The notes under the pieces are model-generated. The model made no database searches, was not told where the DNA came from, and worked only from the letters and a program-made list of their open reading frames with translations. A stretch of 64,000 nucleotides of DNA from a virus. The position numbers and the translations under genes were made by a program. The stretch lies in IMG/VR virus record IMGVR_UViG_3300009285_002342, positions 1 to 64,000 of that record; one strand, 5' to 3'. Below, piece after piece: positions 1-64,000 of the stretch (position 1 is its first letter; each line of letters begins with the position of its first letter).

Positions 1-131
1 GTCTATGCCTATATAGCCGGTCAGGAATTTAATACCCCCTAATATAGTTTATGAATCTCGTATAGTTTATGAATACCGTTTAGTTTGGCTTGCCTAACTT
101 TATTTTCTGAATGCTATATAGTTACCGAACG

Positions 132-272
132 AAAAATAGTTTATAAATAAAATTTAACTACTAAATGAAAAAAGGTTTATGAATACCGTTTAGTTTATAT
201 GCAAAAAATAGTTTATAAATAAAATTTAACTACTAAATGAAAAAAGGTTTATGAATACCGTTTAGTTTATAT
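132..272. repeat. Tandem direct repeat, 69 bp unit with 72 bp period, within an AT-rich repeat tract (about 45-310)
   Basis: 132-200 and 204-272 are identical; TAGTTTAT(G/A)AAT sub-units recur from about 45 to 310. Confidence 0.9.
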
Positions 273-576
273 AGATTAACTTTATTTTCTGAATCTGATT
301 TAGTTTTCCGAAAGTCAGCCTGGATACGAAAGCAGCGACCGCCGGAATAAATAGCCAAAAACTCAGCGGAATAAATCACCGGAACTATCGACCTGGATAC
401 GACGGATAAAGCCTATCTAGATCTACCGAAATATCCGGCCTGTTTAAACGACTAAATCCTGATTTTAAAGACGAAAAAGCCAAAAGAAACTCGAATTCCC
501 CGCTTATAAATTAAAAACAAGCAACCTAATAAAATATTGAAATTAAAGAATTAAAAGAAAAACAAGCAAGTAAAGT

Positions 577-655
577 GCGATTTAAGACGTGGTTAAAAAT
601 CGCCTATAGGATAGGGTTAATCATGGTTAGATCGTTTAACCTAATCGATTTTACG
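577..655 (+). repeat. Degenerate copy of the dispersed ~90 bp TIR element
   Basis: Contains TTTAAGACG...TAGATCGTTTAACCTAA.CGATT.TACG, shared with the other copies. Confidence 0.6.
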
Positions 656-878
656 GATAGGGCCGGAAAGCCTTATCCAGTAAGGATTTACGGAGCTTTC
701 CGAGTCGATAAATCGAATTCATTAAATAAATTCAAATTATTTTAGCGGCTTATAGATAAAGGCTTGTTTTTGTTATAGATATTTAAAGGGTCAATTTTAT
801 CCAATAAAATCACATAACTATAAACGCTTTAATTGTTTGATTTCATTAGCTTTTATTGCCTTGTTTTCCTTTAATCTC

Positions 879-907
879 TTGACTTGCTTTAATCCCTATA
901 TTATAAA
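879..907 (+). promoter_or_regulatory. Possible sigma70-type early promoter
   Basis: TTGACT-N17-TATAAA upstream of the first + strand gene. Confidence 0.4.
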
Positions 908-953
908 GGTATCGAAAATTGAATTTAACCACTTTCGGAAAGGGGAATTAATC

Positions 954-1133
954 ATGAATAAAAGATTTATCCTAATCGACCTGAATTCGGGATTGTTTTA
1001 CGACGGAGACGGAGACGGATTTTCCGCCTTTACCCCGTCGGGCGCGGCGAAACTGGATAGATACGATATCGTCGGAATTTTATCCGATAACCTTCGAAGC
1101 GGAAAAATCCGAGAAATCGAGGTATCGGAATAA
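954..1133 (+). CDS. Hypothetical early protein
   Basis: ATG at 954 after an AAGGGG RBS; the track's upstream extension is probably spurious. Confidence 0.7.
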   Translation: MNKRFILIDLNSGLFYDGDGDGFSAFTPSGAAKLDRYDIVGILSDNLRSGKIREIEVSE

Positions 1134-1134
1134 A

Positions 1135-1202
1135 CCCGAAATCCGGCTAACGACCGGATCTATCCGTAAACTGGATATCGGATACCGAAGAGGGGAATCC
1201 AG
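1135..1202 (+). ncRNA. Type II hammerhead ribozyme (U4C core variant)
   Basis: CCC-GAAA-[TCCGG/CCGGA]-TC-[TATCCG/CGGATA]-CCGAAGA-GGG; loop I CTGGAT pairs with 3' tail ATCCAG (pseudoknot); predicted cut after C1160. Confidence 0.8.
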
Positions 1203-1232
1203 AAAAACCACTAAGAGGGAAGGAATAAAACC

Positions 1233-1694
1233 ATGGCTAAAAAAGACAAGAAACAGGTCGTTATCGAAACCCCGGCCGCCGAAGTAAACAAAAAGCGGCC
1301 GACTTTCCGGACCGACACCGAAATCCTCGCTGCTATCCAGGAAAAGGCGGATGCTTCCTACCTGATTCAAAAACTCGGAATCACGCGCGGAACGTTAGCC
1401 GCGCGAATCGGCGCTATCCAGGCGAGAGAAAAACGATTCATCGAAGTCGCCGGTCTGTATGACTCGGAAACCCCTTCGGGCGCCGGCAAGGGCGCGTACA
1501 AAAAGAATCCGACGGTCATCCGTACGGGATACCTTTCGCTTTCACCGGCCTGGACCGAATCCTTACGAGAATCAGGAAAGATGAACGTCGGCGACGAGTA
1601 CAGCGTCACCTTTTCCGACGACGGGAGCGAAATCACCCTTCGGAGGGTAAAGTCCGGAAAGACCGAAACCCCGGCCGAAGTCCCGACGGCCTAA
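1233..1694 (+). CDS. Putative DNA-binding protein with AbrB-like C-terminal domain
   Basis: RBS present; C-terminal LSLSPAW...MNVGDEYSVTFSDDGSEITLRR resembles an AbrB swapped hairpin. Confidence 0.55.
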   Translation: MAKKDKKQVVIETPAAEVNKKRPTFRTDTEILAAIQEKADASYLIQKLGITRGTLAARIGAIQAREKRFIEVAGLYDSETPSGAGKGAYKKNPTVIRTGYLSLSPAWTESLRESGKMNVGDEYSVTFSDDGSEITLRRVKSGKTETPAEVPTA

Positions 1695-1806
1695 TCCGGT
1701 AAGGAAAGCAAAGGGGAAACCGGGTTTAGGCTCTGTTTCCTCTTTACTGTTTTTACTGGATATTTTAACCAGACAAACGATTAAAGAAAAGAAAGGAAAG
1801 CAAGCC

Positions 1807-2019
1807 ATGGTTAGAAAAAGAGACAAAGTCGCGGCCCTCCTGATTCAGAAAGGTTTCGAAGAGATTCAATCGAATAGCCGGAAATATCGTCGCTTTACCT
1901 CTAATCGTCCGGATCATTTTTTCTTTCTCGGAAAAGCCGCCGGACTTCGGTACGGTCGGAATGTATCCACTTCTCGGTCGGTCGAAACAATCAAATTTCT
2001 CGGAATAGACCTTATCTAA
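1807..2019 (+). CDS. Hypothetical basic protein
   Basis: ORF with AAAGGA RBS. Confidence 0.7.
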   Translation: MVRKRDKVAALLIQKGFEEIQSNSRKYRRFTSNRPDHFFFLGKAAGLRYGRNVSTSRSVETIKFLGIDLI

Positions 2020-2120
2020 TTTTTAGATCCATAAGCAGTTTCGAAACCCCTTAGATTTAGTTCTAAGGAGTTTCTGACTATCTGGATTAAACAACTCAAA
2101 AAAAGAAAGGAAATAAAGGC

Positions 2121-2339
2121 GTGTCTGGATACCGGATTATAACCAAGTCAGAAGCTTTAAGACTTCTCGAAAAGGAAAGGGAAAGATATTCAGGAAACAA
2201 CTTTTCTCTTCCGAAGGAAAACAATCCGATTACCCTTTATACAGGAGCGAAGCTTTTCGCCCGGAAAATCGGCTCCGTAATCAGGTACGGGGTTTATGGA
2301 TACGCTTACGACGGAAAAGATATTTCCGACCTCTTCTAG
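2121..2339 (+). CDS. Hypothetical protein
   Basis: GTG start, AAAGGA RBS. Confidence 0.65.
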   Translation: MSGYRIITKSEALRLLEKERERYSGNNFSLPKENNPITLYTGAKLFARKIGSVIRYGVYGYAYDGKDISDLF

Positions 2340-2410
2340 AATTAGATCCATCTGGTTTTCGAAACCCGGTAAATTTCGGTTTACCGGGTTTCTCTATTTA
2401 GAGAGAAACC

Positions 2411-2812
2411 TTGAAAAATAAACGATATTTAGTAGATAAACGAAATTTAGTGAATAAAAAATATTCGCCGAATTTCGCCTATTTATTAGATAAATCATAT
2501 TCAGTAAATCTTGGGAATTCAGAAAATAAATCGTATTTAGTAAATATTAGATATTTAATAGCCGAACAAAATTCAGCAAATAAATCGTATTTAGTAAATA
2601 TTAGAAATTCAGAAAATAAATCGTATTTAGTAAATAATGAAGATTTAGAAAATAAACGATATTTAGTAAATACGATTTATTCGGGGTAGAGTAGGGTGGG
2701 AGCCAGATGGACTTTGAAAAAATTCCCGATAAAAAGCCTGCTCGTACTGCGAACTTTTGAGATTTAGATTCAAATCGTACTGCAAACTTTTCGATTTTCA
2801 AATTCAAAAAGG
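2411..2812. repeat. AT-rich iteron-like array, G-rich tract and paired 15 bp motifs (module copy 1)
   Basis: Repeated AAATAAATCGTATTTAGTAAAT-like units, then GGGGTAGAGTAGGGTGG, then a ~71 bp block (about 2739-2809) nearly identical to 9646-9716. Confidence 0.85.
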
Positions 2813-2822
2813 AGGGAAGGGA

Positions 2823-3005
2823 ATGAAAATGAATTACGAAGTAAGATCCAACGATATTGAAAATTTAAAAAAATATGGATCGCTTCTTTACAAAAGTTTC
2901 AATAGCTTCTTTAAGGCTGAAAAATATTTATTGAATACAATAAAATCCGATGATTCCGCTTATATCTATGACAACAGAAATCAAAAGGTATTGGAGATAA
3001 AATAA
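2823..3005 (+). CDS. Hypothetical protein
   Basis: ATG at 2823 after GGAGGGAAGG. Confidence 0.65.
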   Translation: MKMNYEVRSNDIENLKKYGSLLYKSFNSFFKAEKYLLNTIKSDDSAYIYDNRNQKVLEIK

Positions 3006-3133
3006 TGAATGAATTAATTTCGGCATGGATAAATAGCCCTTCGCTTTGGGCGCAAATCGTCGTAGCTTCGCCGATTATCGTCTGTTTAGGGATTTTGCTA
3101 ATCGGATTATTCCGAATAGCATTCAGAAAATAA
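3005..3133 (+). CDS. Small single-pass membrane protein (42 aa)
   Basis: TAATG coupling; MNELISAWINSPSLWAQIVVASPIIVCLGILLIGLFRIAFRK is hydrophobic. Confidence 0.55.
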   Translation: MNELISAWINSPSLWAQIVVASPIIVCLGILLIGLFRIAFRK

Positions 3134-3210
3134 ATATCGTTTATGCTTGTTTTTCTTGAATTTTTTGATTAAAATTAAAACAAGTAAAAATTTAAACAGG
3201 GAGGAAAAAC

Positions 3211-3582
3211 ATGAAAAGTTATGTAGAATTTGAAAAAGGTTTTTCAGAGTCAGAGTTTCCAGTTCCTCCATATTTTAACACGGAATCAGAAAAACTTGTC
3301 AAAATTGTCTTTAAAAATCATGCCGTAATTTTAGATAATCCCTCTTCTTTCACAATTCAAAAGGAATCCCCTTCTCCTGAAACCGTTATCAATTATCTTC
3401 TGAATATCCGGAAAGTTACGGAAATCATCCCGAATAAACCGAAAAAGTGGCAAAAGACTTGGAGAAAATTCACCCGTGGAATCCCTATTCCGGGATACTT
3501 TTGGGTCAATATAAAAACCGGCTTATGCAAAAGTGGGCTGGAATTAAGTTATTCTTCAAGAATTGATTTCTTCAACGATTAA
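3211..3582 (+). CDS. Hypothetical protein
   Basis: GGAGG RBS. Confidence 0.75.
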   Translation: MKSYVEFEKGFSESEFPVPPYFNTESEKLVKIVFKNHAVILDNPSSFTIQKESPSPETVINYLLNIRKVTEIIPNKPKKWQKTWRKFTRGIPIPGYFWVNIKTGLCKSGLELSYSSRIDFFND

Positions 3583-3640
3583 ATACTTTGTATATCCCAT
3601 AAGTTAAAAATAGAGACTTACGGGATATACAAAGTGTTTA
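3580..3640 (+). other. Long intergenic stem-loop, RNase III site-like
   Basis: TAAATACTTTGTATATCCC...GGGATATACAAAGTGTTTA forms a near-perfect 19 bp stem, extendable. Confidence 0.6.
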
Positions 3641-3668
3641 ATTATCAACTACCATAAAGGAGGAAAAC

Positions 3669-3848
3669 ATGAAAACTAAAACCTATGTCTTTACGGAGAT
3701 TGAAGTATTCGCTATTCGAGATGCCTTAGTCGAAAAGTTTCATATGGACAAGGCAACTTCCCCAAATAGTCCTATTTTCATCGAAATGAAGAAAGCGACT
3801 GAAGCGTTGAAGGATCAATTCATAGACGATGCAAGAAATTGGAGGTAA
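3669..3848 (+). CDS. Hypothetical protein (59 aa, below track cutoff)
   Basis: AAGGAGG RBS; MKTKTYVFTEIEVFAIRDALV... Confidence 0.7.
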   Translation: MKTKTYVFTEIEVFAIRDALVEKFHMDKATSPNSPIFIEMKKATEALKDQFIDDARNWR

Positions 3849-3850
3849 AA

Positions 3851-4480
3851 ATGGCAAACATTCCTAAATGGACCGGGCAACTTCGCTATCCGAAAGGTAG
3901 CAATCGCCCAACGAAAAAAACGAAAACTCAAAAGGTAGAAGTTTGCGATTGCCCGCCTAAGTCCATTGAAATAGTAAGATGGACAGACGGGGAAGTAATC
4001 GCGGAAGGGGTTTCCGTTAAAGCGGCTGCCGAAAGGAAACGTAACCTTAACGGAGCAGACCTTTCGGGGACTGACTTGGATGGGGCAAATCTAAGGCAAG
4101 CCAAACTTCGAAACGCATATTTAGGAAACGTATTCGCTCCCAATATCGATTTGAGGAATTCCGATTTGAGAAATATGGATGCGAAGGGTGCGGATTTCTC
4201 AGGTGCAGATTTCGAGGGAGCAAATGCTTCCAATGCTTCTTTTAAAGAAGCGAAGCTGGAAAAAACCGATTTCCGAAATTCAAATCTTGAAAATGCGGAT
4301 TTCAGGGAATCAATTTTAACCGGGGCGAATTTCGCGGCCGCCAATATCCGTAAAGCAGACTTTCGTGGTGCGAAGGATGCTGAATTATCGGGAAGCTATG
4401 GTAAACCTTTATCCGATGATATACCGGAAGGGTTTTTTGATTCACTTTTATCGGCATTCGCAAGGAGGGAAGATGTTTAG
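3851..4480 (+). CDS. Pentapeptide repeat protein
   Basis: About 20 tandem A(D/N)(L/F)xx repeats; GGAGG RBS before ATG 3851. Confidence 0.9.
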   Translation: MANIPKWTGQLRYPKGSNRPTKKTKTQKVEVCDCPPKSIEIVRWTDGEVIAEGVSVKAAAERKRNLNGADLSGTDLDGANLRQAKLRNAYLGNVFAPNIDLRNSDLRNMDAKGADFSGADFEGANASNASFKEAKLEKTDFRNSNLENADFRESILTGANFAAANIRKADFRGAKDAELSGSYGKPLSDDIPEGFFDSLLSAFARREDV

Positions 4481-4619
4481 ACTTTCGATGAAAAGAGGAA
4501 GTCGAATAGTTGAAATCGGATTTTTCAGAAGGAAGGCAAGAGCCCTTCAGATATCTGTTCTTTTAGAATGGAATCATTCTTGGAAACCGATTATAGAAAA
4601 GATTTAAAGGAGAAACGGA

Positions 4620-4841
4620 ATGAAAAAGACATTACAACAAAAGGCGAACGCTTTAGCACGTTCAAAAGGTTACGGTATAGCAACCGAAATCGTCTTGATT
4701 GACGAAACAGAGCCAAAAATCATCCGGCATATCAAATACGGATATCGGAAAAATACGACGGACGAATATGTACCGAACGCATACCGTCAGAACTTCGGAT
4801 GGAAAAACACTTATTATCAGCCAGCAGTGACCGTCGTCTGA
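4620..4841 (+). CDS. Hypothetical protein
   Basis: AAGGAG RBS. Confidence 0.7.
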   Translation: MKKTLQQKANALARSKGYGIATEIVLIDETEPKIIRHIKYGYRKNTTDEYVPNAYRQNFGWKNTYYQPAVTVV

Positions 4842-4861
4842 TGGCCGAAAGGAGATACAGA

Positions 4862-5242
4862 ATGAAAGACTATTTATTCATAGCCCCGGACGGAGATCTT
4901 TTCGATACCAGGAAAAAGAATTGGTCAAAAAAACCTTTACGGCCGAAATTCCGATATTCTTTTTCCAATATTCGCAACGTCAATCAGTTAAAATCTACCT
5001 TACGCAATGGCGAATTCGCCTGGCCGGGTGGATATCCCATGTTTTTTCATACGTCGGATGGTGCAGCACTTCATTTCGATTGCGTACGGGAGAACCTTCG
5101 AAAGGTTATTGATTCCGTCGCGAAGAAAGATAACGACGGATGGAGAGTCGTTGGAATCGAAATCAACTATGAATCGGAACTTTATTGCGATCATTGCGGC
5201 AATCCGATCGAATCAGCATACGGAGAGGAAAAAGAAGAATGA
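4862..5242 (+). CDS. Hypothetical phage protein (WPGGYP motif, Cys pair)
   Basis: AAGGAG RBS; FAWPGGYPMFF...LYCDHCG. Confidence 0.75.
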   Translation: MKDYLFIAPDGDLFDTRKKNWSKKPLRPKFRYSFSNIRNVNQLKSTLRNGEFAWPGGYPMFFHTSDGAALHFDCVRENLRKVIDSVAKKDNDGWRVVGIEINYESELYCDHCGNPIESAYGEEKEE

Positions 5243-5546
5243 AAAAAAATCATATCATATATCAAGAGGCAAAAGGGGAAATATCCGACATTTCCATAGG
5301 TTTTAATCCATATTGTAATTCCTGTAAAGAGCGTTTCGGATTTAGAAACACTTTCGCTGCTTTACAGGCAATTGAAACGTGGCAAAATGGACACGAACTT
5401 ATTCCAATTTCTACCTGGGAGGAATGCGATTGCTGCGGAAAAACACCTCAAGGACAAAAGCAACAACTCTATATCGCACACGGCGTAGATGAAAACGACG
5501 ATTTAGTCTGTTTTTTCTGTGCGAGAAATGTAAAAATAAAATATAA
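5239..5546 (+). pseudogene. Cys-rich protein with probable frameshift in a T-run near 5510-5517
   Basis: CxxC pairs; a final CEKC and a TAA at 5544-5546 lie in another frame, just before the ribozyme. Confidence 0.5.
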
Positions 5547-5549
5547 TCA

Positions 5550-5623
5550 TGCCGAAATACGGGATATTCGCTATCCCGTATCTGACCGGAAGTGGTGCTT
5601 TCGGCGCTGAATGAGGCAAACCA
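5550..5623 (+). ncRNA. Type II hammerhead ribozyme (CUGAAUGA one-nt insertion variant)
   Basis: TGCC-GAAA-[TACGGGATA/TATCCCGTA]-TC-[stem I, loop TGGTG]-CTGAATGA-GGCA; tail ACCA pairs with loop TGGT; predicted cut after C5582. Confidence 0.8.
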
Positions 5624-5636
5624 TAAAGGAGAAACT

Positions 5637-5844
5637 ATGAGAACTATAATTACCAGACCAAATAAATACGGATTTTATGACGAAGTTGGAATGAATAACT
5701 GTTTTTTTGACTTCGGATTATAAAACGGAAAGCGGCCTGATCAAATACGGAATCCCGAAATATTTCCGAGGTAAATTGCGAATCGAAATCTATACGAGTC
5801 TTCATATGTCTAAACCGGCGAAAACTCTTTACGTCGAAAGGTAA
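5637..5844 (+). pseudogene. Small protein interrupted by a frameshift at a T7 run (5702-5708)
   Basis: AAAGGAG RBS; removing one T gives a continuous 68 aa ORF ending just before the radical SAM start. Confidence 0.55.
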
Positions 5845-5850
5845 AAACTC

Positions 5851-6609
5851 ATGTATCTTCAAATAACGACTAAATGCAACTTCCGCTGTGCGCACTGCTG
5901 TTATTCGTGTAGTATGCGCGGTAAACATGGAGAGTTTCACGTTATTTCCGAAGCTATTAATTTTGCATCAAAATACGATGACGCAACAATTTCAATAGGT
6001 GGAGGAGAGCCGACTTTACATCCGCAATTTTTCGATATTCTTCGGAAATGCCTAGATAATTTTGATTATGTATGGATGGCCACTAACGGCAGTCAAACTG
6101 AAACAATGTACCGTCTCAGGGACATTCTGGATGAAAATGATTACCCTCTGATAGATACTGCCTGCAAATGTACTGAAGAAGAAATCGAAAATGGTGAATG
6201 TACCTGTTACGATTACGATAACTCTATTTACCAAGAAAAAAAGCTCTCCGTTGCTTTATCTCAAGATTACTTCCACGATGAAATAAACCAGAAAATAGTT
6301 GACTTATGGACAACTAGAGCAAAAAATCGGCAATCCGGTTTCGAAATCCGCAACGTCACACAATCCTATTCCGGTGTAGCCACCGAAGGAAGGGCGAAGA
6401 AAACTGGAAGTGGATGGTCGGATCACTGTGTCTGTAACGATATCATAATTAAACCAGACGGCAAACTGAAGCTTTGCGGATGTGCGAAATCACCGGTTAT
6501 AGGCGATATCTGGAATGGAATAGACGAAAAGTGGGAAAAACGTATGCAAGATAAAAGATATACTGATGAACGATGTTATAAATCATTAAGAAAAGGAGGA
6601 AAGAAATGA
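5851..6609 (+). CDS. Radical SAM protein with C-terminal Cys (SPASM/Twitch-like) region
   Basis: CNFRCAHC (CxxxCxxC), GGGEP and TNG motifs; C-terminal C...IKPDG.LKLC. Confidence 0.9.
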   Translation: MYLQITTKCNFRCAHCCYSCSMRGKHGEFHVISEAINFASKYDDATISIGGGEPTLHPQFFDILRKCLDNFDYVWMATNGSQTETMYRLRDILDENDYPLIDTACKCTEEEIENGECTCYDYDNSIYQEKKLSVALSQDYFHDEINQKIVDLWTTRAKNRQSGFEIRNVTQSYSGVATEGRAKKTGSGWSDHCVCNDIIIKPDGKLKLCGCAKSPVIGDIWNGIDEKWEKRMQDKRYTDERCYKSLRKGGKK

Positions 6610-7076
6610 CAAATTTCGCAGGTTTTAAATATCCAACGACGATTTATGAACTTCCTAAACCCTTAGGGGCTTCGGGTATTCGAAAGAAAAGAGAAATCAG
6701 AAAACATTGCGGGCCTTATACAATGGAAAAACCATTACCATTACAGGAAAAACATGAAGGAGGTATGTTTTATTTAAACGACGTTTTCCAGCCCGGAAGG
6801 TACTGGAAGTACGCCGATGAAATTAATCGTCGAATTGAGCATAAAGGCTGGTTTATAGACGATTTCTGTGATGAAACTATGAAGGGAATCGTGATATACC
6901 TTCCGCACGGTAAATTTCTCGCAGGTTGGACGATGGGCGAAGGAATGATTTCGTACTATTCCGGTGATATCTATTGTGACGAAGAAGAGGCGGCTTGGGC
7001 AGCTAATGAAGAAGCAAGAATGGCAGCCGAAAAAGAACAAGTGTATAGAGAAAAGGAGGAAAGAAATGAACTATGA
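6606..7076 (+). CDS. Hypothetical protein
   Basis: ATGA overlap, AGGAGG RBS. Confidence 0.75.
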   Translation: MTNFAGFKYPTTIYELPKPLGASGIRKKREIRKHCGPYTMEKPLPLQEKHEGGMFYLNDVFQPGRYWKYADEINRRIEHKGWFIDDFCDETMKGIVIYLPHGKFLAGWTMGEGMISYYSGDIYCDEEEAAWAANEEARMAAEKEQVYREKEERNEL

Positions 7077-7707
7077 CGAAAAAACAGGAATTTTTTACGG
7101 TGTGATTTCACAGCATTCACTCAATCCAGATGCAGCCAACGATATCTTCATGGACGGGACTGACGTTAATTATGAAACAATGAAGGAGGAACTGAAAGAC
7201 TCTTTCGAGCAAGCCTTTGAACTATGGTGCGAGGATAACGATATTGATTCTAGCGATTCCAGAATTAGTTCGGCGCTAGACGATATGAAAGATGCGATTG
7301 AAGAAGTGGCCGGGGAATCATACGAAAGCGATTCTTCGAATATGGAGTATGAAAGTGATGGTTATCATATCATCACCGCACTGGATTCCGATTTAATGGT
7401 CCTAAAATCACCTTTCGTTACTTTCGCACCGCCCTGCTCGCCATGTGTCCCGGCCGCCGGAAACCTGGACGATATGGCTAGGTTATGGAAAGAATCGGAA
7501 TTCTATAAAAGCGCAATGGTTACCGGAGTAACGGCAAAAACCTTGAATTCCGGAATTTCTCCGTTTTACGGCGATTATAACATCCGGGTTACCTACTGCT
7601 TAGGCCCGGACTATTTTAACGATGAAAAAGCACCTTATCCGGTATGTCGAATCAATGATGAAGGCAATCTTTTGGAATGGACTTTTCCCGAAAGGAGAAT
7701 GCTATGA
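7066..7707 (+). CDS. Acidic hypothetical protein (CSPCVP motif)
   Basis: AGGAGG RBS before MNYDEKTG. Confidence 0.75.
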   Translation: MNYDEKTGIFYGVISQHSLNPDAANDIFMDGTDVNYETMKEELKDSFEQAFELWCEDNDIDSSDSRISSALDDMKDAIEEVAGESYESDSSNMEYESDGYHIITALDSDLMVLKSPFVTFAPPCSPCVPAAGNLDDMARLWKESEFYKSAMVTGVTAKTLNSGISPFYGDYNIRVTYCLGPDYFNDEKAPYPVCRINDEGNLLEWTFPERRML

Positions 7708-7988
7708 TGACAATTTCAGACATGAATCCGACTGTGCATTTTAGCGGATCGTTAAATTCAGGCAACATCCAAGGGTTGTTTGTGGCAATCCACGAAACAA
7801 CAGGCCTTCACTTTGGATACATGCCCAGGGAAATAGTCGGTACACAATTTATTTCCGCGATATTGACGTTGTGCGGAAAAAAGAAATTGAGCAAAATCCA
7901 TCGGCAAGTTGTCGATGCCGCTATCAGGGCGTGGGCAATCGGAATCGGATTAGGCAATCCTCGTATATCCTGGCCAAATTGTTATTAA
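7704..7988 (+). CDS. Hypothetical protein
   Basis: Coupled ORF with AAGGAG RBS. Confidence 0.65.
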   Translation: MMTISDMNPTVHFSGSLNSGNIQGLFVAIHETTGLHFGYMPREIVGTQFISAILTLCGKKKLSKIHRQVVDAAIRAWAIGIGLGNPRISWPNCY

Positions 7989-8113
7989 TCACAAACCACT
8001 CCGGAGAATGGCGGTAACTACCGTGCCCCCGGCGGAAATCCGGGGCAAACAGGAAAGCGTCTCAGGCTTAGAAGCTGGCAAGAGACGATAAAAACAGAAA
8101 AAGGAGAGGGAAA

Positions 8114-8563
8114 ATGAGCCATAGCAAATATCTAAAGTGCGTTTTTCAGCCGAAAGAAATGAAAAAAACCGTAAACAAGGTTGCGAAAAAAATAACAGAA
8201 TTAAAAGAATGCGGAATGAAAATTGAAGCAGTAGCCTTTTCCGGTAATTCCGGTGCAGGAATCGCATATCCACTTTCCTTTAAAACCGGAATTCCGTTAA
8301 TCTGTGTAAGAAAAGGTGAAAGATCTCACGGATATGAAGTGGAATCCGCTAATGCAAAAATCAACAGTTATATAATCGTTGACGACTGTGTAGCTTCTGG
8401 AAATACCGTTAAAAGGATTTTAGAAGATATAAAATATTGGGTTGATGAAAAAATAAAGTGTGTTGGAATCATCCTTTACGACAACAATGACTGTGAGGAT
8501 ATTAGATATACAAATCCTAACAATATCCCAATTTTCCGGATTCCAACAGGAGGAGAAAAATGA
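8114..8563 (+). CDS. Type I phosphoribosyltransferase family protein
   Basis: PRPP-binding motif YIIVDDCVASGNT; GIPLICVRK. Confidence 0.85.
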   Translation: MSHSKYLKCVFQPKEMKKTVNKVAKKITELKECGMKIEAVAFSGNSGAGIAYPLSFKTGIPLICVRKGERSHGYEVESANAKINSYIIVDDCVASGNTVKRILEDIKYWVDEKIKCVGIILYDNNDCEDIRYTNPNNIPIFRIPTGGEK

Positions 8564-8781
8564 TAAAAATTGGAGATAAAGTGGGAATGAGTCACAAGTG
8601 GTTAAGATCCGTCGGCTGTTTAACTGACGATATTCCCAGGGCAATCGGTATCGTTAAAGTGATAAAGATTTATAGCCCTTCGCTTTCTGTCGCAGAAGTG
8701 GAACGGGATAGCCAAGAAGCGGCCAAAAAGGTAAATGTCAAGAACCTGGCAAAAGTTGGAACTGTTGATTACATCGATTGA
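8560..8781 (+). CDS. Hypothetical SH3/KOW-like protein
   Basis: IKIGDKV start; ATGA overlap. Confidence 0.65.
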   Translation: MIKIGDKVGMSHKWLRSVGCLTDDIPRAIGIVKVIKIYSPSLSVAEVERDSQEAAKKVNVKNLAKVGTVDYID

Positions 8782-8794
8782 AAAGGAGGAAAAA

Positions 8795-9175
8795 ATGGAA
8801 CTAACATCCGAAAACGTCGAAAGAATATTTATGGATTGCCTTTTTAAGGAAGGCGAAGACACTTCAAACTACATTCCCGCCGAAGGGATCACAACAAACG
8901 TCGGCTTTCATCCCGAACGAATCGAATCCCATCGGGAAGAAATCGTGTCCATGCTTTCCGAGTTGCCGGAGCCGTTCATGGAAAAATCGGGCGGCGGCTG
9001 GACGTTCCTTAATGCCTGCAACGATAAAAACGGAAAACAATGGACTTCGTTCCGCCAACGTATGGAACAACTTTTTCAGCTCGGAATCGGAATCGAGAAG
9101 GTCGCATATCTCATGCCAAGGGATATGTAGCGAATTTTGCCGAGTGGAATGCCGTATCTGGTTGTTAAAGATTAA
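8795..9175 (+). CDS. Conserved phage protein with in-frame TAG at 9128-9130 (probable Trp codon mutated)
   Basis: SGGGWTFLNAC motif; frame continues after TAG as RILPSGMPYLVVKD up to the terminator. Confidence 0.6.
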
Positions 9176-9185
9176 TTTCCTTCGC

Positions 9186-9227
9186 AAACCGGGTTTCGCT
9201 TTCATACGGAAACCCGGTTTTCTTTTC
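9186..9227 (+). terminator. Rho-independent terminator ending the early block
   Basis: AAACCGGGTTTC/GAAACCCGGTTT stem followed by T-rich tail. Confidence 0.8.
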
Positions 9228-9399
9228 CCTGATTTCCCGTCATTTTTCCGATACCCTCTAAAACCCCGTAGAATCCTCTAGAATCGATTCATTTTTCCAA
9301 CCTATACCTAACTATTCCTTTCGAAAGAAACCCCGTTAAAAAGCCTTACGTTTCGCCTTAGATCCTATTCCGAATTCACCCCTAAACATTAAATCCTGT

Positions 9400-9718
9400 T
9401 TAGTCACTAAATTTCATTTATTCCCTTTTTATTATTTATTCAAAAAATGAATCATATTCAATAAATTTCGTTCGTTTAAAAAATGAATCGTATTTAGTAA
9501 ATCTGCACTATCCAAAAAATAAATCATATTCACTAAATTTCATTTATTCAATAAATTCGATTCATTTAATAAATCCGATTTTTTACGGGGTAGGGTAGGG
9601 TGGTAAAAAATTTTCGATCTTCGGATTTTTTTGCCCGCAAAAACGTGCTCGTACTGGCAACTTTTGAAATTTAGATTTAAATCGTACTGTCAACTTTTCG
9701 ATTTTCAAATTCAAAAGG
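9400..9718. repeat. AT-rich iteron-like array, G-rich tract and paired 15 bp motifs (module copy 2)
   Basis: Same architecture and orientation as 2411-2812. Confidence 0.85.
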
Positions 9719-9733
9719 TGGGTAGATTTTTCC

Positions 9734-9815
9734 GCTTCGCCTAATCGTTTTTAAGACGTTTTTATTTTTACCCGTAGGGTATCTATATCGTTTAACCTAA
9801 GCGATTCTACGAAGC
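9734..9815 (+). repeat. Dispersed TIR element, copy A
   Basis: GCTTCGCCTAATCGTTTTTAAG...ACCCGTAGGGT...CGTTTAACCTAAGCGATTCTACGAAGC. Confidence 0.85.
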
Positions 9816-9977
9816 CTAGAGAGGCAAATAATTATAAACTCCAACCTCTATATCCATTTCTTCTTCCTGCTTCTTCTAGTAAGCGCCTTTCTTCCCTTCT
9901 TCGTTTTCTTTTCATTATCCGTTTCAGAAATTTCTTATAACCTTTAGACTTTTCACCTTTACAAATCTGTTCAATAT

Positions 9978-10352
9978 TCATTTCTCGTTTCTTTTCCGTT
10001 TTTCCTTAGCGGTTTTGACCCTATGGTGAGAAAAACAGAGGGATTGTAAATTGTTTTCGTCCCAAAAATCCCCACCATCTTTTACTTCTATAATATGGTC
10101 CACGGTTTCCGCAGCTTCCGTAACATCGAATTTTAAACATTCTACGCAAAGTGGCTCTTTGCACAAATGTCTGTTTCTTAACCGTTGCCATCTCGCAGTA
10201 TGATATCTAGGATCGCTACGATAATCGGAATCCCTCGTTTCGTATTTCGGTTTAACTGCCTTTTCGTAAAGATTATGTTTTTTACAATACTTCCCTTGAA
10301 CTATGATTTCCGGACAAGACGGATAGGCACACGCTTTACCTAAAGTTGGCAT
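9978..10352 (-). CDS. HNH endonuclease, terminase-associated (HK97 gp74-like)
   Basis: CAYPSC..YCKKH, RWQRLR, PLCVEC, VDHI..KDGGDFWDENNLQSLCFSHH. Confidence 0.9.
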   Translation of the reverse strand: MPTLGKACAYPSCPEIIVQGKYCKKHNLYEKAVKPKYETRDSDYRSDPRYHTARWQRLRNRHLCKEPLCVECLKFDVTEAAETVDHIIEVKDGGDFWDENNLQSLCFSHHRVKTAKEKRKRNEK

Positions 10353-10355
10353 TAT

Positions 10356-10523
10356 TTATCCTTTCTTAACCAACTTAAAATCATTAAACCGGGACTTCCC
10401 GCATCTTGGACAAGGATAGTTTTCTTTGGCATATACCTTTTCAATAACGGAAATTAAATAACCGCATTCAGGACAAGCCCAAATGTTTTTCTTAACCAAC
10501 TTAAAATTAATTAACTTTCCCAT
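10356..10523 (-). CDS. Small zinc-ribbon protein (55 aa)
   Basis: CPEC and CPRC; a 19 bp direct repeat encodes FKLVKK at both ends. Confidence 0.6.
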   Translation of the reverse strand: MGKLINFKLVKKNIWACPECGYLISVIEKVYAKENYPCPRCGKSRFNDFKLVKKG

Positions 10524-10525
10524 TT

Positions 10526-10894
10526 TTATGTGCTTAACCCAAAATGTTTAGCGATACGGGCCTTAGCTTGTTTAAGACAAATATGAACCCTTGGTTGCCG
10601 AATATTAAGACATTCAGCAATTTCGCATTGAGTCATCTTACGCCAATAGAAGTACCATAAACACTGAGTTTGCCGAGTTGTAAGTTGAACTTGCGATAGT
10701 AGGTTCCATTCTTTTTTACCTAACCTAAAACAGTCCATCTCCATTTCTTGTAACGTTAGATAATTCTTAGCAGCTAAACCCTCCGTTCCGTAGATACTTT
10801 CCATGTATTCCGGCGGTAAACAGACTTCACCTTCCTCTTCCCTTCCCTTTATCCGATCCCTTGTCCAGCACACCTTCTCCCGTTTTCTTTCCAT
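10526..10894 (-). CDS. Sigma-70 region 4-like HTH transcription regulator
   Basis: LTTRQTQCL..FYW.KMTQCEIAECLNIRQPRV. Confidence 0.8.
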   Translation of the reverse strand: MERKREKVCWTRDRIKGREEEGEVCLPPEYMESIYGTEGLAAKNYLTLQEMEMDCFRLGKKEWNLLSQVQLTTRQTQCLWYFYWRKMTQCEIAECLNIRQPRVHICLKQAKARIAKHFGLST

Positions 10895-10966
10895 ACCTCG
10901 GAATTCTCCCTTCTATTAAGATTTTTTGAAGGGCCGTCCGGAGTATGGGTGGGCCGGTAAACGTAA

Positions 10967-11245
10967 TTACCCTCTAAGGTAAAACAAAGTCCCGCCAGGT
11001 TTACAAACTTCTACTTTTTTTAGTTTACAATCCGCACCAATATGCAGAAAAATCCACGGATGCTTAGTTTGAAATCTTCCGCCGGCAAAGGATGGATGCA
11101 ATTTAAAGCCGGAAGATTCTTTTTTAGCGAATCTTAAAATATCTTCGCAATCGTGAATATCTATACCTAAATCAATAGCCATCATATCCATTTTAAGATC
11201 CTGAACAATTTGATGTGAAGTCCAAGTTTTGCCTTCCCATGTCAT
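10967..11245 (-). CDS. Hypothetical protein
   Basis: ATGA-coupled ORF. Confidence 0.65.
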   Translation of the reverse strand: MTWEGKTWTSHQIVQDLKMDMMAIDLGIDIHDCEDILRFAKKESSGFKLHPSFAGGRFQTKHPWIFLHIGADCKLKKVEVCKPGGTLFYLRG

Positions 11246-12150
11246 AGCGAATACCTATATTTCTCCATTGCTTTTTCGAATTTGCCTCTTTCTGGTTGCT
11301 CAATTAGATTTAGTACCGCATTCCTATTTACCGATTTAGATTTAAAATCGTAGATATCTCGGATATGCTTTTCGGTAAGATCGTTCCATTTTAATCCAGT
11401 ATAATTTTCTTCGGCACACGCAACATAAAATTCAGGAATTTGAACAAAATGATCATACCGAACTCTCCAACAATCCCCATCTTTATTATCGAAAAATAAA
11501 TCGCCGGCATCCATTAAACAACGCCAAGTCTGCGCAGCTCTAGTAGCAGGTGAATAAAATTGCCATTGTCCCCTAAGATATTTCGGAATATAAAGCGGCG
11601 CTTCATTATCGGCAAATTCTATCGGTTTATAATCATCCGCAAACCACCCTCTTCCTAAAGACGAAGCAACTACATCTATTCCGTCCCTAACTACATGAAC
11701 AAAATGACAATTCGGAAAAATTCGATTAAAAATTTCAAAATAATTCTGTGATTCATTTGTTTTAATTATAATCCAGGGTTTAACGGTTTCAAACCATTCT
11801 AAAGCGAAATCTCTAGTCGAAATATTTGGGCGGTTTTCATAATAATTTCCCCAATATGACCAGTCCTTTTCATTATTGTTTAGGCTTCTGCCTTGCACTA
11901 TCGGAAGAATATAATCTTCAAAAAGCGTACCTAAAAAAATACTCTTTTGTAATGTTTCATAGTAAAAACTGTTTACTCTACTTCCCCATAGCATCGGAGC
12001 ATATTTCATAATCGCCGGTTCGAAAAGATAAATAGCAGGTTCCATACTTCCAATTAATTTCCCAAAGATTGTAGTACCGCTACGACCTACACCGGAAATA
12101 ATAATCGTTCTATCCGTAAAATACTTTTCGTAATCTATCGCTGTTTTCAT
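11242..12150 (-). CDS. Sulfotransferase
   Basis: 5'-PSB loop GVGRSGTT, HVVRDG.DVVAS and VRYD motifs. Confidence 0.9.
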   Translation of the reverse strand: MKTAIDYEKYFTDRTIIISGVGRSGTTIFGKLIGSMEPAIYLFEPAIMKYAPMLWGSRVNSFYYETLQKSIFLGTLFEDYILPIVQGRSLNNNEKDWSYWGNYYENRPNISTRDFALEWFETVKPWIIIKTNESQNYFEIFNRIFPNCHFVHVVRDGIDVVASSLGRGWFADDYKPIEFADNEAPLYIPKYLRGQWQFYSPATRAAQTWRCLMDAGDLFFDNKDGDCWRVRYDHFVQIPEFYVACAEENYTGLKWNDLTEKHIRDIYDFKSKSVNRNAVLNLIEQPERGKFEKAMEKYRYSL

Positions 12151-12152
12151 TT

Positions 12153-13073
12153 TTACTCCTTTAAAAAATTACGGCTATTTAGCATTGTTCCCAGGTTATA
12201 AGATTCTTCACCACCGTAAACCTTCCAGTATGTTTCACTATTAATTTCAATTAAAATATCCGGAATGTAAAATTTATAATCATCTGGATATCTTTCCGCT
12301 TTCGTATTTCCTAGGCCTCCCATTCTTTTCGGATTTTCCGATTCTTCCCATAATTCAACGGTAAAATTACCTAATATCTGCTCATAATACGGAATACCGC
12401 GAAAAACATGCCCGGCCTTACTACAGGCAATTTCGCCTTTAAACAGTTTTTGCCCGCTTTCCTCTAATTCTTTTTTGCATTTATCCAATGTGGACCAATC
12501 CTGAAAAATATGAGCACCATGAAAAAATATTCTTTTCGCCCTGATTTCTTCAATACATAGAAAATTTACTACTTGATGCAAATTTAAAATTACTTGCGGT
12601 ACGCGCTTCCCGCTATTCATATAATAAAAATACGAAACATCGGGATCTGCAATTGTTTCTCCGAATTCCCTTACAATACATTTAAAATTAATGTATTGTT
12701 TTGCACAATTAACCATTTCTTGTATTGTAGACTTCCAATTTAAAAGATGTGGAAATAAAGACTGCATCGTTACGACATCATATTTTTCCTTTGGTCTATC
12801 CTTCGGGAATTCACCTTTTATAAAGTAGATATCGGGATATTTTTTTAGTCCATAATTCAAGCAATTCTCATCAATATCCATTACGGTCCCGTGAATTTTA
12901 GCAACTTTCCTATTAATAAATTCAATAAAATTTCCCGCCGCGCCACCGATATCCAGAATAGACCAACCCGTTTGAATCGATCCGCTATTGACAAAAAACA
13001 TACATTCAAACCCCGAAAAGGTTTTTTCGGATGGTTCTTCGTTTGCGTAAATTTCAAAATTCAAATTTCTCAT
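12153..13073 (-). CDS. Class I SAM-dependent methyltransferase
   Basis: SILDIGGAAG, MDID and YDVV..QSLFPH motifs. Confidence 0.85.
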   Translation of the reverse strand: MRNLNFEIYANEEPSEKTFSGFECMFFVNSGSIQTGWSILDIGGAAGNFIEFINRKVAKIHGTVMDIDENCLNYGLKKYPDIYFIKGEFPKDRPKEKYDVVTMQSLFPHLLNWKSTIQEMVNCAKQYINFKCIVREFGETIADPDVSYFYYMNSGKRVPQVILNLHQVVNFLCIEEIRAKRIFFHGAHIFQDWSTLDKCKKELEESGQKLFKGEIACSKAGHVFRGIPYYEQILGNFTVELWEESENPKRMGGLGNTKAERYPDDYKFYIPDILIEINSETYWKVYGGEESYNLGTMLNSRNFLKE

Positions 13074-13075
13074 TT

Positions 13076-13297
13076 TTATTCCTTATCGTAAAGAAAAGAA
13101 AGGGATAGAATAACAACATTATCAGGATCTATTTCTAATTTATTAGCAGTATAATTTCTAATTTTTCGATAATTTTCCCCTACCGTAAAATCATCATTAG
13201 AAGAAAATATTCCGTCTAAATATTGGATACTTAAAGCCCCGTATTCACTTTGTATATATCTTGCTACACAATAATGATAAACTCTCATTTTCTCCAT
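13076..13297 (-). CDS. Hypothetical protein
   Basis: GGAGG RBS, coupled. Confidence 0.65.
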   Translation of the reverse strand: MEKMRVYHYCVARYIQSEYGALSIQYLDGIFSSNDDFTVGENYRKIRNYTANKLEIDPDNVVILSLSFLYDKE

Positions 13298-13460
13298 TCC
13301 TCCGCTAGTTTTAAAGTAACGAAATGTTTTAACGGATCAAATTGCTCATGTGAATACAAAAACTTTGTGTATTTAAGAATTTCAATAAACATTATGCTAT
13401 ACGCAACCGATCTCGTAAGATCGGACACCGTATAATCGAATTTAGGAGTTAATTTAACGT

Positions 13461-14237
13461 TCATCTGCAAAACTCCTTCAATCTTAAATATCCATGGCAT
13501 GAATTACAATATACGCCATCGAAACTATTCTTTGTATAATATCCTAGACATATATCGCATCTTTCCCAATTCTTCCGTCTTTCTTCAGAAAACATCTGTA
13601 CCGTAGGCAAACCACCTTTGTGCCTTACTTCATCTTTCTTATACTTATAGGCACCGGAATATCCATATCCAGCATAATTTTCTATCCCCCGATTCGAAAA
13701 CCAGCAATTGTTCTTCCACTCGCCGTGCTGGCTATTAAACATATTAATATCGCCTCTAGAATTCATAAAAATAAGTTTTGACGAATTATAATAACAATAT
13801 TCTTGTAAAGTAGCGATAATTGTTTCATTATACAAAAAACCTTTCGGAAGTTTTTGTAGTATTTCTTCGTTAAATCTCTGTGTATCGCTTTTCCCGTCAT
13901 TCCTTCCTTCGCCAAAATATGAGGAAAACTCAAAGAAATTGCCGTTATGAATAAAAGCAAGATCGGGATTGACGAAGTGGGGATGACAAAATTCTTGTCC
14001 TATACCGGAAGCGGAAGCTGTACGGAAGTGGATAACTAAGGAAGAATCAGGAAATTCCCTGCGTACTAAGTTATATTGAGATACGAAGAAATTCCAATCC
14101 CAATGTCCCTTTAGGGAAAAAAGTTCGTTATTAGTTGCCCAAAGTATTCCGCAACCATCCGGATTAGCAATATATCCATCGTACAAACGTGTCGCAGAGA
14201 CTTCTTGTTTTTTCGGTATATAAATTCCTAAGCACAT
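13461..14237 (-). CDS. Class II (Ntn) glutamine amidotransferase, YafJ-like
   Basis: Start MCLGI gives an N-terminal Cys; NPDGCG, HFRTAS, HPH, HNG and SDT motifs. Confidence 0.88.
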   Translation of the reverse strand: MCLGIYIPKKQEVSATRLYDGYIANPDGCGILWATNNELFSLKGHWDWNFFVSQYNLVRREFPDSSLVIHFRTASASGIGQEFCHPHFVNPDLAFIHNGNFFEFSSYFGEGRNDGKSDTQRFNEEILQKLPKGFLYNETIIATLQEYCYYNSSKLIFMNSRGDINMFNSQHGEWKNNCWFSNRGIENYAGYGYSGAYKYKKDEVRHKGGLPTVQMFSEERRKNWERCDICLGYYTKNSFDGVYCNSCHGYLRLKEFCR

Positions 14238-14242
14238 TGGCG

Positions 14243-14476
14243 TTATCCCGTACTGCAAACTTTTGATGTTTCGTGTTGTATTTGATATATAGTTACTTTA
14301 TTTGTAAAGTAAAATCTTCTGCCGCAATTTGGACAACCGCCAGTAGTCTCGCGATATATAGAAATTACATTATCCCAATACTCAAATGTTCTATCACAAA
14401 CACATTTAAGTAAAGGAAGTGATTCGCCGTCAATTCCACCGAAAACAACCTTATCTGTTACGTCAAGATCTATCAT
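14243..14476 (-). CDS. Small zinc-ribbon protein
   Basis: CVC and CPNC. Confidence 0.6.
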   Translation of the reverse strand: MIDLDVTDKVVFGGIDGESLPLLKCVCDRTFEYWDNVISIYRETTGGCPNCGRRFYFTNKVTIYQIQHETSKVCSTG

Positions 14477-14687
14477 TTCGCCCCGTACTGCAAACTTTTA
14501 AAGTTGAATTTAAAAATTCTTGAAGATCTAATCCCGCCGCTAATCTCCGCTTCCTATCAAAGAAAAGCCTTGTGTCCCTACAGTAACTGCAGGAATGATG
14601 ATTTGTTCAAGAATAATCAAAAGCTTTGCTTCCTCTATAAGGCTTTCTCCAGTCTTTACGATTCGGATATTGATGTCGGAAGCTCAT
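14463..14687 (-). CDS. Candidate selenoprotein (74 aa, in-frame TGA at 14607-14609, U-x2-H-x2-C-x2-C)
   Basis: GAGGA RBS; MSFRHQYPNRKDWRKPYRGSKAFDYS-U-TNHHSCSYCRDTRL...; hairpin 11 nt after the UGA; read-through ORF overlaps the next gene's start. Confidence 0.6.
14575..14595 (-). promoter_or_regulatory. Bacterial SECIS-like hairpin
   Basis: TTCCTGCAG-TTA-CTGTAGGGA begins exactly 11 nt 3' of the UGA. Confidence 0.55.
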
Positions 14688-14826
14688 TTGTTTTATCCTC
14701 TATCTTTTTTATTTTAAAAAGTCTATACGAGATTCTCCATCCTTCGCATAAACCTCCAATAATATCTTCTTCGGTTAAATCAGACCAAATTTCCGGATAT
14801 TCAATTTCGAATATGATAGTTTTCAT
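14656..14826 (-). CDS. Hypothetical protein (56 aa)
   Basis: ATGA overlap with the amidotransferase stop. Confidence 0.55.
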   Translation of the reverse strand: MKTIIFEIEYPEIWSDLTEEDIIGGLCEGWRISYRLFKIKKIEDKTNELPTSISES

Positions 14827-15899
14827 TTTACTTCCTCATTGAATATCCAAGGTCTAGCAGGATCGCCGGATCTTTTTAGTAAATCCCGATTAGCGAAACT
14901 ATCCAAGACATATAAAAAATCTTGTTTCCCCATTTCAAAATAATCTAAGTAGCAATCCAAATATTCTAACGGAAAGGCTCCATCTAGTTCGTTAATGATT
15001 TTCACGCCTTCTTCTCGGTTTAATCTTCCTCTGCGAATTTCAATACTTACATCAGCTTGGCACCGACCTATACCAAATTTTAGGTAACACAAAAACATAT
15101 GAAGATCCTGTCCAATATCCCCAAGTTGTGCGTAGTTAGTAAAAGTCCCAATTTCCCCACCTACCGGCATTTCTAAACCGTATTTATGGACCGCTACCTT
15201 CGCATGTCTTTCCGGGTCCCAATCCCAAAAATAAGAACCCCAAGTAACAAAAATATCCTTTAAGTCTTCATCCGTAGGAATTCTCCACCACGGCCCGTAC
15301 TGTTCTTGGTCTTCTTGCCCTTCGTAATAACAATTTACCAAAAAATCCCTTGTGAATCTTTGTAGGTAATCGGATTTGCCCCCGTATTCAGCTTCGCCAT
15401 TTTCGGCGTACATCAAAAGTTTAATTCCTTTTTCTTTCGCCGTCTGGATAATCGCGGTAGATATACCGGTTACGAAAGGTTGTCTAGGCATTCCCTTTCG
15501 AATTAGCCAATCTTTCGCATATTTCCTGTACGCTTTAGAATCGGGAGTTATAAGAATGTTATCAAATCCAGTATTTACGAAGTTTCTCCAGTTCCGCCAA
15601 TCTAAACCGGAAGGAATCTGCGGTGCGAAAGAAACCGTTAAAGGGTGCATACCCAATTGCAATAAAACATCCGCTATGTAGGTAGAATCTTTACCTCCGG
15701 ATGCGGGTACAATACAATTCCAATATCCATCTTCCCTACGATAACTATTACATATAGTCATGAGTTTATTAAATTGATCGTCCCAATTTATTTCTTTTTG
15801 TTTCTTCTCATGCCACTGACAAGCATTGCAAACACCTTCTTCGTTAAAGGTCATTCTTGGTCTTGATTCTGGCATTAAACATCTTAAGCATCTTTTCAT
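14823..15899 (-). CDS. N-acetyl sugar amidotransferase (PseA/WbpG/WbuX family)
   Basis: MKRCLRCLMPESRP..FNEEGVCNAC; PP-loop SGGKDS; YAENGEAEYGG; YLKFGIGR. Confidence 0.92.
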   Translation of the reverse strand: MKRCLRCLMPESRPRMTFNEEGVCNACQWHEKKQKEINWDDQFNKLMTICNSYRREDGYWNCIVPASGGKDSTYIADVLLQLGMHPLTVSFAPQIPSGLDWRNWRNFVNTGFDNILITPDSKAYRKYAKDWLIRKGMPRQPFVTGISTAIIQTAKEKGIKLLMYAENGEAEYGGKSDYLQRFTRDFLVNCYYEGQEDQEQYGPWWRIPTDEDLKDIFVTWGSYFWDWDPERHAKVAVHKYGLEMPVGGEIGTFTNYAQLGDIGQDLHMFLCYLKFGIGRCQADVSIEIRRGRLNREEGVKIINELDGAFPLEYLDCYLDYFEMGKQDFLYVLDSFANRDLLKRSGDPARPWIFNEEVK

Positions 15900-16288
15900 T
15901 TTATTTCCTCTATTTCCGGAAGATCTTTTTCTACAGGATTTACAACTACTCCAAAAGATACGCACTTTGCCGTTTTAATGTTCCTTACAAGGTTTTCATT
16001 ATCTAAATCTTCCAAAGAATGTTTTTCAACAATGTAAGACGGAACTATTCTTACTTGACTATTTATCGGTATTTCTTTCATTGTTTCAAATTCGACCAAT
16101 AATTTATCATCTTGAACTTTAGCAAAAATAATTTCCCCAATCTTTTTTCTTTGATCAAAATTTATAAAAACTGGGCAACCAACTGCGGTATCAGCAAGAC
16201 TTTGAAGTGCTTTTACTAAAAATTTAGAATAACCATTAAAATTTTCAGTAACCTTATTTGCTGTCAGACTTACAGCTTTATATTTCAT
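15896..16288 (-). CDS. Hypothetical protein
   Basis: ATGA-coupled on both sides. Confidence 0.65.
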   Translation of the reverse strand: MKYKAVSLTANKVTENFNGYSKFLVKALQSLADTAVGCPVFINFDQRKKIGEIIFAKVQDDKLLVEFETMKEIPINSQVRIVPSYIVEKHSLEDLDNENLVRNIKTAKCVSFGVVVNPVEKDLPEIEEIK

Positions 16289-17025
16289 ATCGCCTTCTCC
16301 ACATTTCTAATCATCCTAATCATTTCAGCAAAAGTCTCCGGTTCCATAGACGCTTTATGATCAGGGCCTTCCTGATTTTTATTCATAGTTAAATGTACCT
16401 CTATTACCGTAGCACCCATCGCTACCGCTGCTACCGGAATTTCAGGTAACCCAGAATGATCTGAAAGACCTATCCTCCTTTTAACGTATCCCTCTCCGAT
16501 ACGCCAATTCTCTAATCGTTTCAATTCCAAAAGCCGAGATTCACTAGGCTTTGTAGGATATGCAGAAACACAATGAAAAAAAGTAGCGTCTGTACATATG
16601 GCTTTCCACGAAATTAATTCAATTTCTGCATCCGAAGAAATACCGGTAGAAATAAACAATTTTCCTCTTTTTTGATATGCTTTTTCTATTATCGCATCTA
16701 TCATATCCAGATTCTTTACTACAGCCCGATTAGACGGAATCTTAAAAATCTTTACCCCTAAAGAATCCACAAATTTTAAAGATTCCATATCGAAAGCAGT
16801 ACAAAACCATTCTAAACCGAAAGATTCAGCATGAAGTTTTGTTATTTCTATCTCTTTTTCGTTTAAACGAAGATCGGAAATAGCTAGAAATTGATCTTTC
16901 CCCCAAAGTTGAAATTTTACAGCATCCACACCAGCCTTCTTCGCTTCTTCTATAAGTTGGATCGCTTCGCTGTATTCTCCGTTGTGATTGACTCCGATCT
17001 CAGCTACGATTGTTACTTTATTCAT
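16285..17025 (-). CDS. neuB: Nonulosonic acid synthase (NeuB family), short, lacking the C-terminal AFP/SAF domain
   Basis: AEIGVNHNG, GVDAVKFQ, KIPS, HCVSAYPT, GLSDHS, IEVHLT and GPDHKAS motifs. Confidence 0.93.
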   Translation of the reverse strand: MNKVTIVAEIGVNHNGEYSEAIQLIEEAKKAGVDAVKFQLWGKDQFLAISDLRLNEKEIEITKLHAESFGLEWFCTAFDMESLKFVDSLGVKIFKIPSNRAVVKNLDMIDAIIEKAYQKRGKLFISTGISSDAEIELISWKAICTDATFFHCVSAYPTKPSESRLLELKRLENWRIGEGYVKRRIGLSDHSGLPEIPVAAVAMGATVIEVHLTMNKNQEGPDHKASMEPETFAEMIRMIRNVEKAI

Positions 17026-17028
17026 TTT

Positions 17029-17241
17029 TTACTCCTTTTGTTCTAGAACTTTAAATTTAACACCTTCAGCAATTATTACTTGAACTTCTTGTATCCCTAC
17101 CTTTTCTAAAACACCTTCGATTGTTTTTCTAAATCTATCAATTATTTCTGCGTTCAGATAACGGTCTGACTCTACAATTAAAATATTCCCTTTTTTCAAT
17201 TCCAATTTCGATATAGTTTTGATCAAATCTAAATCGGTCAT
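17029..17241 (-). CDS. Hypothetical protein
   Basis: GGAGG RBS. Confidence 0.65.
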   Translation of the reverse strand: MTDLDLIKTISKLELKKGNILIVESDRYLNAEIIDRFRKTIEGVLEKVGIQEVQVIIAEGVKFKVLEQKE

Positions 17242-17274
17242 ATTTTCCTCCTAATCGTTCTCTAGTATTCTTCA

Positions 17275-17493
17275 TTAACTGCAAATTATTTTATATCCAC
17301 ATTGAGGGCATCTAACAAACTTAAAAATATTTCTTCCAATTGGTGAATTGCTTATATTTACCCTCATAATATCCCAAGAAGGTTTTGCGAATTGGCAACT
17401 ACATTCTTTACAAGAATATTTTTTCCAATCTTTTGGAATTTTTCCGGGTTTAAGAATAATTACGTCGTCCTGTTTTCCTATATATCTGTCCAT
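17275..17493 (-). CDS. Small zinc-ribbon protein
   Basis: CKEC and CPQC. Confidence 0.65.
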   Translation of the reverse strand: MDRYIGKQDDVIILKPGKIPKDWKKYSCKECSCQFAKPSWDIMRVNISNSPIGRNIFKFVRCPQCGYKIICS

Positions 17494-17501
17494 ATTTTTC
17501 C

Positions 17502-17588
17502 CCTAATCGTTTTTAAGGCGTTTTTATTTTTACCCGTAGGGTATTTTATAGGCTAAGGGATAGATCGTTTAACCTAAGCGATTCTACG
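17502..17588 (+). repeat. Dispersed TIR element, copy B
   Basis: Same conserved blocks as copy A; supplies the TAG stop of the upstream - strand gene. Confidence 0.85.
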
Positions 17589-17886
17589 GCGTTTCGGAAG
17601 GTATTTTATCGGTATCGCCTTCCGCCTTTTTATTACAGAACTTATAAAGCTCCTGTATCGCCTCAACTAAAGGTTTATATTGATCTTCTGGGAAACCTAA
17701 CACAATCGAAGATTCTTCACATCTTCCAATAAATTTGTCAAAAATATCTTTAGGATAATCTTTTAAGTGTATTCCGAGCAAAAATATAACTGATTGCCAT
17801 AAAATATCAACTATTGCATCACTTCGAATCACTTTTGGTTTTTTAAGGTCTTCTATATTAACAATATTCGATTTATCTTTTTTCAT
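17584..17886 (-). CDS. Hypothetical protein
   Basis: ATGA-coupled to the dehydratase. Confidence 0.65.
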   Translation of the reverse strand: MKKDKSNIVNIEDLKKPKVIRSDAIVDILWQSVIFLLGIHLKDYPKDIFDKFIGRCEESSIVLGFPEDQYKPLVEAIQELYKFCNKKAEGDTDKIPSETP

Positions 17887-18794
17887 CCTAATGCCTCCTC
17901 ACTCGTATAAGCAAAATTATCAGGAACCGATTTCCCGTATCCCTTCCTTCCATCCGGAAACGTAATATATCCACCGTCCTTCTCAAACGTTCTAGATGCA
18001 TAAACAGAAGAAATTAATTCTTCGTGCATTTTTTCACCCGGCCGTATCCCGATAATTCTTATTTCCGCTTCTGGATATATTTCTTTCCCCACGTCTACTA
18101 TTCTACGGGAAATCATCTTAGGGGTAAAGATTTCCCCACCACTCATTGTTTCTAAAGCTAAAATTACCCTTTCCGCAGCCTCGTCTAAAGTAATAAAAAA
18201 CCGAGTCATTTTTTTATCCGTTATCGGAATATACCCTGTTTGTTTTTTAGCTAAGTCAATAAACAACGGAACCACGCTACCCGAAGAACCCCAAAAATTT
18301 CCGAATCGTATTACGGAAAACTTTGTAGTTTTAGGACTGTAGGCGTTACCGGCGAGAAACATATGATCTGAGGCTAACTTCGAAGCCCCGTAAAGATTAC
18401 ATGGATTAACGGCTTTATCGGAAGAAATCGCCAAAACTCTTTGTACCTTTCTGTCGATAGCCGCATCTATTACATTTTGCGCTCCGTTAACGTTAGTTTG
18501 TACCGCTTCGAACGGATCATATTCGCACTTGTCTACATGCTTAACCGCAGCACAATGAATTACTGCGTTTACATCGTCCAAAGCCCGATAAAGTCTGTCT
18601 CTATCCCTTACGTCCCCCAGCATATATCTTACAGGATATACAGACTTGGGGAATTTTCTTTCCATTTCGACTTGGTTAAACTCGTTGCGAGAATATACAA
18701 TAACTTTCTCCACCCCTCTCGCAACGAGTTTCGGAAGAATCGCTTGCGCTAGACTTCCTGTACCGCCAGTAATAAGAACGGTAGAAAATTTCAT
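17883..18794 (-). CDS. pseB: UDP-GlcNAc 4,6-dehydratase, PseB/FlaA1-like
   Basis: GGTGS, GDVRD, HCAAVKHV..CEYDP, SSDKAVNP.NLYGASK, RFGNF.GS.GSVVP, MTRFFITL, GIRPGEKMHE. Confidence 0.85.
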   Translation of the reverse strand: MKFSTVLITGGTGSLAQAILPKLVARGVEKVIVYSRNEFNQVEMERKFPKSVYPVRYMLGDVRDRDRLYRALDDVNAVIHCAAVKHVDKCEYDPFEAVQTNVNGAQNVIDAAIDRKVQRVLAISSDKAVNPCNLYGASKLASDHMFLAGNAYSPKTTKFSVIRFGNFWGSSGSVVPLFIDLAKKQTGYIPITDKKMTRFFITLDEAAERVILALETMSGGEIFTPKMISRRIVDVGKEIYPEAEIRIIGIRPGEKMHEELISSVYASRTFEKDGGYITFPDGRKGYGKSVPDNFAYTSEEALG

Positions 18795-19084
18795 TCTTCT
18801 ACCGCCTCGTAGGTAGCGTCAAAAATATCAGGTTTACACGGATAAAATTCTCCTTTAATACCTTTTATGACCCAATCACCTGGGCTAACCGATAATTCCC
18901 CTTCTAAAGTCGAAATAAGAAAATCGTAACCTCCATCTTCTAGTCTACCGCAATAAGTCGCAATTTCCATTTCCCCTTCTTTTATTCCTCCGTTAATCCA
19001 ATCGCATAATTCGTTAGCAGAATTTCTAGTTCCACTCCATTTCCTTGCTTCAATAACTACCGGTTTTTTTCTGAATTTTAGCAT
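18791..19084 (-). CDS. Conserved phage protein (RKKPVVIEA...TLEG...GEFYPCKPDIF family)
   Basis: Characteristic widespread phage motif set. Confidence 0.75.
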   Translation of the reverse strand: MLKFRKKPVVIEARKWSGTRNSANELCDWINGGIKEGEMEIATYCGRLEDGGYDFLISTLEGELSVSPGDWVIKGIKGEFYPCKPDIFDATYEAVEE

Positions 19085-19206
19085 TTTTTACCCTTTCATT
19101 GATAGTTGTTTCATCTGTAAAATAAATCTTCTTTCTCTGCGAACCTGAATTTTTCTTGTGTTAATTGACTTCCTTTTCCGATAATCTTTCTCTTCCTTTT
19201 CGTTCT

Positions 19207-19437
19207 TCATAGCAACCTCCTCCGTAAACTCTTAGCGTATTGTGCTAACCAACCATTCGTAAAGAACCAAGGTATACGTTTAAGTTGTTTATCTTCAATT
19301 GAACTTACTATTTCCTCAAGTTTTCCTGGTAATATTTCATCGCGCATTAAAGTATAAAGAAGAACAATAATTTTATCTTCGGTAATTATATTTCCAGATT
19401 CTTCCCTCATTCTTTTATTTTTATCTTGTTTTTTCAT
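19207..19437 (-). CDS. Hypothetical protein
   Basis: ATGA overlap, GGAGG RBS. Confidence 0.65.
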   Translation of the reverse strand: MKKQDKNKRMREESGNIITEDKIIVLLYTLMRDEILPGKLEEIVSSIEDKQLKRIPWFFTNGWLAQYAKSLRRRLL

Positions 19438-20525
19438 AGTAACCTCCTGATTGTACTGCAAACTTTTGAAGTTTCACTGTCAGTCATTAACGTAGAACAA
19501 GGCAAACAAATCCCTCTTCGAAAGATCATTTCTGCGACTGGATAACTTTCCCTATCAATGAAGGCTGGGCTTTCATTGAGCGGTCGAAATACGCGCCGGG
19601 TAGGGATGCCCTCGGCTTGAAGTTGTGATTGAAACGTAGGAACATGCCGCCCTTCGGGCAATAAGGCCGCTGTATACCACCAGTTAGGAAAGGTGCCTTT
19701 GGTTGCCTTTTGGAATTGCAATATATCCGAAAGTTCGGTTTCATAGATTGCGTGAATTCTTCGTTTTCTTTCCAGAAAATAAGGGAGTCTGTGAAGCTGT
19801 GAGAGTCCAAGGGCGGCGTTAAGTCCTGGCATTCGGTAATTATATCCAACGTAAGAGTGCAGTTCGTCATAACCACTTCCGTAATATCTCCGACCTTGAC
19901 ACGACAATCCCCTAAGATAATTAATTGGGTTTTCTGGACCAACGATTAAACCTCCTCCTCCGGTAGTGATTATTTTATTCCCGTTGAAAGAAAAACATGA
20001 AAAATCCTCTACCCCTGTTCTAGTTAAATAATTCTTCCTATGTATAGAACCTAAAGACTCCGAACTATCCGCTATAACGAAAATTCTATATTTTTCTATT
20101 TTATCGAGGATTTCTATACCGTTGACAGGTACACCATAAAGATCAACATAAACAACACCGATAAGACGGTCGTTCATTAATCTATCTATTTCGTTAGGAT
20201 TAATATCCCAAGTATCTTCGTCTACATCGCAAAATTTTATCTTCGCCCCTATATATTTAACAGCATTCGCAGTAGCAGCAAAAGTTAAAACTGGTAATAT
20301 TACTTCGTCTTCCGGTTTTACGCGGCAACCTAAAAGAGCAAGATGCAAAGCGGAAGTCCCACTGTTTACCACTAAGACATTTCCCGGTTTTACATTCAAA
20401 TATTCAGCTATCACTTTTTCGAAATCGCCTACTATCGGCGAAGACGTAGAAACACCTGCCAATATCGCTTTTTCTAAAGATTTATAATCATCGGAATTAA
20501 GATTTTGAAAGTCTAAAGAAATCAT
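19434..20525 (-). CDS. DegT/DnrJ family PLP sugar aminotransferase (LegC-like)
   Basis: NSGTSALHLAL, TFAATANA, DSSESLGS, FSFNGNKIITTGGGG and GYNYRM motifs. Confidence 0.93.
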   Translation of the reverse strand: MISLDFQNLNSDDYKSLEKAILAGVSTSSPIVGDFEKVIAEYLNVKPGNVLVVNSGTSALHLALLGCRVKPEDEVILPVLTFAATANAVKYIGAKIKFCDVDEDTWDINPNEIDRLMNDRLIGVVYVDLYGVPVNGIEILDKIEKYRIFVIADSSESLGSIHRKNYLTRTGVEDFSCFSFNGNKIITTGGGGLIVGPENPINYLRGLSCQGRRYYGSGYDELHSYVGYNYRMPGLNAALGLSQLHRLPYFLERKRRIHAIYETELSDILQFQKATKGTFPNWWYTAALLPEGRHVPTFQSQLQAEGIPTRRVFRPLNESPAFIDRESYPVAEMIFRRGICLPCSTLMTDSETSKVCSTIRRLL

Positions 20526-20676
20526 TGTATTCTTCCCGTTATCTCTAAGGCAAAAAGAAACATTGAAAGAACAAAAGATAAAGAAAATCCAATACTACCA
20601 AGTATCTGATTACTCTTAGTGGATTGAGCAATCCCGCATACCGAAATCAAAAGCATAGAAAGTATAAATACCGTTT

Positions 20677-21702
20677 TCATATCTTTTCCTTTAAAATATT
20701 TACAATCCTTCCCACTACGTTCCCGCCTTGATACGGAATATAACTAAAATCATAATTCTTTGCCTCCAATCTTTTAAAGGCGTACTCAATATCTTCCAAT
20801 TCGCATCGGCAATCAATTACAGAAGAAGCCCTTTCCCTACCTTTTTGTCTACTACCTATGTTAATCGTAGGAACCCCTAAAGCCGGCGCTTCAATAATCC
20901 CGCAAGATGAATTTCCTACTATTGCCTTAGCCATAGAAAGAACCTCTAAAAATTTAGATCTTTCGCTATGTTCTAAAACTAAGCTTGCAGACAGAGAATG
21001 TTCTGCAAGCCTATCTATCGCTTTATTTATTTCGTATCCACCGGGATCGCTATTGGCGGTAATAAAAATCTTAGATTCCGGCCGTTTTTGTAAAAAATAA
21101 AGAACTTCCCCGAAATTTTCTTTTTCTAAAGTATTAGGATGATAAATAATAAGAAGATAACCAAGATCCTTTTCCCTAGGCTTTAATCCTTCGCATCCTA
21201 ATGCACCTACGCAAAATACATTTTTTCTACCTAAAGATTCTAAACGGTATTTTGCGTTTTCGGTAGCGGGGAAATGCAGATAAGACATTCGGGAAATACA
21301 ATCACGCCAAACATCATCAGTATTTCCGCTTACTTCGCCACCGTGAAGATGCGCTATTTTTATTCCTAAAGTATAGGCGACTTGTGCCGCTGCGAAGATT
21401 TCTTGTCTATCCCCTAAGACCAAAACCATATCCGAATTCAAATTAAACAGAATTTCAGAAATTGATATACAGGCTAAACCTAAAGACTTACAGGCACCTA
21501 ACGCAGTATCGGAAGAAAGAAGGATCTCAGTTTTTAGACATTCAACGTCAATATCCTTAACAGTGTAGCCATGTTGCGGAGAAAGATGACTTCCCGTAGC
21601 TAAAACGGAAAGATTGAAGAATGAATCGCACTTTAGTTTATTTACTAAAGGTTTTAGTAATCCCCAATCAGCACGATTAGAAGTAATTATCGTTATTTTC
21701 AT
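20677..21702 (-). CDS. neuC: Hydrolysing NDP-N-acetylhexosamine 2-epimerase (NeuC/LegG)
   Basis: TSNRADWG, TGSHLS, LGDRQE, HLHGGEVSG, GNSSCGIIEAP and GSRQKGR motifs. Confidence 0.92.
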   Translation of the reverse strand: MKITIITSNRADWGLLKPLVNKLKCDSFFNLSVLATGSHLSPQHGYTVKDIDVECLKTEILLSSDTALGACKSLGLACISISEILFNLNSDMVLVLGDRQEIFAAAQVAYTLGIKIAHLHGGEVSGNTDDVWRDCISRMSYLHFPATENAKYRLESLGRKNVFCVGALGCEGLKPREKDLGYLLIIYHPNTLEKENFGEVLYFLQKRPESKIFITANSDPGGYEINKAIDRLAEHSLSASLVLEHSERSKFLEVLSMAKAIVGNSSCGIIEAPALGVPTINIGSRQKGRERASSVIDCRCELEDIEYAFKRLEAKNYDFSYIPYQGGNVVGRIVNILKEKI

Positions 21703-21703
21703 A

Positions 21704-22057
21704 TTAACTTTTAAAACCTTGGAATTTTTTGATTAACTTTTCCCTAACCTTAAAAACATTATCTATCAATATTCTGACCCAATCATCTTCAGAAACCCAA
21801 TATCCGTTCAAAATCTGATCTACAATTTTAAGACTCGTCGTATGATATAATTGTGGATTTTTTAAAACATCATAAATGCAGTTTATATGAACTCTTAAAA
21901 TATCTACCCCGTCGTTAAAATGATAATGTCTAAGAACCTTAACATTGACTTCGTCAAACTTATGGCAAATAACACAAGTATTTTCTTGAACAAGTCTTTC
22001 GTTTTTTCTTTCTTTATTTTTCGATCTCCACCTTTCCCATTTATCAATAAAATTCAT
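21704..22057 (-). CDS. Hypothetical protein
   Basis: Coupled ORF with AAGGA RBS. Confidence 0.6.
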   Translation of the reverse strand: MNFIDKWERWRSKNKERKNERLVQENTCVICHKFDEVNVKVLRHYHFNDGVDILRVHINCIYDVLKNPQLYHTTSLKIVDQILNGYWVSEDDWVRILIDNVFKVREKLIKKFQGFKS

Positions 22058-22267
22058 TTCTAAATCCTTTCTATTAATTTATAACTATATTCCTATTAAC
22101 GGAAAACATCATAAAAAGAAATAAAATCACGAATAACTGAACGACCGTAATACTAATTAATTCTAGTATTTTATCCGGCGTTTTAAAACACAAAAATATA
22201 ATAGCTAAAAGCCAGCAAATCCCGGTTATCTTTAAAAAAGTAGATCCTATTACAAGTTCTTGTATTT

Positions 22268-22477
22268 TTATTTATCCTCTATCGGCGCAAATAAAACATA
22301 TCCCGGAAGGTCTATTTTTCTGTAAATCAATCCCAATTCTTCTAACTTCCGGCATTCATTAAAAATTCTCGTATTATTCGAATCACGAAAAGGATAACCA
22401 TGAAGCCCCTTTCCTGTAATTGCAAATTTACCTTCGCCTCTAATCAAAGACAATAATTCTTGTAAACAGTCATCCAT
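22268..22477 (-). CDS. Hypothetical protein
   Basis: Coupled ORF. Confidence 0.6.
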   Translation of the reverse strand: MDDCLQELLSLIRGEGKFAITGKGLHGYPFRDSNNTRIFNECRKLEELGLIYRKIDLPGYVLFAPIEDK

Positions 22478-22479
22478 TT

Positions 22480-23103
22480 TTAAATTCTCCCTGTTATCCC
22501 GCCGTCTACGATTAGATTTTGCCCAGTAATGTACGATGATTCTTCGCTGATTAGGAACTTACAAGCCTTCGCAACATCTTCCGGAGTAGCCATTCTTCCC
22601 ATAGGCGTCTTCGAAACATACCTTCCTACAAAAAGATCGTCCTGATTATCGAAAACACCGCCCGGGCTTACGCAATTAATTCGGATCTTCGGAGCGTACC
22701 TTACCGCTAAACACCGGGAATAAGCAATAATAGCAGCCTTCGCAGCAGTGTACCAAGACGGCATCCCCATTCCCGTTCCATCGTATAAAGAATCGTCAGG
22801 CCCGATTATTCCGTAAATCGAAGCAAGATTAACAATACTTCCTTCCTTCATTCTTTCAGCGAATTCGGAAGTCACGTTCATAAAGAAAGAACAATGTGGT
22901 TCAAAAGCTCTAGGATACGCGCAATTCACTAAACCGACAATATCGTGCAATTCAAAAAGGGTATTTAAAATATATCTTTCGGAAAGATTCCAATATAGAG
23001 AAAGTCTTGGGTCGGAAGGCACAACATTATAATTATACCGCAAACTTTCGACTATCGCTTTCCCTATTAATCCTTCGCTTCCTGCTATAACTATGGTTTT
23101 CAT
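22480..23103 (-). CDS. SDR oxidoreductase (PtmA/ElaC-like)
   Basis: GSEGLIG, NCAYPR, ASIYG, YTAAK, NCVSPGG and GQNLIVDGG motifs. Confidence 0.9.
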   Translation of the reverse strand: MKTIVIAGSEGLIGKAIVESLRYNYNVVPSDPRLSLYWNLSERYILNTLFELHDIVGLVNCAYPRAFEPHCSFFMNVTSEFAERMKEGSIVNLASIYGIIGPDDSLYDGTGMGMPSWYTAAKAAIIAYSRCLAVRYAPKIRINCVSPGGVFDNQDDLFVGRYVSKTPMGRMATPEDVAKACKFLISEESSYITGQNLIVDGGITGRI

Positions 23104-23105
23104 TA

Positions 23106-23468
23106 TTAACTTTCTATTGAATGTTTGCTAAAAAATCGAATAATCGCTTCTGTATCTTGGATATTTGCTTTCGCTCTTAATAAAAAAATAAACTCTTTCA
23201 TTGTTTTAGTTTCTACAGTCGGATCAGTAATAATAATATCTCCGTTAATTATCATCTTTACTTTCCAGCCAGTCTTTGTCTTAATATTGACTAATTCCGC
23301 AAACAATAAAATTTCATCTTTTGTCCAATTTTTAGGTGATTCAACCAAAATAGTCCGAATTGTAGAACCCCTATTCCAGATATTTGCACTTGATGTATCA
23401 GAATAACTCATATTATCATGATAACAAGTATTTGAAGAACTACTAGAATACCTCCAATATTCAAACAT
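23106..23468 (-). CDS. Hypothetical protein
   Basis: AGGAG RBS. Confidence 0.6.
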   Translation of the reverse strand: MFEYWRYSSSSSNTCYHDNMSYSDTSSANIWNRGSTIRTILVESPKNWTKDEILLFAELVNIKTKTGWKVKMIINGDIIITDPTVETKTMKEFIFLLRAKANIQDTEAIIRFFSKHSIES

Positions 23469-23477
23469 TTTTATCTC

Positions 23478-23672
23478 CTATGCTGCGCATTCCCAGCAAA
23501 GATAAACCATTTCGCCTTTGCTATTCGCCGTATATTTCGAAGTACAAAATTTTCCACAGCAATCACATTTATGCGTAACCTTACATTCTGTCTCAAAACA
23601 GAAAGGCCCTTCTTCGCCGGAATGTTTACTATGAAATTCACAATTAGATTCATAACATTCTATAGCCATCAT
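23478..23672 (-). CDS. Small Cys-rich protein
   Basis: Multiple Cys pairs; TAATG coupling. Confidence 0.6.
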   Translation of the reverse strand: MMAIECYESNCEFHSKHSGEEGPFCFETECKVTHKCDCCGKFCTSKYTANSKGEMVYLCWECAA

Positions 23673-24019
23673 TATTCCCCTTTCACTACCTTATAGGCTT
23701 TTATGAAAGATCCATCAGGAATTACGGCACCGGGAAGTATTAAACAATAAGCTCCGATGCGGACGCTGCTACCTATCGTAATTTTCCCTTCTGTTTCGTT
23801 AATCGTATTTCGACTAAGAATACAACAATACGGGCCGATTTGAGTTCCTTCTCCTATTTCTACGCCTTTTTGTGCATTAATCAAAACACCGTGCGCTATA
23901 TCGGTATATTTACCTAATTTTAAATTACCTGGATGCAACACCGTCCACCCATACTCGGTAGGAATGCTATGTTCAATCTTAGGCATTTTCCAATTCGGAA
24001 ATCTTTCTCTGTTTGTCAT
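23672..24019 (-). CDS. Left-handed beta-helix acetyltransferase
   Basis: Hexapeptide repeats: LKLGKY, VEIGEG, TQIGPY, ITIGSS, VRIGAY, ILPGAV. Confidence 0.85.
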   Translation of the reverse strand: MTNRERFPNWKMPKIEHSIPTEYGWTVLHPGNLKLGKYTDIAHGVLINAQKGVEIGEGTQIGPYCCILSRNTINETEGKITIGSSVRIGAYCLILPGAVIPDGSFIKAYKVVKGE

Positions 24020-24393
24020 CCTTCAACCTCGTCTAAAGCAGTTTCGGCCAAATACGCTATTTCTAAAGCGTATTTCTTTCTCGCATCTTCGTCATCGGCA
24101 CAATTCCAAAGATTAAAAATACTAAGTTGACAAACTTCCGTTTCTTCGTCAATATCTTCGGGAAATTCAAAGTCTCCTTTATCTATCGGCCATTTTACTA
24201 AACAATCACCACAAAGAAGTCTATTGTTTTCTGAATATTGGCATAATACACAATTCGAAACCCAATCTTTACTTTTTACGTAAGAAGATTTACATTCGGA
24301 ACCATTTTCCGCTAAACAGTTCCACATTTCCATACATTCTTCTAAGGCTTCTATTTTACTTAGCATAATATCCCATAGACATAATAACGACAA
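24016..24393 (-). CDS. Hypothetical Cys-containing protein
   Basis: CVLCQY and CGDC; coupled. Confidence 0.65.
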   Translation of the reverse strand: MSLLCLWDIMLSKIEALEECMEMWNCLAENGSECKSSYVKSKDWVSNCVLCQYSENNRLLCGDCLVKWPIDKGDFEFPEDIDEETEVCQLSIFNLWNCADDEDARKKYALEIAYLAETALDEVEG

Positions 24394-24513
24394 TCACCCA
24401 TCCAATTAATCCTAAATACTCTGGCCAAGTCACATTAGCGCCGAATTTCTTTAGCTCAATAAGTTGTACCAGATAAAAGGCAACAATAAAAAGAGAAAGA
24501 AAAATTAAAAATA

Positions 24514-25224
24514 TCATAATCCCTCCAAGATATGTTTTCGAAACAAAAACTCGGCAATATCGAAATCATTTTGTGTATCTATGTCTGTAGCTTGCCAGTC
24601 TTCCATTAGGTAAATTTCTGAACGATAGGAAATCGGAGAGTCTAATTTATAATCCGACCATCCCCTATCGTAGATATAAATCGAAGCGTTTAGATCGTAG
24701 TAAGGCCAAGAATGATTATAACCAGACGGTTGTACACATCTTTGATCATTACCGATAAAACCAGACACAACTTGATTAAACCATGGAAGTCTTCTAGCCT
24801 TTGTAACAGAAAACAATGTAGGTGGCTTCTTTTCCTTAAAAAGTTTTAAGGCGTTAGCAATATCATCAGGTTTTCTTAAAGGGGAAGTAACGTCCAGATC
24901 GATTACTGCATCGTATTTGATTTTATAATGCTCTTCCGCCTTCTCTGTAGCATATCGAATTACGGCTAATTTTGGAACTTTGTCCCCGTTTAATTCTTCA
25001 GGACGACCTAAGATATACCGCCCCCAACATATTTTCAAAAGAAGTTCTTTGTCAATATCAGAACAAATCACAGTATCTACTGTATCGGATAGACGATAAT
25101 CAACAAAATCTTCCGCCTGTTCTAAAGTCCATCTCATTAACGGTTTCTCGCAAAAATTCTTAATATTTTTACCGGGAAGACGTTTACTGCCCTTGCGGGC
25201 TACGATAGTGATTAGAATATTCAA
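24514..25224 (-). CDS. neuA: CMP-nonulosonic acid synthetase (acylneuraminate cytidylyltransferase)
   Basis: ARKGSKRLPGKNIK, RPEEL..D, LDVTSPLR, NASIY and DIDT..DF motifs; TTG start overlaps upstream TGA. Confidence 0.93.
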   Translation of the reverse strand: MNILITIVARKGSKRLPGKNIKNFCEKPLMRWTLEQAEDFVDYRLSDTVDTVICSDIDKELLLKICWGRYILGRPEELNGDKVPKLAVIRYATEKAEEHYKIKYDAVIDLDVTSPLRKPDDIANALKLFKEKKPPTLFSVTKARRLPWFNQVVSGFIGNDQRCVQPSGYNHSWPYYDLNASIYIYDRGWSDYKLDSPISYRSEIYLMEDWQATDIDTQNDFDIAEFLFRKHILEGL

Positions 25225-25418
25225 TGTTGTATCCTCTTCTTCGCTGCTTTCTTCCAAGCTTTAAGGCCCATAGACCAAGCCAAAACGGCGTCTTCCGGAG
25301 TCATAGCGTTATCGAAAGTTTCCTCATCAATAAGTTCATGAAGCTTTAGCCATGCTTCGTCGAATTGAACTTCCCCGTAATGACTGGTAATATAGTTATC
25401 AAGATCGTTTTTGTTCAT
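25221..25418 (-). CDS. Hypothetical protein
   Basis: Coupled on both sides. Confidence 0.65.
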   Translation of the reverse strand: MNKNDLDNYITSHYGEVQFDEAWLKLHELIDEETFDNAMTPEDAVLAWSMGLKAWKKAAKKRIQH

Positions 25419-26254
25419 CCCCGTATCCTCATAATTTTTCGGAAAAGTTCTGAAGCGGAAAACAGGTTATTTTCTAAAACTGGATTGCCAATATTACGGA
25501 AGAAATAACGAAGTTGATTTTCATACATTTCTTCTGTAGCGGAATAATGAAGAATTTTATTTTCGGAAGGTTCTACCCATTCTACAAAACGGACTTCTTC
25601 TTTTGAGTCTATATCAAGAATTATATCACACTCAAAATCATCTTCAAAAACCGCAGTAAGTTCCGAACCATGTTCAATATTATTTTTCCAATCCCTAGGC
25701 CAACCTTTCAATTGTTCTATCGGTCCAAAAAGAAATTCTGCTAAGTCTATTTCGTGACTTAACTCAAGCAACACACCTCCCCCTTTCTCTTTTTCAAAAG
25801 AATAAGACGCCTTACCCCATTTATTTATATCCGTAGTGCAGACAATTCCCGCCCATACTGCGTTCTTTATTTTTTTCCTTACGGAGAGAAGTCCGGAATG
25901 AAACCTAAACGGATAGGCTACGTAGGCAGTAAGATTCTTCCTTCCTACGATGTATTGTAAATCATCTAATCCATCTAAAGAAGCGGAAATAGGTTTTTCA
26001 ATAAAAAGATGCATTCCGCGTTTAGCGCACTCTATCGCGTTCGGAAGGTGTAGATAGGTAGGGGAAGTGATAAAGGCTACATCGGGAAAAATAAAATCTA
26101 CTTCTTCCCATGAATGTAAGTCTGTAATGAACGGAAAGGAATTTTTCGAATTGCCAGAACGTAGAGCGAATAGTTCATAATCGGGAAAAATGGAATGGAT
26201 TAATCGGAGGTGTTTTTGCCCTATTGAACCTAAACCAGTAAATAATATTTTCAT
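25415..26254 (-). CDS. Gfo/Idh/MocA oxidoreductase (PtmF/ElaA-like)
   Basis: GLGSIGQKH, FIEKP, AYPFRFH and GGGVLLELSHEID motifs. Confidence 0.92.
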   Translation of the reverse strand: MKILFTGLGSIGQKHLRLIHSIFPDYELFALRSGNSKNSFPFITDLHSWEEVDFIFPDVAFITSPTYLHLPNAIECAKRGMHLFIEKPISASLDGLDDLQYIVGRKNLTAYVAYPFRFHSGLLSVRKKIKNAVWAGIVCTTDINKWGKASYSFEKEKGGGVLLELSHEIDLAEFLFGPIEQLKGWPRDWKNNIEHGSELTAVFEDDFECDIILDIDSKEEVRFVEWVEPSENKILHYSATEEMYENQLRYFFRNIGNPVLENNLFSASELFRKIMRIRG

Positions 26255-26365
26255 TTCTTTTTCTCCGTTCCTACGTAAGGGTATGGAAATAATTTCTAAC
26301 GGAAGTTGCTTACATTTTGTTTTCCTCCTTTCGTATATGGTTTACTGTATTTCCTTATACGTCTT

Positions 26366-26394
26366 ATTATATCCGTAAAAAATTATTTTTTAAA
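26366..26394 (-). promoter_or_regulatory. Promoter TTTAAA-N17-TATAAT driving the sugar cluster
   Basis: Same motif and spacing at four sites. Confidence 0.75.
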
Positions 26395-26600
26395 GGAAAA
26401 ATCTATGTCCGGAAAAAATATTTTTAAAAAATTAGCCGCGATTTTCACAGAAAATCGTCTTTTATTTCCGAAGTTAAGGTTCTGTCTGGTCGAAGGATAC
26501 GAAGTATCATAAGACACAAGCCTTAGCGAAGGAAATAAACGGAACTATATCCCTACCGGGACGAAGGGACGTTTAAGGATTTTCCAGAAGGTATGATCGT

Positions 26601-27812
26601 TCAAACTTTAAAATCAAGCAACTTTTTCCGATTTTCTTTTGTATCTTTTAAAAAATAAAGAACTTTCTTTTTCCATCTATTACCACGTTGAAATCTAACC
26701 TCTGTTCCTATAGAATAATAAAGAACCTTGCCTTGCCCTTTTTCTCCTATCCGAATAACAAAACCATTTTTTTCAATAGCGTTCAAATATCTGTAAACCC
26801 ATTGATGAGAAATTTGTAAATTTTTAGCAATTCTCTTTATATCGGGTTTAATTATAAATGGAATCTTTCTGTCCCCGTTTAATTCAACATAAAAAATTGG
26901 TTCTTTTGGTATATGGCGTTCGCTTAAAGACAATTCGTTCATAATTGGCAAAAATAACTTACATCCTTCACTTTGAAGATGATTATAAATTCTTTTTACC
27001 CTATTTATCCATAGTCGTTGCGAAAAATCCGTTCCTATTTTGTTTAGAGTATCTTCTTTACCATCATGGATTCTTTTATGACAATTTTTACAAACCACTA
27101 ATAATTTATCAAGGTGTTTTAATTCTTCTCCTAGTATATAATATTTTTTATGATGGACTTGTAAATCATCGGCGGATAAACACAATTCACATTTGTTCCC
27201 AACTAATTTTTTCTTATATTGCGAAATTGCCGACCAATACGGGCTTTTTAGAAATTCGGAGTAAGAAATATTTTTCAGGATAGCAATGGATTCCGGATTA
27301 TCTATATGTTTTTTAATTTCTTCTATCTTTTCTTCTATATTATCACTTACCTTCCATATATTTTTCCCAAAAATATACTTTTTAATATCTTCCCCTTTTT
27401 GGGTAGAAAAAGACAATTTTTCAATTCTAGCCTTACTAAGAACTATAGAGAGTTTTTCATCTTCTTTTGTAATATTTTCTTTTTTTGAACAAATCGGGCA
27501 TTTTAAGTTTTGCCGTTTAACAATATAAGATATAAATTCCTTTCTGTTAAAAAAAGAAACAAATAGACTTGAGCAATCTTCGCATTCTTGTTGAATCGCA
27601 AATCCCCTATTTTTAAAATTAGTATCTTTATGCGGTATTTGAGATATGATAAGTTCAAATATGGACAATTTGAACTGGCTAACCAACGCCCGCATTTTTT
27701 CAATGTCTTCTATTGTATAAAGAAAAGAATTGGATAACCCGGCAGGAAAAATAAAACAAGGAGAATCTGCGACATTTTTTAGTGTGAATTTCGAACCTTC
27801 ATAATCAAACAT
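26601..27812 (-). CDS. Multidomain protein: Zn finger, HNH and C-terminal winged HTH
   Basis: CEDC/CPIC; CELC..LQVHH..Y...VVCKNCH; IKRIAKNLQISHQWVYRYLNAIEKNG. Confidence 0.75.
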   Translation of the reverse strand: MFDYEGSKFTLKNVADSPCFIFPAGLSNSFLYTIEDIEKMRALVSQFKLSIFELIISQIPHKDTNFKNRGFAIQQECEDCSSLFVSFFNRKEFISYIVKRQNLKCPICSKKENITKEDEKLSIVLSKARIEKLSFSTQKGEDIKKYIFGKNIWKVSDNIEEKIEEIKKHIDNPESIAILKNISYSEFLKSPYWSAISQYKKKLVGNKCELCLSADDLQVHHKKYYILGEELKHLDKLLVVCKNCHKRIHDGKEDTLNKIGTDFSQRLWINRVKRIYNHLQSEGCKLFLPIMNELSLSERHIPKEPIFYVELNGDRKIPFIIKPDIKRIAKNLQISHQWVYRYLNAIEKNGFVIRIGEKGQGKVLYYSIGTEVRFQRGNRWKKKVLYFLKDTKENRKKLLDFKV

Positions 27813-27858
27813 CTTTTCTAATATCCTCCACCAAGAATTCCCTCTTTTTCTAGTTTAT

Positions 27859-28058
27859 CGGGGAAAATAGGTAGAGGGCGGAATACTTATCTTATCGGTC
27901 TGCAGAACCTATCCCCGATTTTTAAAAACCACACTCATAAACTAAAAGGGAAAAATAATACCGGAAGGCAAAAAGAAAGGAAAGAACTTTCGGGGAAAAC
28001 GGCTCAACGGAGGGAAGTTTCGTTAAGCTGCCTTATCGGTGCTGACACACCTATCCCC
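27859..28058 (-). promoter_or_regulatory. Two tandem copies of a structured RNA motif in the leader
   Basis: GGGGATAGGT..(C/T)(G/C)CAG(C)ACCGATAAG...TTTTCCCCG at 27859-27917 and 27991-28058. Confidence 0.55.
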
Positions 28059-28073
28059 AAAAGTGCGTTAATT

Positions 28074-28451
28074 TCAAGGCAAAGTATCGTTTAGCATTAC
28101 AATTTCCCTAGCCAGTCCATTCCGATACCACACTAAAATCACCATACCAAAAGGCGCACCGGCTAACGGAGGCATCCATAGAATATCCATAACTACTTCA
28201 ACCTCATTCCCCACGCCGCCTATATGCCGATATCCGGTCCCCAAAATATCAGCCCTAGAAAGAAAAGGTAAACGGGCGGAACCAGTTCTCATAAGGTAAT
28301 ATTGATCTGTAGATAGATAAGCAGTTATATAGCATCCATCTACCCCTTGCGTAGAAACTTGCTGATTCGCCTCATTCCATTTTTCCGGAAGGCCGAATTG
28401 CGCAAAAGCATTTCCAGAAAGCAAAAGTAGAATAACAATGATTTTTTTCAT
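28074..28451 (-). CDS. Secreted or periplasmic hypothetical protein
   Basis: Signal peptide MKKIIVILLLLSGNAFA. Confidence 0.7.
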   Translation of the reverse strand: MKKIIVILLLLSGNAFAQFGLPEKWNEANQQVSTQGVDGCYITAYLSTDQYYLMRTGSARLPFLSRADILGTGYRHIGGVGNEVEVVMDILWMPPLAGAPFGMVILVWYRNGLAREIVMLNDTLP

Positions 28452-28567
28452 TTCCCTTTCTCCTTAGTTTTTACGCGCCGGGCAAAATCGGAATTAAAAA
28501 CTTACAACCCTCGCAAGGCTATCGTCTTTTCATTCAGCAAAACAATTCCGCCCAGCGCGCAAATCTG

Positions 28568-30061
28568 TTACTCCACTTCTATCATTCTTCCTTTATCGTC
28601 TTTCGGAATCGGAAGTTTCGAAGTAACTCCGATATGTCTTCGAAATTTCCCATTAGAAAGAAGGCGAATCAAATACATTCCAGGATCGGAACACCGTATA
28701 TCCACCAAGCCATTTTCGTTAAATTCAATTCTTAACCCTAACTCTTTCCAATTTACCTTATCCGGTTCGTTTCTTTTCGCAAATCCTTTTCGAATTAACC
28801 AATTCGGCCAGCATTCTCCTTGTTCTTCGGCGAAGGTCATCAGCTCTTCGAAATCATAAGGTCCGTAACCGAATTTGTTCAAAACCTTGATTAGATCGTT
28901 TTGAATAACATTCTGTTCAATCAAGGCGGCCGCGGTGATCGGTTTGAGTTGTACGTAATTCATCGTTTTTTCTCCTTCCGTTATGATTTCTAAATCCTCG
29001 TTTTTAAACCAAGAAATACCTTTCCCGCTATAATCTTCCTTATCGTATCGACAATTAGCGGAATTATCTTCTGTATCAATCTCTAAAACTTCCATCGGCC
29101 TTCCGATTAACCAGGCATATTTCGATTGACTCCAGCCCTTCTTCTCGCTCGCGGATAGAGAAATAAGTTTAACCTTATCGCCGGGCTTAAAGGTTTTCTC
29201 TCCTTCCGTTATGATTTCAAAGTCTTCAGCCGCAAACCAATCTATGTTTTCGTCGCCTTCTTCGTCTGAATACTCGCAATAGACAGTATTATCTTTTGGA
29301 TCAAATCCCTTTACCGTCATTACCTTCCCGATTAGGTAATCGTCGGAATCTTCCGCCCAATTACCCTCCTCGGATTTTTCTAGCGAAACCAACTTAACCT
29401 TATCACCGACTTTAAAGGCTTTCTTTTTGTTAGGAATTTCTTCCGTTTTAGCCGGGCGAAGTTCTAATGGGTTCCATGCCCACATTCCTTTAGCCGGAAG
29501 ACCGGTGCAGATATATTCGCATATACTTCTAACCTTAATCGCCTTCCCGATAAGTGCATCCATAAGCCCATCTAAATTCCAACCGGGTATTCCTGTCTTC
29601 CTTCCGGTAGGAACTACCCAATCGTCCTTTTTGAATTCGTGCGAAACTTGCTCTAGATCGGATGGATGAAAATTCCAAGTACCGCCCCCTTCTATGTAAA
29701 CACGAATTCCGGTTTCGTTTTTGATTACTTCGCCGGTCTTACCTAGGCATTCATCCATACTATTTGTCCACAACAAGACGGATTTTTCGGTAGCTTCCTT
29801 GCTGACGATCTTTACTTTATCGCCTACGTAGAATTGTTTTTCCGGTATTTCTTCGAAAATAATCTTCGGTTTTCGCAGAAAAAGAGTTGGGCCTTCATCG
29901 TCAGAAACTAATCTGCCGTCCGCCGTAAACGAATCTACTTTACTCTCTTTGAATTCGACGGTAACGGGATATTCCCTTTCGCTGATTTCGGTAATTTTTC
30001 CCTCGCCCAAATTCAGTGAATAAACCGTAGTTCCTACCGCGCACTTCGTAAAATCTTTCAT
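28568..30061 (-). CDS. Protein with tandem SH3/KOW-like (FKVGDKVK) repeats
   Basis: FYVGDKVK, FKKDDWV, FKVGDKVK, FKPGDKVK; EIITEGEKT repeated. Confidence 0.75.
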   Translation of the reverse strand: MKDFTKCAVGTTVYSLNLGEGKITEISEREYPVTVEFKESKVDSFTADGRLVSDDEGPTLFLRKPKIIFEEIPEKQFYVGDKVKIVSKEATEKSVLLWTNSMDECLGKTGEVIKNETGIRVYIEGGGTWNFHPSDLEQVSHEFKKDDWVVPTGRKTGIPGWNLDGLMDALIGKAIKVRSICEYICTGLPAKGMWAWNPLELRPAKTEEIPNKKKAFKVGDKVKLVSLEKSEEGNWAEDSDDYLIGKVMTVKGFDPKDNTVYCEYSDEEGDENIDWFAAEDFEIITEGEKTFKPGDKVKLISLSASEKKGWSQSKYAWLIGRPMEVLEIDTEDNSANCRYDKEDYSGKGISWFKNEDLEIITEGEKTMNYVQLKPITAAALIEQNVIQNDLIKVLNKFGYGPYDFEELMTFAEEQGECWPNWLIRKGFAKRNEPDKVNWKELGLRIEFNENGLVDIRCSDPGMYLIRLLSNGKFRRHIGVTSKLPIPKDDKGRMIEVE

Positions 30062-30074
30062 TTTCCTTCCCTCC

Positions 30075-30923
30075 TTATTTCCACGTTCTTACCACAAAAC
30101 GTTTCCTTGGATTCGGTTTCTTTTCTATGGTTTTAGGCATTCGGGAAACAATGTCGGATATCGCCTGTTTTGCTTCGGGAAGGCTAGATAGACTCACTAA
30201 GCCAAATTCCCATCCTCCAAAAAACTTTTCCCCCTTTCCCTGCGCATACCGATCTATATAAAACGTTCCGGACGCTACGGAATAAAGCGGGGATTCAACC
30301 CATAAAATTTCTTTACACTTATTCAAGACAACGGTGGGCATCGGTTCATCCGATTGAATACCTACCAAAACGTTTGCTGTCCCTACTACCATAAACGCCT
30401 TGATTCCGTCGTATTCCGCTTCCCTTACGATTCTTTCAATATTCAACTTTTCCGGCGGGATAACGATTTCGTAACGACCGGTATGAATTTCTTTTTCGAA
30501 GGAAAGAACTCCTTTTGGAGGATCGCAACCTTTACCTTCTATATAAGACGCCCTTTCTTCAGAAAGAATAGCGTCACAAATCGGTTCCTGTTCGTTCTTT
30601 TTGTTTTCCGGAGTAGTTTTTGAAAACATTTGTTTCATAAATTCCTTTCCTTCTTCGGAAACCATCCATTTGATAATCTTATCGGATTCCCGTTCCCGTT
30701 TTTCTCTTACCGTTCGCTTCGTAGCGTCTTCTTCATTCAGCATTATATCCTCGAATGTAATCGGATTCCTAAGTTTTTTCGGTAGAAAAATCTTTTCCGT
30801 TTCTTCCACCTTAAACTTCCCCGAAGCGTTACCGGATTTAATCCATCCGGCACCGTATCTCTTCATAAAATTCCCCAATCCCTTCGGAACACTTACCGTA
30901 ACTTTTACTTCCGATTTTTTCAT
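30075..30923 (-). CDS. Hypothetical protein
   Basis: Long coupled ORF. Confidence 0.7.
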   Translation of the reverse strand: MKKSEVKVTVSVPKGLGNFMKRYGAGWIKSGNASGKFKVEETEKIFLPKKLRNPITFEDIMLNEEDATKRTVREKRERESDKIIKWMVSEEGKEFMKQMFSKTTPENKKNEQEPICDAILSEERASYIEGKGCDPPKGVLSFEKEIHTGRYEIVIPPEKLNIERIVREAEYDGIKAFMVVGTANVLVGIQSDEPMPTVVLNKCKEILWVESPLYSVASGTFYIDRYAQGKGEKFFGGWEFGLVSLSSLPEAKQAISDIVSRMPKTIEKKPNPRKRFVVRTWK

Positions 30924-31234
30924 ATTTCCCCCTCTTTTTCTAAAATAATCGTTTCGTCCATATCTAACCAGGAAAATCCTAGTTTTTTTACAACTTTTCC
31001 GTGTCCATTTTTAGCAAAATCAACCCATCTAATATGCCCCTTTTCTGCATCTTCTTTTGTTCCGTATCTTTCAACGGGATGAATACCGTTTTTATCTAAA
31101 AGTGCGGTTTCGAAACCTTCATCCGAAGTATAGGCAGTAGATACGCCAATACCGTTATTATCTTCCGGTTCTACCCTTCCGATTCTTCTTAAATCATACG
31201 TTCCGATATCTTGAATGAAATCAAATATACCCAT
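30920..31234 (-). CDS. Hypothetical phage protein
   Basis: VSTA..FET..ERY.TKEDAEKGH. Confidence 0.7.
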   Translation of the reverse strand: MGIFDFIQDIGTYDLRRIGRVEPEDNNGIGVSTAYTSDEGFETALLDKNGIHPVERYGTKEDAEKGHIRWVDFAKNGHGKVVKKLGFSWLDMDETIILEKEGEI

Positions 31235-31252
31235 GAATTTCCCCCTTCTCGG

Positions 31253-31441
31253 TTAATTTTTTCTTCTATTTTTCTTTCTACAAAGTTTTGCTGTTTTATT
31301 TTTCTTTTTTCTACCTAAATTATCAACTTTATGTTTAGCTTTACGTCGTTCCGCCTTTTTAGCCATCCTCTTTTTCTCAATAATATTTTCTAGATCCCTT
31401 TGTTGTTTTAAAAAAGAATAAAAATCATCCGCAGAAGTCAT
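31253..31441 (-). CDS. Small basic protein
   Basis: First gene after the promoter at 31474-31502. Confidence 0.55.
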   Translation of the reverse strand: MTSADDFYSFLKQQRDLENIIEKKRMAKKAERRKAKHKVDNLGRKKKNKTAKLCRKKNRRKN

Positions 31442-31473
31442 TTTCTTATTTCCCTGTTTAATTTTTCTAAAAC

Positions 31474-31502
31474 ATTATAACCAAAATTTTAAAATTTTTA
31501 AA
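31474..31502 (-). promoter_or_regulatory. Promoter TTTAAA-N17-TATAAT
   Basis: Conserved motif copy. Confidence 0.75.
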
Positions 31503-31526
31503 GAAAATAAATCAATATCTTTCTAC

Positions 31527-31619
31527 GCTTCGCCTAATCGTTTTTAAGACGTTTTTATTTTTACCCGTAGGGTATATCGGAAAAATCTAGATCGTTTAAC
31601 CTAGACGATTCTACGAAGC
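31527..31619 (+). repeat. Dispersed TIR element, copy C
   Basis: GCTTCG...CGAAGC ends and conserved internal blocks. Confidence 0.85.
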
Positions 31620-31620
31620 C

Positions 31621-31971
31621 CTACATATAAAAATCCATATAGTTATAATCCCGGTCTTCTTTTTCCGACCGTATCGCAGCCATTAAATCGCCCCATCCAC
31701 GATAGGAAAAAGTCGCTACGGTATTATCTTCAAAAAGCGGAACGCCGGTTTTTGATTGTTGATGATCTTGACCGGTAAACCAAATATCGTTTTCTAAAAT
31801 GCTTTCCCGTATCGCTTCCAAATACAATTTAGACTCATCGATAAATATATTAACATAATCTTTCCAGCGCATCCCCGATTGATTAAAATTAAAAAATCCG
31901 CCTAAACCGCCACAAGGCGCGGAAGGATAGTCTCTCGCTTCATCATAAGAAATCCATTTCTTTACTTTCAT
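31621..31971 (-). CDS. Hypothetical phage protein
   Basis: FSYRGWGDLMA...YMDFYM. Confidence 0.7.
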   Translation of the reverse strand: MKVKKWISYDEARDYPSAPCGGLGGFFNFNQSGMRWKDYVNIFIDESKLYLEAIRESILENDIWFTGQDHQQSKTGVPLFEDNTVATFSYRGWGDLMAAIRSEKEDRDYNYMDFYM

Positions 31972-32606
31972 TTCCTTACCTCTATGTATGTTCGTAGATA
32001 TCCTACTTCCGGATCGAATTTTTTAGTAAAGAAGAATACGGAATCTGCCGCTTCGATTTGATCCTGGATATGACTAACCATAATGATTTGTAAGCCTAAT
32101 TGTGAGCTAATTTCTTTTATCATCGCCATATTCCTTTCAGGTATATCGCCGCCTTTAGCAAAATGTCCCGGCTCATCTAGGAACATAGACATACGCGGTT
32201 TCGGCCTACGAAGATAAAACATAGCGAACTGAAGACCGGAAGCAGCTACACCTACTTCCCCGCCACCACCGCTAAAAGTTAAATCCTTAGCCCTTTTCCC
32301 GTTCGCTTTTTCCCAGATTAAATCACATTCCGTTTTTCCTCTTCTCGGTACAAATTCCAAAATAAGATTCCATGGATCGTCGAACACTGAAGCCATAGCC
32401 AAAGAGACTAATTCGGAAACATGAAACTCTAATTGTTTCTGGGTTTCACTAGCTACAATTTGCGCTACTGATTGTGCTTCTTCGGAAGATAGAAGAGAAG
32501 ATTTCGTATTGGCGATATTATTTTTCGCTTCCGCTATTCGCCTTTCCGTAAGGGATAATTCGCCTTTTTTCCTTTCAATAGCGGAACGGTATTCTTTAAT
32601 GTTCAT
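31968..32606 (-). CDS. SbcC/Rad50-like ATPase, C-terminal half
   Basis: Coiled coil, signature SGGGGE, Walker B FLDEP, IIMVSH. Confidence 0.85.
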   Translation of the reverse strand: MNIKEYRSAIERKKGELSLTERRIAEAKNNIANTKSSLLSSEEAQSVAQIVASETQKQLEFHVSELVSLAMASVFDDPWNLILEFVPRRGKTECDLIWEKANGKRAKDLTFSGGGGEVGVAASGLQFAMFYLRRPKPRMSMFLDEPGHFAKGGDIPERNMAMIKEISSQLGLQIIMVSHIQDQIEAADSVFFFTKKFDPEVGYLRTYIEVRK

Positions 32607-32812
32607 TTATCCACCGCATCCCTTATCGCCCTGATTGTATCCGCACAAACCCGTACGAACTCCTGCCCCCTAAGTTTCTGTAACTCAGATTCAAGGTCTT
32701 GTTCGTCAACATTATCCATAAGAATATTTCCCTGCCCAGCCAAACAACCATTCCATCCTCTTAAAATTACCCACTTTTTGCCGTCTCCTTGTGAGCAGAT
32801 TGCATAAAACAT
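32603..32812 (-). CDS. Hypothetical protein
   Basis: GGAGG RBS. Confidence 0.6.
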   Translation of the reverse strand: MFYAICSQGDGKKWVILRGWNGCLAGQGNILMDNVDEQDLESELQKLRGQEFVRVCADTIRAIRDAVDK

Positions 32813-32872
32813 ATTCTCTACCTCCCTTCATCTCTTTACGCTCCTTTCAACAACCACCCGATAGATATGACG

Positions 32873-33118
32873 TTAATTCCATTCATAAGACTTTTCCAAA
32901 TTCGATAATCCTTCGTCGAATTCAGTTTCTAACCGTTTCAATTCTCCATCTAAACGGTCTAGTTCTGTTTGTCCTTTTTCTTTTGAATCGCAACCATACT
33001 GTTTAAGTTGCAAAAAAAGATTTTCTTTCGTCCCTTCTAGGCGGTCCTTTTTACTTTTAGCAGCATCTATAACCGCTTTAATCTTTGTCAATTTAGCTAC
33101 CTTTTCTTCGTTAGTCAT
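32873..33118 (-). CDS. Short coiled-coil protein, possible SbcC middle segment
   Basis: Heptad-rich; lies between SbcD and SbcC-C. Confidence 0.6.
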   Translation of the reverse strand: MTNEEKVAKLTKIKAVIDAAKSKKDRLEGTKENLFLQLKQYGCDSKEKGQTELDRLDGELKRLETEFDEGLSNLEKSYEWN

Positions 33119-33330
33119 AATCCCATATTCTCCGTATGTTTTTTAATTTCATTTATAGAAGGAATTTTATATTTCCCTTCTTCAGTATTCTTAGCACCTA
33201 TAGCGGACATTATACAAAAGGTTCTAGTTCTTCCGTTAAATGCCTGCATTTCATCTAATGCTTCCCACATTATGTTTACTAAATTCCGCTTAGGTAACTT
33301 TAATAGTAGTTCGTAAAGATTATCGTTCAT
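33115..33330 (-). CDS. Hypothetical protein
   Basis: Coupled. Confidence 0.6.
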   Translation of the reverse strand: MNDNLYELLLKLPKRNLVNIMWEALDEMQAFNGRTRTFCIMSAIGAKNTEEGKYKIPSINEIKKHTENMGL

Positions 33331-33535
33331 TTCTTTTCTTCCCTAAGCGTTTAAAAATTTCTAAAGCTAATTTTTCAGCTTCTTCAAGAGAAAGGTTAAT
33401 ATAAGTAGAGGTATCCCCCCCGGGATGAAGCGAAAGAGTTTTCGATATAGAAATATAACTAGACGAAACATAATGCTTGAATGGAGTATTATGTTTCCCT
33501 GCTCTATGTTTAGTTACCTTAATCCCAGGTTTCAT
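33320..33535 (-). CDS. Hypothetical protein
   Basis: ATGA-coupled to SbcD. Confidence 0.55.
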   Translation of the reverse strand: MKPGIKVTKHRAGKHNTPFKHYVSSSYISISKTLSLHPGGDTSTYINLSLEEAEKLALEIFKRLGKKRNER

Positions 33536-34479
33536 TTTTTCGCCTTCTCTATCCATTCAAAAAGTTTATCAGATATTTCTTTCGCTGTTTTATTCCCCGC
33601 TAAATATTTTTTACAATTACTTTCGTAGTCTAAACCTAATTCAATTTCGCCTTTTAATTTCTCAATATAGGCAAAAACCGCTTCCCGTCTTTCTTCTTTA
33701 ACTTCGGCTTCTTCGATATGCGTAGTATCTATTACACCTTCTTCTATCGGAAGATAAACAGGCTCTACCCGATTACTTTCGGCATAATACAGATAAACCC
33801 TTGGTTTGTGTTCAATTTGATCCGATTTAAGTCTTAGGATACTACCTGGATTTACCAGTAGTCTTCCGTCATACGCTACCGTAAATGGTTTATGATTATC
33901 GCCGGAAAGAATAACATCGTATTGCGAAAATTTTTCTAATAACGCTTCAGCAGAAACCCCCTTCTCTGATTCCCATCCCGCACCTTCGCCTTCTAAAACA
34001 AGTTGATGAGTCATAGCGATATTCCTACTCCCCAAGACTGCTTCGATTGGTTCGGAAATAGGTACGCCGTAAGAAAAAGGAAAAACAGAAATTCCGTTAA
34101 AATTGTACACTTTCGTAAAAGGATTAATACGAATAGCCCCAGCTTCGTGAAGTACACCGATACCGCAATTAGACCATTCCGCAACTATATGGTTTTGTAG
34201 ATCATGTTGCCCAGGAATTGCTACGATATCGGTTCCGTTTACCCTCCGAATGAATTCCGCTAAAAGCCAATTAAGCCATTGCGCTTTATCCCCTACGTCG
34301 CCAGAAATTAAAACAGGGATTTTACCGTATTTATTAGACAGGTTGATAATAAAATCCACCTTCCGCCACATCGTCGCTACAAAATCATCAGTACGACAAA
34401 GCGGGACGGCAGACCTTATATGCCAATCTGAACTAAAGATTAAGGCTGGTCTTTCTATGTTGCCTCTTGTACGTTTCAT
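33532..34479 (-). CDS. SbcD/Mre11-like metallophosphoesterase nuclease
   Basis: SDWH, GDVGD, PGQHD, GDNH and NPGS motifs. Confidence 0.9.
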   Translation of the reverse strand: MKRTRGNIERPALIFSSDWHIRSAVPLCRTDDFVATMWRKVDFIINLSNKYGKIPVLISGDVGDKAQWLNWLLAEFIRRVNGTDIVAIPGQHDLQNHIVAEWSNCGIGVLHEAGAIRINPFTKVYNFNGISVFPFSYGVPISEPIEAVLGSRNIAMTHQLVLEGEGAGWESEKGVSAEALLEKFSQYDVILSGDNHKPFTVAYDGRLLVNPGSILRLKSDQIEHKPRVYLYYAESNRVEPVYLPIEEGVIDTTHIEEAEVKEERREAVFAYIEKLKGEIELGLDYESNCKKYLAGNKTAKEISDKLFEWIEKAKK

Positions 34480-34796
34480 AGATTCTCGGCTTTTTCTAAA
34501 GCGATTTTAACGTATTTTGCCCGTTCCGTTAGAATTTCCAACTGTCTTTTCTTCCGAAAAATAAAAGATAGTATCGCTTCTTCCTTCGTCTTACAAGCAA
34601 ACTGATTTTTTGCATTATCTCTTACTATCCGATATTTTCCAGATATATCTATTTTGGTTCCTTTCGGAGTTTTCTTGATTATCGGATATTCCCTTAGTTC
34701 GACTTTTAAGGTAGGCGGATTGGGCGGATTTTCCCCATAGGAATCTTCCGAACCATACAAAATATCTTCGTATCGATACAAAAATTCTTTTTTCAT
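34476..34796 (-). CDS. Hypothetical phage protein
   Basis: KKTPKG; KEEAILSF..RK motif. Confidence 0.7.
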   Translation of the reverse strand: MKKEFLYRYEDILYGSEDSYGENPPNPPTLKVELREYPIIKKTPKGTKIDISGKYRIVRDNAKNQFACKTKEEAILSFIFRKKRQLEILTERAKYVKIALEKAENL

Positions 34797-34962
34797 ATCT
34801 TTTCTCCTGCTAAAATTTTAATTCCTAAGACTTCGGTAGGTGTCATTCCACATTTTAAAAACGCTCTTCCTGTTTCTCCGCGTCGAATAAAACCTTCCGC
34901 CCATTGAATTTCAAAATCCGTCTCGGGTTCAATTAGCAAACCATCTTCTAAAATTTTTATTC

Positions 34963-35490
34963 TCATATTCTCCTCTTCGCTGTTATCGTTCGTAGATTAA
35001 TACAAATAGTTTCGACAATATCTACCGGAATAGAATATTGTCGAACGTCTATCCCGAATTCTTTAGCTTGGTCAAACCAGAATTTGTCCCTTTCGGGATT
35101 TTCGGATTCATAAGCATATTCGTAAACGATTTCGATTATACCGGCAGATTTAATCCGCTTTAAACACGGATAACACGGAAACAACGTACAATATATCGTA
35201 GCGCCGATAGTGTTTTTCCCGGCGTAATCTATAGCATTCGCCTCTGCATGTACCGCCGGGCAATAGTTATGCTTTTCCGATTCGGGCAATTCTAAATTCC
35301 TTCGAAAACAGTATTTATCGCCTTTATCGGTACATTGCGGAAAACCTGCTACCGTGCCGTTATAGCCAACGCCAACTATCCGTTTGTTTTTAACAATTAA
35401 AGCTCCATTAGGCCGACTGTTGCACCCACTTCTCATAGCGGCCGTTTTTACCAATGCCATAAAATATGAATCCCATGATAATCTGCTCAT
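34963..35490 (-). CDS. dCMP deaminase
   Basis: WDSYFM, RSGC, GYNG, HAEANAI and PCYPC motifs. Confidence 0.93.
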   Translation of the reverse strand: MSRLSWDSYFMALVKTAAMRSGCNSRPNGALIVKNKRIVGVGYNGTVAGFPQCTDKGDKYCFRRNLELPESEKHNYCPAVHAEANAIDYAGKNTIGATIYCTLFPCYPCLKRIKSAGIIEIVYEYAYESENPERDKFWFDQAKEFGIDVRQYSIPVDIVETICINLRTITAKRRI

Positions 35491-36029
35491 ATATGCGCCC
35501 ATGCTTTCTTTCTTATCACCGAATGTATATTTTGGACGGATACATTAAATTTTTTAGACAATTCCCTCATAGATACATTTTTCTTATACAAATCCCTAAT
35601 ATTTAAAACATCTTCTTCTGATAATTTAGAATGGGCATTTGCGATCCCTCTTGAATTTGCCAACCCGACCCTATGGGCATGTCTTGTATTTTCTAAAGCT
35701 GTCATCCATTCTAAATTATGAATATTGTTGTTTAACTTATTCCCGTCTTTATGGTTGCACTGATGTTTAGGGGACGGTCTTTTAGAACAAAAACATTCTA
35801 GTACTAAATGATGAACTCTAACTATTTGATGTTCGCCTACTTCGTTACATAAAGTAACAGAATAATAATTATTAATAAATTGGAATTTTAAAATCCTTCC
35901 TTTTTGTATTCTGTTTTTACCGTTTTTATCTTTTACAAATCTTGTTTTAGATTTTACTCTGCCGAAATTAGAAACAAAATAACCGCAATAATTTTCTATT
36001 GATCTCCAAATTTCCTTATCGTTTCCCAT
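35487..36029 (-). CDS. NUMOD4-HNH homing endonuclease with C-terminal HTH
   Basis: EIWRSI..Y.VSNFGRVKS; VHHLV; NHKDGNKLNN...NLEW...EN. Confidence 0.93.
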   Translation of the reverse strand: MGNDKEIWRSIENYCGYFVSNFGRVKSKTRFVKDKNGKNRIQKGRILKFQFINNYYSVTLCNEVGEHQIVRVHHLVLECFCSKRPSPKHQCNHKDGNKLNNNIHNLEWMTALENTRHAHRVGLANSRGIANAHSKLSEEDVLNIRDLYKKNVSMRELSKKFNVSVQNIHSVIRKKAWAHI

Positions 36030-36034
36030 AAAAA

Positions 36035-36166
36035 TTATCCCTTAGTAGTTCCAATGATCCGTTTGTTTTTAACAATTAAAGACCCGTTAGGACGACTATT
36101 ACAGCCGCTTCTCATAACCGCTAGTTTCGTTAGGGACATAAAATATGAATCCCAATCAATTCTCAT
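36035..36166 (-). pseudogene. Truncated N-terminal copy of dCMP deaminase (43 aa)
   Basis: MRIDWDSYFMSLTKLAVMRSGCNSRPNGSLIVKNKRIIGT, nearly identical to the full gene's N-terminus, then stop. Confidence 0.9.
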
Positions 36167-36310
36167 ATTCTTCCTCTCTTAATATCTCCCCATTCTATTG
36201 AAAAAGTCCAAAACAAAAGATCGATCTCGATAGAATTTCTCCAATTCCAATTTACTGTAACCCCTACAGAAATACATTGCCTATTTGTAAATCTTCTAAT
36301 TCTCATATTT

Positions 36311-37087
36311 TTAATCCTCAATATGAAGTATCGCTTTTAGCGGAAGTATCTGATGATCGTAGCAGTGAAGCCCTTGCGAAGCGAAAGTAATAGGACCGGG
36401 CGAAATTCCTAATTCTTCCGCGATATATTCGTTAAGCAAAGTCATTCCACCTATGTTTTCACCAAATGCACCGTATAAGTCCCAACTCCGGAAGACTACC
36501 CCTAAGATAAGTTGATTGTCTTTTATCTTTAGATCAATACCTTGTAAGCACGGCGTAGTTCTTCGTTCGGTTTCGTTCGTAAAATGAATATCGTAATTGA
36601 AACAAGATTCAGGATTTCCAACTTTAATATAACAATGGTTATTTCCGAATCCTTTTTCCTTGAAGTGCCTAATACACCACTCAAGTTGCGATTCCCAAAA
36701 AATTTCTACGCTAGTTATTGAATAACTAAGCGACGAAGGTTTTCTTATAAATCCTCTTTTTGCCCAATTATCCATATGTCCGTTAATCCATTGAGAATAA
36801 CGGTATTCTTCGTTCCGATTTAAGTTAGGGTCCATCAAATAATTCGCAAAATATTCCGAAATGGCTTCATCCGTAGTTACCGGTGGAACACCTTCCGGAA
36901 AAATAGGCGCTAAAGGACGGACGTGCGGATACTGAATAACCCCGGCAGCGAACATAAATTCTAAACGATTAGATCCGGCATGGCTTCCTGTATCTACCGG
37001 AGTTTTAATTCCGTCACGCCAAAGATTTGACAAAAGTGTAAAATAAGCATCCCCTATCGTCGTCGCTTCTATTAAGCAAGGCCGCAT
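36311..37087 (-). CDS. thyA: Thymidylate synthase
   Basis: PCLQ catalytic Cys; FRSWDLY...EN with the dUMP-specifying Asn; LHCY. Confidence 0.85.
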   Translation of the reverse strand: MRPCLIEATTIGDAYFTLLSNLWRDGIKTPVDTGSHAGSNRLEFMFAAGVIQYPHVRPLAPIFPEGVPPVTTDEAISEYFANYLMDPNLNRNEEYRYSQWINGHMDNWAKRGFIRKPSSLSYSITSVEIFWESQLEWCIRHFKEKGFGNNHCYIKVGNPESCFNYDIHFTNETERRTTPCLQGIDLKIKDNQLILGVVFRSWDLYGAFGENIGGMTLLNEYIAEELGISPGPITFASQGLHCYDHQILPLKAILHIED

Positions 37088-37386
37088 AGATCGTTTCCTT
37101 TCTTACTTTCTTCAAAATCTTTTTTAAAGTTGCTAACTACAAATTTATTTATCGCTTCTTGCATCTTATTCAAGCAAGAAGAGCAGATTTGAAAATGCGT
37201 ACCGGGAATTTTAATTGCCGTAGGAACAAAATCATCACAAAAATGACAAGGATATTCCATACTAAAATCGTTAGGTTCTGTACGATGATTACGAAAAATT
37301 GTAAATCCTTCATTTGAACCGACATTTTCAGCACCCATTACTATTTTCCCCATCCACTTCCCATCATAAAAATTTTTATCTTTCAT
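37072..37386 (-). CDS. Hypothetical Zn-binding protein
   Basis: CHFC and CSSC. Confidence 0.6.
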   Translation of the reverse strand: MKDKNFYDGKWMGKIVMGAENVGSNEGFTIFRNHRTEPNDFSMEYPCHFCDDFVPTAIKIPGTHFQICSSCLNKMQEAINKFVVSNFKKDFEESKKGNDLCGLA

Positions 37387-37387
37387 A

Positions 37388-37660
37388 CTAACTCCTTCCT
37401 AATACGTAATTTAACATCCTCTCTTTTTCTCTTTCGTCTTTAAGGATAATCTCATATCCTAAATCTTCAAAATATTTTTTTACAATCTCTAAATCTGACC
37501 ATTGAAAAAACGAAGTATAAAGAAAACCTTTCGCTCCTTCTATAGATTTTAACAAAGGTTCTACGATAACCGGCATATCTTCTTTAGATCCTACAGGAAG
37601 TTGAACACAAAGATCAAATGGTTTATAAAGACCTCTAATAAAATTAACAGTCTTTTTCAT
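37388..37660 (-). CDS. Hypothetical protein
   Basis: Coupled. Confidence 0.6.
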   Translation of the reverse strand: MKKTVNFIRGLYKPFDLCVQLPVGSKEDMPVIVEPLLKSIEGAKGFLYTSFFQWSDLEIVKKYFEDLGYEIILKDEREKERMLNYVLGRS

Positions 37661-37914
37661 ATTAACCTATCTATAGCGAAAGTTTTTTCGTGTCTTGATT
37701 CTTTTATTTCTTTATCAAGTTGAATTGAATAATCGGTCATTTTCTTTTCTTTCCAAGGATATTGCGATTTTGAATAAGCATAGGCTTTACGTCCATAAAC
37801 ATATCTAGCTGGATAATGAACAAACCCACATTTAGGGCAACCATCTTCAAAGGTTTTCTCATTTTCCTTAAAAATCCATTCACAAGAAGCGCAAACTCGC
37901 AATTTTGCTTTCAT
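37657..37914 (-). CDS. Zinc-ribbon protein
   Basis: CASC and CPKC. Confidence 0.65.
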   Translation of the reverse strand: MKAKLRVCASCEWIFKENEKTFEDGCPKCGFVHYPARYVYGRKAYAYSKSQYPWKEKKMTDYSIQLDKEIKESRHEKTFAIDRLI

Positions 37915-37915
37915 T

Positions 37916-39136
37916 CTACCATGTTACCTCCTTTCCACAAAGCGGACAATAATCACCCATCAATTCATCAAATTTTTTTTGCCCAGTTTTATATTCATTA
38001 TCTGCTTTTGCCATTTCGACGGAAGTTTCATATATTCTTTTTAGAACTTCGGAAATTCCGCTACGAAGTTTTTTCAATTCGGACATTTCGCTTAGTCGTA
38101 CTGCCAACTTTTCAACTTCAGAAGCATATTTCGTAACCACTTCGGTTTTTTGTAATTCAACTTCCGTAGCGTCTATCCCGTCTAAAATTTTCGCTACGGA
38201 ATTCCACCGTTCATTCCCCTTAGCGATTAACGTAGACAGCGTAGTTAAACGATCCGCTTCCGAAGCATACCTAACTATGGATTCCGCTTCCGATAGCTCG
38301 GAAAGGCAAATGCTAACGTTTTTTAATAGTTTGTCTAAATTGTCCGCCTTATTGACGATTTCATCAGCTTCCGTGTTTAGTTTAAATAACCTTTCGGTTT
38401 CGTCGGAATATTTAACAATTTCGGAAGTTTTATTTAACTCATATTCCGTTTCTTCTATTTTTGCTAAAATATCAAAAATCGCAGTTCGTTTTTTTATTCC
38501 TTCTACCTTCTCGTTTTCAATATTTTCTAACTTCGCAATATCTTTTTCTGCATCCTTTAACCAATCATATTCCTTTATTTTTTCTTCGTTCTCTTTTAAC
38601 TCTATTTCGAAACGATTCAGTTCCGCTTTTTCATTTCGAATTTCGGAAGCAGCTATAGAAAGAACTTCGTCAATAATGTCCAAGTGCGCTACGCGATTAA
38701 GATAACGGGCTACTTCGCCGGAATTGTTAGAAATTAGAAAAGCGGGATCTAATTGTTGCTGAAAATTAACTTCTGAAAGATTTAATAGGTCCAAAACTTT
38801 TTGCGGTGGCGAGCCGTTACCGAAATTCCTTAGACGATTCTTTTCCGTGTCTTCTTGTATATAATAATAATCGTCAGTTTTGGTTTTCTTTCCGTAAATA
38901 CGTTTTCTTCCGATTAATAAACCTTCTTTGGTTGCGATTTCTACTTGCGGATTTCCGCCCCACCAGGATCGGTATTCTTCCCCGGTAGGGCGGTTATTGA
39001 AAAGCCATCCTAAAGCCTTAAAGACTGCAGACTTCCCTTGCCCGGTAGCGCCGATTAAAGCGTTCACACCTTCGGATAAAGGAATCACGGTTTCTTTATG
39101 GCCTAGGAAGTTGTATATACAAAATTCAGTAAACAT
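37916..39136 (-). CDS. SbcC/Rad50-like ATPase, N-terminal half
   Basis: NFLGH, Walker A GATGQGKS, Q-loop QQLD, long coiled coil, terminal Zn-hook CPLC. Confidence 0.9.
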   Translation of the reverse strand: MFTEFCIYNFLGHKETVIPLSEGVNALIGATGQGKSAVFKALGWLFNNRPTGEEYRSWWGGNPQVEIATKEGLLIGRKRIYGKKTKTDDYYYIQEDTEKNRLRNFGNGSPPQKVLDLLNLSEVNFQQQLDPAFLISNNSGEVARYLNRVAHLDIIDEVLSIAASEIRNEKAELNRFEIELKENEEKIKEYDWLKDAEKDIAKLENIENEKVEGIKKRTAIFDILAKIEETEYELNKTSEIVKYSDETERLFKLNTEADEIVNKADNLDKLLKNVSICLSELSEAESIVRYASEADRLTTLSTLIAKGNERWNSVAKILDGIDATEVELQKTEVVTKYASEVEKLAVRLSEMSELKKLRSGISEVLKRIYETSVEMAKADNEYKTGQKKFDELMGDYCPLCGKEVTW

Positions 39137-39517
39137 TTACTTAATTTTTCCTAAAAGTTCGATTAGGGCTTGAAGTGCGTAGTATTCAGGATTAAAAACG
39201 GCTTGAAAAGAAACTAGAAAACAAAAAGAAGTAGCAAGGAAAAGAAATCCTAATATCCCTATACCTGCGACATAAAAGGGTTCATGATCTTCTCTAGAAA
39301 TTGAATATCCTTTTCTTTCGAAGTCCCAATATTTCACAGTAAAAATACAAAGCGGAATAAGCAAAATTCCGATAATCAAAGACCATACGAAAGTATAGAT
39401 CGCTGTGACATATTGTTCCCTAATTAACCAGGGCCAAATCTGCTCGCCGGTTGCTCCGATTTTCGCCCCGATTACATCTAATTTTTCCAGAATCATTCCT
39501 ACAGTTTTTTCGTCCAT
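39137..39517 (-). CDS. Membrane protein (2 TM)
   Basis: Two hydrophobic segments; NPEYYAL. Confidence 0.7.
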   Translation of the reverse strand: MDEKTVGMILEKLDVIGAKIGATGEQIWPWLIREQYVTAIYTFVWSLIIGILLIPLCIFTVKYWDFERKGYSISREDHEPFYVAGIGILGFLFLATSFCFLVSFQAVFNPEYYALQALIELLGKIK

Positions 39518-39530
39518 TTCCTTTTTCTCC

Positions 39531-39794
39531 TTAATCTACTCTGATAGTTGAAGCCTTAATAAAATCACCGCAAACCACACCTTCGATATTTTTCCCACTA
39601 GGCCCTACGGCGGTGAAACCTGTACGGAAAACATCATCTTGCCCGCAACCGAAAAACCGAAATCCAGTTATTTTAATATTTGTATAACCAGATTGTTCAA
39701 GAACTCTCTGTGCATTTTCAGGAGATGTACAAGAAACAAAAAACAAGACAAAAAATATAAATAATAATCTTTTCATTATGATAACTCCTTTCAT
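39531..39794 (-). CDS. Lipoprotein
   Basis: Lipobox FVSC; GY..I..TG..FFGC..DD. Confidence 0.7.
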   Translation of the reverse strand: MKGVIIMKRLLFIFFVLFFVSCTSPENAQRVLEQSGYTNIKITGFRFFGCGQDDVFRTGFTAVGPSGKNIEGVVCGDFIKASTIRVD

Positions 39795-40171
39795 ATTTTA
39801 GGTTCTTCTAACCACAAACTAGCCAGATAAGCAATAGCCACCTCTTTATGCTCATGCTTCGGTTCGAAAGACCTAAGAATAGCACCTAAATGCCTAAGTG
39901 CCATCAAACAATCTATCCCTTCTTTTGCCGATGGAATTTCTTCTTCAGATAAACCTTTAAAGAACCATTTTGCAACCCATTTAGCATATGGACTTTGACT
40001 ATTACGATTTCTAAATTCTTTGGGAATTTCTTCATACTCCGGCATTAGATATTTAATGCTACACGGAAAAGCCATAGTCACGTCGTCAATTTCGCTTGGT
40101 TTTTCGAACATTTTAATTTCTCCTTTCGATTTATTGTAAATAACGAATTCTTTTTTCTTCACCGTCAACAA
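39791..40171 (-). CDS. Conserved phage protein (SFEPKHEHK motif)
   Basis: Recognisable motif; start probably at the internal MFEKP. Confidence 0.7.
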   Translation of the reverse strand: MLTVKKKEFVIYNKSKGEIKMFEKPSEIDDVTMAFPCSIKYLMPEYEEIPKEFRNRNSQSPYAKWVAKWFFKGLSEEEIPSAKEGIDCLMALRHLGAILRSFEPKHEHKEVAIAYLASLWLEEPKI

Positions 40172-40394
40172 AAATAAATTTCAAAGTAAGTCCTTCAAAT
40201 TCCCAATTAAAATAGATTGGATAACCAAGGAACGTATACTGATTAAATGTCCCAGAAACAGAAGAACGATAACATAAAACTTGCCCATTAGCGTCTTGAA
40301 GGCGACGAATTTCATTCATCAAACCTTCGGCGCATTCCCAAACTATCTTTGGCTTTTGAGCATAGAAAAAATCAATAATTTTTTCTGATTTCAT
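40131..40394 (-). CDS. Hypothetical protein
   Basis: AAGGAG RBS. Confidence 0.6.
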   Translation of the reverse strand: MKSEKIIDFFYAQKPKIVWECAEGLMNEIRRLQDANGQVLCYRSSVSGTFNQYTFLGYPIYFNWEFEGLTLKFIFVDGEEKRIRYLQ

Positions 40395-40409
40395 TATCGC
40401 AATCTCCTT

Positions 40410-41249
40410 TTACCTAAGATTCATAAAAACTGAAATCTGCCCTAACCAATCGTCAAACTTCTTCAATCCGAATTCACGAAAAATCTTCGTAAACTTTTCC
40501 CTTCTCAGCTCTATCGGATTTAGTTCGAAACGAGGCCAGTCATTTGGAAACGGCAGAGATACTAACGGAAAGTTTCTTTTTACTACCGATAACCATCCGT
40601 CTGCTATTGCTCGAAACTTTGCGCTATCTGCCTTTAATTCACCTTTTATATACTTAATAGCAGTCTTTTCCGCTACGCCGGGTATCCCTTCTACGGTATC
40701 CGAAGAACAACCGGCTATCGCCTTTACCGTAGGCCATGATTCCGGCGCTATCCCCCATTCTTCGTAGAAATCGAAATTAGTATAAAGTTTTTTCTTAGTC
40801 GGTTGATAAATAACAACTTCGTTTGCGAATAGTAATTGATAAAGATCGTTATCGGAAGAAATAATAACGATTTCTTCATAGCCCATTTCCGTTACCCATG
40901 CTATTAAATCATCCGCTTCATATCCTTCCTTCTCGTAAATCCTTCCGTCGAAACCAAGGAAAGGCAATACGGAAGATTTTAACTCTTCGAATTGAGCATA
41001 AATAGAAAGCCAATCTTTCCCGTCGTCCTTCTTTTCCCTTCGCTTATAGTTCGGATAGATTTCCCTACGAAGGGATTTTTTAGAATCCCAGGTAAACACA
41101 AATTCGCAAGGCCCATAATCCTTAGCGAAATTAAAAATCTGGTTAAGGAAACCAAAAACGATTCCGGAAGGTTTACCTTTATAGGTAAGATCGCCGGTAG
41201 TATGAGCTGCGATATAGGCAAGGTTGTTACAATCAACTATTGCTATCAT
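40410..41249 (-). CDS. 5'-3' exonuclease / flap endonuclease (PolA N-domain-like)
   Basis: VDCNN, WDS, YPNYK, EADD, SSDNDLYQL, SD..GIPGVAEKTA. Confidence 0.93.
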   Translation of the reverse strand: MIAIVDCNNLAYIAAHTTGDLTYKGKPSGIVFGFLNQIFNFAKDYGPCEFVFTWDSKKSLRREIYPNYKRREKKDDGKDWLSIYAQFEELKSSVLPFLGFDGRIYEKEGYEADDLIAWVTEMGYEEIVIISSDNDLYQLLFANEVVIYQPTKKKLYTNFDFYEEWGIAPESWPTVKAIAGCSSDTVEGIPGVAEKTAIKYIKGELKADSAKFRAIADGWLSVVKRNFPLVSLPFPNDWPRFELNPIELRREKFTKIFREFGLKKFDDWLGQISVFMNLR

Positions 41250-41494
41250 TCTATCGCTTTCAATTCAAAATCGTATTCTTTGCCTTCGGAATTTTCTATC
41301 GGACCTTCATACACCAATTGAACCTTTTCGGTTACTTCGCCCCAACATATATCTTCTACGCTATCGTTCCATCCATCCGTTTCCGCTAAATCTTCTTCAT
41401 CTTTAAAGGAAGCTATAGCAGCGTTTTTCGCTTCTTCGGCTGTATCGTGAAATCGAAAACCGAATCCTTCCGGATCGTAGCTAAAGTATTTCAT
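41246..41494 (-). CDS. Hypothetical acidic phage protein
   Basis: YFSYDPE..F..H.TAEEA; ICWGEV. Confidence 0.7.
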   Translation of the reverse strand: MKYFSYDPEGFGFRFHDTAEEAKNAAIASFKDEEDLAETDGWNDSVEDICWGEVTEKVQLVYEGPIENSEGKEYDFELKAIE

Positions 41495-41509
41495 ATTTCC
41501 CTCTTCTCC

Positions 41510-41602
41510 GCTTCGTAGAATCGCTTAGGTTAAACAATCTATTCCGTATCCATATCTGACTATGCCTTAAAGAGAAAAACGCCTTAAAAACGATTCTAAA
41601 GC
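41510..41602 (-). repeat. Dispersed TIR element, copy D (inverted)
   Basis: GCTTCGTAGAATCGCTTAGGTTAAAC...CGCCTTAAAAACGATT. Confidence 0.8.
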
Positions 41603-41605
41603 GTT

Positions 41606-41865
41606 GCCGGTCTACCAGATTTTTTCTCAGGCAGACCGGCTTTATTACCTTCAACAAATCTCAAAGTTTTTTAATCTAAACCGATGCAATAGATTATGGG
41701 CTATCGCTCCCTAAAGCTACACAAATCTCCAACGCCCAGGTTCCGAAATTTTCCTAAAGAACGGAGGAGAACGAGGGCATTTAGGCGACGCCCGTATCCG
41801 TCAAAGTTACGGTCCTACGACGAAAAGTTATGGTAGGAAAAGGAGGCAGACGGAATACGGGGAGG
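41606..41865 (-). ncRNA. Candidate structured ncRNA or leader
   Basis: GC-rich multi-hairpin intergenic segment directly downstream of a promoter. Confidence 0.45.
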
Positions 41866-41909
41866 TAAATTAGAATCATTTTATGTTTTCCTGTTTTTTA
41901 TTTTTATAT

Positions 41910-41938
41910 ATTATAACCAAGAAAACAAAATTTTTAAA
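41910..41938 (-). promoter_or_regulatory. Promoter TTTAAA-N17-TATAAT
   Basis: Conserved motif copy. Confidence 0.75.
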
Positions 41939-41956
41939 GAAAATAAATAAAAATTT

Positions 41957-42463
41957 TTAGCGGTTTTTTTTGGAAACAAAATCAAGATATTTCGCGTAAA
42001 GATTGAAAAAAGCGTCTGCATCCATTACAACAACTTCTTTACCTCTACTCCGCTTCATAAACAGAAGCCAATCTGTATCCGGAAGTTGATTTTTCTTCGC
42101 TTGTTCTATCCAAGCAGGTACGGACCAAGATTCCTGACACTTGCACTCCACGGAGAACGGGAACATCTTCTTCGCTATACCGACGAGCTTCACGTCCGTG
42201 CCGCTTTGTCCCATTTCTCGGGACTGCACCAACTCATCTTTACCGCAAGGTATCCCCGTAATTTCGGAAATCTTACGTTCGGCGTAATGTTGTAGATTTC
42301 TGCCTTTCGATTTAGCGGAAGAAACTTGGATTCGAGGTTTAGTCCAGTATTGACACGCCTTCGCTTCTTTACGATTATCATAAGGACAAACTGGAATCGT
42401 CCGTACCTTACAGGTCAATCCTTCTTGATTTTTACAAAATTTTTTCTTCTTTCCCCTTATCAC
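41957..42463 (-). CDS. PD-(D/E)xK Holliday junction resolvase-like nuclease
   Basis: KSKGR, SREMGQSGTDV, FPFSVECK, WIEQA. Confidence 0.8.
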   Translation of the reverse strand: MIRGKKKKFCKNQEGLTCKVRTIPVCPYDNRKEAKACQYWTKPRIQVSSAKSKGRNLQHYAERKISEITGIPCGKDELVQSREMGQSGTDVKLVGIAKKMFPFSVECKCQESWSVPAWIEQAKKNQLPDTDWLLFMKRSRGKEVVVMDADAFFNLYAKYLDFVSKKNR

Positions 42464-42464
42464 T

Positions 42465-42662
42465 TTAATTCACCGTAAAAGGTTTTGGTTCTTTTTTCGC
42501 CAATTCTTCTTCCATCTTCGCCATCATCTTTCTTAACGAAACTAAACTTTGCGCTGCATGTAGAATCGCATAAATTTCATCATCGTTAAAGTCAGTCGAA
42601 GTAAGTTTTTCTAAAACTTCTCCGGCAGCCTTCCCTATTTCTATAAATCGTAGTATTTTCAT
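42465..42662 (-). CDS. Hypothetical protein
   Basis: Coupled, GGAGG RBS. Confidence 0.6.
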   Translation of the reverse strand: MKILRFIEIGKAAGEVLEKLTSTDFNDDEIYAILHAAQSLVSLRKMMAKMEEELAKKEPKPFTVN

Positions 42663-42982
42663 TTAAACCTCCAACACCTTACGCAGTTTTCTTCTTTAAT
42701 GTATCTCGTCGTAAACCGCTTTCCGTTCATTCTATCCGGTCGGCAAGCCTGTAAAATTCTAGCTTGAACCTTACGGCAATCTTCCCCGTTGGTATATATA
42801 GAAAAAGAATTACCAATTTCCATTTCATCGAACGGATAGATGTAAACATGTGGTCTGCCAAATTTCTTATCCGGAATAGGAAATCCGTATTCTATTTTTG
42901 GTTTCTTTGCCATTTTTATTATTCTCTCGCTTTCTTCAATCTTTCCCATGTCTGATTTGTCGGGTTCTTTTCCTCTACCCAT
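42659..42982 (-). CDS. Putative small DNA-binding protein
   Basis: YPFDEMEIGNSF...RFTTR...VRCWR; start probably at MAKKPK. Confidence 0.6.
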   Translation of the reverse strand: MGRGKEPDKSDMGKIEESERIIKMAKKPKIEYGFPIPDKKFGRPHVYIYPFDEMEIGNSFSIYTNGEDCRKVQARILQACRPDRMNGKRFTTRYIKEENCVRCWRFK

Positions 42983-43212
42983 TGCCCATCCCGGAAATCG
43001 ATCTTTCCTGCGTATACTTCCCCGGACTTTTCATAAGAAACGACTTCGCCTGGGCAGTCAGTCGTCAACCCTCCTTCGTAAGATTTACAAACCTTACAGA
43101 TTGTAAGTCCGCCATCACAAACGCTCCCTAAAAGAGGATGCTCTTCAACTTCAATTCCTCTTGCCCTAGCATCGGAAACAATATCTTCGAAAGTCCAATA
43201 TTGATGTTCCAT
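42919..43212 (-). CDS. Hypothetical protein
   Basis: CKVC..EGGLTTDCPG. Confidence 0.6.
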   Translation of the reverse strand: MEHQYWTFEDIVSDARARGIEVEEHPLLGSVCDGGLTICKVCKSYEGGLTTDCPGEVVSYEKSGEVYAGKIDFRDGQWVEEKNPTNQTWERLKKARE

Positions 43213-43217
43213 TTTTG

Positions 43218-44312
43218 TTATTCCTCAAATCTTGGGCTACGGAAAACTTTAGTGTTTTGCTCAATTTCGTTCCAATACGCTTCAACTGTATCCACTAACA
43301 ATTCGTAGATTTCATCGTTTTCATCTGCTTCGGAGATAAGTTCTTCACGAGTAACCCTACGGCCGAAAGTATCTTTAAACGCCTTCTGAATTCTTTCGGC
43401 AGACAAAAAGTCTACCATCCCCCCTATATCGTCTATTCCGTAATCAAAAAGAATATTAAATTCCACTTCACGAAATGGTAAAGCGGTCTTATTTCGTTTA
43501 AATCTCGCTTTAACTTTTACGCCATAAGCCCTGCTTTTTTCCTCGTACTTATTCGAAAGTTTACCGATTTGTGCTAACCAAGGGACTTGATGGGTGTAGA
43601 AGTCTAAAGCCTTTCCGCCACTTCGATAGTATTTCTCTCCGAAAGCCATGGCATCAATTTTTTCCCTTACTTGCGAAATCAAAATCAAAGTAGCGTCTTT
43701 ATCTTGCATTTCTAAGCAAAGTCTTGTAAAAAAAGAAGCGGAAAGAAACTTTGCTTTACCTGTACCATAAGAACCATCTAATGGTTTATCGGTTCTTATG
43801 GACTTTTCTAATCTTTCCTTTCCTTCTTCGGAATCCATAGAGTCAAGACTATCAGCTACGCCTATGAAAAATTCTCCCGGTCTTAAAGCTGAAACACTTC
43901 GTAGAACATCTCTCCCCCATTGTTCCACTGTTTCGCACTTATCGCTCCACTCTACGGCGTCTACGAATTTTTGTTTGTACATCGCCTCTAAAGGGAAATC
44001 CATAACGATTTCCCGATTCCAGTATTTAAATATTCTAGTTTCCGGTTTTTTAAAAATAGTAGATTCAAGAGTAGGATGATAATAGGCTTGCGCTAATGCT
44101 TCGATTGCTGAAAGGCTTTTGCCTGAACTTCCGTCCCCAACGATATTAATAATTCTACCTCTAGCCCAACCTCCATTTCTCGCTTTTTGCGAAGCTGCTA
44201 GATTGAGAAGAATGGAACCAGTGTTAAGAAAATCCACCCTTTCTTTTTCGATTACTGTTTCGGATCTTCTACGGACTTGTTCTGATATTTTTTCTTCGCG
44301 GATAAAACTCAT
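43218..44312 (-). CDS. recA: RecA/UvsX-like recombinase
   Basis: TGS..LN, Walker A GDGSSGKS, DSL, ISQVREKI, SGGKALDFY, KRNK, YGID. Confidence 0.9.
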   Translation of the reverse strand: MSFIREEKISEQVRRRSETVIEKERVDFLNTGSILLNLAASQKARNGGWARGRIINIVGDGSSGKSLSAIEALAQAYYHPTLESTIFKKPETRIFKYWNREIVMDFPLEAMYKQKFVDAVEWSDKCETVEQWGRDVLRSVSALRPGEFFIGVADSLDSMDSEEGKERLEKSIRTDKPLDGSYGTGKAKFLSASFFTRLCLEMQDKDATLILISQVREKIDAMAFGEKYYRSGGKALDFYTHQVPWLAQIGKLSNKYEEKSRAYGVKVKARFKRNKTALPFREVEFNILFDYGIDDIGGMVDFLSAERIQKAFKDTFGRRVTREELISEADENDEIYELLVDTVEAYWNEIEQNTKVFRSPRFEE

Positions 44313-44545
44313 TCTGTTTCTTCCTCCATTATCTCTTTAATAAATTTAACTAGTTTTTCCCTGTCTACACCCCACCTTCCCCCGATCCTCTTCCCCAAAC
44401 CGTATTTTTCGATCCAGGTATAGACGGTCTGTATCGATCTTTCGATTCCGCTTTCTAGAATAAGATCGTGCGCTTCTTGCGGAGTAATATATTTAGATGG
44501 TTCAGGAATTTTCTTTACACTATTTTCTGACTTCAAGATCAACAT
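44309..44545 (-). CDS. Excisionase/MerR-like HTH DNA-binding protein
   Basis: YITPQEA...SIQTVYTWI...KRIGGRW. Confidence 0.7.
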   Translation of the reverse strand: MLILKSENSVKKIPEPSKYITPQEAHDLILESGIERSIQTVYTWIEKYGLGKRIGGRWGVDREKLVKFIKEIMEEETE

Positions 44546-44573
44546 TTTATTTATCCTCTCTGTATTTTTTGAT

Positions 44574-44697
44574 TGGGCAAAGGGCAGGATTGATTACCTG
44601 CACGTTGAGGGTTGAGTATATGGGCTGTTCCGGGCTCCGTTATCTCCTAACTCAACAAGGACCGGCATCCCATGCGTCTAATTCCGCCACCTTGCCC
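44574..44697 (-). ncRNA. tRNA-like RNA with greatly extended anticodon arm
   Basis: Acceptor GGGCAAGG/CTTTGCCC-A; Leu-type D arm TGGCGGAATTAGACGC; T arm GCAGG/CCTGC; ~52 nt central hairpin. Confidence 0.6.
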
Positions 44698-44708
44698 GTA
44701 GAAAGTTG

Positions 44709-44981
44709 TCAAATTAATGCTTGCCGGAGTTGACATACCGATTCTTCGATTCTATCTGCAAAAGTAGATAGAAAACCTGGCAATTCGTTAAGAAACTTTT
44801 CTAACGGAATCGTCGATGTTCCTGCAACTTCAACTCCTTTAACCGCTTCAATCGTAGAACCAACTTTTACCTCTTCCACAAGAGACTGAAGAAGGCAAAT
44901 TCTTCTTTCGAGATTATCTAAAGAATATAAGGCTTCCGATACCTTCGTCTGTTTTTTAACTATTGCTTGCTCTTGTAACAT
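44709..44981 (-). CDS. Hypothetical protein
   Basis: AAGGAG RBS. Confidence 0.6.
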   Translation of the reverse strand: MLQEQAIVKKQTKVSEALYSLDNLERRICLLQSLVEEVKVGSTIEAVKGVEVAGTSTIPLEKFLNELPGFLSTFADRIEESVCQLRQALI

Positions 44982-45102
44982 TTTATAAATCTCCTTTCTT
45001 ATTGATTGAGCCGGGGCACAAACCGGTTCCTAATATCGTAATCGATAAGTGGATAATGTGCGTATTCGGTCGGCAATTTTCTTGCCCACCGGCCCATATA
45101 AG

Positions 45103-45174
45103 TTGTCCCGAATGGATTTGAACCATCGATCTTCGGATTATCGATCCGCTGCTCTACCGCTGAGCTACGGGACA
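45103..45174 (-). tRNA. tRNA-Ile(GAU), with C33
   Basis: TGTCCCG acceptor, TAGCTCAGCGGTAGAGC D arm, loop TC-GAT-AA, GGTTCAAATCC T arm. Confidence 0.85.
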
Positions 45175-45182
45175 ATTTGAAT

Positions 45183-46367
45183 TTACCGCCTTCGAGTCCT
45201 ACCGGAAGAAGTTTCGGTAGTTTTCATTTCTTCCGGTTTCGATCTAATCCGACTTTCCGATTTTACTTCCGAAGTTCCGGTATCCTGCGCCAATTCCCTT
45301 TTTCCTTGCGAAGCCTTTAGGCACGCTTCGTAAACTTTCTGGTTACAAGCCTCATCCTTACAAGCCTGAATCTGGTTACAGTCCTTTCCGAAAGTTCCTC
45401 CTGCCGGGCACTGTCCCCATTCCCCATCTTTATCGAAAGGAGGAGCATCCGGCGGCGGTCCTTCGCTTCTTCCTCGACTTCTTGAAGGCGGCTCTTCAAC
45501 CTTTTCCTTTTCCGATTCGGTAGACCTTCCCCTACTTCGAACTTCGGAAGGTGAAGATTTTCTTTCTTCGGAAACAGGCGCTGCACAAGATGCCGTTTCT
45601 TCTTTTCCGCCGAAATACGCTTCGTGAATATCTTCGTAGGAAGAAATAATCAATGCTGCATCTAAGGATGGAATTTGATCCAGAACGTCTTCTTTATAAG
45701 GATCGCGATTCACAAATTCAATATCGCCGTGCAATTCCTTATAAGTGGCTTTATCGCTACCGGCTACCGCTTCTTCCCGCATCTTAAATTCCAACGTAAA
45801 GCCTTCAGCTAAATCCCAAAAAATCTTCATTTCCTGATAAATCTGTTCTAGAAGATATTTCTCGAAATTCGCATAGGCCATATTCCAAAGCTGAAATCCC
45901 TTTTCCGCATCGTAATAATCGTAGATTATATACGCATTACGCCAGGAAGTCTGTAAGTCGCGAGCTTTCTTTTCGTTAAAATTAGAACCCGGAACCTTCC
46001 GCTTGCCCCACTCCGCAAACATCTCTTCGCAAATCGAATCGTTCGCCCTTCCGAAGGCTTCCCTAGGACAAAGGAACCGCCCTGCGCGGATCTTATGTAC
46101 CGGATACTCAAGTTTATAATCGCGCATCCCTACTTCCAGATTCGTACATTCCCCGGCCCTGGTTCGTAAAGTAGGATACCAGCTTTGCGTCACACGATAG
46201 GGCATAATATCTATCGCATTCTTTTCCCTACCTGTCTTAGGGGTCCATTCCGGAAGATTGATTTTCGAAAGATCCAAAGCTGTTTGCCTACTACCTCCCA
46301 GGTTCCGCGCTTCGCGGTTATCGGCAGCCCTTCTAACCCTATTCTTTAAAGCTTCTTTCCAGTCCAT
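45183..46367 (-). CDS. Putative single-stranded DNA-binding protein (gp32-like)
   Basis: Position among replication genes; CP...ICE core; low-complexity charged tail. Confidence 0.6.
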   Translation of the reverse strand: MDWKEALKNRVRRAADNREARNLGGSRQTALDLSKINLPEWTPKTGREKNAIDIMPYRVTQSWYPTLRTRAGECTNLEVGMRDYKLEYPVHKIRAGRFLCPREAFGRANDSICEEMFAEWGKRKVPGSNFNEKKARDLQTSWRNAYIIYDYYDAEKGFQLWNMAYANFEKYLLEQIYQEMKIFWDLAEGFTLEFKMREEAVAGSDKATYKELHGDIEFVNRDPYKEDVLDQIPSLDAALIISSYEDIHEAYFGGKEETASCAAPVSEERKSSPSEVRSRGRSTESEKEKVEEPPSRSRGRSEGPPPDAPPFDKDGEWGQCPAGGTFGKDCNQIQACKDEACNQKVYEACLKASQGKRELAQDTGTSEVKSESRIRSKPEEMKTTETSSGRTRRR

Positions 46368-46940
46368 TTATTCCCCTCTCTTTCTTTTATTTCCTTCTTC
46401 ACGAAGTCTAGCGGAAACTTCCCCCAACCTTTCGTTCTCTACAGGATACACTTTAGCGTTTAGGTCTTTAAGTTGAAAGTATCCACGCGCCCAAAGTAAC
46501 GCCTCGTTCTCTAAAGACTTCGAACGCTGATCCCCGATAGCTTTTAAGGCATGATGTGCCATACCTACTTCGTAATCAGCGTCGATCAATTTCTTTTCCA
46601 ATTCAAATAATCTCGAACCTGCCTTTAGGCAACCTTCGTCTTTCTTAGACCAAATTAAAGAAACTGCAGAATACCATGATTCTTTTAGATCAGGTTCCCC
46701 GCTTTTCTTCAAAGGAGGATTATATTTTTCGGGATGTTCACGGATATCGTTTTCCAACTTCGCCTTCGCTATTGCTAAGTCTTCCTTCGCTACCGCGATT
46801 TTTTCCTTTAGGATATCCCTTTCCTTTTCCAGACCCTTCGCGACCTTCGCGTAATCCATATAAAGTTGCGGTTGTCGTTGAAATTCTATATGGAGGCAGT
46901 TAAGATCTGGATTCATATCTTTTTCGTAATCTATCGCCAT
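46368..46940 (-). CDS. Helical protein, possible UvsY-like recombination mediator
   Basis: Coiled-coil; adjacent to the SSB candidate. Confidence 0.45.
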   Translation of the reverse strand: MAIDYEKDMNPDLNCLHIEFQRQPQLYMDYAKVAKGLEKERDILKEKIAVAKEDLAIAKAKLENDIREHPEKYNPPLKKSGEPDLKESWYSAVSLIWSKKDEGCLKAGSRLFELEKKLIDADYEVGMAHHALKAIGDQRSKSLENEALLWARGYFQLKDLNAKVYPVENERLGEVSARLREEGNKRKRGE

Positions 46941-47143
46941 TATTTCTCCTTCCAGTCATTTTCAACAATTAAATCCGTATCGTCGCTAAGGTAGGCAATT
47001 CCCATAGGTTCATCAATTATTTCCTGCGGATCGATATCGTTTTCCTTAGCTATAGCCATTTTCCACTTACTACAAGCTTCGCCGTAATCTTTAGCGATAA
47101 CGTAAGCTGGACGTTCGTTATCTTGAACATGAAAAAGCGGCAT
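46940..47143 (-). CDS. Hypothetical protein
   Basis: Coupled. Confidence 0.6.
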   Translation of the reverse strand: MPLFHVQDNERPAYVIAKDYGEACSKWKMAIAKENDIDPQEIIDEPMGIAYLSDDTDLIVENDWKEK

Positions 47144-47413
47144 TTAAAACCTCCTACTTCTTGTTCTGGATTCGGGGAAAACTTCCTTCTTTCCATAAAG
47201 ATCGTCCGGCTTACTTCTTACCCTTTCCCCTTCGGCGATAACGTCCGCTATAACTTTCCGCATAATTTCTAAGCGAATTTCGTCCCGATTATCTCCCGGC
47301 ACTACCGTTCTGCTTTCGCCGGAAGAAATCTTCACGTTCTCATAGTTACCTAAGTTTATCGTCGCTTCCGCCCCTGCCCAGACTTTATCTTCATTATTCA
47401 ATTTGTTAACCAT
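47144..47413 (-). CDS. Conserved phage protein (TINLGNYEN motif)
   Basis: First gene after a promoter. Confidence 0.7.
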   Translation of the reverse strand: MVNKLNNEDKVWAGAEATINLGNYENVKISSGESRTVVPGDNRDEIRLEIMRKVIADVIAEGERVRSKPDDLYGKKEVFPESRTRSRRF

Positions 47414-47436
47414 ATTTTTTATTCCTTTCTTATTTA

Positions 47437-47465
47437 ATTATAACCAAAAAATTAAATATTTTAAA
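47437..47465 (-). promoter_or_regulatory. Promoter TTTAAA-N17-TATAAT
   Basis: Conserved motif copy. Confidence 0.75.
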
Positions 47466-47475
47466 GAAAAAAAGT

Positions 47476-48411
47476 TTACGCCGATAATTCAAGAAAAGCA
47501 CGGTAAACCGCAAAAATAAAACCAGATTTTCGATTATTAAAAAAAGGTTCCTTAAAGCAATCGTAGATTAGCATCGCGGAAGCGTCTTCCCCTTTCATCA
47601 TCTTCGAAGCTGCCAATCCGATTATCCCGCACCGGATACTTTCGTGATTCGAAAGATCCATAGCAGAAAGGATTTTTACTATCCCTTTCCAACTTTCCTT
47701 TTTTGTTAAAGCGTCAAATAGATCCGCTGTATCTTTATTTTCTTTCGTTACTAAACCGAAGATAGCAGATTTCATATCTTCCGGTTCCATATCAATAATC
47801 TTATCCAAAATTTCCAAAGCGGTCCTAGGATGACCTTCCGCTGCGTCTATAATTTCCGTCATTACGTCTTTCGGAGGCCAATATTTTTCTTCTATCTTTT
47901 CCGATCTTAGAATTGATTCTATCAATCCTTTCATATCTTTATCGGTTAAAGGTTTTACTTCAAATTTAGTAAGGCGACTAAAAAGGGCAGAATCTAATTT
48001 ATCGGGTCTTGTAGTACAAAAGATAAAATAGGCGTGCTTCGGACACCCTTCTTCTAACGTCGTAAGAATAGAATTTTGAAAGGCATCGGTGGTCTTGTGC
48101 GCTTCTTCGATTAAATAAACCCTTGCCTTTCCTTTCGGTTTAAACTTCATTCCTTCCATTACCATTCGCGCCGTAGCGATTCCGTTATCATTCGCTGCAT
48201 TAATTTCCAAAAAATCTTTTCCTACCGGTCCTAGAAAATTAGCGACTATTTTAGCCAAAGTCGTTTTTCCTGATCCGAAAGCCCCATAGAAGCACCAAGC
48301 GTGCGGAAAGTCTGACTCACGATTAAAAATTGATTTGATGCTTTTTACTAAACCATCTTGCCCGATAACTTCATCCAAGGTCTTCGGCCTATAATCAATC
48401 GCTAATGTCAT
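47476..48411 (-). CDS. dnaX: Clamp loader AAA+ (DNA pol III gamma/tau-like)
   Basis: YRPKTLDEVIGQ, GAFGSGKTT, EINAA, IEEAH, LEE, SR. Confidence 0.9.
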   Translation of the reverse strand: MTLAIDYRPKTLDEVIGQDGLVKSIKSIFNRESDFPHAWCFYGAFGSGKTTLAKIVANFLGPVGKDFLEINAANDNGIATARMVMEGMKFKPKGKARVYLIEEAHKTTDAFQNSILTTLEEGCPKHAYFIFCTTRPDKLDSALFSRLTKFEVKPLTDKDMKGLIESILRSEKIEEKYWPPKDVMTEIIDAAEGHPRTALEILDKIIDMEPEDMKSAIFGLVTKENKDTADLFDALTKKESWKGIVKILSAMDLSNHESIRCGIIGLAASKMMKGEDASAMLIYDCFKEPFFNNRKSGFIFAVYRAFLELSA

Positions 48412-48596
48412 TATACACTCCTTCCGTTTTTTAATGTTTCGTTAAGAAGATTAAGAACTCTTTGTTCGTTATATTCCTTGCCTTCTTTTATTAGAAACTT
48501 CCAATGTTTACTACCGCAACAACAATCGCCGAATAAGAAAACACAACCGCAATCCATACACTTTTTTAGATCGGTAACTTTAGGCTTTTTTGCCAT
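48411..48596 (-). CDS. Small Cys-rich protein
   Basis: Coupled. Confidence 0.55.
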   Translation of the reverse strand: MAKKPKVTDLKKCMDCGCVFLFGDCCCGSKHWKFLIKEGKEYNEQRVLNLLNETLKNGRSV

Positions 48597-48597
48597 C

Positions 48598-48804
48598 CTA
48601 AATCCCCTTTTCTTCTATAAGCCAAGTTGGGATAGAAACAGTTATATCGTCGCCTTTCTCATAATCCATATCTTCATAGTTAATTTGTGATTTCGGAAGC
48701 CATATCGCATCATCCTCATCCCAATCTACCGGAAGGAAGAGAATTGCTTTTTCGGTTTTGTGTAGAAAATAACCGGAAAATTCTTCTGTTTCTTGTTCTC
48801 TCAT
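48598..48804 (-). CDS. Conserved phage protein (TEKA..WLPKSQI..IP.W)
   Basis: Recognisable motif. Confidence 0.7.
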   Translation of the reverse strand: MREQETEEFSGYFLHKTEKAILFLPVDWDEDDAIWLPKSQINYEDMDYEKGDDITVSIPTWLIEEKGI

Positions 48805-48819
48805 TTCGTATTCTCCTCT

Positions 48820-49023
48820 TTATAATTTTGGTTCCATAATCCCTTCTTCATGCATTTTTTCGAAAAACTTAAAAAGATTTAACAAAAATTTATCATTATC
48901 GTTAACTTTTATATCCCATTGATTAAACAGAAAATCCAACAAATTTGATTCTGGATTTCCAAATTCACCAGATTCCATATAATCAAAACAACTTCCGTAT
49001 TTTTCTTCATATTTAAAACACAT
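48820..49023 (-). CDS. Hypothetical protein
   Basis: TAATG-coupled to DnaE. Confidence 0.55.
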   Translation of the reverse strand: MCFKYEEKYGSCFDYMESGEFGNPESNLLDFLFNQWDIKVNDNDKFLLNLFKFFEKMHEEGIMEPKL

Positions 49024-52000
49024 TATTTCGCATTCTCCTTAAATATTTTAGCGAAAATCGCTATCCCCGTTCGAAACTTTTCTAAATTCTCATTCCGATT
49101 CCGCAAGACCCAAGAAGGATGCCCGCACCAGACTACGTGAGCATTTACCTTTTCTACAAATTCAACTTCCCCTATTAATTTCGTTATTCCTTTTTCCCTG
49201 CCGGTTAGAGCGTAAAGGGCTACGCCGCCGGTAGCTAAAATCAACTTACAATTCATACTACGGATAAACGGAATTACCCATTTATTGAAACAGATATCGG
49301 TTTCTTCGCGGGAAGGAGTTCGGGTTTTCGACGGAAAGCACATAGCGCAATTAGCAACATGCACCTGTCTTCTCGTTATTCCGTGTATCGCTAATTCATC
49401 CCAAAGTAGATTACCGGAATCTCCTACATAACCGACGCCTTGTTCATTTTCGGTAGAATTGTGAACAAAAATACCGTTAACTGCAAAATTATGATATTTT
49501 TCAACTTCCATATCGTAAACATCTTCAACTCCTATACATTCAACAGCAACAATCTTATGATTATCGTCTATAGGTATTTCTTCATCCGGAAATCTTTTTT
49601 TAAACAATTCCTTTATTCTTTCATCCGTAATATTGAAAAAGGAACTATTTTTTCTTCCCATTAAATAATTCCAATAATAATTAGGATCTGTTTGAAATTT
49701 TTTCTTTAAAGTTTTGGCCATTTTCTTTTTACTTTTAGAAATTTGCTCAAGCCTTTCTGCATATATCTTTGGGTCTTTAAGCACTTGGCTCATTTTGCGA
49801 CTCAGCTTTCTTCTGTAATTTAAAGAAGTCATAATTTTAGAATGTTTTTCTCTATGTTTTTCATTAAACATAGGATTATTCAAGATTATATGATATTTTG
49901 CGTGATCGGCTACAGAAAGTGACTCTAAATTGTCAAAACTATCGTTATATCTATTCTCATCTATATGATGACAATCTTCTTTATCTTCTAATTTTCTCCC
50001 TAATTTTTGTTCTAATAAAAATCGAGATTCTATAAACATTTCAGTATTAAATGCGCCAATATCATTATATCGATAACTATGGCGATGAAAAGGTTGCAAA
50101 CTATGCCCAATAGTTAACCCGTCCTTTATAGACAAATAATCAACAGTTTCTTGTTTTCCTTTAAACGGATCTTTTTTATTAATAGAATATCTTAATAGAA
50201 ATGGATGATTTTCTGTAACGTTTATCGAACTGGTTTTTCTGATTCTTTCTTTTCCATTAGCAAAATACCATTCATAAGTAACTTTATATACTTTTTTCCT
50301 ACCTGTTTTCCAAACCCTATTGACTTTTCCTAAAACTAATTTTTTGTTTTCTGTATCAAGCGAATAAACATAAAAATCTTTTTGCCCAACTAAATCTTTA
50401 ATAGGAATCCCCGTTAAAGATTTGGATTTATCTCTAAACGCTGTATCTATCAAAGAATCCCCGGTAATACACCCCGGTGCCTCCGCAAGGATCAAAGCGT
50501 TATAGTTTCCGATAGACGGAAGTACAACTCTTGTCGCTTGTTTTCTTAAACCGCAAAGTTCACATTCTTTCGCTTCCGGAACTATTCCGATTTTCTTTAT
50601 GACCGGCAATTTTATTGATTTTCGAGAAACAGAAAATTGAAAATACTTGTTCCAATCCTCCGGTCCTGATTCCGGAATCGTATCGAACGCTTTTATTTCT
50701 TCCATTAACTGCTCTATCTTAGTGGTTCCTACGGCTTGCCTTTTAAAGAAACCTTTCGCTAATCTTTTTGGTTTCATTAATGCACATTTAGCGGCGGCAG
50801 TTTCCCCTATTCCTTTGATTTCAGAAAATGGCGCATAAAGATCGTTTCCTTTTATTTTCCATTTCTTCGTATCGGATATTCCTATCTTAGGCGATACAAT
50901 ACGGAAGCCTTTCTTTTCCGCTTCCGATATCGTCGCGTCTTTATCTTCGCCATAGGTTAAAGTAGCGCAAAGAAATTCTTTCGGATGATTACATTTAAGA
51001 TAGGCGGTTTGATATGCTAATAAGCCGTAACTCGTAGCGTGCGCTGCATTAAATCCGTACATAGCCCATCCCAAAAGATCTTGCCAAAACTTTTCGGCCT
51101 GTCTTTCATTTAAAGTTTTTAACTTCTTACAGCCTTCAAAAAAGGAAATTCTATATGGTTCAAATTCTTTCGGATCGCGCTTCTTGCCGATAACCTTTAA
51201 AACATTATAACCATCGGTAGCAGAAAAACCCGCTAAGTCAATCATAGACCGCATCATTTGTTCCTGATAGGCCATTACGCCATAGGTTGATTTTGTAATT
51301 TCTTCGTACTTCGGATGTAGCGGAATCCATTCCTCGCCATGTTTTCGCTTAACATATAAATCGGCCATTCCCGATTCTAACGGCCCGGGCCTAGCTAAAG
51401 CGCCGATAGCTACAATATCGTTAAATTCATCGGGTTTCATTTCTTTACATAATTTTTTACAGGCATAACCAGACATTTGAAATATTCCGGCGGTATCGCC
51501 TTCCGAAAGCATTTTATAAACCTTCGGATCGTCTAACGGAATATTCTCAATATCCAAATTATCTATTATCTTAACCGCTTCGTCTATAACGACTACGGTA
51601 CTTAGTTTTAAAACGTCAATTTTTACCAGTCCCGCGTGTTCATCGCAATCCACCATATCCCAGTTTATTACAATATTATCGCTACGGCGAACTAAATTGC
51701 CCCTCGTCCCGTCCCTTAGATCTTCTCCGGAAATTATCAATCCTGCTGGATGTCTTCCACTCGAACGGCATTGTCCTTCTAATTCGCAAGCTAAACGGAG
51801 TTGATCTGGATATCGTACTGCAAACTTTCGCCCCTCTCTTGTACTCTCTGCTGCCGCTTTTATAAGTCCGGTAGCATGTCCTTTCCCCTCTATGTTTTTA
51901 GCAAATTCGTCTATATCATTTTCATCTAACTCAAAGACACGGCCTACGTCTCTAACAGAAGAACGACTTTTCATCCTCATAAACGTACTAATTCCTACGA

Positions 52001-53276
52001 CATTATATTCCCCATATTCTTCTACAAGATGTTGTTGTATTTTATCGGTTTGAGTATTATCAAAATCAAGATCAATATCCGGAAGTGATTTTCTATCTTC
52101 GGAAATAAAACGCTCAAATAAAAGATTATATTTTATCGGGTCTATCACTCTTGTTATTCCGGCGAGCATCGAAGTAAGTGAACCTGCAACCGATCCTCTT
52201 CCAGGCCCAACAGGTATCTTCGCTTCCTTACAGTATTGAATCAATTCATAGATAATAAGAAAATAACGAGAAAAGTTTTTATGCTGAATAACTTGCATTT
52301 CCCTCTTGTATCTTTCTCTATATCCTTCGGGCCATCTTTTTCCGAAAATCTCTTCGCCGCCTTTTTCGCATATTTCAGCTAAAATATCTTCGGCGGTTAA
52401 ATCCGGATTCGCCTTTTCGTATCGGGTAAGCGGAAGGGAAGGAATCATTTTAGGAACTCTAAAATCCCAACACTTCTCCGCTATTTCTACTGTTTTCGTT
52501 AAGGCTTCGTAATACTGTTTTCGATTTAAGATATTTTGTGCTTTAAATTCAGAGACCATTTCGTCTGCGGTTCTTAGATGTAAACCTTTAAAACCGAATT
52601 TCCACCTATCCGGATCTTTCCATTTCGCTTGTCTTTGCACAGCTAAAAGAACTTCTTGAGCTTCCCATTGATTTTCGTACACGTAATGGCAGTCGTTCGT
52701 CGCTATAAGCGGAATATTGTATTTTTCTGAAAGTTGTAGACAAAGGTTATTTATCTTAACTTGTGAGGCAATTTGATGTGGCATTACCTCTAAGTATATT
52801 TCTGTTTTTTCGATTAGATCTTTAAAAAGTTCTTCGCCATTAGGCAGATTAAGAAACGAAGACGAACATCCCGTAAGTAAAATTAAACCGGAAAGATCGG
52901 CGCTTCTTAGCAAGGGAAAATCTATTCTCGGTCTACGGTTAAAACCTTCTAAGTTCGCTACGGTTAGCATCCGATTAAGTTCTTGCCAGCCTTGTAGATT
53001 TTTTACTAAAACAGTAATATGTCCCCTAGATTCTTTTCCAGTAGACTTCATATCGGGTACACAATATAGCTCAGTCCCGAGAATTGGCTTTATTCCTACT
53101 TTATCGAAAGCTTTCTGCCATTTTATATGTGTATCTATATTGGAATGATCAGTGATAGCACAGGCTTTAAACCCTAATTCTACATTTCTTTTTGCGTATT
53201 GTTCCGGTTTGCCGATCCCGTCAAGGAGGCTGTATTCCCCGTGCACGTGCAAATGTATAAAATCGGAATTATTCAT
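49023..53276 (-). CDS. dnaE: DNA polymerase III alpha fused to a C-terminal family-4 uracil-DNA glycosylase domain, intein-containing
   Basis: PHP HLHVH..YSLLDG, GPGRGS, FERF, PDIDLD, YGFNAAHA; UDG CELCGL, AEAPG, HPS. Confidence 0.93.
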   Translation of the reverse strand: MNNSDFIHLHVHGEYSLLDGIGKPEQYAKRNVELGFKACAITDHSNIDTHIKWQKAFDKVGIKPILGTELYCVPDMKSTGKESRGHITVLVKNLQGWQELNRMLTVANLEGFNRRPRIDFPLLRSADLSGLILLTGCSSSFLNLPNGEELFKDLIEKTEIYLEVMPHQIASQVKINNLCLQLSEKYNIPLIATNDCHYVYENQWEAQEVLLAVQRQAKWKDPDRWKFGFKGLHLRTADEMVSEFKAQNILNRKQYYEALTKTVEIAEKCWDFRVPKMIPSLPLTRYEKANPDLTAEDILAEICEKGGEEIFGKRWPEGYRERYKREMQVIQHKNFSRYFLIIYELIQYCKEAKIPVGPGRGSVAGSLTSMLAGITRVIDPIKYNLLFERFISEDRKSLPDIDLDFDNTQTDKIQQHLVEEYGEYNVVGISTFMRMKSRSSVRDVGRVFELDENDIDEFAKNIEGKGHATGLIKAAAESTREGRKFAVRYPDQLRLACELEGQCRSSGRHPAGLIISGEDLRDGTRGNLVRRSDNIVINWDMVDCDEHAGLVKIDVLKLSTVVVIDEAVKIIDNLDIENIPLDDPKVYKMLSEGDTAGIFQMSGYACKKLCKEMKPDEFNDIVAIGALARPGPLESGMADLYVKRKHGEEWIPLHPKYEEITKSTYGVMAYQEQMMRSMIDLAGFSATDGYNVLKVIGKKRDPKEFEPYRISFFEGCKKLKTLNERQAEKFWQDLLGWAMYGFNAAHATSYGLLAYQTAYLKCNHPKEFLCATLTYGEDKDATISEAEKKGFRIVSPKIGISDTKKWKIKGNDLYAPFSEIKGIGETAAAKCALMKPKRLAKGFFKRQAVGTTKIEQLMEEIKAFDTIPESGPEDWNKYFQFSVSRKSIKLPVIKKIGIVPEAKECELCGLRKQATRVVLPSIGNYNALILAEAPGCITGDSLIDTAFRDKSKSLTGIPIKDLVGQKDFYVYSLDTENKKLVLGKVNRVWKTGRKKVYKVTYEWYFANGKERIRKTSSINVTENHPFLLRYSINKKDPFKGKQETVDYLSIKDGLTIGHSLQPFHRHSYRYNDIGAFNTEMFIESRFLLEQKLGRKLEDKEDCHHIDENRYNDSFDNLESLSVADHAKYHIILNNPMFNEKHREKHSKIMTSLNYRRKLSRKMSQVLKDPKIYAERLEQISKSKKKMAKTLKKKFQTDPNYYWNYLMGRKNSSFFNITDERIKELFKKRFPDEEIPIDDNHKIVAVECIGVEDVYDMEVEKYHNFAVNGIFVHNSTENEQGVGYVGDSGNLLWDELAIHGITRRQVHVANCAMCFPSKTRTPSREETDICFNKWVIPFIRSMNCKLILATGGVALYALTGREKGITKLIGEVEFVEKVNAHVVWCGHPSWVLRNRNENLEKFRTGIAIFAKIFKENAK
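49458..50471 (-). mobile_element. Intein (338 aa) with HNH endonuclease
   Basis: C1 CITGDSLI, block B VTENHPF, HHIDEN..ND..DNL, block F VYDMEV, terminal HN followed by S+1. Confidence 0.92.
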
Positions 53277-54071
53277 TATCGGAAAAATCCTTTGGCTGGT
53301 ATTTTATGATTTTTAATTCTTTCAGAAGCCTTTTTGTACATCTCTTCGTCTTTTTCGATTAGGATATAGTTTCTTTTTGTATTAAGACAAGCAATACCGC
53401 TAGTACCGCTTCCTGCGCAGTTATCAAGAACCAAATCACCTTCAATCGTATATGTTTTAATTAGATATTCAAATAACGGTACTGGTTTTTGGGTAGGGTG
53501 AATGCCTCTTTCCCTAGGATATAATAAAATACTTTCTGGATATTTTGTATCGTATGTTTTTTTTAAAATCTTCTTTTCTACTATTTCCGCTAAATTTAGC
53601 ACTTTCCGAAGAACATTTGTTTGCCCCGTTTTTAATTTTTTTATATCTCGGTATCATTTTTGGAAAATAATTTATGCTCCCAAAACAAAAAACCAAAACA
53701 TCCTCGTGAACTTTCATAGGAGCGTATTTAGCAGTAACAAAATTCCCTGCAAATTTCTTATTCCAAACCCAAGAATGTTTGTAATTGTTAATATTACTCA
53801 TTACTAGCGCTGAAGTAAAAGGTTGAGATGACGTAAGGATTATCGCACCATTATCTTTAATAATTCTCCTATACTGTTTCCATAACGATTCAAAAGGAAT
53901 AATCACATCCCATTTACAGGCGGTAGTGCCGTAAGGTGGATCGCACAAAACCATATCAATACTCTTATCTTCAATATATTTCATCGCTTGAAGACAATCG
54001 GCATTAATAAGGCTGTTTACTGGCAATCGCCCTACGGATATAACCTCTTTAATATTATTAAAAATATTCAT
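53276..54071 (-). pseudogene. N6A/N4C DNA methyltransferase (beta class), frameshifted at an A8 run (53557-53564)
   Basis: N-part has DPPY; C-part has HPTQKP and DNCAGSG; deleting one A joins the frames. Confidence 0.85.
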
Positions 54072-54678
54072 TAATTTTCGCTTTTATCAGTTCCCATTCA
54101 CTTTGATTAATATCTACTTTTGTTCTATTTTCTAACCATGAGACAAATTGTAAATTATCTAATAATAACGCCCCTCCGTTACACTTTGCTTTTATATGAT
54201 CTAAAGACGGTTTAATCCATTTATCTCTCGAAACTCGCCATTTTTCTAAAAGGGTATTAAATTTTTTGTCATTATAAAACTTTTCAATAAACTGCTTATA
54301 TATTTCCGTTGTAAATCCGTTACAATCTCGTTTTCTAGAAAGTGAACGATTAAGATATTTTAATTTTTCAATATCTTCAAAACTATTAAGCCATTCAAGC
54401 GATACATCATATTTTAAATGAGATTTCATATTTTTTAATTTAAAATCCCTTGTCATTTTTTTACCCTTTGACCACGCTTCTCTCCCTTTACAAGCTCTAC
54501 TAATATTGTTTTTATGTTCCTGCGTAAATTCTTTAAGAGTGTTCCTTCTTGTTATTTTAATCCCTTCTTTTTCTAATTTTCTTCTAATTAAATGATGATT
54601 TGTATTAAACTTCTCCGCTATCATCCTTAACGTCCATCTTTCTATTTCGTATAATCGAATTATCTCTTTGGTATTCAT
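54058..54678 (-). CDS. NUMOD3-HNH-type homing endonuclease
   Basis: N-terminal HTH, TQEHKNNISRACKG, PSLDHI..KCNGG...DNLQFVSWLEN..K. Confidence 0.8.
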   Translation of the reverse strand: MNTKEIIRLYEIERWTLRMIAEKFNTNHHLIRRKLEKEGIKITRRNTLKEFTQEHKNNISRACKGREAWSKGKKMTRDFKLKNMKSHLKYDVSLEWLNSFEDIEKLKYLNRSLSRKRDCNGFTTEIYKQFIEKFYNDKKFNTLLEKWRVSRDKWIKPSLDHIKAKCNGGALLLDNLQFVSWLENRTKVDINQSEWELIKAKINEYF

Positions 54679-54720
54679 AATAATTATTCCCCCTATTAAT
54701 ATAATATCCGTACCTTATAA

Positions 54721-54825
54721 CTAAAATAGAAAGTTATATGGCAGATCACAAAGGATCATATCAATAGTCCGGTCAGGAATATTATCCATAAGTTTTAGGC
54801 AATCACCTAACCAAAATTCACTCAA
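54721..54825 (-). pseudogene. Truncated N-terminal copy of the DNA methyltransferase (34 aa)
   Basis: MSEFWLGDCLKLMDNIPDRTIDMILCDLPY-NFLF-stop; TTG start overlaps the upstream TGA. Confidence 0.85.
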
Positions 54826-55355
54826 AATTCATTTCTCCAAATTTCCTGAAATCTACCGATAAACATGTTATTCGCTTCTTTCGAAGGAACTCCGAAATTC
54901 CAACTTAACCTTAATCTTGCTCCGCTAATATTCCAAGGCGCAGGTGGTTTCAGCATTAAAGCGTCCATTTCATTTCCTAAGATAACCGTATCCGCAAATT
55001 TTACTTCTTCGGAAAACGGATAGGTAATACCGAACCGATTAGCAATAACGATATTTAACTTTTCTTCAATCTTAGCGTATCCCTTTAGAAAATGTTTAAT
55101 CGGCTTAGGTACATCCAAAAGATACGCTTCCGAGGCATCGTGCAAAAGTCCTTGTAAAGCATATCTTTCGGGAACGTGAAAGGAGACTAAGACAGAATGC
55201 TCAGCGACCGAATAAAACTTACGGCAATGCCCATTATACCTACACTGATTCGACAAGGACCAAGCGATATCCAAAATATCTATTTCTTCTGAACTAGGAT
55301 CTAAAGGGTAGAATTGCTTGCCTGTATAAGTTTGAATCCAGTCGCCTTTTCTCAT
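54822..55355 (-). CDS. HD-domain 5'-deoxynucleotidase (YfbR/YfdR-like)
   Basis: IQTYTG, DIA.SL...CRYNGH, YSVAEH, LLHDASEAY..D. Confidence 0.9.
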   Translation of the reverse strand: MRKGDWIQTYTGKQFYPLDPSSEEIDILDIAWSLSNQCRYNGHCRKFYSVAEHSVLVSFHVPERYALQGLLHDASEAYLLDVPKPIKHFLKGYAKIEEKLNIVIANRFGITYPFSEEVKFADTVILGNEMDALMLKPPAPWNISGARLRLSWNFGVPSKEANNMFIGRFQEIWRNEF

Positions 55356-55843
55356 TTTCGTCTCTCCAAATACATAGAATGGGTTGAGCGAAATTCGCCG
55401 GATTCTATGCTTTCTTTAACAGATTTTTGAAACTTTCTTATTGCGTCCATATTACTCTCGCAATTAATGGTTAATTTCGGTTCTACAATATTATTCCAAT
55501 AAAGCCACCAAGTTGGAGATATATACCAAGAATACTTATCCGCCTTATATAGCATACGCAAACCACAATATCCAGAATGTGAACAATGAGCGGCTGTAAA
55601 AATATAAGCTTTTCTTCCAAAAAACCGACCTGCTACTTTAGCTCCTAATTCCCAATGCTTTTTCTTTTGTTCATAATCGCTTAAATAATCTTTACCTATA
55701 TGCCCGATATCGTGGAGAAAGATACAGATAATTTGCCAAAATTTAGGCCAACTCCCGTAAAGTTTTCTCCACGATATTAGGACTAGGAAAGAATGGAAAA
55801 CAGAATGGCATCCAATTAGGATACTTACCGTTCCTTCCTTCAC
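55352..55843 (-). CDS. HD-domain protein
   Basis: H..H, LHDIGH, H, ADK. Confidence 0.7.
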   Translation of the reverse strand: MKEGTVSILIGCHSVFHSFLVLISWRKLYGSWPKFWQIICIFLHDIGHIGKDYLSDYEQKKKHWELGAKVAGRFFGRKAYIFTAAHCSHSGYCGLRMLYKADKYSWYISPTWWLYWNNIVEPKLTINCESNMDAIRKFQKSVKESIESGEFRSTHSMYLERRK

Positions 55844-55847
55844 GATC

Positions 55848-56918
55848 TTATCCCCTTCCCCTTTTCTTCGGTTCGGGTTTTACTTCGGTTTCCACGGGTT
55901 CTTCGGTCGTCGGAGCTTCTTCCTCGTCTGCAATAAGACAGACGGCGTGTCTGAAATTGTCCCCTTCGAAAAGCAAAGCACCGTCAGATACCGTCGCTTT
56001 ATTCGCCTTCGGAATAATCGAAGAGAGATGTTCAGGGGAAGCGACAAATTCAATCTTTTTCCCTTTGTACTTTATCGGGACCGGTTCTATAGCTTTTCCT
56101 TTTATGTTTTCGCACTTCGCAATGATTTCCCAGTTATCTACCGTAATCGTTACCCGCTTCAACTTATTCGATTCTTCGGCTAAAACCTGTACCCTGGACA
56201 AGGCTGCACAAAGTTCTACCGGAAAATCAATCTTCTTTCCTTCTACGTTCAGATATTCGTCTACGTCTTCAAAGTTATCGTCTATCAGCGTATGCGCAAA
56301 GATAGCCCCGTCGTGATTTCGGTAGACGGCTTGCGAATCCGTAATCAGAATTTCCTTTAGCCCGAAGGTAGAAAGAAAGTGTGCGATTTTTGAGGGAATA
56401 AGAATCGGTTTTTCTAAATCGATTTCTTCGGAAAGAATCCTTTCGGTAATACGGAAGTTATCGGAAGACAAAATCCTTTTTCCATCTACGGAAAGACATG
56501 TTAAAACGCCCATAGACGCTTGATCACTCGCGGAGAAGGTACAAAAACCTAATGCTTCGTCGAAATCCTCCGGTAACGGTCGCCAATCCTCCTCTTCAAA
56601 ATCGAAAGAAGGTATATCTTTCGCTTCTACCATCTTCAACCATACTTCCGTCTTTCCTGCCTTAACGTGTAACTCCTTTTCGTCCGCGTCAATTTCCATG
56701 TCTTCCTGGCTGAATTTGTTAAGCAATCTCGTAAATTCATCCGCAGGAATCACCGCCTTTAGATCGGTATCCAAAGGTACGCAAATCGTGATTTCTTCGC
56801 CAGCTCCGATAAGTTTATCATTATCGAAGATTAGCATTCCTGAAAGTTCGGAAATTTTACCGTCGCTTAAAGCCGGTTTTACCTTTTCAATCGCACTTAA
56901 AAGTTCTTTTCGTTTCAT
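55848..56918 (-). CDS. dnaN: Sliding clamp (DNA pol III beta-like)
   Basis: RKELLSAIEKV, three-domain size, SSDNFRI, acidic composition; matches DnaE and DnaX in the window. Confidence 0.8.
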   Translation of the reverse strand: MKRKELLSAIEKVKPALSDGKISELSGMLIFDNDKLIGAGEEITICVPLDTDLKAVIPADEFTRLLNKFSQEDMEIDADEKELHVKAGKTEVWLKMVEAKDIPSFDFEEEDWRPLPEDFDEALGFCTFSASDQASMGVLTCLSVDGKRILSSDNFRITERILSEEIDLEKPILIPSKIAHFLSTFGLKEILITDSQAVYRNHDGAIFAHTLIDDNFEDVDEYLNVEGKKIDFPVELCAALSRVQVLAEESNKLKRVTITVDNWEIIAKCENIKGKAIEPVPIKYKGKKIEFVASPEHLSSIIPKANKATVSDGALLFEGDNFRHAVCLIADEEEAPTTEEPVETEVKPEPKKRGRG

Positions 56919-57643
56919 TCTTTCTCCTTCCGTTTAAGTTTTCTCTCCTTTAGTGGTCTTACTGGAATTATTCCGAATCCTAGATTTATTTGTTTTACTT
57001 TAGTCAAATCTTCATATCTCTTAGATTCACCTTTAGGATAATGTAAAATCGGAAATCTAAGATGTTTCCTTGCTTCCTTTGCCCATCTTTTATCGCCATG
57101 AAAATAAATATATCTATGTTTAGGTTTTTGAGGAATTCTTTCTTCTATTTTTCCTTCGTATCTTTCACCGCGAATTTTTCCAGTACAAGATCTTCGATGA
57201 ATTATTTTCCCTTCAGTAGTAAGATATTTCCCTTCGTTAAAAGATCCTTCTCCGGTATAAATCCAATTTAGAGCTTGATAAACATAACCTACATGCCCTT
57301 GATTTTGGTCTGCGTAACTCACAAGGATAAGAGGTTTAGGTAGCAATTTTATTGCATTAGCAGCAAAAAAGGTGGCAAGATTTTTTCTTTCTGAATAATC
57401 AATACAAAGCCGGTTAAATTCTAAAACAGTATCTTTATAATCTTTTCCGCAAACAGAAGCCCCTAAATTCCTATTAGGGCAATATCCAAAAGTCGCTACA
57501 CCTATCGTTCTATTTTTTTCTTTTTCGACCAACGCAAATCCATAAATATTCACTGTAGGCGCTCTACCTGCATAATGCTTTTTTAAAAGCCATTCTTTTG
57601 CTGCCAAACATGGAATCGAAACTATCCGGAATTTATCTTTCAT
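56915..57643 (-). CDS. mom: Mom-family adenine modification enzyme (GNAT fold)
   Basis: KHY, GVATFG, LEFNRLC, VSYAD..QGHVGYVYQA.NW.YTG, KHRYIYF, YPK. Confidence 0.88.
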   Translation of the reverse strand: MKDKFRIVSIPCLAAKEWLLKKHYAGRAPTVNIYGFALVEKEKNRTIGVATFGYCPNRNLGASVCGKDYKDTVLEFNRLCIDYSERKNLATFFAANAIKLLPKPLILVSYADQNQGHVGYVYQALNWIYTGEGSFNEGKYLTTEGKIIHRRSCTGKIRGERYEGKIEERIPQKPKHRYIYFHGDKRWAKEARKHLRFPILHYPKGESKRYEDLTKVKQINLGFGIIPVRPLKERKLKRKEKE

Positions 57644-57654
57644 ATCCTTCCTAC

Positions 57655-57748
57655 GCTTCGTAGAATCGCTTAGGTTAAACGATCTATCGCTAACCCATAA
57701 TACCCTACGGGTAAAATATTTGAACGCCTTAAAAACGATTAAGCGAAG
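57655..57748 (-). repeat. Dispersed TIR element, copy E (inverted)
   Basis: All conserved blocks present in reverse complement. Confidence 0.85.
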
Positions 57749-57773
57749 AATCCGCTTCGTTTCCCTTTTTTCT

Positions 57774-58001
57774 TCAATTCTGACATTTGGTAAGTTTTCC
57801 TTGACAACCTTTAGCACCGCATACATTAGGCAAGACCCAACGAAACTTTTTATTTTTCGCTACCCAAAAACCTTGCTTCGAACCGCATATTTCACATTCA
57901 TACCAAGTAGTCTGTTTCTTCTCTTCTTCAGTTTCTTCGTCCCTACACATTTGCATTTTTAACTCCTTTACATACCCCAATATGCCGGCGAAGTCACGCA
58001 C
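57774..58001 (-). CDS. Small zinc-ribbon protein
   Basis: CEIC and C...C. Confidence 0.55.
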   Translation of the reverse strand: MRDFAGILGYVKELKMQMCRDEETEEEKKQTTWYECEICGSKQGFWVAKNKKFRWVLPNVCGAKGCQGKLTKCQN

Positions 58002-58089
58002 ATATCAGCTATTCCGGAAGGTAGGGATTTTAAGACATCTATATTGTGCCCTAAATATATTTTAGAATCACCGAATTCACGATAAGGTT

Positions 58090-58851
58090 TCATATTTTTG
58101 ATCTTACCTTCCGAATAGCAATAGGATTCATTTTTTTCTTAAACGCACGTAAAGACTCGTTCCCTAAATCCCCACAATCATTTACGTATTTTCCGTTTCC
58201 GTATTCTGCCACTTCCCGATAAAACAGCAACCTCATATATTCAGCTAAGTACGGTTCCGCTAAACAAATTGAATAGCGGAAAATTAGATATTTGAAATTC
58301 TCATCCCAAACATTTAAGCCGACAACTTTCTTCCTCTCCATGTCTATCAGAACTTTTCGATTTTTACCGTTTAGACAAAAATCTAACAATACTTCCGCAT
58401 CTTCAATTTGTCTAAAACGCAAAGTCCATTCCGTTAGAAGATCGATAATCGGCGTTACAGGATGCCCCACTACGGCACGAAGATAAGTTAATTTCGGATT
58501 TCGGGCAACGAACTTCCGACTATTTTTACGAAACACTGCCCACTCCCCTCCTTTCATAGTGAGAAAATCGGCAGGATCGTAAATATACTCATAGTCAAGA
58601 AATTCGTTGCCCAACGGGCATTCCGGAAAGTCAGCCCAAAAAGGAGAGTCTTTCCAAAGTGGATTGCCCATTTTTCGGATAACCGGAAACAGTATTTGTT
58701 TTCCCTTATCTTCAACCCAAACTTCGCTTCCGGTATCGTAAACACGAAATTCGGCCCTATCGAAATATTCCTCCGAGCACCAGCAATTCGGCGTTATTCC
58801 GTTAAGGCGAAGAATTTCTAAATATTCTTTCGGACTAATCAGTTTTTTCAT
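58090..58851 (-). CDS. DUF2156 / PG-lysyltransferase C-terminal-like (aminoacyl-tRNA-dependent GNAT) protein
   Basis: DYEYIYD..DF..MKG..W..FRKN..KF; YVND.GDLG.ESLR.FK..M.P. Confidence 0.7.
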   Translation of the reverse strand: MKKLISPKEYLEILRLNGITPNCWCSEEYFDRAEFRVYDTGSEVWVEDKGKQILFPVIRKMGNPLWKDSPFWADFPECPLGNEFLDYEYIYDPADFLTMKGGEWAVFRKNSRKFVARNPKLTYLRAVVGHPVTPIIDLLTEWTLRFRQIEDAEVLLDFCLNGKNRKVLIDMERKKVVGLNVWDENFKYLIFRYSICLAEPYLAEYMRLLFYREVAEYGNGKYVNDCGDLGNESLRAFKKKMNPIAIRKVRSKI

Positions 58852-59699
58852 TATCTTCGAAGAAACCCCGTTCCTTTTTGCCTTTTAACGGTTTCTTTTC
58901 TTTCTTCGCCTTCTCTGCTATCAGCCGTTGAATCAGCTTCTTCGACACCCCGCCCGATTTCCTCGATTTCCCGCCCATTTTCTTCCTCCTGTATTGATTC
59001 TAAGAAACATCCTTCGTCATACAGACAACCCGCGACAATTCCTTTCATTCCAAACTTATCCCCTTCGATTACTGCAAAATCATTCTTCTTACCGAAGAAA
59101 AACTTTACAGTATTCGAAAATGTAAAAAGGGCTAAAAGATCGGCGGTCCTTAATCCTATCGGCCCGAAGTCTTCTTTTATCGTCTTCCCCCATGATACCC
59201 CGAAACCCTCTTTCACTTGCGTTAATTCTACGGTAGAACCGGAATAGATGTCCCTTTGTAGAAGAAGCGGTTTCCGATTCTTAGCTGAAACCTCAATATG
59301 ACTAAGGCTTTCTTCTAAAAGAGAAAGAACTTCGGTATGCAAATCCAAACGGTTATCGCCTTTTTTCTTATAAAGTTTCCGAAAAGAATCATCTATTTCG
59401 TCAAAAGTCCGCTTAGAAGTAGCACAAGATTTTTTTCTTACGAAACCAGCGGCGTTTTGCGTAAATACAATTTTCCCGTCTATTAACTTAAAATCCGGCG
59501 AATCGTACTGATTAGATTCCATACCGATCTTTTCAGGAAATTCTTCTTTCGAATCAAAATGCAGAATAACTGTATTGTCGAAGTTGGCTATGTAGATAGA
59601 CTTATTTCCTAAGAAGACTTCGTTTCTTAAATGCCCATTTTGAGTTAAGACTACTGCTATAGAAAGTATTTTTTCGGTCATTTGATTAATCATAAACAA
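58851..59699 (-). CDS. Hypothetical protein, possible second clamp-like fold
   Basis: Alternating helix/strand pattern, ~230 aa core plus charged tail. Confidence 0.5.
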   Translation of the reverse strand: MFMINQMTEKILSIAVVLTQNGHLRNEVFLGNKSIYIANFDNTVILHFDSKEEFPEKIGMESNQYDSPDFKLIDGKIVFTQNAAGFVRKKSCATSKRTFDEIDDSFRKLYKKKGDNRLDLHTEVLSLLEESLSHIEVSAKNRKPLLLQRDIYSGSTVELTQVKEGFGVSWGKTIKEDFGPIGLRTADLLALFTFSNTVKFFFGKKNDFAVIEGDKFGMKGIVAGCLYDEGCFLESIQEEENGREIEEIGRGVEEADSTADSREGEERKETVKRQKGTGFLRR

Positions 59700-61099
59700 T
59701 CCTCCAAAATTCTTATTCTAAAATCGTCTTCCTTTTCATATTTCCAGATTATCCTTCCTTCGGAATCATTCCCCACCGGTACTATCCCCCTTCCCCAATC
59801 CAGCGAATAAGAAGGATTTCCGCTAAGGTTCCACAATCCAAAAAATTCCTGCTTAAGATTTTCAGAAAGGAAACCCCCGTTTTCTTCTACATACTTTTCG
59901 TATTCATCCCAAGTTACCGCCCGTCCTTTCTGGTTTTTTATGTACCAGATCGCAGACACAGAACTTCCGCGATTAAATTTTGAATCCGGAAAGAAATCCC
60001 CCACTTCGCAACATATCTCGTTTCCGTTTTCCGCTACATTCCCTAAGTCGAAAGTAGAACAACGGAATCCCTTTTCTCTAAAAAGGTCCATAAACTTTCC
60101 TAGAAGAAGGGAACCAAGGGCTTGACTATCGGAAGTAAGCAGATACATCCGGTTAAAATCATATCCTAAATTCGTAAAGTTATTACGGATACCTGGATTG
60201 TTGGCGGAATAGGAATATGTATCGAAGGTAATGTGTCGAACGCCGGCCGCATAAACTTCTTCAATATATTTTTCGACGAATTCCTTTTCGTCATTTATGA
60301 AAACCATCCACGGCTCTATCCTAGCCACAACCCTTATCCCAGCAGAAGATAAAATGCGCATCGCCTCTAACCGCTTTTTGTAAGAAGGCGCTCCCGGCTC
60401 TATCGCTTTTAAGATCCGGTTGTCTGCGGAAATCAAAGTAACGTGTACTGCAGCTTTAGAAGGATTATCCGCTAAAGCGGAAAGGTAAGGTTCTTCGGCA
60501 GGTAAATCCGATTTAGTATTTATCATTATCGGATAATTTCTGTCTTTTAGATGATTCAAAAACGCTAACGCTATTCCGTTCTTCCTTTCTGCGTAAATAA
60601 AATCTTCGAATCGAATTCCTAACCGAATCGGAATACGGTTTTTTATCGCTCTTTGAATATCGGAAGCATTTAACGGAAGTCCCTTAGCGACAACCTCAAA
60701 ATGCCTATCCAGTTCCGCACGAAAATAATCAGGCGGGCAAGATCGTATTCCCATTTCCTCAGTTCTATCCCAAAAGGAAGTGTACAATGTCGCTTTTAGT
60801 ATATCCGCGAAGCAATATTGGCAACGGAAAGGGCACGCCTTTGCGTCATAGCAATCCGCATTGAGGGGCATCGGGCAAGCGGCTGCCCGAAGACTAACCT
60901 CAATAAAATGTTTAATCCTTTCCGTGTTAAATATCTTCTCTTTGTTTTGCCACTTTTGCCTTATCAGATTAAATTCATGATAATTTGTTTTTCTGCCTTT
61001 AATCTTAACTTCGGATTTCAATTTGTCTTTAACGGAAGTTAGAATCTTCTGTCTGGGAATCAGTTTAGAAACTAAAGATCGCAATTCGTAATAATTCAT
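59690..61099 (-). CDS. Radical SAM protein, spore-photoproduct-lyase-like
   Basis: CPFRCQYC, INTKS, IEPGAPS..KRL, VVARIEP. Confidence 0.88.
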   Translation of the reverse strand: MNYYELRSLVSKLIPRQKILTSVKDKLKSEVKIKGRKTNYHEFNLIRQKWQNKEKIFNTERIKHFIEVSLRAAACPMPLNADCYDAKACPFRCQYCFADILKATLYTSFWDRTEEMGIRSCPPDYFRAELDRHFEVVAKGLPLNASDIQRAIKNRIPIRLGIRFEDFIYAERKNGIALAFLNHLKDRNYPIMINTKSDLPAEEPYLSALADNPSKAAVHVTLISADNRILKAIEPGAPSYKKRLEAMRILSSAGIRVVARIEPWMVFINDEKEFVEKYIEEVYAAGVRHITFDTYSYSANNPGIRNNFTNLGYDFNRMYLLTSDSQALGSLLLGKFMDLFREKGFRCSTFDLGNVAENGNEICCEVGDFFPDSKFNRGSSVSAIWYIKNQKGRAVTWDEYEKYVEENGGFLSENLKQEFFGLWNLSGNPSYSLDWGRGIVPVGNDSEGRIIWKYEKEDDFRIRILEDCL

Positions 61100-62079
61100 A
61101 ATGGATAGTTACTTTCTATTTCGGCAATTTCGTCATCGGCAAGTTCTATTTTTACGGATTTAAGATTGTCTTTTAGATGCTCTAAATTATTTGTAGCTGG
61201 AATTGGAAGGACACCTTTCTTGCTTAAAAGCCAAGATAATGCAATTTGTGGCGATTTGCCTCCCTTTGATTTTGCTATTTTGTCTAAAATTGGTTTGTGT
61301 AATTTCTTATATGATTGCCCCAAAGGGCTATAGGCAATAACCAATATCCCCCTTTCTTGACAATACGGCAATAAAAATTCTTCTATACGCCTATCAATAA
61401 GCGAATAACTGACTTGAACGGAACGTATAACGTCACCAGAAAAATCAGAAAGAAATCTTTGCATTGATTCAATCATATCTACCGAACAATTACTAAGACC
61501 TATAGAAAGAATCTTGCCCTTTTTACGCAATCCAACTAAAGTTTTACCTAAAACCTCGTCCGAATACTTATCGTTAGGAAAGTGAATTTGCAAATGGCTA
61601 ACCCTTCCTAACTTTTCTAAAGATCTTGAAACGGTAGAAGTAAGTGCAGAAGATGACATATGATCCCTTCGAACTTTTGTAGCTACGGGAATTGAAATGT
61701 TTTTTAGTGCTTTCCCCAATTCTGTTTCTACCTTACCGTATCCGTATCCTTCTGCGGTATCTATCAATACAGCGCCGAAATTTACCGCTTCTTCTATAAG
61801 ACTATAATCATATTTCCAACCATATGTCCCGAAACCAATACCGCATTTACATTCGATTTCCATTGGTTTAAAAGAAATATCCTGGTGGTCTAAAAGTTTT
61901 TCTAAACGCCTAACCGAATATTGAAGTAATTCTTTTCTTTTAATCAAAAGCGCAGAAGATAAAGACATATAGCGTAGATTAAGTCCCCACATCGATCCGT
62001 GCAAAACATCTGAAGCCCCTGCGCTTAATTTCTTATCAAAAGAAAAGTTTTTTATTTCGTCAAGTATTTTTAACCACAC
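61096..62079 (-). CDS. Aldo/keto reductase
   Basis: GFGTY, IDTAEGYG, ATK, QIHFP, IGLSN, IAYSPLG, QIALSW, PIP. Confidence 0.93.
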   Translation of the reverse strand: MWLKILDEIKNFSFDKKLSAGASDVLHGSMWGLNLRYMSLSSALLIKRKELLQYSVRRLEKLLDHQDISFKPMEIECKCGIGFGTYGWKYDYSLIEEAVNFGAVLIDTAEGYGYGKVETELGKALKNISIPVATKVRRDHMSSSALTSTVSRSLEKLGRVSHLQIHFPNDKYSDEVLGKTLVGLRKKGKILSIGLSNCSVDMIESMQRFLSDFSGDVIRSVQVSYSLIDRRIEEFLLPYCQERGILVIAYSPLGQSYKKLHKPILDKIAKSKGGKSPQIALSWLLSKKGVLPIPATNNLEHLKDNLKSVKIELADDEIAEIESNYPL

Positions 62080-62789
62080 AATCCAAAACCTTTCAATTTT
62101 GCTTTCTTTGGTTTGAATTCTTCATGCCCCCTAGAAACAAACAAATCGGAAGGTTGAATATGCGTAATCTTTCCTTTTTCATTTCCATACAAAACCATAG
62201 CGGCATTCATAAAAGCGGAAACAGCTATGAGATTTTTCCCAACAATCGGTTTTGTTTCCTTAGCCAACAATTCGTAGTATTCCTCTTCGGTTTTAACGCC
62301 ATAATGACGGAGATTCCCGAACTTAAAACCAAAACAAGTGCTATCGGCTATTATAACCCATTTTGCTGTTTTCGCTACTCTTGACAATACTTCGCTATGT
62401 CCAGGCAACTTACGCAAAGTAAAGGCGTCAAAATCCAAAATTAGAATGTCCGATTCCGGCGGCGTCCAAGAATAAACATCGTTATTCAATACAGTGTGGT
62501 TTGGAAAATTACTTTTCAAAAAACCACAACAATTTTCGTCCTTATCGTTAATAATCAATTCACAATCAGTCCATCTTGTTAACGAAACAGCGCACCAAAA
62601 ACCAGATCTAGCTATAGCGTCTACGATTTTTGGTTTCTTTCCACAATTTATTACAGACAAAACTGCATCAAGCGTTCTACAAGTTTCCGCTACATCACGG
62701 TACGGAACAACTTGGCTAGGTGTCCTTATCTTTCTTTCTGTCCCTGATTCGGGAATGTCAAGTTTTATTTTTCCTACGGAATAAATCAT
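62070..62789 (-). CDS. Rossmann-fold methyltransferase-like protein
   Basis: IVDAIARSG, INDKD, NNDVY, DILILDF (degenerate). Confidence 0.5.
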   Translation of the reverse strand: MIYSVGKIKLDIPESGTERKIRTPSQVVPYRDVAETCRTLDAVLSVINCGKKPKIVDAIARSGFWCAVSLTRWTDCELIINDKDENCCGFLKSNFPNHTVLNNDVYSWTPPESDILILDFDAFTLRKLPGHSEVLSRVAKTAKWVIIADSTCFGFKFGNLRHYGVKTEEEYYELLAKETKPIVGKNLIAVSAFMNAAMVLYGNEKGKITHIQPSDLFVSRGHEEFKPKKAKLKGFGLCG

Positions 62790-63856
62790 AGCCCACTATC
62801 CTTCATTGTGTAATGATTTTTTGATTTACCGCACATAATCAATTCTGCGTTTTTTAAATCTTCTTTTGTCCCAATTCCTTCCCAGGTAGTTTCTAAAATA
62901 GTTTTTCTATCTAAACCTTCTTGCAGCAATTTTCTCCAATTGTGAGTGTTAAATTTGAAAGCATTTTTTATGTCTATTCCGCAACAAGTGTTAAGATTAG
63001 ATACCCAATTTTTCGGAAGGTTGACAAAATCCGGACATCCAAGATTTATATTTTCCTTGTCTGCAATTTCGCACAATTCCTTCTGAACAGGTTTCCATTT
63101 TTTATCCTGATTAGCGTCCCATATTTTTTCAATATCTAAACCTATATCCAAAAGACGTTTTGCAGTATAAGGATTCAAATGTAAATTGTAGATATTGTAA
63201 GACATAAAACCATAAGACTTGATAAGTTTAAGAATATCTTTAAATTGCGAAACAGTATGATACCCAGGAATAAAAGGTTCCCCCCTTATTCCAACATTTA
63301 ACCCCAATCTCAACCATTCTTTTCCTATCATTAAACGATCTTTAATCGGAGAGGTTCTTTTCCTTTCGAATATTTCCCAATCAGATTCACAGCCAGCAGT
63401 TATTTCGATTAAAAAACAGAAGCAATCTTTTTTTGTCTTAACAAATAAACCCGTATCCCTTAAAGCATTAGAAATGTATCTTGAACAAATTACGAAAGGC
63501 CAAGATAAATCTATCAGAACCTTAACGCTGTTTCTAGTTACTTTGTGCTGATTTTCTATCGATTGATAAGGATCAGCTTTCCTTCCTAAAAATATTGCCT
63601 TTTTCTTTTTTAACGCAATAGCTAAGGGAGATTTTGGATCTTTTGATCTTTGAGAATCTGTTAATTTTTTACAGATTTGTTCTGGATTTGCTATCCGTTG
63701 TTCTTCGCCCCAAATCTTGTTAAGGTTTCTGCCTAAGCAGTGAAAACAATCTGCTTCACAAGCCCAATAAGATTCAAGAGTCAACGGAAGTGGACAATTT
63801 AGATGGGTTTTTCTAATACAGAAAGGATTTTTATATTCTTTCAAGTTATTCACCAA
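62786..63856 (-). CDS. Radical SAM protein, spore-photoproduct-lyase-like
   Basis: CEADCFHC, ADPYQ.IE, RGEPFIPG. Confidence 0.88.
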   Translation of the reverse strand: MVNNLKEYKNPFCIRKTHLNCPLPLTLESYWACEADCFHCLGRNLNKIWGEEQRIANPEQICKKLTDSQRSKDPKSPLAIALKKKKAIFLGRKADPYQSIENQHKVTRNSVKVLIDLSWPFVICSRYISNALRDTGLFVKTKKDCFCFLIEITAGCESDWEIFERKRTSPIKDRLMIGKEWLRLGLNVGIRGEPFIPGYHTVSQFKDILKLIKSYGFMSYNIYNLHLNPYTAKRLLDIGLDIEKIWDANQDKKWKPVQKELCEIADKENINLGCPDFVNLPKNWVSNLNTCCGIDIKNAFKFNTHNWRKLLQEGLDRKTILETTWEGIGTKEDLKNAELIMCGKSKNHYTMKDSGL

Positions 63857-63861
63857 GAATT

Positions 63862-63896
63862 AATTAGGGACTCGGTGAATTTTCCGAGTCCCTAAT
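63862..63896. terminator. Strong intergenic hairpin
   Basis: AATTAGGGACTCGG...CCGAGTCCCTAATT 14 bp stem. Confidence 0.6.
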
Positions 63897-64000
63897 TTCA
63901 GAAGGGATTTGTTAGACAGGGGCTACAGTCTTGGGATCAATCTTGGATACCTTACCGAATCCTATTGCACAAGGCATCATTACATCGACAAGATGTTTCG

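Follow-up and report, generated by a model that had tools for sequence, protein, structure and literature searches.

A conserved phage gene module, probably for DNA base hypermodification, among the replisome genes of an uncultured phage

On balance, we read the region described here as a composite, made of a conserved phage module for DNA base hypermodification in one of its variants, an independent Mom, the beta clamp of the replisome, and HD genes unrelated to the module. The phage is uncultured and represented by the 115-kb IMG/VR record IMGVR_UViG_3300009285_002342 (completeness 84%), of which we analysed positions 1 to 64,000 (hereafter, the window). A preliminary description had assigned ten co-oriented, tightly coupled genes of the window to a single pathway. 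All ten proteins are encoded where it placed them, on the minus strand, and comparative evidence supports its proposal of a multi-step DNA base-modification system within the replisome operon. The single pathway did not hold, and the gene list missed the 47-aa peptide gene. The features are, in order of transcription:

62786..63856, minus strand: rSAM_A, radical SAM enzyme of COG1533 ("DNA repair photolyase") type; core gene
62070..62789, minus strand: Ross239, methyltransferase fold, C-terminal KGFGLCG; putative accessory finishing gene
61096..62079, minus strand: aldo-keto reductase (AKR), Pfam Aldo_ket_red E 1e-42; putative accessory finishing gene, replacing the PLP enzyme of most relatives
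59690..61099, minus strand: rSAM_B, Pfam Radical_SAM 34.2 bits, CPFRCQYC; core gene
58851..59699, minus strand: PCNA-like two-domain clamp-fold protein; core gene, module-specific
58835..58978, minus strand: 47-aa peptide gene, AGGAGG ribosome-binding site just 5' of the ATG, family HMM E 1.7e-11; core gene
58090..58851, minus strand: GNAT253, tandem-GNAT DUF2156/FemX fold of the aminoacyl-tRNA-dependent type; core gene
57774..58001, minus strand: 75-aa Cys-rich ORF
57628..57757, minus strand: copy of a dispersed repeat (~100 bp) between module and Mom, with terminator-like hairpin, promoter-like hexamers and ribosome-binding site
56915..57646, minus strand: Mom-family DNA modification enzyme
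55848..56918, minus strand: beta-type replicative sliding clamp, phrog_947 E 2e-30, TIGR00663 E 1e-17
55352..55843, minus strand: HD163, weak HD match
54822..55355, minus strand: HD177, dNMP phosphatase
53276..54071, minus strand: beta-class N6/N4 DNA methyltransferase ending in AKGFFR; a frameshift at an A8 run splits the gene
50742..50756, minus strand: internal KGFFK motif in DnaE (residues 841-845)

Gene order and boundaries of the module

Conservation was counted in 80 related IMG/VR phage loci, out of at least 174. Five core genes (rSAM_A, rSAM_B, the PCNA-fold protein, the 47-aa peptide, and the DUF2156/FemX-fold transferase) lie between DnaB and the beta clamp in the fixed order DnaB-f11-rSAM_A-(variable slot)-rSAM_B-PCNA-like-peptide-GNAT-clamp, which is kept in 67-77 of the 80 loci (72 for the peptide) despite identities of 35-50%. 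This core module is widespread, and a literature search found no paper on it. The combination of genes, presented earlier as unfamiliar, is thus not peculiar to this phage, except that the pair formed by Ross239 and AKR is a rarer variant.

The neighbours of the core fared differently. All genes are co-oriented, and coupling is tight only from rSAM_A to GNAT253 and, in a second block, from Mom to HD177; between the blocks lie an 88-nt gap, the 75-aa ORF, and 127 nt with the terminator-like hairpin and promoter-like repeat, of which the 115-kb record holds at least 10 copies. Mom, clearly assigned by Pfam (114.6 bits for a cut-off of 27.1) and starting at the ATG at 57646 rather than at 57826, was found in none of the 80 loci and none of five whole relatives in searches that recovered it from the window's own genome. 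It scores above the family cut-off like the Mom of phage Mu, which makes N6-carbamoylmethyl-adenine, but has a 38-aa C-terminal extension containing LGFGI and is unlinked to the radical SAM module in every relative examined. It appears to be a lineage-specific insertion with its own promoter-like repeat, and would act as an independent second DNA modifier. The two HD hydrolases, one firmly identified (HD177, phrog_318 E 7e-66) and the other by a weak match (HD163, E 1e-3), occur in 2/80 and 0/80 loci, respectively; by this distribution, they are lineage-specific neighbours outside the module, and probably nucleotide-pool enzymes. The 75-aa ORF (0/80 loci by tblastn, no Pfam match) is probably outside it too. 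The sliding clamp was correctly named, yet as a pathway member it has to be withdrawn, being the replisome's ordinary clamp, present in sister phages both with and without the module.

The radical SAM pair, the variable slot and the M6 pathway

The two SPL-like radical SAM proteins were rightly recognised, rSAM_B by Pfam and rSAM_A by full-length paralogy to it (hhalign 99.8%, E 1e-27, 342 columns). rSAM_A has no Pfam match, carries the CX3CX2C motif as CEADCFHC, matches the NCBIfam PA0069 radical SAM family (E 9e-12), and is present in 72/80 loci, while rSAM_B has 518 homologues at 50-60% identity. Both resemble SplB/COG1533 proteins in the CX3CX2C radical SAM core, in weak matches to the COG1533-type families PA0069 and Rv2578c, and in having DNA as presumed substrate. 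They differ from them in a further domain at the C-terminus, whose C...CC triad is conserved and shared by the two paralogues, in their biosynthetic-looking setting, and in score: the matches reach 44-51 bits, far under the respective family cut-offs of 360-430, no SPL or COG1533 family cut-off is passed, and profile searches of the PDB returned no SPL chain.

The closest parallel is the 5-NedU thymidine pathway of Pseudomonas phage M6, which consists of gp58 (dUMP hydroxymethylase), gp54 (5-hmdU DNA kinase), gp51 (amino acid:DNA transferase), gp53 (radical SAM isomerase), and gp52 (PLP decarboxylase); gp52 and gp53, the latter SPL-like, have been shown by experiment to act on DNA (PMC8989533). 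The rSAM_A family profile matches gp53 (hhalign 97.6%, E 4e-12), with ~18% identity confined to the radical SAM core. The slot adjoining rSAM_A holds a full-length orthologue of gp52 (PALP; 47% identity, E 7e-84) in 47 of the 80 loci. These homologies support a modification system, as do the sister phages that have the same replisome without the module, where the slot carries genes for DNA methylases (C5 or N6/N4), for different radical SAM proteins, and of GT1-like type. The M6 pathway and the module also have in common that finishing enzymes are swappable and that the genes lie among replication genes.

The window's phage lacks PALP, the sole gene linking its relatives to a proven DNA pathway. 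Its slot contains the rarer alternative, Ross239 (14/80 loci) and AKR (10/80). AKR never co-occurs with PALP (Fisher p 5.6e-5), as expected of alternative finishing steps, and its annotation is secure, with the D/Y/K/H catalytic tetrad legible in the translation. The methyltransferase-like assignment of Ross239 agrees with its structural neighbours in the Atlas, which are N6-adenine/MTS methyltransferases (TM 0.63-0.68); its motif I is degenerate, and its motif IV is DF[ND]xF. Other differences from M6 are the two radical SAM paralogues instead of one and three components that the M6 pathway, as described (PMC8989533), does not have: the DUF2156-fold transferase, the PCNA-like clamp, and the conserved peptide. 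In addition, searches that were positive in M6 detected neither ADDT (the amino acid:DNA transferase) nor the 5-hmdU kinase (HMUDK) in this genome or in four relatives; the record being 84% complete, a missing entry enzyme could sit in its unseen part.

The transferase, the PCNA-like protein and the small peptide

GNAT253, present in 67/80 loci, scores under the Pfam cut-off (18.6 vs 27.5), but the DUF2156-like fold proposed for it is confirmed by its predicted structure (AF2 pLDDT 95.8). Foldseek matches this to 2hqy (TM 0.72) and, at TM 0.54-0.66, to other tandem-GNAT enzymes (the C-terminal domains of aaPGS/MprF, including L-PGS, and Sba18/Sbb17 and FemX), from which it differs in being soluble and only 253 aa long; we searched for fused or longer forms and found none. 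From the fold alone, it would use aminoacyl-tRNA. The one tRNA gene of the window (Ile) is distant from the module. Its acceptor could be either the 47-aa peptide or an amine linked to DNA.

The protein formerly listed as unknown (58851-59699) is a real gene product with a two-domain PCNA fold (AF2 pLDDT 84.6; Foldseek PCNA probability 1.0; VIA Z 15.5 over 210 aligned residues). Its gene is found in 77/80 loci; among whole genomes, all four that have the module carry it, against 0/10 sister genomes that lack the module. The 47-aa peptide, homologues of which occur in 72/80 loci, starts with an invariant segment, continues with a Lys-rich linker, and has RGFF close to the C-terminus. Over these 72 loci, the 20 N-terminal residues are near-invariant and the remainder variable. 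A C-terminal hydrophobic motif is kept in 47 of 58 unique peptides, compared with 5.7±2.2 in shuffles.

Such an invariant small peptide beside radical SAM enzymes also fits RiPP-like peptide chemistry. The module could then modify the peptide, in a RiPP-like or PEARL-like manner, and not DNA: after aminoacylation by the transferase and tailoring by the radical SAM pair, it would act at the clamp, e.g., as a regulator, or else by inhibiting the host replisome. The near-invariant N-terminus resembles an enzyme recognition sequence, the gene lies between those of the PCNA-like protein and the transferase, and FemX and Sba18-type enzymes acylate amines on peptides and small molecules. We nevertheless regard a peptide target as unlikely. 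Pfam finds no SPASM or RiPP-recognition domain in either radical SAM enzyme, and their closest characterised relative acts on DNA. The gp52 orthologue of the slot works, in M6, on a DNA-linked amino acid, DNA methylases take the slot in sister phages, and the tail of rSAM_A and Ross239 also occurs on DNA methyltransferases belonging to several families.

It is less probable still, and in our view very improbable, that the radical SAM enzymes are clamp-tethered SPL-like lyases that remove lesions during replication instead of installing a modification. Their COG1533-type relationships, the clamp-type tails, the place inside the replisome operon, and the "DNA repair photolyase" label of homologues in the sources would suit such a role, but the label is an automatic annotation, the enzymes fall short of the family cut-offs given above and retrieve no SPL structure, and a repair role gives no reason for an additional clamp, a peptide, and an obligatory transferase, or for finishing genes (PLP or AKR/MTase) that can be swapped.

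The tail motif and the proposed pathway

The suggestion that module enzymes share a short C-terminal docking-type peptide is supported by enrichment across relatives, while the examples first quoted need revision. KLKGFGLCG is the true C-terminus of Ross239. KGTGFLRR shares its bases, in a different frame, with the RGFF of the hidden peptide; AKGFFR, beyond the range then described, ends the C-terminal half (53276-53602) of the frameshifted methyltransferase, to which a homologue aligns in two frames with a switch near 53560-53575; and NLGFGI lies 19 residues ahead of the end of Mom, past the Mom domain. In the phage's own genome, 4 of 14 occurrences of the motif are C-terminal, a weak signal (binomial p 0.007) for a motif picked after the fact. 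Across relatives, the tail motif, of the form [KR]G[FL](G)[FLIW] and defined after the data were seen, is found on 28 of 103 rSAM_A, Ross239, and MTase proteins as opposed to 23 of 1001 others (OR 15.9, p 1e-17). A hydrophobic tail end was seen by eye in about 11 of the 14 Ross239 homologues, and of ten further proteins with the tail that were checked, six proved to be DNA methyltransferases or a PAPS-reductase-like protein. Five of the six DnaE homologues compared have GFF at one internal position of the alignment. By sequence, the motif thus seems to mark the DNA-acting enzymes of this lineage, C-terminal in most and internal in DnaE.

In bacteria, Pol III alpha, Pol IV, MutS, and Hda carry clamp-binding motifs of the type QL[SD]LF, and in T4, gp45 is bound by tails at the C-termini of gp43, gp55, and gp33. 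The phage tail is likewise a short hydrophobic peptide ending several unrelated DNA enzymes, with an internal copy in the replicative polymerase, but it differs from QL[SD]LF, having no leading Gln, its carriers in these phages are mainly enzymes that modify DNA (methyltransferases, a radical SAM enzyme, and Mom), and its clamp binding is putative. Most likely it docks enzymes on the beta clamp, which is the likelier receptor because sister phages without the PCNA-like gene have the tail as well.

That unrelated genes, some perhaps acting on nucleotides, tRNA or metabolites, merely gathered in a gene-dense replication region and have similar tails by chance is hardly credible: Mom, the HD genes, and the 75-aa ORF are truly unlinked and the tail statistic of the single genome is weak, but the core order persists across divergent loci, the PCNA-like gene occurs only alongside the other core genes, and the tail is enriched across families.

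We therefore return to base hypermodification, which would be carried out after replication by the genes from 58090 to 63856. Both paralogous SPL/COG1533-type radical SAM enzymes would act on DNA, the one related to the glycinyl-thymine isomerase gp53 included, with the thymine C5-methyl as the likely target. In a module with no amino acid:DNA transferase or 5-hmdU kinase, they probably replace the hydroxymethyl/kinase entry steps. The DUF2156/FemX-fold transferase would give an amino acid, probably taken from aminoacyl-tRNA, and the module-specific PCNA-like ring and the peptide may tether to DNA or to the clamp those enzymes that have no tail. Finishing of the appended group would fall to the gp52-type PLP decarboxylase in most relatives, and to the NAD(P)H aldo-keto reductase and the methyltransferase-fold protein in this phage. 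Since the finishing pair is different, the end product should differ too, e.g., a reduced and/or methylated side chain and not an aminoethyl group. The module is a widespread, undescribed enzyme set with which this phage most likely decorates the bases of its own DNA.

Gene content and conservation of the region

The preliminary description had read ten genes between 54822 and 63856 as a single replication-coupled DNA-hypermodification pathway. Its gene list is right, because the ORF calls and the Pfam and phrog matches from 63856 down to 54822 return the genes that it named. The series lies in the opening 64 kb of a 115,125-bp IMG/VR phage record with an estimated completeness of 84%. Upstream, outside the window, are p224/f11 (the ORF beside DnaB), a split PAPS-reductase-like gene, and DnaB; downstream of the series are an HNH gene, a split DNA methyltransferase, DnaE, and the clamp loader.

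We scanned IMG/VR for the module, found it in at least 174 contigs, fetched 80 loci, and searched these by tblastn with the proteins of the window.

Genes of the series from 63856 down to 54822, with two neighbours, and the number of the 80 loci with a tblastn match
rSAM_A, minus strand, first of the series: radical SAM protein, 356 aa, CEADCFHC; 72/80
Ross239, minus strand, after rSAM_A: methyltransferase-fold protein, 239 aa; 14/80
AKR, minus strand: aldo-keto reductase, 327 aa, Pfam E 1e-42; 10/80
rSAM_B, minus strand: radical SAM protein, 469 aa, Pfam Radical_SAM, CPFRCQYC
PCNA-like protein, minus strand: 282 aa, no family match by sequence; 77/80
GNAT253, minus strand: weak LPG_synthase_C match; 67/80
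75-aa ORF, minus strand, between GNAT253 and Mom; 0/80
Mom, minus strand: Pfam match of 114.6 bits; 0/80
Beta-type clamp, minus strand, after Mom; 58/80
Two HD proteins, minus strand, ending the series at 54822: one a dNMP phosphatase (phrog_318, E 7e-66); HD177 2/80, HD163 0/80
DnaB, upstream; 63/80
Clamp loader, downstream; 57/80

The order is constant across loci: DnaB, f11, rSAM_A, a variable slot, rSAM_B, the PCNA-like gene, GNAT253, the clamp, a polymerase, and the clamp loader. The polymerase is PolA in most loci and DnaE in some. In most module phages the polymerase is of family A, in many cases encoded by two ORFs, and it is accompanied by a beta-type clamp and clamp loader (loci L010-L089); DnaE, as in the phage studied here, is present in only about 15 of the 80. 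Of the proposed ten-gene pathway, the core recurs in most of the 80 loci, which Mom and the HD genes do not. The low counts of the HD genes mark them as local additions. Mom itself is securely identified (PF25680, 114.6 bits against a cut-off of 27.1; 115.6 bits in the genome search), and was not found in five whole related records by the same search that finds it in the window's own genome. It is preceded by a repeat of about 100 bp (57628–57757, ending at the real start of Mom, 57646), of which the 115-kb record holds at least 10 copies in either orientation. Within the repeat are a ribosome-binding site, promoter-like hexamers, and a terminator-like hairpin, and as RNA it folds no better than shuffled sequences (z -1.4). 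Mom, unlinked and with a repeat of its own, was thus inserted separately, between GNAT253 and the clamp.

The best-supported account is a clamp-coupled DNA base hypermodification module, present here as an AKR and methyltransferase-fold variant, beside which Mom is unrelated, the clamp belongs to the replisome, and the HD enzymes to the nucleotide pool. We did not find this gene set described in published papers. A megablast search of GenBank phages with the region gave no match, and tblastn with rSAM_B gave a single weak partial match, so that no cultured relative emerged. GTDB genomes gave only six MAG contigs; these are mixed in phylum and probably mis-binned phage, and hence give no clue to the host. 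Rfam found no RNA family in 53000–64000.

The surroundings of the series have several features of their own. The interval from p224/f11 to the first codon of rSAM_A holds a perfect hairpin with a 14-bp stem (63862–63897, minus strand) that is not followed by a T-run. The PAPS-reductase-like gene (genome 64735–65540, or L009:2735-3540, minus strand) is split into ORFs of 92 and 186 aa, and a homologue in another phage has the tail KKGLIY. The DNA methyltransferase (53276–54071, minus strand) is of the beta-class N6/N4 type and consists of two overlapping ORFs, with a frameshift at an A8 run (about 53560–53575) that may reflect a sequencing error, decay to a pseudogene, or phase variation. The DnaE ORF (49023–53276, minus strand, 1,417 aa) contains an HNH-bearing intein-like insert at about aa 1060–1290, ending in ...GIFVHN before an S, after which comes a C-terminal domain resembling family-4 uracil-DNA glycosylase.

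Enzymes of the module and the link to thymidine hypermodification

Both rSAM_A and rSAM_B belong to the radical SAM superfamily. rSAM_B has the CX3CX2C motif as CPFRCQYC and scores 34.2 bits against a PF04055 cut-off of 29.5; rSAM_A (CEADCFHC) lacks a Pfam match and aligns to rSAM_B across 342 columns (E 1e-27). The two are full-length paralogues with a C-terminal C...CC triad in common. The 518 homologues of rSAM_B (50%–60% identity) are nearly all unnamed and metagenomic, and none is from a cultured phage. The best scores against the SPL/COG1533 families (PA0069, Rv2578c), 44.6–51.3 bits, are under the cut-offs of 360–430, and profile searches of the PDB with either protein gave nothing significant, including no SPL chain (solved SPL being 4fhc/4fhe). 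They thus appear, from their sequences, to be only distant relatives of these families.

A closer link leads to Pseudomonas phage M6, which has the 5-NedU thymidine pathway. In M6, the SPL-like radical SAM enzyme gp53 carries out an N-to-C shift on DNA that yields the substrate of gp52, and gp52 decarboxylates this DNA-bound C-alpha-glycinylthymidine to 5-(2-aminoethyl)-dU (PMC8989533). The rSAM_A family profile matches gp53 over its core only (97.6% probability, E 4e-12, 177 columns, 18% identity), and rSAM_B does so more weakly (77%); at profile level, the rSAM_A match shows homology, not orthology. The variable slot is most often, in 47 of the 80 loci, filled by a gene for a 278-aa fold-II PLP enzyme that matches gp52 over its full length (47% identity, E 7e-84), with identities of 40%–47% across the 47 loci. 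The window's genome has no gp52 orthologue, and Ross239 and AKR occupy its place. AKR and the PLP gene are mutually exclusive (PLP gene in 0/10 AKR loci versus 47/70 others, Fisher p 5.6e-5), as would be expected of alternative finishing steps. The substrate of the module is probably thymine.

Unlike the M6-type routes, the module comes without their starter enzymes. The amino acid:DNA transferase ADDT (PF18724) and the 5-hmdU DNA kinase (PF18748) were each found in none of five whole records (the window's genome and four relatives, two of them 100% complete), in searches that recovered both from M6 (E 2e-48 and 1e-19, respectively). A divergent ThyA-family gene (36311–37087, minus strand, 258 aa) scores 25.7 bits, with the match limited to its C-terminal half, and could encode either a thymidylate synthase or a hydroxymethylase. 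It stands with an HNH endonuclease and a dCMP deaminase gene at 34963–37087 (minus strand), 20 kb from the module. Only one of five related records has such a match (0/3 of those at least 94% complete), so that phage-made 5-hmdU is not a general requirement. The known 7-deazaguanine route was also considered and rejected, as no TGT/DpdA is present.

AKR is an aldo-keto reductase (PF00248, 146.6 bits) with the D-Y-K-H tetrad and the motifs IDTAEGYG, ATK, and IHFP readable in translation. The Atlas model of Ross239 is nearest to small N6-adenine/MTS methyltransferases (TM 0.63–0.68), and its best methyltransferase sequence match has E 0.06. Motif I is degenerate here (ARSG) and GxG in other family members, and the family has DF[ND]xF at the position of the amino-methyltransferase (D/N)PP(Y/F).

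GNAT253 falls under the cut-off for the DUF2156/aaPGS C-domain (PF09924, 18.6 against 27.5 bits). Its model (pLDDT 95.8) has a tandem-GNAT fold, for which Foldseek returns 2hqy (DUF2156; E 3e-11, TM 0.72), followed by L-PGS, MprF, Sba18, and FemX; the family profile also retrieves 2hqy from the PDB (E 2e-4). The fold is like the aminoacyl-phosphatidylglycerol synthase domain of MprF, the aminoacyl-tRNA-dependent peptide synthases Sba18/Sbb17, and FemX, and this modelled likeness suggests that the donor may be an aminoacyl-tRNA. We found no longer or fused forms. A relationship to M6 gp51 was rejected (hhalign probability 0.4%).

The PCNA-like protein, the small peptide, and the proposed docking tails

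The PCNA-like protein has no significant match in a profile search of the PDB. Its AlphaFold2 model, built from a 45-sequence alignment (pLDDT 84.6, above 90 over residues 1–160), shows a two-domain PCNA fold, with Foldseek probability 1.0 to many PCNAs. VIA-align gives Z 15.5 against yeast PCNA (rmsd 4.2 Å, 210 of about 230 residues aligned) and Z 14.8 against 9-1-1 subunits. The modelled chain thus has two clamp-fold domains and, as a putative clamp, may close around DNA as a trimeric ring. The family is compact (219 clusters at 50% identity among 1.84 billion representatives); two homologues (P0209, P0232) carry an N-terminal DUF3102, and no other fusion partner was found.

We compared the module phages with sisters, i.e., phages with the same replisome layout but without the module. 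Eighty loci were seeded with the clamp loader, and many have DnaB-f11...clamp-PolA-loader without the module; a single clamp-loader protein as query gave only four loci, and the beta-clamp alignment was too divergent as a scan seed. The PCNA-like gene is present in one copy in each of 4/4 module genomes and in 0/10 sister genomes, eight of which are at least 90% complete. It is a part of the module, not a general replication factor. p224/f11 was rejected as a module member, since it adjoins DnaB in module-less sisters too, and is a replisome gene; its profile gave nothing significant against the PDB. In sisters, the stretch from f11 to the clamp holds C5 cytosine methylase, N6/N4 methylase, other radical SAM, and GT1-like genes, which makes it a DNA-modification hot spot in this lineage. 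Individual occupants include a SPASM-type radical SAM gene with the tail QGFGLQI (L178:3018-4076), another radical SAM gene adjoining a GT1-like gene (L128:1732-3126), and a C5 cytosine methylase (L112:2529-3611).

Clustering of the loci's ORFs brought out a further small family, located after the PCNA-like gene and before GNAT253. Its member here, a 47-aa peptide gene (58835–58978; family HMM E 1.7e-11; AGGAGG upstream), shares bases with the end of the PCNA-like ORF, read in a different frame, and homologues are present in 72/80 loci. The initial 20 residues are near-invariant (MGGKSRK.G.VSK.LI.R.) and are followed by a Lys-rich linker of variable length and a short hydrophobic motif (GFF, GLGL, PLF, GLL), found in 47 of 58 unique peptides versus 5.7±2.2 in shuffles. 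Such a peptide could be an adaptor of rSAM_B and GNAT253, which never bear a tail, to a clamp, or an aminoacyl carrier. The main rival to DNA modification is that the chemistry is directed at a peptide, in a RiPP-like manner; the gp52-type enzyme of the slot has its characterised counterpart in a pathway acting on DNA. A repair role is less likely, as is a chance neighbourhood, given a core kept in most of the 80 loci.

Several proteins share a C-terminal tail. In the genome, [KR]G[FLT]G?[FL] at most six residues from the C-terminus accounts for 4 proteins of 14 occurrences (p 0.007): Ross239, the PCNA-like protein, the C-terminal half of the methyltransferase, and a 50-aa ORF at 72.7 kb. This ORF (genome 72724–72876, minus strand), in the primase region beyond the window, ends in EKGFGLLRRK. 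Across the 80 loci, G[LF]..[LFIWY] in the last nine residues is present in about 18/70 rSAM_A, 5/15 Ross239 (about 11/14 by eye), and 5/18 methyltransferases, versus 23/1001 other ORFs (overall OR 15.9, p 1e-17), and in no DnaB, clamp, clamp loader, or GNAT253 protein. Six of 10 checked carriers among the other ORFs are DNA methyltransferases (N6_N4, D12 classes) or a PAPS-reductase-like protein, and the 38-aa extension of Mom past its Pfam domain includes LGFGI. The proposed docking tail thus stands as an enriched feature, found on DNA methyltransferases of several families, but one of its first examples may not belong with the others: the bases of the PCNA-like protein's KGTGFLRR also encode RGFF of the peptide in the other frame, so that the overlap itself may have produced this tail. 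In PCNA-like homologues, the basic tails (GRKKQK...) likewise appear, from codons read by hand, to be out-of-frame readings of the peptide's conserved start.

The PCNA-like protein was rejected as the receptor of the tails, as methylases and other slot proteins bear them too in sisters that have no copy of its gene anywhere in the genome. The beta clamp, common to all, is the likelier receptor, on which the tail would dock the enzymes. DnaE has an internal AKGFFKR, with GFF aligned at one position in 5/6 DnaE homologues. The clamp-binding motif of E. coli Pol III alpha is likewise internal. Judged by sequence, the tails have the features of a clamp motif: a short hydrophobic C-terminal peptide on several putative clients and an internal copy in the polymerase.

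A possible new entry to DNA modification

In every thymidine pathway that we found in papers, the starting point is 5-hmdU together with a DNA kinase and an amino-acid:DNA transferase; the module keeps known finishing enzymes without those starters. One specific mechanism, which we offer tentatively and consider rather unlikely, is that the SPL-type radical SAM enzymes would directly functionalise the C5-methyl of ordinary thymine in DNA, attaching an amino acid derived from aminoacyl-tRNA via the FemX-fold transferase, while the module-specific PCNA-like ring and the peptide, as adaptor or carrier, would hold the enzymes at the fork. If true, this would be an entry to DNA hypermodification without hydroxymethyl, kinase, or oxygen, and the first use of charged tRNA in DNA modification.

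Hypermodified phage DNA withstands restriction and CRISPR systems, and the pathways concerned have yielded DNA-labelling enzymes. The AKR and methyltransferase-fold variant predicts an end product unlike that of most relatives. The lineage-wide presence of the putative docking peptide, on methyltransferases, Mom, and radical SAM enzymes alike, suggests a physical tie between DNA modification and the sliding clamp in these phages. Two radical enzymes, a tRNA-type transferase, a clamp of their own, and a tiny peptide point to a different, probably anaerobic, way to start DNA modification.
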